Origin: a bacterium
GTDB taxonomy: Bacteria > Hinthialibacterota > Hinthialibacteria > Hinthialibacterales > Hinthialibacteraceae
Length of the DNA stretch: 28,564 nt
Assembly (NCBI GenBank): GCA_963663405.2
Contig: CAXXSM010000038.1
Coordinates: 1 to 28,564 of the forward strand
Direction: 5' to 3'
Below the pieces are notes generated by a model, which saw only the letters and a list, made by a program, of their open reading frames with translations, searched no databases and had not been told where the DNA came from. The translations under genes and the position numbers were made by a program. This document shows positions 1-28,564 of this stretch, in pieces; positions within the stretch are counted from its first letter, which is position 1, and each line of letters begins with the position of its first letter.

Positions 1-171
1 AGGATTGAGAATCGGGAAATCGCGATTAATCAATCGTTGCGTGATTCCATGAGAAATCTTCTGACTGGAAGAATAGAGGAAGCGCTCAAGAAGATTCGAA
101 TAGCGAGAGTCTGGAAGAAAGAAGGCTATCTGATCGCCCAGCGGATTCAGGATTTGGAAAGAAAATTTTGA
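1..171 (+). CDS. 3' end of a hypothetical protein (partial, enters from window edge)
   Basis: Frame 1 is open from base 1 (RIENREIAINQSLRDSMRNLLTGRIEEALKKIRIARVWKKEGYLIAQRIQDLERKF) to TGA at 169-171, convergent with the next gene. Confidence 0.55.
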   Translation, partial: RIENREIAINQSLRDSMRNLLTGRIEEALKKIRIARVWKKEGYLIAQRIQDLERKF

Positions 172-222
172 GGATTAGCCTTTTGGATATCGATCGAACG
201 AAAAATTTGACGGATTGAAAAA

Positions 223-702
223 TCAGCGGTTTTGCACGGTCAAAATCGCATTCATGATCTCACGCATGCGTTCAATTGTATCGACCTGATGAGAATCCCT
301 GTGATGATACATCACATCAATCCCAGCAAAGAGATCCCGGTGAAGACTTTCCACTTGATACAGATTCTGTTTATCCGCTTCCAGGACTAGGACAAAACGA
401 TATTCATTCTCCCAACCTTGCATCTTCATATCCGGCCGGGCTCGACAGAAATACTCCTCCGCACGGTGAACTTGCCGGATGGTTTCACCAATATCATAGA
501 GCCGAGGTTTCATTTCACAGATCAACCATGTCGATCGTTTCTGATCCGCAGAATCTTTCCGAAGTACAACATCAATTACGCCTCGATCTCCATAATGGTT
601 GTACATAATCTCACAACCAACTGAGGAATATCCTTTTTGCTTCATCGCCTCAATGAAATTCTGTGTGAATGCTGCGTGTTGATGGTCTTTTGTGATGGGC
701 AT
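223..702 (-). CDS. PD-(D/E)xK restriction-endonuclease-fold protein
   Basis: 159 aa with GVIDVVL...ICEMKP followed by IGETIRQVHRAEEY, i.e. the D...E-x-K motif plus a downstream Q-containing helix. Confidence 0.6.
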   Translation of the reverse strand: MPITKDHQHAAFTQNFIEAMKQKGYSSVGCEIMYNHYGDRGVIDVVLRKDSADQKRSTWLICEMKPRLYDIGETIRQVHRAEEYFCRARPDMKMQGWENEYRFVLVLEADKQNLYQVESLHRDLFAGIDVMYHHRDSHQVDTIERMREIMNAILTVQNR

Positions 703-828
703 TTTTTTATTAGACCAAAGTAAGAATGTATGGTTTATAAATCTTTGGTTTTTATATCATCACATTACAATTCATAATGGAAGATGTATACTCCAGACCT
801 ATATCATAAGATATGTTCCTCAAAATAG

Positions 829-869
829 ATAGGAGTTTTTATCGAGCGAAGCCGAGATACAAACTCTAT
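829..869. other. Imperfect hairpin (attC/REP-like) abutting the element end
   Basis: ATAGGAGTTTTTATC-GAGCGAAGCCGA-GATACAAACTCTAT: paired arms with unpaired bases and a GCGAAGC mini-loop. Confidence 0.45.
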
Positions 870-1077
870 TGGACGAAGTGCGGGGGGAATGTGAGAACCA
901 ATAACACGCCATTTATTCGCGAAACGGCTTAATTGAGGAAGAGAAGTTGATAGTTTAGAAAGAGAAAATCCTCTTGAAGCTATAGAAATCCCCTCACGGC
1001 AAGAAAAGTAAAAAATCTTCCCGCGTAAAGTTATAATTTCTTTATATTACCATCGCGATGCTTACAATCGGAATCGA

Positions 1078-2244
1078 TCAGGGGCTTCGATTCCGATTGA
1101 GGGTTTCAATGACAATCACGTTACAGCTTTTGCAACGCGGACATTTAGGCCATTCCGGCGCCGATTCTTGGCCGGTCCGATCGAATACTGCTTTGTCGTT
1201 GGTCTCTTTTGAAACGATGGAATTCTCAACCGATTCGGGAATAGAAACGCTCTCCGCCTTGGGGGCGAGGAGCAAACGGATTCGATTGCGTGTGTCCCGA
1301 TGACAGTGATGCCACAGCCCATAGTAGCGGACTTTATGGAAGCCGCGGGGGAGCACATGCATCACGAAGCGCCGCAGAAATTCTTCGCCCGGCAAGCGGA
1401 GAGTTCGCCAATGCTTCTCTTTGAAGGTCTTGTAGCGGAACGTCACGTGGGTAGCGTCCATTGCCAGAAGCCGGTGGTTGGAGATCGCGATGCGATAGAC
1501 ATAGCGCCCCAGGTAATTCAAGATGGCTTTCACGCCTTTGCCATACGGTTTGCAGAACGAGTTCCAGCCTCTATTCCAGACCTTGGTCTCGATGCCTTGG
1601 AAGATCTCCGGCGCCGCTTTTTCGAGCCGTTCTTTAAAGCGCCGGCGAACGAGTAAGCTGAGCGTTCCCACATGGAGAAGCCATTTCGGGTGGCGGAGTT
1701 CCATCCAAGAGTGGCCGTCCTCACTCACGGCGCCGGCGCTGACCAACAGATGGACATGTGGATGCAATTCCAGATCTCCCCGCCAAGTGTGCAGCACGGC
1801 CAGGATCGCCGGGGTCCCGCCAACGACTTGGGGATTGCGCATCAGATCCATGATACAGGAAGCAGCCGTCGTCATCAGCAACCCATAGAGAATCTTTTGA
1901 TGAGCCAAGAAAGCCGCCCGGATAGACTGCGGAACTGTTACGATTACATGAAAGTAACGGCAGCCAAGCATCTGGTCTTCCCGCTTCTCGATCCATTGCC
2001 GCATCGCCTGGGAATGACAGGACGGACAGGATCGATTGCCACACCCGTGATACACCCAGAAGTCTTCGCCGCAGTCCTGACAGTGATAACGATGCCCTCC
2101 CAGTTCCGCCGTATGACAGGCCATGATATCGTGCAGCGCTTTACGCTGGGAGGGCAAAAGGCGCTTCCCTTGCTGCCGGATATAGGCCGGGCCAAACCGG
2201 CGAACCACATCGCCGAGTTCGAGGTTCGATGAAGTGCAATTCAT
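1078..2244 (-). CDS. IS91-family rolling-circle (HUH/Y2) transposase
   Basis: N-terminal Zn-binding region (CQDC...GCGNRSCPSC), YFHVIVTVP, LHTW, HPHVH (HUH motif), YLGRY, FVMHVLPRGFHKVRYYG. Confidence 0.95.
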   Translation of the reverse strand: MNCTSSNLELGDVVRRFGPAYIRQQGKRLLPSQRKALHDIMACHTAELGGHRYHCQDCGEDFWVYHGCGNRSCPSCHSQAMRQWIEKREDQMLGCRYFHVIVTVPQSIRAAFLAHQKILYGLLMTTAASCIMDLMRNPQVVGGTPAILAVLHTWRGDLELHPHVHLLVSAGAVSEDGHSWMELRHPKWLLHVGTLSLLVRRRFKERLEKAAPEIFQGIETKVWNRGWNSFCKPYGKGVKAILNYLGRYVYRIAISNHRLLAMDATHVTFRYKTFKEKHWRTLRLPGEEFLRRFVMHVLPRGFHKVRYYGLWHHCHRDTRNRIRLLLAPKAESVSIPESVENSIVSKETNDKAVFDRTGQESAPEWPKCPRCKSCNVIVIETLNRNRSP

Positions 2245-2253
2245 GATTCCTCC

Positions 2254-3101
2254 TCACATCAGATCGGCGAACACGGCGTTGATCCGATCCTGAGCCTCGT
2301 GGCGAAGCGGCTCAGTCAAATGAGTGTAGATCTGTGTCGAACGAATACTGGAATGGCCGAGAAGAATCTGGACAACGCGCAGGCTTTCGCCGTTCTCCAG
2401 CAATCTGCTGGCAAACGAATGACGCATCGAATGCGGCTTCACATCGTCTGTCAGCCCGGTAGCGTTACAGGCCAAGCGAAACGCTTTGCCGAGTGTCGAT
2501 GAGGGAATGTGGTTGGAGCCTTGTTGGTTGGGGAATAGCCAGGTGGGATGGCGATGCATCAACCAGAGTTCACGCATCGGCTCCAACAAGGTGTCCGGGA
2601 GAGGAACGATTCGCTCTTTATCGCCCTTCCCAATAATCCGTAAACTCATTTGGTTGGAATCGATCTGCCGCACCGGAAGAGAGATGACTTCACTGGTCCG
2701 AAGGCCGCACGCATACATCAACGTTAGAGCCAACCGGTAGGGCGTTTTCCTGACGGCGGCCAGGAGGGCGCGAACTTGGGAATGGGTTAATGAATGCGGC
2801 AGGCGCTTTTGGCGAGGCTTACGAATCTTTTTTTTGCAAACAACGGCCACCCCAGATCCAGCGTGGTTTGATAAAGAAATTTCAGCGCGCTGTAGTGGAC
2901 CTGAAACGTTCCGAGAGCGACTTTCTTCACGTCTCGCAAATTCAGTAAATAGACCCGGACGAGTTCCTCGCTAATGCATTCTGGCGAGCAATCAAATTCT
3001 AGAGCGAATGAGGCGACGGCTCGGACGTATGCTTTTTGCGTGCCTTCGCTCAGTCCTGCTAACGTCATGTCTTCGATCATGCGTTTCCGTAATGATTTCA
3101 T
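2254..3101 (-). CDS. Tyrosine recombinase, split by a -1 frameshift at A8 (2828-2835)
   Basis: 2787..3101 encodes the N-terminal SAM-like domain (RKRMIEDMTLAGLSEGTQKAY). 2254..2850 encodes the catalytic domain: YACGLRTSE, GKGDKER, HSMRHSFA, LLGHSSIRSTQIY. Confidence 0.9.
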
Positions 3102-3418
3102 GATCTTTCTCCTGTAAATAAGTAGTGGTTGGCAGTCTTACAGCCACTGCCTTCTCAGAAGAAATACATGACAACTCAGGAGATTTCGCAAGGGGATTGT
3201 TCAACTAGAAAATTCGGCGTACGACACTCTGCGGCGGAGCCGCTTCGTCCAATAAAAAATTCTCTAACTGTCTTCATCCCACATCTGAAAAACTGAGAAA
3301 GTCACTTTTTCCTATCGGAATCTCCTGATCCGATACGAGCATAACACTCATAGGATTATTTGTATTGTTTTCATTCATTTGATTCTCAACCTTATCATAA
3401 AGTTGTTCTCTTGATTAT

Positions 3419-4150
3419 TTATATCTGCACTCTCTCCAACCGTTCTTTTCTCCGCTCCCAATCTGGCATGCATTTGGTCAAGAGTAAATAGAACTCACGA
3501 CTATGATTTGGAATTTTCAAATGGCATAGTTCATGAATGATAACGTAATCGATGCAATACAGTGGTGTTTTTATCAATTCTGAGTTGAGAATGATCTTTT
3601 TTTTTTTTGAAAAACTCCCCCAGCGTTTTTTCATTAGTCGTATTTGAATCTGAGGGTAATCTATGCCAAATCGTTTTACTTTTTCATAGCATTGGTCTAC
3701 ATGCTTTTGAATGAGCGGTTTTGCATGATCTTTGTACCATTGTTCGACTTGAGATTTGATGGCATTGTGATTCTCTTTATCTGGGAAACAAACCGTAAGG
3801 TATTTACCAATGAGTTTTACGCATTTCTCATTATTCTTGATTACTTTTAACCTGTATTGCCGTCCTAAATAGTGATGCGATTCGCCGGAAATGAATCTCC
3901 GTGGCGGTTGAAGCGGTTGGTATTTTTCAAAATTGTGTATTTGCTTCAGAATCCATTTGGATCGCTTTTCAACTCGTTTTTTTATCTCTTCTATATTTTT
4001 CCCTTGAGGGGCTTTTATAATGATTCGCTGATCAGGATGAACATCGATAGTAAATCGCTTTGAATTTGTAAATTTCAGTTCAAATTCAATTTTCTCTCCG
4101 CCATAGACAATGGAATGAAGATTTGGCTTATGAGTAACTTTCTCGACCAT
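3419..4150 (-). CDS. YgjP/DUF45-like (M48/SprT-type) HExxH zinc metallohydrolase
   Basis: MKKRWGS, IDYVIIHELCHL, NHSREFY. The start ATG overlaps the hsdR stop (TAATG). This family commonly follows hsdR. Confidence 0.9.
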   Translation of the reverse strand: MVEKVTHKPNLHSIVYGGEKIEFELKFTNSKRFTIDVHPDQRIIIKAPQGKNIEEIKKRVEKRSKWILKQIHNFEKYQPLQPPRRFISGESHHYLGRQYRLKVIKNNEKCVKLIGKYLTVCFPDKENHNAIKSQVEQWYKDHAKPLIQKHVDQCYEKVKRFGIDYPQIQIRLMKKRWGSFSKKKKIILNSELIKTPLYCIDYVIIHELCHLKIPNHSREFYLLLTKCMPDWERRKERLERVQI

Positions 4151-7100
4151 TATTTGCACCTGACTTTAGCGATATCGATGCATTGTTCCATGATTTCGTC
4201 GATCTCTTCAAAACTGAGATTGATATTTCTTTCTTCTTGTAGATCGAATAGGTAATCTTCAATTTTAGTTCGTATCTGATTTTGCACGTCTATATTGGTA
4301 TGCCAGTTTACGATTTTGTTTTTTTGGATAATTTCATCAATACCAATACTGGCATCTACTCCCATCGATACAAGAATATCCTCATTGTCTGCGTGTTCTT
4401 CAAGGACTTCTTGGAAAATCCCGTAAAAGGCTTGTGCGATTTCACGATTTCTTAATGAGTCAGGGATTTCTTCGTCAACATGATTCTGAACGGCTTTTTG
4501 AATTTCTCTTACTTTATTTAGGTATTCGAGATCAGAGAGCCGTTGTTCACGGAAAGCCCGAATCGCGTCCTCAATCAGTTTTGAGAATTTTCGATAAAAA
4601 GCTGGATCTTTTTCTTTCCATTCTTCAGAAAGCGTTTTCTTGGTACGATGAGCAATCGTATCCGCTTTGGAAGCGATAGAACGTTGCTTTTCTACTTCTT
4701 CTTTGAAAGCGTTCTCATCAAAAATATTGACTAACGGTGTCAGTGATTCGACTTCACCAGCGCCAACATGCGAGTCAAGCAGTTTTTTAATTTTCGGTTC
4801 ATACTCTTTAAAATCAATTTCATCCGCATAACGCCTGCGGACACTTGTCCTCAGGTTCATATAGAATTTTAAGTCTTTTTTGTATTGGTCTATCTTCTCT
4901 TGTGATGTACATTCAAGAAAATTGGCGGATGATAAAGCGAGATTGAGCGTTCTGGCGAAATCAGATAATCGGTCACAGAATTTATCCCGCAAGGCTTTAT
5001 CGGCAAGAAGCTGTTCATACTCTTCTTCATCGAGTTTATTTTTAATTCCTTTGAATATGTCCTTCAGGTCGGAGTATTTTTGTGGGAGTTTATTGGCGTG
5101 TTCAGTAATATCATCTAAAGCATTCAGAAGGTCGTCTTTCTCGTATTCAGACAGATTTCGGTATAAATCAAACGCTTCATCAAGTTTCCCCAATACGCCA
5201 TAATAATCAATGATGTATCCATAGTCCTTGCCTTCACTCAAGCGGTTTACACGTGCGATGGCTTGTAGAAGAGCATGTTCTTTCAAACTCTTGTAAACAT
5301 AGAGTACTGTGTTTCGCGGCGCATCGAATCCAACAAGTAATTTATCAACCACGATAATGATCTCAGGATCATCACCATGCTTAAATGAATTGATTAGTTG
5401 TTTGTTGTACTCTTTTTCTGTACCGTATTTATTCATCATCTTTTTCCAGAACTCAACAACCGGTTTTTTGTTGGTTTCATAAATATCGTCGTTACCTTCC
5501 CGGTCGTCAGGTCCAGAAATGAGTACTTCCGATGTCACCATTCCAAACTCATCAAAATACTGCTTGAATTTCAACGCGCTGAGTTTCGAATCGGCTACGA
5601 ATTGTGCTTTGAATAGTTTCTCTTCATTGTCGAAGAAATTTTTGAAGTGATATCCAACATCCCAGGCAATCGCTTTGATTTTTTGGCCGGCTTTGTTGAT
5701 CTGATCGGTTGTAGTGAATTTCTGTTTCAGATCGGCTTTTTGGTCTTTAGATAAGTTCGTTGTTACCTTGTCAAACCATTGATCGATAGCGTCTCTATCC
5801 ACGTATAACTGAACGTCCCGGCCCTCATACAAGAGTGGAACAACAGCCTTGTCCCTAACAGCCTGATCGATTGTGTAGGTATCGATTAAACCGCCGAATC
5901 TCTGAATGGTATTTTTCTGTTTCCTGATGACGGGAGTTCCTGTAAAACCGACAAAGCACGCATTAGGAAGAACTTTGCGCATTAACGCATGGATTTCGCC
6001 ATATTGTGAACGGTGGCTCTCATCGACCAATACAAAAATATTCTTATCCTCATTCTTGAAATCTTTCTTCTTGAGTGAGGCTTCAAATTTATCGATGACG
6101 GTCGTGATGATTCGTTCCTGCTGGCCGACGATTAATTCTAACAAATGATTCCCCGTTTTCGCTTGGATTAGGTCTTTACCACAATGTCGGAAAGTATTGT
6201 AAATTTGGTCGTCTAAATCTACTCGGTCCGTTACAAGAATGATCTTGTAATTATTAATATCCGGTTGCAGAGCAATCGATTTTGCAAGCATGACCATCGT
6301 AAGAGATTTACCGCTACCTTGTGTATGCCAGATTACACCGCCTTTTCGAGCGCCGTCTTGATCATACGTGGAGATTCGCTCAATGCTCTTATTGACGCAG
6401 AAATATTGCTGATAGCGTGCGATCTTTTTATCCCCTGCGTCGAACAAAATGTAGCGGAAGATAAGTTCGAGAAGCCTTTCTGGACGGCATAGGGAATAGA
6501 TCGCACGATCCTGTTCTGTGATTTCACGGCCACCGCCCGTTTCAATGGTGTCAAAATATTTCCATACATATTTAAATCGATCAGAGAAAAGTTGATCTTT
6601 CATTTCTATAGGTAATGGTTGATTAATCAGAGCATAGAGTTTTTTTTCTACGTTTTCATCTTCTTTCCATACGGACCAAAACTTTGCTGGGGTACCAGTC
6701 GTGGCATATTTAGCTTCGTTTTTGGATAGAGCGAGTAACAATTGAGAGTAGAGAAATAACTTGGGGATTTCATCTTCTTTTTGGTTGCGAATTTGCTGGG
6801 AGACAGCCTCATCAATAGAATTTTTAATATCGGGTCGTTTGCATTCGATCACAACCAATGGAATCCCGTTTACAAAAAGAACAATATCCGGGAGGCGGAT
6901 TTCATGGCTGCCGGTTCGTTCGACCGGGAATTCTTCTGTCACATGAAATACATTGTTTTCGGGATGTTCCCAATCGATATAATGAAGTGAGAAACTTTTC
7001 AGGTCTCCATAAATGGATTGTGGAAGGCTCTTACCCAGGCACAATAGGTCGTATACTTTTTCATTGGTTCTAACAAGTCCATCAAAGACAATGCTCTTGA

Positions 7101-7347
7101 GTGATTGAATCGCAGTTTGGATATTTCCTTCGGAAAACTTATGATCTTCTCCTTTATATTGAAACGTGTTCATATTGCGCAGTTGTGTTTCGAGGATACC
7201 GTCTAAAACAACATTGTTCAGTTTTCCGCCACGCTGTTTTTCTGCTTCAGTAGGAGAAAGATATACAAATCCCAAATTTTGCATTAATTGCAGAGCAGGG
7301 ATTTGAGAAATATGGTCTTCTTTGAAAGAGGGAGTATCAAGACTCAT
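4150..7347 (-). CDS. hsdR: Type I restriction endonuclease subunit R
   Basis: PDIVLFVNGIPLVVIECK nuclease motif; HTQGSGKS, DESH, GFTGTP and QAIARVNR helicase motifs; 1065 aa. Confidence 0.97.
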   Translation of the reverse strand: MSLDTPSFKEDHISQIPALQLMQNLGFVYLSPTEAEKQRGGKLNNVVLDGILETQLRNMNTFQYKGEDHKFSEGNIQTAIQSLKSIVFDGLVRTNEKVYDLLCLGKSLPQSIYGDLKSFSLHYIDWEHPENNVFHVTEEFPVERTGSHEIRLPDIVLFVNGIPLVVIECKRPDIKNSIDEAVSQQIRNQKEDEIPKLFLYSQLLLALSKNEAKYATTGTPAKFWSVWKEDENVEKKLYALINQPLPIEMKDQLFSDRFKYVWKYFDTIETGGGREITEQDRAIYSLCRPERLLELIFRYILFDAGDKKIARYQQYFCVNKSIERISTYDQDGARKGGVIWHTQGSGKSLTMVMLAKSIALQPDINNYKIILVTDRVDLDDQIYNTFRHCGKDLIQAKTGNHLLELIVGQQERIITTVIDKFEASLKKKDFKNEDKNIFVLVDESHRSQYGEIHALMRKVLPNACFVGFTGTPVIRKQKNTIQRFGGLIDTYTIDQAVRDKAVVPLLYEGRDVQLYVDRDAIDQWFDKVTTNLSKDQKADLKQKFTTTDQINKAGQKIKAIAWDVGYHFKNFFDNEEKLFKAQFVADSKLSALKFKQYFDEFGMVTSEVLISGPDDREGNDDIYETNKKPVVEFWKKMMNKYGTEKEYNKQLINSFKHGDDPEIIIVVDKLLVGFDAPRNTVLYVYKSLKEHALLQAIARVNRLSEGKDYGYIIDYYGVLGKLDEAFDLYRNLSEYEKDDLLNALDDITEHANKLPQKYSDLKDIFKGIKNKLDEEEYEQLLADKALRDKFCDRLSDFARTLNLALSSANFLECTSQEKIDQYKKDLKFYMNLRTSVRRRYADEIDFKEYEPKIKKLLDSHVGAGEVESLTPLVNIFDENAFKEEVEKQRSIASKADTIAHRTKKTLSEEWKEKDPAFYRKFSKLIEDAIRAFREQRLSDLEYLNKVREIQKAVQNHVDEEIPDSLRNREIAQAFYGIFQEVLEEHADNEDILVSMGVDASIGIDEIIQKNKIVNWHTNIDVQNQIRTKIEDYLFDLQEERNINLSFEEIDEIMEQCIDIAKVRCK

Positions 7348-7360
7348 GATTATTGCCTTT

Positions 7361-8521
7361 TCAGATTTTTACCCGCACTTTACCCGTAAGTAATTTTTGC
7401 ATTAAGCCTTTTTTTTGATAGTTCAATAATTCCAATTTTCTTGTCAAAATCTTAATTTCTAAATCAATTGCATTTAGTACACTTGCGACAAACTTTTGGT
7501 CATCAATTGTTGGTAGAAATAAAACTTGTTTTTTTAAAGTCTCTAAGGTTATTCCTTTAACTGTACTCCCTGATCCAATTCTCTCTAACTTGTTTGCATG
7601 AGTGTTAAACCAATATAATAAATATAACTTATCGAGATTTGCTTTAGGAAAAATCCCTTTTAAATCTTGGTTTATTGCGACATCACAATTAAATATGACT
7701 GCTTTACCTACAGCCATACGAGTAGATACAATAACAGTACCTTTTGGAATCAGATTAGCAGAACTATTATTTAAACCTTCTAAATTAATATGTTCTTCTG
7801 TATCAGAATAATCAAATCTATTCAGATCTTTTACTGTAGCCCAAGGTATTCTGCCTTCCCAATATTTGGTAAATTTTCTTGATGGTGTCCCTCCGCCTAT
7901 AATTTTTTCAATACAATCTTCAAGTCGCTTTTCTTTCTGATAAGGAAACTGCTTCTTTCCAGTCAACAATTGTTGCATAAGCCCTTTTTTAAATTTCTGT
8001 TTAGCTTCAATCAGGTGATTGGTTTGGTCGATGGCTTTATCCCATGCGGAGAGGATTTGGGAGATTTTTTTTTGTTCTTCAATTGAAACTTTTGTTACTT
8101 CAAAATTAGACAATGACTTTTTATCAATATTTGGAAAAGTAGATCCCGAAGTAAATTTTAGTATTCTCTGAGTACTATATACGAGAATATGTTCTATGAA
8201 AGAAGTTAAAAAACCATTTTTCCCACGTATTGCTGCTACACCTCTACCAATACAATAATTATCATCAGCTATATTTATTCTTCCAGTTGAACTCCCACGA
8301 ACACATAAAAGAATATCGCCTTTATTACAAATTTTTGTTGGTTTTGAAGTCCACTGTTTTTTGATAGGAAACCTATTTGTAAACTCAGTAGGACCATTGA
8401 TTAAAGGAATTCCGATTTTTTCTGAATTATAGCTATCACCACGAGGAGATTGTCCCATTTCTATGTGAGATATCTTCCCAATTTTTATCAATTCATTTTT
8501 ATTCTTAATTAATTTATCCAT
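7361..8521 (-). CDS. hsdS: Type I R-M specificity subunit S (two TRDs)
   Basis: GQSP and GGTPSR TRD starts; conserved helical spacers EEQKKI...KKGLMQQLLTGK and KKGLMQKLLTGKVRV. Markedly AT-rich. Confidence 0.96.
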   Translation of the reverse strand: MDKLIKNKNELIKIGKISHIEMGQSPRGDSYNSEKIGIPLINGPTEFTNRFPIKKQWTSKPTKICNKGDILLCVRGSSTGRINIADDNYCIGRGVAAIRGKNGFLTSFIEHILVYSTQRILKFTSGSTFPNIDKKSLSNFEVTKVSIEEQKKISQILSAWDKAIDQTNHLIEAKQKFKKGLMQQLLTGKKQFPYQKEKRLEDCIEKIIGGGTPSRKFTKYWEGRIPWATVKDLNRFDYSDTEEHINLEGLNNSSANLIPKGTVIVSTRMAVGKAVIFNCDVAINQDLKGIFPKANLDKLYLLYWFNTHANKLERIGSGSTVKGITLETLKKQVLFLPTIDDQKFVASVLNAIDLEIKILTRKLELLNYQKKGLMQKLLTGKVRVKI

Positions 8522-10016
8522 TGAATCCCAACTCCTTTAAATAACCAGCCATTGCTTTGCGCGTAACCGTCAGTTCGCTTTCGAGTTCGTCAATCTCTTT
8601 CTGGGTCGCTGCGATGTCGATCTCTTCTTCTTCCTCAAAGCTATCGACATAGCGAGGGATGTTGAGATTGAATTCGTTCTCATCGCGGATTTCTTCAAAA
8701 GTGGCACGATAGGCGTATTTCTCGACTGTTTTGAATTTCTTGTAGGTTGCAACGGTCTTGTTTATGTCTTCTTCGCGTAGTTTGTTCTGTGTCTTGCCCT
8801 GCTCAAATTCACGGCTTGCATCAATAAAGAACACGTCCTTGGTCTTCTTGCCTTTATTGAAAATCATGATCGCTGCCGGGATACCAGTTCCATAAAACAG
8901 ATTTGCAGGAAGCCCCACTACCGCTTCAAGAATATTCTCTTCCACGAATTTTTGTCTGATTTTCCCCTCTTGCCCCCCTCTGAACAAAACACCATGTGGA
9001 ACAATCACTCCAACACGGCCTTCCTCCACAAGCGCCGTTTCAACCATATGGAGAATAAATGCGTAATCTCCCTTGCTTTTGGGAGGTGTCCCACGCAAGA
9101 AGCGCTGAAACTTGTCACTTTCCGCGATGTCCGCTCCCCACTTATCAAGAGAGAAGGGAGGATTCGCTACAACGATATTGAACTTCATGAGCGAATCATC
9201 TTGGATCAATTTGGGGCTGGTAATCGTATTGCACCATTCGATCCGGGCACTATCCATGCTATGCAGAAACATATTCATTTTGCATAGCGCCCAAGTACTG
9301 CCGTTGCTTTCCTGTCCAAAGAGCGAAAAATCATTGTTGCCCACTTCATGCGCAACCTTGATAAGCAAAGAACCAGAACCACAGGCTGGATCGCAGATCG
9401 TATCCCCCGGTTTGGGATTGAGTAGTTTCGCTAAAAGAATAGAAACTTCCGGTGGTGTATAGAATTCACCACCTTTCTTACCGGCACCGCTGGCAAAACG
9501 GGCAATCAAGTATTCATAGACATCACCGATCACATCGCGGTTGCCGATTTTTGACGGGCGAAGATCGAGTTTTTCATTATTAAAATCATTGAGCAAAGCT
9601 TTTAGACGACGATTGCGTTCCTTAGTTTCGCCCAGGTTTGCTTCACTGTTAAAATCGATCATGCGAAATACGTTTTCCAATTTGGCCTTATTGGCGTCTT
9701 CAATCTTTTCCAAGGAGATGTTGAGTAATTCGCCGATATTGGCTTCCTCACGCTTTGCATATAGGTGATCAAAATCACACTCCTCAGGTAGAATAAATCG
9801 TTCACGGCTTAACGCTCTTTGGATGCGTTCTTGGTTACCTTTGTATTTCTTTTCATATTCCTCTTTTATATCCTTCACCAAATCGGATAAGTACTTAATA
9901 AATAGCATCACAAGGATATAATTTTTATATTCAGATGGATCGACCGCTCCACGGAACGTGTCGCATGCCTGCCAAACGATGTTGTTGATTTCTTGTTGAG
10001 TTACTTTATTGGTCAT
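8514..10016 (-). CDS. hsdM: Type I R-M N6-adenine methyltransferase subunit M
   Basis: GEFYTP, DPACGSGSLL, VANPPFS, PHGVLFRG, LNIPRYV. Confidence 0.97.
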   Translation of the reverse strand: MTNKVTQQEINNIVWQACDTFRGAVDPSEYKNYILVMLFIKYLSDLVKDIKEEYEKKYKGNQERIQRALSRERFILPEECDFDHLYAKREEANIGELLNISLEKIEDANKAKLENVFRMIDFNSEANLGETKERNRRLKALLNDFNNEKLDLRPSKIGNRDVIGDVYEYLIARFASGAGKKGGEFYTPPEVSILLAKLLNPKPGDTICDPACGSGSLLIKVAHEVGNNDFSLFGQESNGSTWALCKMNMFLHSMDSARIEWCNTITSPKLIQDDSLMKFNIVVANPPFSLDKWGADIAESDKFQRFLRGTPPKSKGDYAFILHMVETALVEEGRVGVIVPHGVLFRGGQEGKIRQKFVEENILEAVVGLPANLFYGTGIPAAIMIFNKGKKTKDVFFIDASREFEQGKTQNKLREEDINKTVATYKKFKTVEKYAYRATFEEIRDENEFNLNIPRYVDSFEEEEEIDIAATQKEIDELESELTVTRKAMAGYLKELGFNG

Positions 10017-10616
10017 TCCTGTTCTCCTTCAGAACGATTTTCTTTTTTGATTGCCTTCAAACTAACCGCTTCAATAAGCACACTTCGTTTTTCTAGAATT
10101 TGGTCCATCAAGCAGCGTTCTTTTTGATGGAGCCGATCCAATTCCACAATAGATCGCTGTGTTTTTAATGGAGGAATTTCTACTTTTAATTGCTCAAACG
10201 CTGACTTAGGAACCATTGGCATATGCGTACCTCGCCGAGCAAGGCTTGCTAGAAAATTCTGCGCAGGTTTTTGATTAATATACCAAGCAAAATATTCCGG
10301 GATAATCGTATTCTTGTCTACGCGAATGATAAAAAAAATAACTGGCCGCAATGGTTTCATGCAAAGGTGAAGTAATCGCATAAGCGAAATTCCGATGCCC
10401 ACGTGATAAAAATAAAACATCTCCTTGCTGCACGAGATATTTATCTGCTGTCTTATCAATCGTAACACGATCAAGGTTATCAAGATCAAGGCGGTCGTCA
10501 TCATCAAAGTTCTTGATTTGGATTACACTATGCGTTCCGTTCGGATCGGGCTGTATTTTTGAACGGAATTGGTACCCAATCTGTATCATTGCTAGATGCT
10601 TAACCTTTTTTTTCAT
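10013..10616 (-). CDS. Half-size HsdS-like protein (single TRD), frameshifted at the T8 tract 10331-10338
   Basis: Removing one T joins ...LVQQGDVLFLSRG...AASYFF to IIRVD...PEYFAWYINQ...EIPPLKTQRSIV (~200 aa). Its stop overlaps the hsdM start (ATGA). Confidence 0.8.
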
Positions 10617-10643
10617 CAAGAGATCTTTCTCAATAGAAGTAAG

Positions 10644-10676
10644 TAGATGGGGCTACCTCAGAGGCAACCCCACCTA
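10644..10676 (-). terminator. Intergenic stem-loop (possible terminator, attenuator or processing site)
   Basis: TAGGTGGGGTTGCCT-CTG-AGGTAGCCCCATCTA, a 15-bp stem whose three G.U pairs form only on the minus strand. The U-tail is weak. Confidence 0.5.
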
Positions 10677-10686
10677 GATTCATGAA

Positions 10687-10986
10687 TTATGGATTCGTCG
10701 AATAAGTCTTTTTGTAGGCGTAGACATATCGTGTAGAATAATCTCCACCGCCAGTTCCACCGTCGCACCCGAGAGAAAGAAAGTGCTTCTCTATTCGCCG
10801 CGCTTCGGTTTCTGAACCGGCATCTTTGTAAATCCATGCCCCGTTATGCTGATCCACGTTATGTTCGTTGAAAAGACGATCTTTGGGATCAGAAGCAATA
10901 CCTACGTACCAGGCGGAATACCCGCCACCATGTTGTGAAATATAATTATTGATGTCTTGAATTATTGAATTTGCTGGTAAAACCAC
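10687..10986 (-). CDS. Small GIY-YIG-like hypothetical protein
   Basis: WYVGIASDPKDRLFNEH and EARRIEKHF resemble the YIG/Arg/His/Glu elements of GIY-YIG nucleases. AGGAG RBS and GTG start. Confidence 0.6.
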   Translation of the reverse strand: MVLPANSIIQDINNYISQHGGGYSAWYVGIASDPKDRLFNEHNVDQHNGAWIYKDAGSETEARRIEKHFLSLGCDGGTGGGDYSTRYVYAYKKTYSTNP

Positions 10987-11054
10987 GATCTAAACTCCTA
11001 AGGTTTTTTTTTGTTGTTAACTCAAAGATGCATCTCAGCCAGCTCTGAGAACTT

Positions 11055-11255
11055 TTATATCGCTGGTCCCTCACCCTGGAGGAGTTGGGTATTCGACTTT
11101 CTTTTAAAGACTGAGTTGACAGGAGTAGATCGATATAATATGATATTATTAGAACTGTTTTCATCCGGCCAACTCGGCCTGATTGGAAACGTCCGGCCCT
11201 GCGCTGCAACGTAGGGCCTGTTTCTTTTACGGAGCAAAGCGTCCGTGTAAATCAA
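11055..11255 (-). CDS. Possible leader peptide (66 aa)
   Basis: Strong RBS AAGGAGGTG ahead of a TTG start, just downstream of the consensus promoter. No recognisable domain. Confidence 0.3.
   Translation of the reverse strand: MIYTDALLRKRNRPYVAAQGRTFPIRPSWPDENSSNNIILYRSTPVNSVFKRKSNTQLLQGEGPAI
11116..11144 (+). promoter_or_regulatory. Antisense sigma70 promoter
   Basis: TTGACA-N17-TATGAT. Confidence 0.65.
11151..11228 (+). ncRNA. Candidate ~80-nt antisense sRNA ending in an intrinsic terminator
   Basis: Follows the promoter above. Hairpin GGCCCTGCG-CTGCAA-CGTAGGGCC (11195-11218; its G.U pair forms only on +) followed by TGTTTCTTTT. Confidence 0.5.
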
Positions 11256-11313
11256 GTATTTTTCACCTCCTTTTAGAATCTTTTATTGATGTATATCCCA
11301 TACTTCAAAATAT

Positions 11314-11342
11314 ATTATACATCAAAATCCAATCTCTGTCAA
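11314..11342 (-). promoter_or_regulatory. Perfect-consensus sigma70 promoter of the R-M operon
   Basis: TTGACA-N17-TATAAT on the minus strand, flanked by the 9-bp inverted repeat ATACTTCAA (11300-11308) / TTGAAGTAT (11361-11369). Confidence 0.8.
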
Positions 11343-11436
11343 GAAATATTTTATAAAAAATTGAAGTATTACAAATACCTCTTTTTAATTTTTTTTTTGG
11401 ATTTATGTTCAATTATTCATCCATAAATCAAGTAAA

Positions 11437-13714
11437 CTAAAGTAGTTTTGCTCCTATTTCTTCAGCGGCACTCTCTGTTTCAGAAACAACCTCACGTAGA
11501 AACTGGTTGCGATCAGGTGATGGTTGTTACATCTGGAATAGGCGCGGCAGGTTCATAAATATCATCGCCAATGATCCTTGCTCGAACAAAAGTTGAGCCT
11601 GTTCCACGCTTGTCATAAGCATCCTGCCACTCATGAGATCTTTCCCGCCATACACGCCGCGTAGAAAGATCTAAAAGACGCTTTCCAATATTATCCGCAA
11701 GCGCATCATATTTACTAATCTTCTCCTCTTCTGTTGCGTCAGGGCCTTCCCACCGGAGCGGATTTTTGGATAAAAACGTATATCCGTTCAATGAGTTCTT
11801 TACGTAAATCTGCAACAGGTTTTAATGTGTCGTATTCATCCGCCATACCAGTGGCAAGCCTTCGAGTTATAGTTGCCTTTACTCGAGTCCAGTGTTCTTT
11901 CGTGAAACCAGGTTTGAAATCGAGGCCAAGCCTTGGCCGCCATGCTTCGTGGTAGGCTTCTGCTGCGCTCTGAATAGCAAATCCCAAATTCATTCGGTCA
12001 TAAACAGGCCGCGCTTTGGCAGGCTCCGGTCTTTCAATAACAAGGTCAATCGCTTCAAGTAATTTTATAAGTTGCTTGATTGTGCGTTTTCCTACAGAAT
12101 TTTTCTTCAGATAATTTTTTTTGAATGTTTTCGAGGAAAAAGCGTGCATTTTCAAGGCGATCACGGAGAGCACGTTCTGCATATGGACCAAGGTCTTCAC
12201 CAAAAGATGCGAGAACATTTTCAGCTGAAGCCAATACGTGATGGACTTTTGATTTAAGATCCGGTAAATTATCGCCCTCTATCTCATCGAAATGGGTAAA
12301 CGCTAGAATCAATTTACGAGCATTTCCGGTCGATACTATTTCTCGCATTGCAGCAAGAGAAGCCGCTTGCATGGGTTGCGCAGCATTATCAACAAGAATT
12401 ACAGCATCAACTTTTTCTATTTTCCGACTTACTGTTGTGGAAACGGACGAAGATGACTTTGGAGTATGTCCTAAACCTTCACTATCTAAGAGAACCAATT
12501 TAGGAACATGATTCCCATCCCAACTAGGAGAAAATGGCCCTGCAACACGCACTCCGTTAACAAGAGGTGTAAGCAAACTACCAAATAAAGGAGCATAATT
12601 ACTCGAAAATCGCGAAATCGCTGTAAGGAATTCTTCGCGTTGCTCGATCGGCCACTCTCCGTTCCATGTTAATGGCCATCCCTGCTTTGTTTTCTTTAGA
12701 TTTCCCTGGGGCAACAAATCGAAACGTTTTTCGATTTCATCCATTAGAGCGTCGGCGATTTGATGAAATTCCTCATCGTCACGTAACATGTTGTCGAGTT
12801 CTTCTTCGAATAATTCTTCAAGAACACGTTCGTCATCTTCTTTGCTAGCATCCAATTCTTCATATAGGCGGTCACTTAATCGAATAGCAATATCCCGTAA
12901 TCGATCAACAGTATCGACGAGTAATTCATTTGTAGTGGCTATATCAATTTCTCCGAAATCATCAATCAAGTCATTATTTAAGTTCTCTTCTTCATCTTCT
13001 TCATCAAAGTCGCTTTTACCCATCTGAGGACCATTTCCAAGTATGTAATTAAATCGAAAACGTTGATTGACGTGACTAAGGAGCCGCCTTAAAACCTTTT
13101 CATCATCATTCTTTTCATTAGATGCCACTAGAACCGCAGCCGAAATACATTCATTTAGATATTCCCTTACTTCATCGCAAGAAACAAAAGTAACGACTGC
13201 CCGCCATGGCCCTTCGTCGATTACTATTTCGGTATCATGAATTGTCGTTTTAGCAGTAGATGTTGACGGGAAGCGTTCTTTTTCAGGATCAGTACCAATA
13301 ATTTGTCGAACTAGTGTTGTTTTCCCCGCTCCAGTAGTTCCGAGGAAAAGAACTTTCCTATAACCATCAGCTTCTGAGGGAGGGAGTGGAATCACTTCTT
13401 CTCGAAGATCATTGAAATCTACTGATTCTGGAATCATTTTGTGGTAAAAAAATATCAACGATTCGGGGATCAAATCGCCGCTCTGCTTCAGCCCTTGCAG
13501 ATGTATCATGGTATTTTTGATCGGCAAGAATCTCATTGAGTTGATTACATAACTGAGTAGCTTCTGATTCGTCACGAGTTCCCAATCCTCTCCGTACTCT
13601 TACTCCAACCTTGCCTGTTGCCTCATCACGTATAACTGGATGTCTAAAAATAATGGCATATCCTGATCGCCCCTGGGATTGACTTAAGCTTGCTTTATAC
13701 GTGCGCTTCATCAT
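11437..13714 (-). CDS. Large (~755 aa) dynamin-like/TRAFAC P-loop GTPase with a putative N-terminal DNA-binding domain; four apparent single-base insertions
   Basis: G1 GTTGAGKTT, G2 FPSTSTAKTT, G3 LLDSEGLG, G4 FTHFD. ORFs 13409..13714, 12055..13575, 11739..12218, 11513..11815 and a tail ending SPDRNQFLREVV...GAKLL* join if one base is removed near 13450, 12102, 11765 and 11524. Confidence 0.75.
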
Positions 13715-13720
13715 ATATCA

Positions 13721-13810
13721 CCTCGTTGTTCCATTGTTGTACCATTGGATATAATATCAAGCTTCTTCCATGTGTCAATACTCTTTTGGAACAACTTAGG
13801 TACAACGAGG
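13721..13810. promoter_or_regulatory. Four GGWACAAC boxes arranged as an inverted pair of direct repeats around a promoter
   Basis: 13721-13744 and 13787-13810 form a 19/24 inverted repeat. They enclose a minus-strand TTGACA-N16-TATTAT promoter (13778-13751) with a TGn extension. Confidence 0.6.
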
Positions 13811-13919
13811 AAAAATATGCAAGTTTTTCCTTTAAGTTTTCTGATATAGTGGAATACAATCGAGTGTATTTTTAAAAGGGATAGTATGATAACAAGTTTT
13901 TAATCGAAGGGGAATATGC

Positions 13920-13943
13920 TTTGAGTTAAATTTTGAGTTAAAT
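13920..13943. repeat. 12-bp tandem duplication
   Basis: TTTGAGTTAAAT x2. Confidence 0.7.
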
Positions 13944-14083
13944 ATTGGAACAGAATTTTTTTCTCAAGATTTTTGTTAAAAATTCAGACCTCCAGAGCTG
14001 GGCCAGGGGATTCCGTAGAGTCGATGATTTTGGCAAGATACCTTTTTGGGGATAAAAAATGATCGATCCAAAAAGGAGCCCAG

Positions 14084-14584
14084 TTGATGCCGCAAGAATT
14101 CTTACCCCACTTTGCCGATATCGAGGAAGGCTACATAACCGATTTACTCTCGTACCGGAAGCAGGATGGTTCGGTCTATTATTTTCATGGCGCCTTTCCT
14201 ATTTTCACGCATCCAGAAACCGATCAAAAGAGTTTCCGCTTGATTACCAGTCAGTTTGTCGTGAACGGGCAATGCACACAGATGGAGATCGTTCGAGCGT
14301 TTGGCGTGAGCGCGATCAGCGTGAAGCGGTGGGTCAAGAAATATCGGGAAGGCGGAACGGGGGCGTTTTTTGAAACGCCTCGAACGCGAGGCGCGCATGT
14401 CTTGACGAAAGACGTCCTCCAACAAGCGCAAGAGTTTTTGAACGAGGGGCTTTCTCGAGCGGAAATCGCCGACCGGCTGGGCCTTAAGCGGAATACGTTG
14501 AATAAAGCGATCCAAGCCGGACGCCTGGTGGAGCCGCTAAAAAAAACGATACCGAAGGCCGCCCGAAAAGCGAGCGAAGCGTAG
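14084..14584 (+). CDS. IS OrfA, helix-turn-helix protein
   Basis: EIVRAFGVSAISVKRWVKKYREGG and LSRAEIADRLGLKRNTLNK HTH motifs. The A8 run at 14539-14546 allows a -1 shift into the transposase frame. Confidence 0.8.
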   Translation: MMPQEFLPHFADIEEGYITDLLSYRKQDGSVYYFHGAFPIFTHPETDQKSFRLITSQFVVNGQCTQMEIVRAFGVSAISVKRWVKKYREGGTGAFFETPRTRGAHVLTKDVLQQAQEFLNEGLSRAEIADRLGLKRNTLNKAIQAGRLVEPLKKTIPKAARKASEA

Positions 14585-14601
14585 AAGACAGCCAAGCGGC
14601 G

Positions 14602-16318
14602 ATGGGGATGGGCTGCACGCGGGTGGTGGAGCGGGTCTGCGCGGCGACCGGGCAGTTGGAAGAAGCCCCGACTCGTTTCGAGATGGAATTGGATGTGGCG
14701 CAAGGCGGCGTGTTATGGGCAATGCCCGCGTTACTCGCCAACGGGCTGCTGAAGAATGTCTCGAAGAACTTTTCTCTGCCCAAAGGATTTTACAGTTGCG
14801 TCCACATTTTTATTGTGTTGGCCTTCATGGCGTTGACGCGGATCAAAACGCCGGAACAGTTGCGCTATCATCCCGCGGGGGAAGGGGGCAAGTTACTGGG
14901 CTTAGATCGAATTCCCGAAGTGCGGACGTTGCGGGAAAAAATCAAAATTCTCGCTCAACCGGACCGGATCAAAGAATGGGGGGACGAATTATCCCGGGAG
15001 TGGATGAAGGCGGATCTGGACGCGGCGGGCGTTTTATATGTCGATGGTCATGTCCGCGTCTATCACGGTTCGCAAACAAAACTGCCCCGCCGTTACGTCG
15101 CGCGTCAGCGATTATGTTTGCGTGGACTTACCGACTATTGGGTGAACGACCAGGAAGGCCGCCCCTTTTTTGTGGTGAGCACTCCATTCACCACCGGCTT
15201 GTTGGATATGCTCAAACGGGACATTGTTCCCCAGTTGCTCCAAGACGTTCCCCGTCAACCCACAGCCGAAAACCTCGAATCCAATCCTTATTTCCACCGG
15301 TTCATCCTGGTGTTCGACCGGGAAGGCTATAGCCCGGAGTTCTTCGCCCAGATGTGGGATTCGCGGATCGCCTGTCAAACGTACCGCAAGTTTCAGGGGG
15401 AGGATTGGCCAGTCACAGAATTCGAAACGGTGAATGTGCGTCTGCCCGGCGGACAGGATTCGTCGATGCGTTTGGCCGAGAGAGGCGTCTTTCTGGGAGG
15501 GAAAATCTGGGTGCGGGAGATTCGCAAGTTGGGAGAGACGGGGCATCAAACCGCTGTGATCAGTACGGATTATACATCAGACGCAAGTCAAATAGCGGCC
15601 CATATGTTCGCGCGTTGGTGTCAGGAAAACTTCTTCCGCTACATGATGGAACATTATCATTTAGATGGACTTATCGGGTATGAAACAGTCTTGCCGGATG
15701 AGACGATGAAGGTGGTGAATCCGGCCTACCGGAAATTGGAAAGTCAGATCAAAAGCCTGGCGGGGAAGAAGGCCCGAAAGCAAGCGGAGTTCGGCGCTCT
15801 TGTCCTGCAGGAACCCTCCAATTCGAAAGAGATCGAACGCTATGAAATACAGAAAGGCGCGCTCTTTGAAGAGATCGATCAGATAGAAAATCAACTTGAG
15901 GAGTACAAGCGGCTCCGGAAGCAAACGAAAAAACATATAGCGTTTGGGGATTTGCCAGAGGAAGCAAAATTTCAACAATTGGCGCCGGCGAAGAAAACAA
16001 TTCATGGATACGATTCGAATGATTGCGTATCGGGCGGAAACGGCGATGGTATCTGTGTTGAGGGAAGTGTTAAGCCGGGGGGATGATGCGCGTTCATTGG
16101 CGCGGGAAATCATGACCACTGAAGCGGACCTGATTCCCGATGAAGAAAAAGAGACTCTCACGATTCGGCTCCATCACTTGACCAACCGCATTTCCGATCA
16201 AGCTGCCCGTCATTTGGCCGCTCAATTGAATGAAACCGAAACCACTTATCCTGGCACGAATCTACGTCTCGTTTACCAATTGGTGTCAGATCAATATCCC
16301 CCAGATCAGGAGGCCTGA
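14602..16318 (+). CDS. IS transposase (DDE), with an extra-base frameshift near 15995
   Basis: LYVDGHVRVY, VFDREGY, RWCQENFFRY catalytic-type motifs. Continues in 15944..16318 (FMDTIRMIAYRAET). Confidence 0.8.
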
Positions 16319-16398
16319 TGGTAGTAATGAGGAATTCGGATGCGCTGTTTTAGGATTGAAATCAGATTGTTATGTCTGATGCTGTTTGAGAGTCATCA

Positions 16399-17011
16399 CC
16401 TCCGGCAGAGCCGGAGGCTTGATTTTGTGAACCGCTCAAAGCGGTTTGAATTACGAGCCACCTAAAGGTGGCTATGCATTATCGAACAAACTCAATTGTT
16501 CTAGTCGTTTATCCTCTTGCTCTTGATTTCTGATATATTCTCTGATTATGGCTTCATCTTTTCCCACTGTTGATACCAAATATCCGCGGGCCCAAAAGTG
16601 CTGCCCCACGAAATTCCTTCTCTTTCCTAGATAATTTCTCGCTATATGAATCGCACTTTTCCCTTTTATAAAACCTATCACTTGCGCAACTGAATCTTTT
16701 GGCGGTATCGAGATCAACATATGAACATGATCCACTATCAGATGCCCTTCTTCTATTTCACATTCTTTCTGACTCGCCAAATCTCGAAAGACTTCTCCTA
16801 GGTATTTCCTCAATTCTTTGTATAAGGCTTTTCTTCTATATTTCGGAATGAATACCACATGATATTTGCAATCCCATCTTGTATGCGTTAAACTCTTATA
16901 CGTCATTTCTTCTCCTTCCTGTGTAACTTTGAGCGGTTCACATGAAGGAGATTTTTTTTTTTCGATTCCTGGAATTGTCAAACACTGGGAGTCCCCCGGC
17001 AGAGCCGGGGG
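16399..17011 (-). mobile_element. IS200/IS605-family element (tnpA only)
   Basis: Subterminal hairpins CCTCCGGC-AGA-GCCGGAGG (16399-16417) and CCCCCGGC-AGA-GCCGGGGG (16993-17011). Inner 16-bp inverted repeat at 16426-16441 / 16927-16942. Confidence 0.9.
16472..16906 (-). CDS. tnpA: IS200/IS605 Y1 transposase
   Basis: CKYHVVFIPKYRRK, DHVHMLISIPP (HUH), IKGKSA, FWARGY, IREYIRNQ. GGAG RBS before the ATG at 16906. Confidence 0.95.
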   Translation of the reverse strand: MTYKSLTHTRWDCKYHVVFIPKYRRKALYKELRKYLGEVFRDLASQKECEIEEGHLIVDHVHMLISIPPKDSVAQVIGFIKGKSAIHIARNYLGKRRNFVGQHFWARGYLVSTVGKDEAIIREYIRNQEQEDKRLEQLSLFDNA

Positions 17012-17107
17012 TTTACCTTTTTTTAATTATATCGAAAGGATAAGGTTTTCATACCCAATTTCTTGTCCACCCTTTCGAGGATTTCTAAGGACGCGAAAGG
17101 GTGTCTT

Positions 17108-17144
17108 AGGGATTCAGACCACGGATTCCTCGGCTTCGAAAGGA
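17108..17144 (-). other. Degenerate tRNA 3'-half-like att remnant (Arg-TCG-like)
   Basis: Minus strand TCCTTTCGAAGCCGAGGAATCCGTGGTCTGAATCCCT resembles an anticodon loop plus a decayed T-arm, ~105 bp downstream of an integrase stump. Confidence 0.35.
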
Positions 17145-17248
17145 CTTAAAATTAAACAATTTAGATCGATATTCCGTCTATTTCCCTCAGTACAACCCCT
17201 TATTCCCAAGTATAAGTTCCTACTTTCCGATATTTCATATTGTCGTTT

Positions 17249-17389
17249 TCAAATCAAATTAATCTCTTCATCCTGTGCTTGAAGATGAGCATAGATCATC
17301 GTTATTTTCGGATCACTATGTCCTAGCCATTGTTGAATCTTGTATAAACTCACACCGGCTTTGGCTAATTAGGAGGCAAAAGTGTGTCT
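17249..17389 (-). pseudogene. Tyrosine recombinase C-terminal remnant A
   Basis: RHTFAS*LAKAGVSLYKIQQWLGHSDPKITMIYAHL... with an internal stop. Confidence 0.85.
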
Positions 17390-17418
17390 CCTATGCCGCT
17401 CCGGCATAGAAGACACAC
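17382..17418. repeat. 37-bp near-perfect palindrome joining the two integrase remnants
   Basis: GTGTGTCT-C-CTATGCCG-CTC-CGGCATAG-A-AGACACAC. Confidence 0.85.
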
Positions 17419-17560
17419 CTACGCTTCCCATTTGGTCTTGAAGGGAGTTCCACTCTACACAGTCAGCGCGTTACTCGGCCATAAATCCACCGAAATGACA
17501 AAACGCTACGCGCATCTCGCCCCGCAACATCTTCATGACGCCATTTCGGTTTTGCCGTAA
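17411..17560 (+). pseudogene. Tyrosine recombinase C-terminal remnant B
   Basis: RHTYASHLVLKGVPLYTVSALLGHKSTEMTKRYAHLAPQHLHDAISVLP*. Confidence 0.85.
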
Positions 17561-18306
17561 TCTGAGCGTATAAGAATCCAGTTCCATGGAATTTTGGTAA
17601 TCACTTTAGCCCGTTGACGCCCGGATCACAAGCATACAATGAGTGACAGTAAATCAAGTCAAACAAGGATTATATATTCATTCTTGAACATCCCCCCTCC
17701 CTTTTCGTGTAACGTTACATTGCACGAAAATCCTGCGTAAAGACCGCAAAAAAACGTAAGATCCGAGCCACTCGAATGTAACATCCTAAACATTCCTAAT
17801 TAAAAAAAAACAAAAAAAATTACTTTACCCCCTTTTATCAATTAGAAATTATGATATAGTAGAAAAACTCTTGATATTAATTAACGATTGGTATGGTGGG
17901 TAGAAAATAGAATGAATCAATCGTCCATGATTTAGGTGCAATAAATCGTTACACAGGTTTCACCTCTGCGCCTCATCTCCGAAGAACACTAAAACCTGAA
18001 ATTATTTGACCAAATTAGACTGTAAGCGCGACATAATAAATAAAGAAGATTTTTTATAATTTTTATATTTTCTTTATATTAAGGTTTAACTGATAAATGT
18101 CGTTCGTTTTGGTTTCTATCCACTATAGAATGAATTTTTAACGTATTGTTTAGTTGGATAAAAATAGTATTTCAGCGTCATTACTATAATAGTTTATTTT
18201 AAAATTCTATATACTTTATTATTTTTGTAAACTTTAAGATTTTTATTTTCTATATTTAGATTTTGTTAGATTGATAAAATTTTCTGATTTTTTTTGTAAA
18301 TTGGTA

Positions 18307-18336
18307 TTGACAAATCTGAAAGAATAGTGTTAGAGT
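18307..18336 (+). promoter_or_regulatory. Probable sigma70 promoter of the appendage locus
   Basis: TTGACA-N18-TAGAGT with a TGn extension, downstream of a very AT-rich tract. Confidence 0.4.
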
Positions 18337-18631
18337 GTATACATCGAATTTAATTTATTGAATTGAAGCTTTAATATTATAGTTGGTGTAATTTTTTATT
18401 GCAGTGTTGGGCGAAATGAAAGCGTCTGTGGATTATGAACTTAGGAATTCGTACTCGATATTCCTCCCTTTTCCTCTAATCCCGGCTGGCTCTTCTTAGT
18501 GAAAAAAATTTTGTTTTTTGGTCTATAGCCGTTTACAGGAGACGATTTTCCTGTTAACAAATTAGCGAACTAGAAGCGCAGCTGATGCTGAAACGATATA
18601 ATACGCGGTTCTCATTCGAAAAGGGGATGTG

Positions 18632-19615
18632 ATGTACCCAATCATGCGGGACGCCATATACACCGGGCTCTTCCTCGCTGCGGCGGTTCTCTTCTCAACC
18701 GGCCTGGCCGCGCAGGAAATTCTCCCGGATGGAGGGGCGCTGAAGCCTGTTCCCGCTGATCTGACCTTTTCGCTAAGCGCGGATTCGGTGGAATTGAAAG
18801 AATCGGGGGGGGGTAGAGGATTTAACACCGGTTCGGGTGATGGGGTTGACTATCCTTCTTCGATCGAATTCATCTCCGAGAGAGAAATCATCATCGATGT
18901 GGGGGCGTACGCGCCGACGTGGCAGCTCTTTTGTACGGTGGAGGATTTTCATGGATCGGGGGGGTCCAATTCGGGGCGGTTGTTCATCAAACCGCAGCGG
19001 GATCCAGCGAACCTGACCAAATCGTTCGGCGGGACGTTGGACATCTCCGGTGATACCTTGATCGCGGAAGGAGCCTGCTCGGATGGGAAGATGTTCGAGG
19101 CGAACCGGTTCCGCATCGGCGCGCGGTTGGGCATCACCGACCCGGCGGGGGTGTATAGCGGGCGGATTACAATCTTCGCCCTTGCGGGGAAAAGTACGAA
19201 GCCGGTTTTTGCGCGGTCGATTGAATGCTCCTTCTGTTGTCCGGAGTTTGCGTGGGTTTATGTGCATCCAAAAACGATGGATTTTGGGAGTTGTTCTATA
19301 GGATACAATGTTTCGAAGACGTATCCGCGGGTGTTTGTCTTGACCAATGCGGGCCGGATCACGGTGACGTGTAGTATTACGGAATTATCCGGGTCGGGGG
19401 GGACGATTCCACGGTCGAATTTGGGATTGAGAAGCGGGAAGACGATTGCGGATGCGAAGCCGAGTGAGAATGTTTCTCCTGGCGCTCCGGATTTATTCTT
19501 GAACTTTGGTTGTGGATTTCATACCTTTTATCTGGCAGGGAGCGCGAAGATTACAACAAGTATTGGAGCTGGGAGATATAGCGGAAAGATCAATATAACG
19601 ACACAAGTCAATTAA
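18632..19615 (+). CDS. Secreted two-domain pilin-like (Csu/SCPU- or WxL-like) protein
   Basis: Signal peptide (FLAAAVLFSTGLAA). Two beta-rich domains, each ending in a pilin-type terminal strand: DPAGVYSGRITIF and GAGRYSGKINIT. Confidence 0.6.
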   Translation: MYPIMRDAIYTGLFLAAAVLFSTGLAAQEILPDGGALKPVPADLTFSLSADSVELKESGGGRGFNTGSGDGVDYPSSIEFISEREIIIDVGAYAPTWQLFCTVEDFHGSGGSNSGRLFIKPQRDPANLTKSFGGTLDISGDTLIAEGACSDGKMFEANRFRIGARLGITDPAGVYSGRITIFALAGKSTKPVFARSIECSFCCPEFAWVYVHPKTMDFGSCSIGYNVSKTYPRVFVLTNAGRITVTCSITELSGSGGTIPRSNLGLRSGKTIADAKPSENVSPGAPDLFLNFGCGFHTFYLAGSAKITTSIGAGRYSGKINITTQVN

Positions 19616-19674
19616 TTCCAGCCTATTGTGTTGGATTATATCCTAAAAGAAAGGAGGTATGGAATGACTGGCTT

Positions 19675-19780
19675 AAATTAAGTTCGCCCAGAGAGACTGG
19701 TCCTCTCTCCAGGCGAGGGTACTGCGGGCGTGGTCCATGTGGGCGTTATGGCGGACAGCCACAAGGAACCACAAAGGCTG
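19675..19780 (-). ncRNA. Candidate antisense structured sRNA
   Basis: Begins with a CAGCC...GGCTG hairpin. Ends with a 13-bp stem TCGCCTGGAGAGA-GGACCAG-TCTCTCTGGGCGA whose two G.U pairs form only on the minus strand. Confidence 0.35.
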
Positions 19781-19785
19781 ATTCT

Positions 19786-19814
19786 ATTATAGCCGTAAAA
19801 CTCATGTCCGCCAA
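19786..19814 (-). promoter_or_regulatory. Antisense sigma70-like promoter
   Basis: TTGGCG-N17-TATAAT on the minus strand. Confidence 0.45.
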
Positions 19815-19824
19815 GAAGAAATTT

Positions 19825-19904
19825 GAGTGAGATGCGTTGATCCCCTGTTCTTTAACTGGTCACGAATGGGACAGGGGGAGAGCAAATCGTGAACCCGTCC
19901 ACTC
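19825..19904 (+). ncRNA. c-di-GMP-II-like riboswitch aptamer, copy 1
   Basis: P1 GAGTG/CACTC; TGC/GCA stem with tandem GA kink-turn; P3 CCCCTGTTCT/GGGACAGGGG; pseudoknot TCACGA/TCGTGA plus GG/CC. Confidence 0.75.
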
Positions 19905-19909
19905 GGCAT

Positions 19910-19988
19910 GAGTGAGATGCGTCGATCCTTTGTCCTTTAACTGGTCACGAATGGGGCAAAGGGGAGCAAGTCGTGAACCCGTCCACTC
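19910..19988 (+). ncRNA. c-di-GMP-II-like riboswitch aptamer, copy 2
   Basis: Same core as copy 1. P3 covaries to CCTTTGTCCT/GGGGCAAAGG. Confidence 0.75.
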
Positions 19989-19991
19989 CAA

Positions 19992-20071
19992 AAGTGAGAT
20001 GCGAAGATCTTTCGCCCTTTAATCTGGTCACGAATGGGGCGATTGGGAGCAAGTCGTGAAACCGTCCACTT
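19992..20071 (+). ncRNA. c-di-GMP-II-like riboswitch aptamer, copy 3
   Basis: P1 covaries to AAGTG/CACTT; P3 is TCGCCCT/GGGGCGA; canonical GTGAAACCG segment. Ends 28 nt before the pilin ATG. Confidence 0.8.
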
Positions 20072-20099
20072 GTTTTTAACTTACTTTTGGAGAATTAAA

Positions 20100-20504
20100 A
20101 TGAAAAAATTCGCAATCGTAATGCTGTTCGCTATTTTCGCTTTTCCCGTATTTGCTGATACTGATGATTCAGATACTATTGATGTGACGGTTAATGTACC
20201 TCTCGATATGGGTGTTTTTATTGATGATGGCCAAACTTCTCAGAGTCCAACAATAACTTGGACAGACGATAGTGGTTCATGCTCATTTGATATTTCAATA
20301 ACATATTATTCAAATGCTACTTCTTCTGATATTGATGCTGAATGGTCTTCAACATCAGGTAGTGGTACTTGGACTCCAACTGATCTAACAGGGCTTGCAG
20401 CGGGTTGGGCTCAGCCTGAGACAATTTCTACTACTATTGACGGAATTGCACATGCAGATGGTCAATCATTAAGCGGCACTTTAACAGTGACAATTTCTGG
20501 TTAA
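20100..20504 (+). CDS. Secreted small pilin-like protein (putative major subunit)
   Basis: GGAG RBS; signal peptide MKKFAIVMLFAIFAFPVFA; mature N-terminus DTDDSDTIDVTVNVP; C-terminal SGTLTVTISG strand; acidic and S/T-rich. Confidence 0.65.
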   Translation: MKKFAIVMLFAIFAFPVFADTDDSDTIDVTVNVPLDMGVFIDDGQTSQSPTITWTDDSGSCSFDISITYYSNATSSDIDAEWSSTSGSGTWTPTDLTGLAAGWAQPETISTTIDGIAHADGQSLSGTLTVTISG

Positions 20505-20546
20505 ACAATTACCATTCTTTGATCTTATATGAGGAGGTCCAAAATA

Positions 20547-21077
20547 ATGCCTACAAGTAAAAGTATGTTAATATCGATATCTTTTATATTTTTCGTAGGC
20601 TTAACCTTCGGACCTATTGCTTCTTCAGATACTGATGATACTGATTCTATTATTGTCACAGTAAATTTACCAAGATGCGGGAGTTTTTCATTTTCGACGA
20701 CTGACATTTTTTTTCAAGTCACTCATTATGATTTAAATCCCGCTCATACTGATGATTTTTTCCAGAGTGGAGTTGATTTTTCAGTAATGGTAAATTATGA
20801 TGCTACAATCAAGTGTCCAAAGGGTATTACTCTTTACCATGAGGATGATGAAAATCAAGAAGCTCCAGTACGTGTTGGGATGTATTATACAATTGATCCT
20901 AACACACAGCCTGATCCAATAGGAGAATATTGGTGTTTTGACATCTCTCCTGGTGTTTTAGAAGGTATGCGCTTGTCATTACACATTACCTATGATTGGA
21001 CATATAATGATAAGCCTGGTAATTATAATGGCGATATAATTGTTGAACTTGATCCTGATCCTGAACAATGGGATTAA
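20547..21077 (+). CDS. Secreted pilin-like protein (putative minor subunit)
   Basis: GAGGAGG RBS; signal peptide; mature N-terminus DTDDTDSIIVTVNLP; C-terminal DKPGNYNGDIIVEL. Confidence 0.65.
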   Translation: MPTSKSMLISISFIFFVGLTFGPIASSDTDDTDSIIVTVNLPRCGSFSFSTTDIFFQVTHYDLNPAHTDDFFQSGVDFSVMVNYDATIKCPKGITLYHEDDENQEAPVRVGMYYTIDPNTQPDPIGEYWCFDISPGVLEGMRLSLHITYDWTYNDKPGNYNGDIIVELDPDPEQWD

Positions 21078-21173
21078 TATTTGGTGAAATATTATTAAGT
21101 CTTCTCGTAACACAATTTGTTGCGAGAAGACTTTTCTTGTTTATGGATATTTAACACAAAAAAGGAGTATAGA

Positions 21174-22826
21174 ATGCGCAAATACTTAATTTTATTTATC
21201 CTTATATTTATACAAAATTTTTATGCTATAAAAGCAGAATCGCAAGGTCTTAACGTTAGACCAATGAAATTAGATATACCTGTTGAGCCTGGCAAACGAT
21301 ACCAAACAGATATAGAACTTAGAAATACTACAGATGCTCCAATTATTGTTGATATCCAACTTGTTGATTTATCACAGCATTATAATGGTAGATGGAAGAT
21401 TATTAGTGATGAAAGTAATGATGAAATTAATGAATCATTTTCGTGCAAAGAATGGTTAAACTTTGATCCGAATTTTGTTGACATAAGCACTGAAGATAAT
21501 ATATATTCTATAAACTTAGATCCTCTTGAAATGAAACCAATAAGAGTTAGTATGGAAATACCACGAAATAGTAGAGGAACACATGGTGCAGGAATAATTG
21601 CACAAACAAGAAAGCCACGTAATAATGCAGGTATTAATATCATTTTGCGTTTTTTAATACCTGTTTTTTTAGACATAAAAGGAACTTTTGTAAGAAAACA
21701 AATTGATATTTTAGATACTTTTATTATAGTTGAAACTGATAAAGAGACAAATTCTCAAAATGAGTTTATTGTAGTAGATTTTATAAATAGTGGTCATACA
21801 ATGCCAAAAATTAGTGGCGCCGTTACCCTTTTTCGTAATTTAAATAAAAGATGGGTCAGGATAACAGAATTAAACATGCCAAGTAAGCCTATTATTCCTG
21901 GTGTTACTGTAGCATTATTTCAAAAATGCCCACGTCGTTTACCTTCCGGGAAATATAGAATTGATTGCCATATGAAAGTAGATGGAAAAAGACTACGGTT
22001 ATACAGAAAGGAATTAGATTATATTGGTGATCCTAGTGTTGGAAGTAATATTGTTTCGGATGCTTCAATAAATCTTGAACCTACACAGTTGATCCTAGAA
22101 GGCATACCTGGATCAACTAGATCTAGTTATTTAACTTTAAATAATCTTAGCGAAGACGACATTAATGTTATTTGTAAAGTAGAAATACCAAAATCTCTTG
22201 AGGGTATTTCACATGAAGATATTCAGGGTAAAGAACTATCTTGCCATTTATGGACAAAAACAACACAAGAAAAATTTCAAATAAAAAGTAACTCTAAAAG
22301 AAGAATTCCTATAATTATTTCATTTCCAAAAAATTCTTCAGTCAAACCTTTTTATTATTGTATATTTAATGTAATTGCATACTATCTTGACGGTCAGTTC
22401 GCTAGCAAATCAGAATCGTTAATTATTGTTAAAAACAAGAAATTAGAATCAAAACCAAATCTTGTTTTTGGAAATATTTCAATTACTGAAAATAATGAAA
22501 ATAAGTATGATATGCTTGTTGAATGCGAAAATTTAGGAAATATGCATTTAAATGTAAAATGTAAATGTTTTTTAAAAAAGACTTTTTCAATGAATGTAAT
22601 AAAAGAAATTGAAATGTTTAATGAAGATAAAAGCTTTATTTTACCAATGAATAAAATAAGTTTTTATGGAACTTTAGATCCTACTGATATTGATGTAGGA
22701 GATTATATAATATCACTTGACTCTGAATTTGAAGATTCTAAGATATCAAAAGATTTACCAATCACTGTGTTAAATAAAGATAATAATAAATGTATTGAAA
22801 TTAAGAATTTAGATAATGCAGAATAA
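21174..22826 (+). CDS. Secreted multi-Ig-domain pilus chaperone-like protein (PapD/EcpB- or WxL-interacting-like)
   Basis: Signal peptide. Duplicated module LNVRPMKLDIPVEPG...IELRNTTD / INLEPTQLILEGIPG...LTLNNLSE and FINSGHT / CENLGNMH; RFLIPVFL strand. Confidence 0.6.
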   Translation: MRKYLILFILIFIQNFYAIKAESQGLNVRPMKLDIPVEPGKRYQTDIELRNTTDAPIIVDIQLVDLSQHYNGRWKIISDESNDEINESFSCKEWLNFDPNFVDISTEDNIYSINLDPLEMKPIRVSMEIPRNSRGTHGAGIIAQTRKPRNNAGINIILRFLIPVFLDIKGTFVRKQIDILDTFIIVETDKETNSQNEFIVVDFINSGHTMPKISGAVTLFRNLNKRWVRITELNMPSKPIIPGVTVALFQKCPRRLPSGKYRIDCHMKVDGKRLRLYRKELDYIGDPSVGSNIVSDASINLEPTQLILEGIPGSTRSSYLTLNNLSEDDINVICKVEIPKSLEGISHEDIQGKELSCHLWTKTTQEKFQIKSNSKRRIPIIISFPKNSSVKPFYYCIFNVIAYYLDGQFASKSESLIIVKNKKLESKPNLVFGNISITENNENKYDMLVECENLGNMHLNVKCKCFLKKTFSMNVIKEIEMFNEDKSFILPMNKISFYGTLDPTDIDVGDYIISLDSEFEDSKISKDLPITVLNKDNNKCIEIKNLDNAE

Positions 22827-22907
22827 TTATGAATTATTGAAAAACACAAAAATTTATATATCAAAGCCTATTTTGAGAAAACAATAATATTTTAAAAAGA
22901 GGAATTG

Positions 22908-25900
22908 ATGAAATTCTGTTTTTTTTTTAATATTTTTTATATACTTTTTTCCTTCCTCCTCACTTTCTCGCGAGTTTGAAAAATATTTTGATAGCTCTAT
23001 TACTGGTAATGATATTATAGATTTAAGTGATTGGATACAAGAAGGACCTTTAGAAGGAGGTGAATGGGTATTAAGTGATTCTGATAATGATGGAATCATA
23101 GATCAAGTATATCAAACTTTAAATACATATTACATTTCTTTTTTTGTCTCACAAGAAATTATAACAGCTGGAAATGAATTTGAAGGCTGGTTTACTACGA
23201 GTGGTAGTGATAATGACTATTTTGGATTTGTATTTAACTACCAAGATGAAAAAAACTATATTGTTTTTCAATGGAGAAAATCTGATCAAGATTTTTTTGT
23301 CGGTTTTGGTGAAGCTGGTATTAGTATACTTAAAATTACTGATATTGACCCATATCAGCAGATTGAATCATCAAGTAAATTATGGAGCGCAACTGATGTT
23401 GAAGGTGTGAAAGTTCTCGATAAATGGGCGAGTTCAAATGGTGGCAAAGGATGGGAAAAATATATTATTTATTCCTTCAACCTAAGCGTTTATAATTATG
23501 CTTTTCGTATCCAAATACACAAAAGTGATTCATCCCTTGTATATGATAGTGGTGTTATTCATTTAGATGATCCAATAAATGGTCGCTATGGTTTTTATAA
23601 TTTATCTCAAGACGATGTGATATATTCTGCCAGCGCAATAAGAGAAATATCAAGCAATCCACCTCCACCAACACCAAAAATAACTCTATCTTCTACACTA
23701 ATACCTACGTTTGCACACACCCATACGCCCACGGCTACTCATACATTAACCCCAACAATCACCCCTACTCCAACCGAAACGCCGACGGCTACTCACACCC
23801 ACACGCCCACGGCTACCTATACAGTAACGCCTTCGATCACTCCGACTTTTACGGAGACGGCTACAGCCACCTTTACGCCTGCGCCTACGGTTACTTTTAC
23901 ATGGACTCCTACACAGACCGCTACGTGGACGTTGGCTCCTTCGGCTACGTTTACGCCTACGGCGACGGCGACACTTGCGCCTTCTCCTACACCAAGTCTG
24001 TCCCCCACACCAACAGCTACGCCGACTGCGACGCCGGTTCCGATTGTGGTTCATCAATGCGCGAACGATTTTTCGCTGCGGCAGTATTCGGCGCTCGCGC
24101 TCTTCCTCCAAACCAGATGGATTTCTGACGGCGGATCTGGACGGGGACGGGCGGAAGGAGGCGTTAACAGCGCTTCCCGAAGCGAACGAGATTCTGCTCC
24201 TCGCGCCGGGAGACCCATCCGGGGGGACGTTGGTTGAAACGCATATTTCCATTGGCGATCCGGATTTCTACATCGACCGCATCGCCTGCGGCGACCTGGA
24301 CGGCGACGGCTGCCCGGAACCTCTGCGCCGTCTCGTATCTCTACGAAAAAACGATCGTCCTCTCCACGGACGCGCCTTACCCCATCCTCTACGAAATCGA
24401 AACCACCGCCCCCCCAGGCCCGCTATTACCAAGTCAAATCCAAAGGCAAAAACCAACCGGTCACCTTCGCCGACGCGGGACCACGACGGGCGGGATGAAC
24501 TCTACATCGTCGAAGAATCCGATTCCGCATTCAACCAGATCCAGCGCTGCACCGCGTCCGAAGACGGGCAAACACTCGAATCCACAACGATTCCAAACCC
24601 CCGGCGTCACCATAGGAGACATCCAAGCGATCGCGCTGGAAGACATAACAGGCGGCGGCAACCTGGAAATGATCCTTATGACCAAAATCCAAAACGAAAA
24701 CGCAGCTGCCGCGTTGACACAAGTCTCCCCCAATGAATACGCGCCCTCCGCGATCTTCTCCCTCGATGACACCATGACCGGCAACAGCGTATCCGCGTTC
24801 CGGTTCGGCGACGCCAACGGCGATGGGATCACGGACGCGATCGTCGTCCCGTTCGATGGAAGCGTCCGGATGCTGAGCCTAGGCGATGAAAACCGGATCG
24901 AACAAACGATCGTCGGGAATATGGATGTCAGCGCCGTAATCGATGACGCGGCGATCTCCGATCTCGATCTCGACGGCGTCCAGGATCTGGTCTACGCCGT
25001 GCGGGGATACCAAACCGTGGAAACAAGTGCTGATCATGTGCGGTGAAAATCCAGGCGAATTCAGCGCCGCCGCGCTCTTCGACACCCGACCGGGATGTCA
25101 AACTGGGGAACTTGATGATCGAATCGCTCGATCTGAACCAGGACGGCCGGGAAGACCTCGCCTTCCTCGACAGCTCGCGGAACGAACTGCTCCTGTTCCT
25201 CAATCTATCCATCAGCGGAGATCCCACCCCCCACTCCAGAACCAACCATAGAAACGATAAGCGTCGATTTCACACAGCTAACAGCGAACACACTCGCGGG
25301 ATTCGAACCCGTGTCGATCATAGAAACCGGCCCCGTGCCGATCGAAGAACCAGCGTCCGGGCTGACGGATGGGTGGGGAATGAGGGTCCATCTTTTGCCC
25401 GGACAGGGGACATTCCTTCTAGGAAATGAGGCGGTTGGGTTGAGCGATCCATCGATTGAGATATCAGTATCCACAAACTGCTCGAATGACGCGGTGGAGC
25501 TGGGATTAATCGCCATCGCGGATTTGCAAGACGGGAATTATGGATACATCAATCCAACAAAGAGCGAAATTCCCGTTCAACAATGGGAACAGATCCGCCT
25601 CGCGTATGACTCACCAGCCCTGTCGATTGTTCCAGCGCTGCAAGTGGTCCTTCCGGAAAACGCGGAGGTATCTTCAGCGACAGTCTATTTCGACCGGCTG
25701 GAGATCAAGCCCCTTAAGATATTGTATAAAAACCCGATCACTATGAAAGTGGATACAACATTCGATACAGTGAATGAATCATTGGATGGTATCAATCCGA
25801 ACGCATATCTCCCTCAAGAAACAGCGGTTGGAGATGTTTCCTTAACAGATGGAATGAATGGAAAGGGGATACAATTACAGATCACGCCCGATCAATTAGC

Positions 25901-26208
25901 CGCCCGTATCGTGATGGAATCCAACATGCCCGGAACTGCCCGCGATGATACACGGCGAATTCTACATCAACCGGAAAGAAGGAGAAAATGGGAACCTAGC
26001 TTTTGTCATTACGGATGGAGAGCAAAGTATAGGCTATTCACTCAAAATGAGCCACCTTCCAATTGATGAATATGTTCCAATTTCTATGGGAGGAATGTTT
26101 AAAGGCGGGAGTCAAAGAATAGCGCCAATCGGAGTTGTGCAGCTCAGCGGGCCGGATGTGTTAGGAATCGTGACGATTGATGAGGCTGAATTTTACATAT
26201 CTGATTAG
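22908..26208 (+). CDS. Large secreted adhesin-like protein: thrombospondin-C-like lectin domain, PT linker, FG-GAP propeller, C-terminal beta domains (multiple frameshifts)
   Basis: Frame 1 from 22921 reads ...[25 protein letters not shown]...[10 protein letters not shown]; then a TPT repeat; about seven DxD/NxDG loops (ADLDGDG, GDLDGDG, DHDGRD, DITGGG, GDANGDG, DLDLDG, DLNQDG) spread over several frames. Confidence 0.65.
23660..24040 (+). repeat. Pro/Thr-rich low-complexity coding repeat (linker)
   Basis: Repeating units such as TPTATHTxTP and ATxTxTP. Confidence 0.85.
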
Positions 26209-26464
26209 GATAATATATTTTATTGCTACGGACAGGATTAAAATTTTTAATTTTTAGCTTGTTTATATCATTAAATGATGCTATTGTAGATATAATGATA
26301 CACATTCAATTTAAAAATTGATGGATCTTCGGCATTATCATTTAAGCGCATCTATGTGAATTCCTCAATTTTAATGTAGAATCGACCGTTACAATTTAAA
26401 CAGAAAGAATGGAATGAATCACTGTGATTGAACAATGCCAGTGAGAACTCATGGAAGGGAACTC

Positions 26465-28082
26465 ATGAAAAAGATGCTAAGGATGTATCAAGTAACATTT
26501 CTCGCTATATTATTTTTCTCCACCGGTATTCCTTATTCCATACTAAGTTGTCAAGCGGAAATCGATTTGTTTGGCGAAACAGATGAAACACGGAACTATA
26601 TCGCTTTTAGCAAAGCGATCGAAGCGGCTGAGATATCGGCGGTTGAGTTGGAAGAGGAAAGCGCCTCCACCCCTGCTGAAGCTGTACCCGAAGAAGAGAA
26701 ACCAGAGGAAGGCACCACCGATAATTCTAGCGCTGATAATTCTAATGAAGAGATTAAAGTGACAAATTCCTTTTTCGAAAGCGATTTGAGACAAGCGTTT
26801 CAGGGACATCGCGTTGTCGATTGGGGAGACCATCATCGTAGCGCCTGAGGTGCAAGCTTATGTGACGTTGGAGCTGAACGAGGTTCCAATCAGCAAAGTT
26901 TTCAAATTAATGCTAGCCGGCACAGGATATATGATGGAGAAAACGCCGGATTACTATTTGATCTACTCCCCCGATTCCCCAAAGCCAATCCTTTATTGAA
27001 CTGAGCCGAACCCATGTTTTACGATTGAACTATATCGATGCGGACAGCGCGGTGAAATTGCTATCCCCGATGCTCCAAAAATTTGTCATAGCGAGTCCCG
27101 CGCGATCGTTGGACCGTTCACAATCAACCCGGCGGGAGTCGTATTCCAGTTCTTCCGGTTCATCCGCATCACGAATGGCCCAAGGCTTCGCGAAAACAAT
27201 CACAACCGATAATACTGTCTGTATCACAGCGCCTCCCTCTCTAATCGAACGAATTGTGACGGATCTGAAATGATTGACCGGCGTCCCATGCAAATTATGC
27301 TGGACGCGCGTATTGTATCTATGGAGAGTTCAGATCTACTCAACATGGGAGTGGATTGGGAATGGCCTCAAATCGGAGCGGGAGCGTTTGGAAGTTCGCA
27401 GACTCAACCCAATTGGCCTTGGGGAATACAGATCGGTTATAATTCCTCGTCTGAATTTACAAACTCGTTATTATTGACATTAAACCTTTTATCAGCCAAT
27501 GAAGAAGCGACGATTCTCGCGAATCCCCAAGTAATTGCCCAAGATGGGAAACCTGCGCAAATCAGCGTCACACGCGAGGAATATTTTGAAATACTCACTC
27601 AGGGTTATTATACTCGTTCGGAACTGGAGAAAGTCGAGATCGGAACGGTATTGACGATTACGCCGATCATTGGAGAGAACAACGAAATAACGATGGCAAT
27701 CAGCACGGAAGTGAGCGATGTGATCGCCCGTGGATCAAACAACCTTCCCGTAGTCACACGCCGTATGGCCGAAAGTACAGTGCGCGTTGAAACGCGGGAC
27801 GACAACCATCGCGGGATTAGTAGATAATCGGACATCGTGTGTCTAAAAACAGAGTTCCCGGTCTCAGTTCAATACCCATTCTCGGACAACCGTTTATCAG
27901 CGAAGATGATACTGATTATTCTAGGCAAGTAGCGATTTTTATCACTCACGGATTATCAAGGAGGATAAACCAACCAGCGGGGCCAGCCTAGTGAGACAAA
28001 GTATGTATCAACCCGCGGAGAGGAATTTAAAGAAGCCCTTCTCGAAAGTATCAAACGGAATAAACACCGTATAAAGAAATGA
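26465..28082 (+). CDS. Secretin (PilQ/GspD-like outer-membrane channel), frameshifted
   Basis: N0/N-domain-like FFESDLRQA...VAPEVQAYVTLEL and LNYIDADSAVKLL; QIMLDARIV, GVDWEW, ILANPQVIAQDGKPAQI, GTVLTITPII, RRMAESTVRV; further on RVPGLSSIPILG and VAIFIT. Confidence 0.85.
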
Positions 28083-28146
28083 CGCATCTAAGAAATAATC
28101 CTTCAATAAGATAATCTTTGTCTCATCAAAACAAAGGGGGGAGAAA

Positions 28147-28524
28147 ATGCCTAATACAATGACCAGCGTGTTAAAAGAACTTATCAAGTATTCGTGTTTC
28201 TTTTTGTTAATTCTTGTTCTGTTTTCTGGCTGCGCGAATGGAGTGAGAAGAGTCGCCTCCGTTCCCAATAATGGAGATGTAGCCGATCTGAATTCAGATG
28301 ACATTGTCCTGATCATGCAACATGCGGGATTTACGGATGAGCAGATCTTAAAACAGGGAACGGATTTGCGTAATGTGATTGCGATGCAAGGTGGAGCGTA
28401 TATCCGTATTGGAAAAAAAGTAGAGGCAATATTTGCGGTTCAACCACCTGATTACATCCACGTTGTAAGCCGGATTACGGGCGCTAATTTTACTTATAAC
28501 TTCAAAACAGGTGAATTGAAATAA
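28147..28524 (+). CDS. Small lipoprotein (possible pilotin or accessory factor)
   Basis: Hydrophobic signal with lipobox LFSG-C; GGGGGAG RBS; directly downstream of the secretin. Confidence 0.7.
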   Translation: MPNTMTSVLKELIKYSCFFLLILVLFSGCANGVRRVASVPNNGDVADLNSDDIVLIMQHAGFTDEQILKQGTDLRNVIAMQGGAYIRIGKKVEAIFAVQPPDYIHVVSRITGANFTYNFKTGELK

Positions 28525-28564
28525 TTCATCCTGTAGCTGTTATGCTTGAATCGGACCACGTGTG

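Follow-up and report, generated by a model that had tools for sequence, protein, structure and literature searches.

What is a large dynamin-like GTPase doing upstream of a type I R-M operon, among transposases and integrase fragments, in a bacterium of the phylum Hinthialibacterota? The gene could serve the R-M system, the mobile elements around it or the cell membrane, or it could be a defence gene in its own right. Within the 28,564-nucleotide stretch of DNA analysed here (hereafter, the window), it extends on the minus strand from an ATG at 13714 to a stop codon near 11437, the coordinates and strand given in the original prediction being right, and its product comprises about 757 aa. As assembled, however, the gene is split into five frame pieces, none of which contains a stop. 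Jointly, these pieces cover 752 of 756 codons when aligned to P0002 (L002:9910-12180), the closest intact homologue, which served as the reference, with 86% nucleotide and 82-90% amino acid identity. Comparison with this intact homologue shows that all four frameshifts are +1 insertions relative to L002; in addition, there is an in-frame +3 difference at about 11874/11868, inside frame piece 3. The features of the gene, in the direction of transcription, are:

13751..13778, minus strand: promoter-like site (TTGACA, 16 nt, TATTAT, with TG), 37 bp 5' of the ATG
13453..13714, minus strand: frame piece 1, residues 1-87, 82% amino acid identity to P0002 1-87
13446..13452 (about 13452), minus strand: frameshift 1, coding-strand T7 versus T6 in the homologue
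12105..13451, minus strand: frame piece 2, residues 89-536, dynamin-like G domain and acidic helical insert
13341-13315, minus strand: sequence motif G1, GTTGAGKTT
13257-13243, minus strand: sequence motif G2, TAKTT
12486-12466, minus strand: sequence motif G3, DSEGLGH
12297-12286, minus strand: sequence motif G4, THFD
12100..12104 (about 12104), minus strand: frameshift 2, A run with one surplus A
11768..12103, minus strand: frame piece 3, residues 538-647, start of the C-terminal helical domain
11763..11767 (about 11767), minus strand: frameshift 3, A5 versus A4 in the homologue
11526..11766, minus strand: frame piece 4, residues 649-727, C-terminal helical domain, 90% amino acid identity
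11524..11525 (about 11525), minus strand: frameshift 4, AA versus A in the homologue
11437..11524 (codons to 11440), minus strand: frame piece 5, residues 729-756 and the stop codon

The first piece contains a basic N-terminal domain of three strands and a helix (core 13660-13559) together with the first linker helices. The promoter-like site matches 11 of the 12 consensus positions, but the region holds 7 such sites in total against 10.8 expected from shuffles, a count not above shuffles, so this site can be taken as a pointer and nothing further.

The window copy is probably either inactive or mis-assembled: either the inactivation is very recent, or consensus errors account for some of the shifts, the region being heterogeneous and low in coverage. 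The stronger proposition, that the frameshifts arose in assembly or consensus calling, or represent a minority allele, and that the organism's own gene is intact and functional, is a serious contender, although we put it somewhat short of an even chance. In its favor, the Logan contigs of sequencing run X1 end exactly at 11525, 11766, 11874 and 12101/12103, positions that coincide with three of the four frameshifts and the in-frame indel: two contigs, 11874-12103 and 12101-13800, meet at frameshift 2, and the other ends fall on the in-frame +3 site (11874), frameshift 3 (11766) and frameshift 4 (11525). The word depth is only about 2-2.6, the pattern expected where reads disagree. Of two further runs, X2 covered the region with just two 150-nt pieces and X3 with none. 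Furthermore, the pieces are stop-free, the motifs are all intact, and the dN/dS ratio against L002 is 0.12 over 752 codons (dS 0.5). Conversely, the frameshift at 13452 is crossed by an X1 contig (12101-13800) without any difference, an agreement weakened by the fact that X1 is probably the very sample behind the window assembly. Neither are errors general in this assembly: hsdR, hsdS, hsdM and a 569-aa ORF together contain 65 A/T runs of at least five nucleotides and not a single frameshift, compared with 11 such runs in the GTPase gene, where three shifts lie within those runs. The window also contains further split mobile genes, namely, a transposase, an integrase and a half-hsdS, and the copy of the GTPase in the related genome G019 has two internal stops. 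Given the broken state of the window copy, as assembled, and the two stops in the G019 copy, the gene appears to be dispensable in this lineage.

Whatever the state of this copy, the G domain that it encodes is conserved throughout the family. The G motifs occupy invariant or nearly invariant columns (G125, K131, T157, D410, G413, T473 and D476), with K131, T157, D410 and G413 invariant in 76 sequences, and T473 and D476 present in at least 90%. The G4 motif has the variant form F-T-H-F-D, THFD standing in place of the usual N/TKxD. Between G2 and G3, at about 13014-12712, lies an acidic helical insert of about 110 aa with a net charge of -28 (P0002 residues 226-336; family median -21, range -36 to -6). 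Thus, both the full G1-G4 set and the long acidic helical insert that had been read from the window are present and conserved. In the AlphaFold2 model (pLDDT 91.4, pTM 0.90), the insert is predicted to begin with an acidic, disordered loop and to continue as three long helices, and helices at 49-116 and 539-751 flank the G domain and may correspond to a neck or stalk bundle.

The modelled fold, with its enlarged G domain, is closest to dynamin-family structures. A Foldseek search of the PDB retrieved, as the top matches, SynDLP (3.8e-6), Campylobacter DLP, IniA, BDLP, MxB and mitofusin, and a structure search of BFVD ranked giant-virus dynamins first. Nostoc BDLP (2j69) aligns over 394 residues across model positions 112-753, at an rmsd of 6.6 A, and IniA over 340 residues, at 8.8 A; these alignments reach into the C-terminal helices, and the G1-G4 motifs are shared. 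Judging by the model, the family belongs to the dynamin superfamily, with mitofusin and BDLP as the nearest members. The corresponding signal in sequence searches is marginal. A single-query search of the PDB yielded solely uS13 (E 0.08), and a search with the family profile gave weak G-domain matches (Der, 2.5e-6; EHD4, 7e-4); Pfam Dynamin_N (cut-off 27 bits) matches a 506-aa piece of the window protein with 27.8 bits and the intact homologues P0002, P0010, P0114 and P0047 with 25.1, 18.5, 19.2 and 21.3 bits, respectively. A complex prediction for two copies of residues 100-540 with GTP (score 0.04, mark 0.42) counts neither way. Conserved polar residues are few in the C-terminal helical domain, which comprises about 220 aa; no nuclease, toxin or pore that could serve as an effector is recognisable in the family, and a protein-atlas search with the C-terminal region (530-756) gave a best score of 0.82, which is the noise level. 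An atlas feature search pointed to kinship with SrfC/Virul_Fac (PF10139), with a score of 0.93 and 15 of 30 matches in SrfC-like clusters; this candidate was rejected when six such proteins were compared with the family profile (hhalign 0.6%, E 0.096, P-loop region only).

Because the nearest structures (Fzo1/mitofusin, Campylobacter DLP1/2, SynDLP, IniA and BDLP) are those of membrane-active proteins, the GTPase might be a membrane-remodelling dynamin that, like DynA, LeoA or IniA, seals or reshapes the cytoplasmic membrane when phages or other stresses challenge the envelope, the N-terminal domain having a role other than DNA binding. DynA of B. subtilis and the LeoA-containing Eleos are known dynamin-type phage defences, and the family shares with both a dynamin-superfamily GTPase in an anti-phage setting. 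We nevertheless regard a membrane role as quite unlikely. There is no membrane-binding element (paddle, PH domain or transmembrane segment) and no hydrophobic segment in P0002 or in the family: the maximum Kyte-Doolittle mean over 19 residues is 0.94 in P0002, with a family median of 1.2 and a family maximum of 1.83. In this respect, the family differs from BDLP, Campylobacter DLP1/2, SynDLP, IniA and Fzo1/MFN1, to which its sequence similarity is marginal, as well as from Eleos and DynA; it further differs from bacterial DLPs and mitofusins in the acidic insert, in the integrase-like N-terminal domain and in its occurrence as a solo gene in defence and mobile-element settings. Eleos consists of LeoA and LeoBC. 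The PADLOC LeoA model matches the P-loop only (E 0.029), four full-length members of the family (P0002, P0010, P0123 and P0205) have no PADLOC matches at 1e-8, and neither a LeoBC-like partner nor a second DLP gene is found near the GTPase. The distinctive parts of the protein, its basic integrase-like domain and its acidic insert, suggest that the target is nucleic acid or protein and not lipid.

The approximately 65 residues of the N-terminal domain are predicted to form three strands and a helix, are basic (family median charge +5) and include conserved Arg/His, features that bear on DNA binding only indirectly. An hhalign comparison of 34 family N-termini with 11 DUF6538 sequences gave a probability of 78% (E 1.8e-5, 56 columns, 27% identity), which is moderate, not decisive, evidence of a relationship to DUF6538 (PF20172), the N-terminal domain of tyrosine integrases. 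The two share the pattern strand-FR-x-P...GK...[SG]L-x-T-x-D-x-x-EA-x-x-L, and DUF6538 is the commonest weak Pfam match of the family, with 7 of the 34 N-termini at E<=1 (best 0.0083); the window piece itself scores 14.2 bits (E 0.037), under the gathering score of 27. In all three DUF6538 proteins examined, the domain is N-terminal, in one case together with Phage_integrase and in another with Phage_int_SAM_5; in the present family, by contrast, it is joined to a GTPase instead of a recombinase and stays under the Pfam cut-off. Of the resemblance to the arm-type DNA-binding domains of integrases that was originally proposed, the kinship with integrase N-termini is supported by this profile comparison, whereas the structural side is weak: the lambda Int arm domain superimposes with an rmsd of 2.2 A over 51 residues, at 20% identity, and structural matches of the N-terminal domain are not above background. 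Arm-DNA-bind_3 was tried with one integrase N-terminus and rejected, as this sequence matched neither the family N-terminus nor DUF6538 significantly. The literature searched does not contain the term 'DUF6538'.

The N-terminal domain is dispensable, being absent from about one-sixth of the 150 listed representatives and from five Rhodococcus plasmid matches, which are among the 11 plasmid records. The small ORF located 5' of one such Rhodococcus plasmid copy is not a split-off N-terminal domain. In P0218, a Swt1-like HEPN domain (E 8e-28) replaces the N-terminal domain, but this fusion is a singleton on a 3.3-kb contig, with no second case among the 120 best relatives.

The family is large and nearly fixed in architecture. 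Among 8000 scored candidates, 4004 proteins were matched at E<=0.001, the best 120 of which are mostly 756-760 aa long and 65-87% identical; in a library clustered at 50% identity, 1283, 908 and 451 representatives were found at E<=1e-3, 1e-10 and 1e-30, respectively. The length of about 750 aa is retained down to about 30% identity, and no fused forms longer than 1323 aa were found. The four parts of the protein are the DUF6538-related N-terminal domain, the G domain with G1-G4, the acidic hairpin insert and the helical C-terminal domain. The family was called uncharacterised at the outset, and this description holds: PADLOC v2.0.0, NCBIfam and PHROGs contain no significant match, with Pfam Dynamin_N borderline, and a full-text search of articles returned no account of it. 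These GTPases are rare and patchy, yet spread across phyla. They are present in 4 of 35 genomes of the phylum of the window, in 2 of 400 sampled gammaproteobacterial species and on 11 of 72,556 plasmids, and in none of 50,697 cultured-phage records; relatives with 66-68% identity come from organisms named by the sources as Acidobacteria, Woeseiaceae and Ca. Poriferisocius. The plasmid copies include some from Bradyrhizobium, Azospirillum and Rhodococcus, and further copies occur in Micromonospora and Streptomyces.

In the window, the GTPase gene is co-oriented with the hsd genes, as noted originally, and lies upstream of hsdM-hsdS-hsdR (4150..10016, minus strand):

11314..11342, minus strand: perfect sigma-70 consensus (TTGACA, 17 nt, TATAAT; 12/12), just 3' of the GTPase stop
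10016..8514, minus strand: hsdM, intact
8521..7361, minus strand: hsdS, intact
7347..4150, minus strand: hsdR, intact

This arrangement invites the interpretation, also part of the original prediction, that the adjacent type I R-M system has in the GTPase a regulator or accessory subunit of its own. The gene order recurs in locus L036, where 112 bp separate the GTPase from hsdM downstream, and in L013 an HsdR-like gene is located about 4 kb upstream. Nevertheless, type I R-M genes occur near the GTPase in only 3 of 37 loci, and the R-M systems of the window and L036 are unrelated (HsdM 28% and HsdR 23% identical), although the respective GTPases are both about 58% identical to a common reference. 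The gap of about 1.4 kb between the GTPase and hsdM in the window includes a 451-bp intergenic stretch, a 99-aa ORF and a decayed, split half-hsdS, and the perfect promoter consensus suggests that the genes downstream form a separate transcription unit; furthermore, the hsd genes are intact and the GTPase is broken. Given the scarcity of R-M genes across the loci and the lack of relatedness between the systems, the GTPase is not a dedicated R-M partner, and we consider such a partnership highly improbable. No meaningful repeats were detected around the gene.

In 11 of the 17 non-viral loci, the window included, known or candidate defence genes are located within 6 kb of the GTPase:

Window and L036: type I R-M
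L003: BREX and a CAP12-type TIR protein
L037: AbiLi/AbiLii and CapP
L046: HmaA/HmaB
L041: type IIG enzyme
L039: PDC-M05 MNT/HEPN
L040: ZorD/DpdE-like helicase and PDC-M38A
L033: MTase/HNH/RmrA-like
L047: SNc+LTD
L048: DrmMI-type fragment

The remaining 6 of the 17 contain no defence gene, three of them being contigs of 5.3 kb or less; the locus of the closest homologue, L002, lies amid sugar-metabolism genes, without a defence gene and with only a mild dip in the GC profile around the GTPase. Among the 20 IMG/VR loci, a set that is prophage-biased by construction, at least 11 have the GTPase on the opposite strand between the tail and head genes of lambda-like prophages, and in L018 and L019 it adjoins RES-Xre toxin-antitoxin pairs. 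Other loci contain serine recombinases, an integrase, and a conjugative T4SS or relaxases. In five loci, the GTPase is not flanked by tRNA genes. Outside one prophage lineage, no neighbour family recurs across loci; the GTPase is a solo gene without a conserved partner. The expected concentration of homologues in defence islands and mobile elements is thus observed, both among the non-viral loci and as prophage cargo.

The same loci can be read in another way, namely, that the GTPase performs a selfish function for its mobile carriers, in the control of integration or excision, in DNA partition or maintenance, or solely in the exclusion of competitors. The carriers do include prophages, serine-recombinase elements, a conjugative T4SS locus and plasmids, the N-terminal domain is common to the GTPase and integrases, and the window copy is flanked by transposases and integrase fragments. 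However, the location of the GTPase is not fixed with respect to any integrase or recombinase, and its placement in prophages, on the opposite strand within the structural module and beside toxin-antitoxin cargo, is usual for accessory genes and not for integration or partition modules. In addition, many of the loci (for example, L003, L036 and L041) are simple defence islands in which no element can be recognised within 6 kb, and excluding competitors would, in practice, be indistinguishable from defence as a phenotype. We view a purely selfish role as unlikely, if somewhat less so than a membrane function.

The reading we favor, with a probability of about 0.5, is that the family consists of mobile, single-gene, soluble dynamin-superfamily GTPases of about 750-760 aa that are candidate stand-alone factors acting against phages and other mobile elements. 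We infer the defence role from neighborhood alone: members are carried by prophages, plasmids and defence islands, which makes the family a good candidate for single-gene action against phages or plasmids. Such a protein would act alone against phages and mobile elements or, equivalently, as a weapon of resident elements against incoming ones. It does not depend on the neighbouring type I R-M system. The N-terminal domain may bind nucleic acid, the likeliest target being foreign DNA as it enters or replicates; binding could free the protein from auto-inhibition, a state in which the acidic insert might mask the basic domain, and GTP-dependent pairing of the G domains along with assembly of the helical domains could then coat or constrain the target. 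By analogy, this would be an Mx-like or McrB-like logic that is nuclease-free. A more specific and, in our estimate, doubtful version casts the family as an unrecognised form of single-protein immunity, a bacterial counterpart of Mx, in which the integrase-derived domain would recognise the DNA of an invading phage or plasmid, or else an intermediate of DNA and protein like those formed in integration or replication, the acidic insert would restrain the protein by mimicking DNA, and GTP-driven assembly would block replication, integration or packaging without a nuclease or membrane step.

The analogies have their limits. The dynamin-like GTPases Mx and GBP are central antiviral effectors in animals but are not known to have a DNA-binding domain, and McrB is an AAA+ protein that requires the McrC nuclease. 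The likeness of the family to McrB and to Mx/GBP is only one of function, that is, a target-recognition module fused to an oligomerising GTPase with an antiviral role; unlike McrBC, there is no nuclease partner near the GTPase. In bacteria, the dynamin-like GTPases known in defence, DynA and Eleos, are membrane-acting. Another TRAFAC-class GTPase group in predicted conflict systems is the DO-GTPases, which often occur as paralogous pairs and are described as accompanied by a conserved GAP1 protein as well as by zinc ribbons and variable effectors (Kaur et al. 2020, PMC7159879). As far as these described features go, the present family differs in that GAP1 pairing, zinc ribbons and effectors were not seen and no neighbour is conserved, a result obtained by comparing neighbour families across loci.

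For the window genome itself, the finding is modest. For the family, which PADLOC, NCBIfam and PHROGs leave unnamed and Pfam Dynamin_N touches at the borderline, it is more consequential: a concrete, large and conserved group of proteins, spread across phyla, pairs a dynamin-type motor with an integrase-like, putative DNA-binding domain. If these proteins are protective, they would represent a mechanistically different kind of single-gene immunity, without a membrane anchor, a partner or a nuclease and, if this is true, one soluble protein of about 760 aa would offer a tractable model of how a dynamin-type assembly restricts nucleic-acid parasites.

The dynamin-like GTPase gene lies where the original prediction had placed it, occupying ~2.28 kb of the - strand, with its ATG at 13714 and its stop near 11437. 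As assembled, it consists of five frame pieces and has no other readable form; these pieces are free of internal stop codons and cover 752 of the 756 codons of P0002, the closest intact homologue (encoded at L002:9910-12180), with 82-90% amino acid identity (86% nucleotide identity in a nucleotide alignment). The disruptions are the following:

~13452 (-), frameshift 1: single-base insertion, T7 compared with T6 in L002
~12104 (-), frameshift 2: single-base insertion in an A run
~11767 (-), frameshift 3: single-base insertion, A5 compared with A4 in L002
~11525 (-), frameshift 4: single-base insertion, AA compared with A in L002
~11874/11868 (-): in-frame +3 difference from L002

Given the dN/dS of 0.12 against L002 (dS 0.5) and the stop-free pieces, nearly all of the divergence of this gene accumulated under purifying selection.

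The frameshifts could stem from local consensus error or heterogeneity in an intact gene or, alternatively, mark a very recent pseudogene. The only public sequencing run found to contain this stretch, X1 (0.86 of sampled words present; Logan contigs, word depth ~2-2.6), is probably the source sample and hence not independent of the window assembly. Three X1 contigs match the window without difference (11525-11766, 11874-12103 and 12101-13800), and their ends coincide exactly with the in-frame indel and with all but one of the four frameshifts (11525, 11766, 11874, 12101-12103), which suggests disagreeing reads at those bases; at the T7 site, 13452, the contig runs straight through and agrees with the window. 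Against an intact gene, hsdR, hsdS, hsdM and a 569-aa ORF contain 65 A/T runs of at least 5 and not a single frameshift, compared with 11 such runs, three of them with frameshifts, in the GTPase gene, so that homopolymer error as a general cause is unlikely. Furthermore, mobile genes elsewhere in the window are broken as well (a Transposase_29 gene, a tyrosine recombinase and a half-length hsdS), and a copy in the related genome G019, from the same taxonomic family (G019:C85:35457-37469, L007; 43% identity over P0002 residues 88-755), has two internal stops, one TGA and one TAA, and gives the lineage a second copy in decay. An intact gene has somewhat less than an even chance, and the window copy is probably inactive or mis-assembled.

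The gene adjoins a mobile-element graveyard, the first three entries below; the others lie elsewhere in the window:

14084-16318 (+): Transposase_29 gene, its front part an HTH, split among three ORFs
16472-16981 (-): IS200-type Y1 transposase
17384-17560 (+): 58-aa C-terminal tyrosine integrase fragment
1078-3101 (-): IS91-family Y2 transposase adjoining a tyrosine recombinase, the SAM-like N-terminal and catalytic parts of which are in two overlapping ORFs
18600-26000: strongly mosaic composition, with GC of 25-32% at ~20.5-23.5 kb (ORFs of 156, 182 and 569 aa without a Pfam match) and 54-59% at 23.5-25.5 kb (several long ORFs overlapping in different frames)
27270-27827 (+): secretin-domain ORF (E 8.5e-17), close to the end of the window

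The AlphaFold2 model of P0002, built from a 76-sequence alignment, is confident (pLDDT 91.4, pTM 0.90, with values below 50 only in the acidic loop 241-249) and has the following layout:

9-64: three strands and a helix
to 116: linker helices
119-530: G domain
~226-336: insert interrupting the G domain, made up of a disordered acidic segment followed by three long helices
539-751: helical domain

In a Foldseek search of the PDB, bacterial and eukaryotic dynamin-family proteins rank first, with SynDLP at 3.8e-6 followed by Campylobacter DLP1/2, IniA, BDLP, MxB and mitofusin; the best matches in BFVD are giant-virus dynamins. G1, G2 and G3 are invariant or nearly so across the family, and G4 is a T-H-F-D variant. 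Dynamin-like identity, proposed originally from the motifs, is therefore upheld, and the model places the family in the dynamin superfamily, closest to the mitofusin/BDLP branch. The family differs from that superfamily in lacking its membrane elements, and is borderline on Pfam Dynamin_N (27.8 bits for a window piece against a cut-off of 27; 18.5-25.1 for four intact homologues). Hydropathy stays below transmembrane-like values throughout (maximum 0.94, family median 1.2), and a membrane-remodelling dynamin-like protein, the role that these structural relatives would bring to mind, is improbable. The acidic helical insert is conserved (net charge -28, family median -21), and the N-terminal 65 residues are basic (median +5).

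Folded alone from 34 locus-derived sequences, the N-terminal domain again forms three strands and helices (pLDDT 84). Structure comparison is weak, with no Foldseek match below E 0.3 and an Int-DNA complex (2wcc) at rank 35, beside AP2 DNA-binding domains. The commonest weak Pfam match is DUF6538 (7 of 34 members, best E 0.0083; 0.037 for the window copy), a term absent from the full-text literature searched. In hhalign, the family N-termini match DUF6538 with 78% probability (E 1.8e-5, 56 columns), the DUF6538 set being 11 hand-chosen, aligned sequences out of 17 matches; 300 gammaproteobacterial genomes were sampled for these, and 9 supplied them. In all three DUF6538 proteins examined the domain is N-terminal, and one contains Phage_integrase and one Phage_int_SAM_5. 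Together with the weak Pfam matches, the profile match supports the early suggestion of an integrase-arm-like N-terminus as probable remote homology to an integrase N-terminal domain.

The family is large. Of 8000 candidates scored against the 506-aa central piece, 4004 reach E<=0.001; almost all of the top 120 have a length of 756-760 aa, with 65-87% identity. Where their sources give a name, it is 'hypothetical protein', 'Rab family GTPase' or 'EcfA2', and the organisms named include Acidobacteria, Woeseiaceae and Candidatus Poriferisocius. In a library of ~15 billion proteins reduced to a single representative for each 50%-identity cluster, P0002 has 1283, 908 and 451 relatives at E<=1e-3, 1e-10 and 1e-30, respectively, and the ~750-aa length persists to ~30% identity. 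The N-terminal module is absent or swapped in some members: among the 150 representatives listed, ~25 have a length of ~640-700 aa and align only from near residue 100, and five Rhodococcus matches among 11 plasmid records also lack it. In P0218 (934 aa, 3.3-kb metagenome contig), a Swt1-like HEPN domain (E 8e-28) replaces it; no second such fusion occurs among the 120 best relatives of this protein, which could be a genuine fusion or two genes merged during gene calling. No fused form longer than 1323 aa was found.

The distribution is patchy and crosses phyla. Within the window's phylum, 4 of 35 genomes contain a member; elsewhere, members occur in 2 of 400 gammaproteobacterial species sampled (a floor, with two candidates scored per genome; one of the two was a centre chosen for having the gene), 11 of 72,556 plasmids (annotated as 'hypothetical protein' in ten, with no feature in one) and none of 50,697 cultured-phage genomes.

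Neighbourhoods were compared across 36 related loci by calling ORFs up to 6 kb from the gene and scanning 255 representatives (85% identity) against Pfam; the PADLOC scan was limited to metagenome-derived neighbours and a few extra. The 17 non-viral loci (the window, 2 genome and 14 metagenome loci) leave out L035, L038, L044 and L049 (short or truncated) and L050 and L051 (P-loop-only matches). Known or candidate defence genes lie nearby in 11 of the 17, which bears out the predicted association with defence islands:

Window, L036: type I R-M
L003: BREX BrxA/B/C/PglX and a CAP12-type TIR protein
L037: AbiLi/AbiLii and CapP
L046: HmaA/HmaB
L041: type IIG enzyme (E 3.6e-301)
L039: PDC-M05 MNT/HEPN
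L040: ZorD/DpdE-like helicase and PDC-M38A
L033: MTase, HNH, RmrA-like and McrB-like AAA_5 protein
L047: SNc+LTD
L048: DrmMI-type fragment

The remaining six have none within 6 kb: L002, where the gene sits amid sugar-metabolism genes, L034, a conjugative T4SS locus, L032, and L042, L043 and L045, contigs of at most 5.3 kb. Mobile-element hallmarks are present in 6 of the 17, and IMG/VR contributes 20 further family loci. In at least 11 of these, lambda-like prophages, the gene is on the strand opposite to the genes around it, between tail-tube/tape-measure and head genes, a cargo hot spot seen in L015, L018, L019, L023 and L029, and RES-Xre toxin-antitoxin pairs adjoin it in L018 and L019; among other IMG/VR loci there are some with large serine recombinases, an integrase, PstI-type R-M or a large methylase. 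A selfish-element function, to which such residence could point, is unlikely. All-against-all BLAST revealed no neighbour family recurring outside one prophage lineage, so the gene would work alone or with host factors.

The proposal that the GTPase is a partner of the type I R-M system did not hold. The gene is co-oriented with hsdM-hsdS-hsdR in the window, and L036 keeps the order GTPase-hsdM-hsdS-hsdR. However, type I genes are found near the gene in only 3 of 37 loci, and HsdM and HsdR of L036 are just 28% and 23% identical to those of the window (the L036 GTPase is 58% identical to P0002, compared with 82-90% for the window pieces). The adjacency is accordingly island co-residence and not a functional operon, and an accessory role is very improbable. 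A sigma-70 consensus (12/12) closely follows the GTPase stop, and the gene is separated from hsdM by 451 bp of intergenic DNA and two features:

10687-10986 (-): 99-aa ORF with a weak GIY-YIG match (E 0.003)
10013-10619 (-): decayed half-length hsdS-like gene, in which a frameshift leaves two ORFs that overlap (PADLOC Specificity_I, 8.7e-8 and 1.2e-10)

At the other end, hsdR overlaps with a YgjP-like metallopeptidase gene (3419-4159, -; E 1.4e-60), apparently the fourth member of the R-M operon.

Matches to known systems are few. PADLOC v2.0.0 yields only P-loop-level matches (mad8, 2e-4; LeoA, 0.029) and none at 1e-8 for four full-length members, and Eleos/LeoA membership was rejected. There is no match in PHROGs or near the cut-offs in NCBIfam. 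The nearest named protein-atlas neighbours of P0002 are SrfC-like 'Virul_Fac' (PF10139) clusters (language-model features, 0.93; 15 of 30 matches), and a profile-profile test gave no support for homology beyond the P-loop. The family does not fit the DO-GTPase/GAP1 systems in the parts of their description (Kaur et al. 2020; PMC7159879) that were compared. As TRAFAC GTPases known in immunity, a preprint (Li, Burroughs and Aravind, 2026) lists Mx/dynamin-like proteins, GIMAP, septin, AP- and DO-GTPases, which is consistent with the family not being among those named. The full-text literature searched contains no description of it, and supplementary defence-candidate lists or current DefenseFinder models could contain it.

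With intact nucleotide-binding motifs, purifying selection and residence in defence and mobile-element contexts, and with no membrane anchor, nuclease or toxin domain or partner gene, the family has a slightly better than even probability (about 0.55) of acting in defence or inter-element competition, putatively as a stand-alone factor that restricts phages or other mobile DNA. In the mechanism envisaged, as a whole rather doubtful, the N-terminal domain would recognize nucleic acid, GTP-dependent pairing of G domains and assembly through the helical domain would occur directly on the target, and the acidic insert may mask the basic domain intramolecularly. The most fitting description of the family is a new variant among dynamin-type immune GTPases, with a putative function.

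Follow-up and report, generated by a model that had tools for sequence, protein, structure and literature searches.

Three abutting class II-type c-di-GMP aptamers with a single candidate translational platform upstream of two secreted-protein genes in an uncultured bacterium of the Hinthialibacterota

The leader of a two-gene unit in an uncultured bacterium of the Hinthialibacterota was found to contain three aptamers of the class II c-di-GMP fold that directly abut one another. On balance, our analyses favor a reading in which the three aptamers share one translational ON platform, aptamers 2 and 3 are coupled to each other, and a C at position 70 of the ligand pocket lowers the affinity of the copies that carry it. 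The window, i.e., the whole stretch of DNA that was analyzed, is the 28,564 nt of contig C38 (CAXXSM010000038.1, assembly GCA_963663405.2) in a genome of 8.44 Mb that is distributed over 170 contigs and is 82% complete. The genome's RpoB has 82% identity to the RpoB of a MAG labelled Candidatus Omnitrophota, and the second-best match, from KSB1, stands at 56%. The aptamers, linkers, helix arms, genes and terminator-like hairpin of the window described below all lie on its forward strand.

Layout of the array and its assignment to the class II fold

The three aptamers occupy positions 19825..19904, 19910..19988 and 19992..20071, and they are separated by linkers of 5 nt (GGCAT, 19905..19909) and 3 nt (CAA, 19989..19991, as read from the sequence). 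The end of aptamer 3 lies 28 nt before an ATG at 20100. These coordinates agree to the base with a preliminary description of the DNA, which had noted three copies of ~80 nt with 5- and 3-nt spacers ahead of that start codon. Tandem Repeats Finder reported the region 19850-20070 as a repeat with a period of 83, 2.6 copies, 84% matches and a score of 296. In hand-placed folds, all pairs of aptamers 1 and 2 are standard, and the sole unpaired cells of the array are two U.U mismatches in P3 of aptamer 3 (20010:20044 and 20011:20043), so that 76 of the 78 pair cells hold standard pairs when the three copies are considered alone. Both sides have changed at five pairs, one in P1 and four in P3, and the values observed for the three copies were reached in 4-6 of 500 shuffles; the compensatory changes in P1 and P3 that had been described earlier are borne out. 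The kink-turn strand of aptamer 1 has an additional A (GAGA).

The copies also differ in the 3' strand that contributes to the pocket. Copies 1 and 2 read GTGAACCCG, with C at 19894 and 19978, while copy 3 reads GTGAAACCG, with A at 20061. The residues at these three positions are the equivalents of A70, which is the canonical base, in the crystal structure 3Q3Z, and G at 20064 in aptamer 3 is the equivalent of G73. To judge the authenticity of these letters, contigs from public runs of three studies were compared with the window. Contigs X1 (19808-19928 and 20006-20108) and X2 (19911-20061), which may represent the source sample itself, had 0 differences from it. X3, from another study, spans 19786-19981 with two differences, both located elsewhere, and X5, from a third study, spans 19722-19972 with ten differences and keeps the C at 19894. 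The triple array is therefore genuine, and is neither an assembly artefact nor the result of read error, because these contigs bridge its junctions with the same letters; the A/C difference, for which a check of the reads had been proposed, is likewise real. Where X1 shows alternative letters, these match a paralogous array on contig C106. No RNA run was listed among the public runs, and X3 was set aside as evidence for RNA: although labelled metatranscriptomic, that run probably represents DNA, and contigs that diverge from the window account for its depth peak at 20092-20123.

A terminator scan found no terminator-like site between or after the aptamers, in keeping with the earlier statement that the copies have no terminators between them. 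Inside the array it returned a single site, 20001-20015, where aptamer 3 has an internal hairpin of 6 pairs with CCTTTAATCT after it. P1 of aptamer 3 is followed by a T-run, and the possibility that the two form an intrinsic terminator was considered, but the scan did not recover one. A small upstream ORF after an AAGGAGG motif was also considered and found not to be conserved.

Searches of the window with Rfam at the gathering threshold (53.5 bits for the c-di-GMP-II family RF01786) gave 0 matches. When the whole genome was searched with RF01786, copies 1, 2 and 3 scored 36.6, 39.4 and 39.0 bits, respectively, with E-values of 1e-5 to 1.6e-6 per genome; when the window alone was searched at an E-value threshold, copy 2 matched RF01786 at 39.4 bits with an E-value of 4.5e-7. 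There were 21 such matches in the genome, none of them above the cut-off and the top one at 52.8 bits. Our own model, R1, scored the three copies at 78.9-85.4, 89 and 71.9-78.9 bits. Further low-scoring Rfam matches in the vicinity of the array (CRISPR-DR2, mir-485 and HOTAIR_1, E 0.5-9) were taken as chance.

Additional data on the fold came from relatives of the three copies. In an alignment of 20 paralogs from this genome (A2), 88.1% of the cells of the class II fold, pseudoknot included, hold standard pairs, compared to 73.7% in shuffled alignments, and 0 of 500 shuffles equaled the observed value. P3, which was recovered independently by RNAalifold, covaries at 9 of 9 pairs in these paralogs, and the pseudoknot is paired in 97.1% of its cells, with two pairs that switch both sides (GC 12/AU 8 and CG 11/GC 8). 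In the kink-turn, the GA...GA letters vary little or not at all among these paralogs. The low value for P1 in this alignment, 61%, arises solely from a difference in register between the two subtypes that it contains. When metagenomes were scanned with a pattern, at least 120 stretches were returned, and the 80 loci among the matches listed were all confirmed by R1. Among these 80 listed relatives, 91.9% of the cells pair, compared to 69.3% in shuffles, and P1 covaries at 5 of 5 pairs. The sole pseudoknot pair that the scan pattern leaves free is AU in 40 and GC in 36 of these listed relatives and is unpaired in none; the other pseudoknot pairs are fixed by the pattern and so are uninformative in this set. 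When Rfam thresholds were applied to 20 of the 80 listed loci, 15 aptamers passed RF01786 (53.6-70.9 bits) and 5 passed RF03169 or RF03170.

The window copies share with RF01786 and with 3Q3Z the helices P1 and P2, the kink-turn, the long P3, a pseudoknot that joins the P3 loop with the 3' strand and is broken by a two-base bulge (positions 69-70), and a location upstream of secreted or surface proteins. The nucleotides that contact the ligand in 3Q3Z are listed in PMC7288161 as A13, A14, U37, G39, U60, A61, C68, A69, A70, C71, C72, G73 and A74. Equivalents of A13, U37, G39, A61, A69, C71, C72 and G73 are kept in all three window copies, and A70 is kept in copy 3 alone. The remaining contact residues are altered in all three copies: A14-U60 has become U-A, and the first P2 pair is U-A and not A-U; C68 has become A with a compensating change, the pseudoknot pair G40:C68 being replaced by U:A; and A74 has become U. 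The window copies differ further from RF01786 in their scores, which lie under its cut-off, and from both RF01786 and 3Q3Z in the C70 of copies 1 and 2.

Two variant families, RF03170 (GCG) and RF03169 (GAG), belong to the same clan as RF01786, CL00127. Together with the type B paralogs of this genome they have the loop GGUCGCC and the 3' strand GGCGA, whereas the window copies have GGUCAC and GUGA. The consensus sequences of RF03170 (GGCGAGCCCG) and RF03169 (GGCGAGACCG) both have G at position 69, in contrast to the A69 found in each of the three copies, which therefore fall in neither family; copy 1 scored 22.9 bits on RF03169, for which the cut-off is 40. Judged by E-value matches, covariation and relatives that pass the Rfam cut-offs, the window copies are best described as AU-rich, low-scoring and divergent members of a subfamily inside the c-di-GMP-II clan, and we infer c-di-GMP as their ligand. 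The class II layout that the preliminary description recognized (kink-turn letters, long P3, pseudoknot) is thus supported by covariation and by the RF01786 E-values, and of its recourse to Rfam covariance models one part held: all three copies have E-value matches (36.6-39.4 bits), although none reaches the gathering score.

Downstream genes and genomic distribution

The array precedes two genes. Gene 1 (20100..20504) is an ORF that encodes a 134-aa secreted protein of an uncharacterized family with a Sec-type signal peptide; its N-terminus, MKKFAIVMLFAIFAFPVFA/DTDD, reads as a Sec signal. Gene 2 (20547..21077) encodes a 176-aa secreted, paralog-like protein that aligns with gene 1 and with the orthologs in genomes G006 and G018 (profile search P0002). 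It is followed by a terminator-like hairpin at 21097..21133, which has 16 pairs and a T-rich tail. The product of gene 1 had no Pfam or NCBIfam match, a word-index search returned only the protein itself, and the best hit of a PDB sequence search had an E-value of 1.1. A profile search gave 27 matches, i.e., a small family of 27 representatives, and none of the 20 that were scanned has a family above the cut-off. The preliminary description had regarded this gene as the putative major pilin. That identification is not supported: the N-terminus reads as a Sec signal rather than as a prepilin leader that ends in G and precedes a hydrophobic helix, and no pilin family was matched. The fimbrial leads that we noted are weak: one SCPU cluster in the Atlas (0.91, rank 26) and a sub-threshold DUF4402 in the upstream gene.

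With model R1, 22 aptamers were identified in this genome; of the 34 other genomes of the phylum, 5 have a single match each, and none has a tandem. This search covered the 35 genomes of the phylum, with ~110-125 first-look candidates scored per genome, so that weak matches may escape it. A loose regex census found no further aptamers in the genome of the window. An R1 match of 20 bits within coding sequence (25248-25304) does not resemble an aptamer and was discarded. G006 and G018 each have a single A70 aptamer before the ortholog of the 134-aa gene. Among the 80 metagenome loci from the matches listed, no two matches were less than 250 nt apart. Within this genome, the distance from the aptamer's end to a following ORF of at least 130 aa is 20-39 nt for 13 of the 16 gene-proximal aptamers, and a majority of these ORFs have a signal-peptide-like N-terminus; those that could be identified include LRR and PD40 repeat proteins. 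Eleven of the genome's aptamers are of type B, in which C replaces the ligand-reading G73. Searches of the genome also gave 9 matches to GGDEF and, above the cut-off, 6 c-di-GMP riboswitches of class I. With 22 class II-type and 6 class I aptamers, this lineage apparently depends to a large extent on RNA for sensing c-di-GMP.

The ligand pocket, the ribosome-site helix and alternative readings

Analysis of 3Q3Z in PMC13715770 describes A61 as the ceiling of the pocket, A69 as reading G-alpha, and G73 as reading G-beta with the aid of the A70 ribose. A70 intercalates between both ligand bases; it stacks, and it contacts the ligand through its ribose only, with no base-specific hydrogen bond described. 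The adenine that the preliminary description took to stack between the ligand guanines is A70, and this is indeed the base that varies in the array: when the window strand GUGA-A-C-CCG is counted against the Rfam consensus (...GUGCAACCG), position 70 is occupied by C in copies 1 and 2. All three copies retain A69 and G73. Position 70 is A in 58 and C in 20 of the 78 metagenome relatives counted among the matches listed (26% C), and G or U in none of them; the scan pattern leaves this position free, and 2 of the 80 relatives were left out of the count owing to a mismatch to the motif regex. Several single aptamers with C70 (L192, L178, L137 and L155) pass the RF01786 threshold. Within this genome position 70 is A, C or U, and such variation occurs in single aptamers, a double and two triples. 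The order is C, C, A in the window array and U, C, A in the C106 array, and two paralogous aptamers, C130_a (U) and C130_b (C), both precede near-identical 323-aa genes. C70 is a common natural allele. Its effect in aptamers 1 and 2 is most likely a reduction in stacking, and hence a lower affinity, with the ligand unchanged. Lower affinity is favored over a new ligand because A70 merely stacks, while A69 and G73 are unchanged. In the literature texts searched, we found no description of the A69/C70 combination; supplementary tables may contain such cases.

The region between the array and gene 1 has a potential expression platform. An anti-SD arm, CTCCAAAAGTGAG (19986..19998), can form a gapless 13-bp helix of -17.2 kcal/mol with an SD arm, CTTACTTTTGGAG (20080..20092), which holds the Shine-Dalgarno GGAG at 20089-20092. 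The SD had a probability of 0.00-0.05 of being unpaired in the unconstrained ensemble. This helix is the longest one that covers the SD, and helices of at least 13 bp occurred in 19 of 1000 dinucleotide shuffles, which is modestly beyond chance. The anti-SD arm starts in the last P1 3' bases of aptamer 2, runs through the linker and takes in the P1 5' strand of aptamer 3. Because the upstream arm contains their strands, P1 of aptamer 3 and, in part, P1 of aptamer 2 cannot form together with the 13-bp helix. The minimum-free-energy fold of 19815-20115 contains a second alternative structure, a hairpin in which the P1 3' strand of aptamer 1 pairs with the P1 5' strand of aptamer 2 and the GGCAT linker forms the loop.

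We calculated the cost of opening the ribosome site (20086-20112) with an energy model that leaves out the pseudoknot, the kink-turn and the ligand. The cost was 10.25 kcal/mol with none of the aptamers forced into its native fold and essentially the same (10.16 kcal/mol) with aptamer 1 forced native, i.e., aptamer 1 had no effect on SD opening. Forcing aptamer 2 lowered it to 6.96 and forcing aptamer 3 to 4.45 kcal/mol; with aptamers 2 and 3 both forced it was 5.14, and with all three 5.37 kcal/mol. A strict AND gate of aptamers 2 and 3 is not supported by these values, as the two together open the site no further than aptamer 3 alone. Coupling free energies derived from the same secondary-structure thermodynamics were -2.9 kcal/mol for aptamers 2 and 3, -0.5 for aptamers 1 and 2, and +0.4 for aptamers 1 and 3.

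These calculations suggest a translational switch in the ON direction. In the ligand-free state, the 13-bp helix would tie the junction of aptamers 2 and 3 to the SD region, and aptamers 1 and 2 would be tied together by the small hairpin, through the 3' strand of the former and the 5' strand of the latter. Stabilization of P1 by the ligand in aptamer 3, and partly in aptamer 2, would break the 13-bp helix and free the ribosome site; since that helix excludes P1 of aptamer 3, ON rather than OFF is predicted. Aptamers 2 and 3 would compete with one and the same helix, and this shared competitor is expected to couple them thermodynamically, such that folding of one cheapens folding of the other and the response would be steeper than that of a single aptamer. 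The switch would then be gated mainly by aptamer 3, with aptamer 2 linked to it via the shared helix and aptamer 1 at most weakly linked. The earlier suggestion of cooperative sensing is plausible in light of the computed coupling between aptamers 2 and 3 through the anti-SD helix. Overall, we regard a cooperative ON switch with one platform as a sensible model, though a lightly supported one.

Comparison with related leaders lends this model slim independent support. In the C106 paralog, which is 94% identical over 1562 aligned positions and whose downstream gene is truncated before an insertion sequence, both arms of the helix are unchanged and an 8-nt insertion lies between them. This near-identical paralog is the sole second occurrence of the 13-bp helix, and for that reason the helix shows no covariation. 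In relative G028 the P1 3' strand CUCCAUG pairs with CAUGGAG at the SD (7 bp), in G018 a CUCCUGU just 5' of the aptamer faces ACAGGAG, and in an abutting double on contig C18 the SD pairs with the P3 5' strand of the proximal aptamer (9 bp). Genome-wide, the SD is paired with the aptamer in the minimum-energy fold in 7 of 16 gene-proximal cases, and a family-wide rule that the SD pairs with the 3' side of the aptamer was dropped, as it held in just those 7 of 16.

Several other readings of the array were weighed against this model. The preliminary description had entertained a mixed-ligand logic gate, in which the C70 aptamers 1 and 2 would bind a cyclic dinucleotide other than the one bound by the A70 aptamer 3. 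Position 70 does sit in the pocket between the two ligand bases, RF03170 likewise has C there, and a single-base-deletion derivative of c-di-GMP-II, which was engineered and is not natural, binds cGAMP isomers (PMC13715770). Yet RF03170 differs at position 69 as well, where it has G and the window copies have A, and the residues that read the ligand, A69 and G73, are the same in all three copies, whereas A70 contributes the stacking and ribose contact outlined above. We consider this gate improbable, because C70 is a common natural allele: it occurs in 20 of the 78 listed relatives, including single aptamers above the RF01786 cut-off, and C and U replace one another between paralogs before near-identical genes (C130_a and C130_b) and between copy 1 of the C38 array and copy 1 of the C106 array. 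In addition, a search for SMODS-type cyclases found none in this 82% complete genome. A different possibility is that aptamer 3 is the sole working switch, and that aptamers 1 and 2 arose by recent duplication and contribute little or nothing to regulation; at most they would offer additional ligand sites or shield the mRNA at its 5' end. In the energy model, aptamer 3 by itself accounts for the whole drop in the cost of opening the site and aptamer 1 for none of it, the canonical A70 is kept in aptamer 3 only, and the relatives G006 and G018 have one aptamer before the orthologous genes. Between the C38 and C106 arrays, aptamer 1 is the most divergent copy, with 6 substitutions versus 2 in aptamer 3. 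Even so, aptamers 1 and 2 have no unpaired position in any helix and show compensatory changes; where contigs of two other studies carry substitutions in the helices of aptamer 1 (at 19850, 19835 and 19871), these give G.U wobbles; the triple layout is kept in both paralogous arrays; and the anti-SD arm includes the 3' end of aptamer 2. For these reasons we regard a lone role for aptamer 3 as unlikely, while giving it more weight than the mixed-ligand gate.

The least probable reading, and one to which we attach very little weight, is that the copies are a dispersed repeat or mobile element that folds by accident, or else a device of the OFF or transcriptional kind. The presence of 22 copies in one genome, compared to one each in 5 of 34 relatives in the phylum, would suit a repeat, as would the richness of the genome in insertion sequences, and the T-run after P1 of aptamer 3 could be taken to hint at a terminator. 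However, the copies have a constant orientation and lie 20-39 nt from start codons in 13 of the 16 gene-proximal cases, and their helices covary while the letters of the loop and pocket stay fixed. The scan for terminator-like sites returned none after aptamer 3, and exclusion of its P1 by the 13-bp helix predicts ON and not OFF.

Implications and comparison with known tandem riboswitches

Returning to the single-platform model, we tentatively propose a more specific function for the array. Two sensors weakened by a pyrimidine at position 70 and one canonical sensor handicapped by its U.U mismatches might be chained via mutually exclusive P1 and anti-SD helices, and the result would be a sharp ON response of a surface-fibre unit solely at high c-di-GMP; the type B aptamers might form a further specificity class. 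We view this proposal as possible rather than probable. If it is true, the array would be the first adjacent-aptamer architecture of the class II fold, and its cooperativity would come from shared competitor helices and not from tertiary contacts. Tandem riboswitches are nature's main means of obtaining steep, switch-like responses, and an array with linkers of 3-5 nt would offer a compact and directly testable model of RNA-only cooperativity from competing helices. The natural A/C/U series at position 70 likewise provides material for measuring the share of the stacking base in the affinity. On a practical level, the Rfam cut-off misses ~20 such aptamers in this uncultured lineage.

Tandem arrangements of c-di-GMP riboswitches are known. 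Sherlock et al. 2022 (PMC9481103) report 59 doublets and 9 triplets of c-di-GMP-II aptamers, mostly in Paraclostridium and before a surface-anchor gene, and class them under "multiple expression platforms, pseudo-cooperative", i.e., as independent riboswitches. The array described here has in common with those tandems several class II aptamers in one leader before a surface-protein gene and the expectation of a steeper response. It differs from them in its linkers of 5 and 3 nt, in having no platform between aptamers, and in a single predicted SD-sequestering helix that overlaps two P1s, as well as in its host, which belongs to an uncultured lineage and not to the Bacillota. As a pseudo-cooperative tandem has a platform between successive aptamers, the window array falls outside that category. 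Because 9 triplets are in print in that source, the preliminary description overstated the case in calling three aptamers unusual. What is unusual for class II is the abutting, single-platform layout and not the number of aptamers. The literature texts searched contained no description of abutting c-di-GMP-II aptamers, although supplementary tables may list cases. A c-di-GMP riboswitch of class I in triple tandem, Bc3-5 of Bacillus thuringiensis, is presented in the abstract of PMC4759541 as "three complete riboswitches"; it has three c-di-GMP aptamers per 5' UTR, as does the window array, but its class I fold is unrelated.

The closest parallel in layout is provided by adjacent aptamers. According to PMC12452182, these lie closer together than a terminator would allow (~<20 nt) and have one platform after the last aptamer, the glycine riboswitch being typical, while c-di-GMP riboswitches tend towards complete tandem units (PMC12452182 and PMC9481103). 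The window array has the spacing and the single platform of the adjacent type, with linkers of 5 and 3 nt and one predicted SD-sequestering helix. It shares with the glycine type a tight spacing that is followed by a single and often translational platform, together with an expectation of cooperativity. The two differ in number and in the nature of the predicted coupling: the glycine type consists of two aptamers that touch via tertiary contacts, whereas the window array has three, and these would be coupled only via competing alternative helices.

Predicted folding of aptamer 3 and the leader of the array

Comparison of the three abutting aptamers in the window revealed variation in their predicted folding. 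An alternative hairpin of six pairs (GCGAAG-ATC-TTTCGC, 20001-20015) is possible only within aptamer 3, and not in aptamers 1 and 2, and would compete with P2 and P3 of that aptamer. The computed cost of the native fold was 18.0 kcal/mol for aptamer 3, versus 9.7 and 13.1 kcal/mol for the other two. In these calculations the Shine-Dalgarno-proximal aptamer 3 is the least stable of the three, because of the alternative hairpin and two U·U mismatches.

Six leaders that precede such aptamers, in five genomes, share an invariant motif, AAGGAGG, which lies ~115-170 nt 5' of the aptamers. It is a near-perfect extended Shine-Dalgarno sequence and has a GC-rich hairpin 3' of it. The motif and hairpin region were located at 19647-19654 and 19684-19716 in the window, and were also observed at aptamer loci L009, L022, L023, L024, and L026. 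No conserved small ORF was found after the motif in the six leaders from five genomes.

Further arrays and c-di-GMP riboswitches in the genome

A paralogous triple array (locus L009) is present on another contig of the same genome, G000 (C106:58402-58659, minus strand). The array, along with the gene upstream and the leader, matches window 18600-20165 at 1470 of 1562 positions. Its copies 1, 2, and 3 have U, C, and A, respectively, at position 70 (the intercalating base in the numbering of the c-di-GMP-II crystal structure 3Q3Z). Copy 1 carries a C-to-A change that breaks the pseudoknot, copy 2 has a 2-nt insertion, and the ORF downstream ends after ~55 codons, with a transposase gene next. 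An abutting double aptamer (loci L008/L013; C18:33777-33950, minus strand), in which the linker is 5 nt and both copies have C at position 70, precedes a gene for a secreted protein of 254 aa. There, a 9-bp pairing is predicted between the Shine-Dalgarno sequence and the 5' strand of P3 in the proximal aptamer.

In G000, six class I c-di-GMP riboswitches (contigs C110, C6, C36, C64, C85, and C29) scored above the Rfam cut-off, at 55-66 bits, and there were nine GGDEF matches. Judged from these matches, the bacterium appears to use both c-di-GMP riboswitch classes. On one metagenome contig (L164:8173-8433, minus strand), a class I aptamer of 83 bits was found ~100 nt downstream of a class II-like match that is truncated and lacks the 3' pseudoknot strand.

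Neighboring genes and repeats

Mobile and defence genes surround the aptamer locus of the window (1078-2850, 4150-10016, 14602-16086, and 16472-16981). These include a Y2 transposase of the IS91 type, accompanied by an integrase, as well as a Transposase_29 gene, an IS200-like transposase, and a type I restriction-modification set that is complete (HsdR, HsdS, HsdM). An ORF of 185 aa with a Secretin domain (27270-27827; E 8.5e-17) lies 7 kb downstream from the array. This length is low for a secretin, and the ORF could be a fragment. A loose regex census also returned a stretch of 31 nt that recurs, unchanged or with a single difference, on four G000 contigs (C7, C28, C65, and C77); it does not resemble an aptamer and probably belongs to a repeat or an insertion sequence.

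Type B aptamers

Alignment of the G000 paralogs identified 11 aptamers, which we called type B, with the sequence GGCGAA[U/C]CCCC (loci L004-L008, L011, L013, L014, L016, L017, and L020, on contigs C18, C130, C149, C6, C55, and C85). All 11 have C at the equivalent of G73 of 3Q3Z, as do just 3 of the 78 metagenome relatives. In 3Q3Z, G73 is the base that reads G-beta of the ligand (PMC13715770). Based on sequence, the C at this position in type B could represent another mode of ligand reading, or another ligand.
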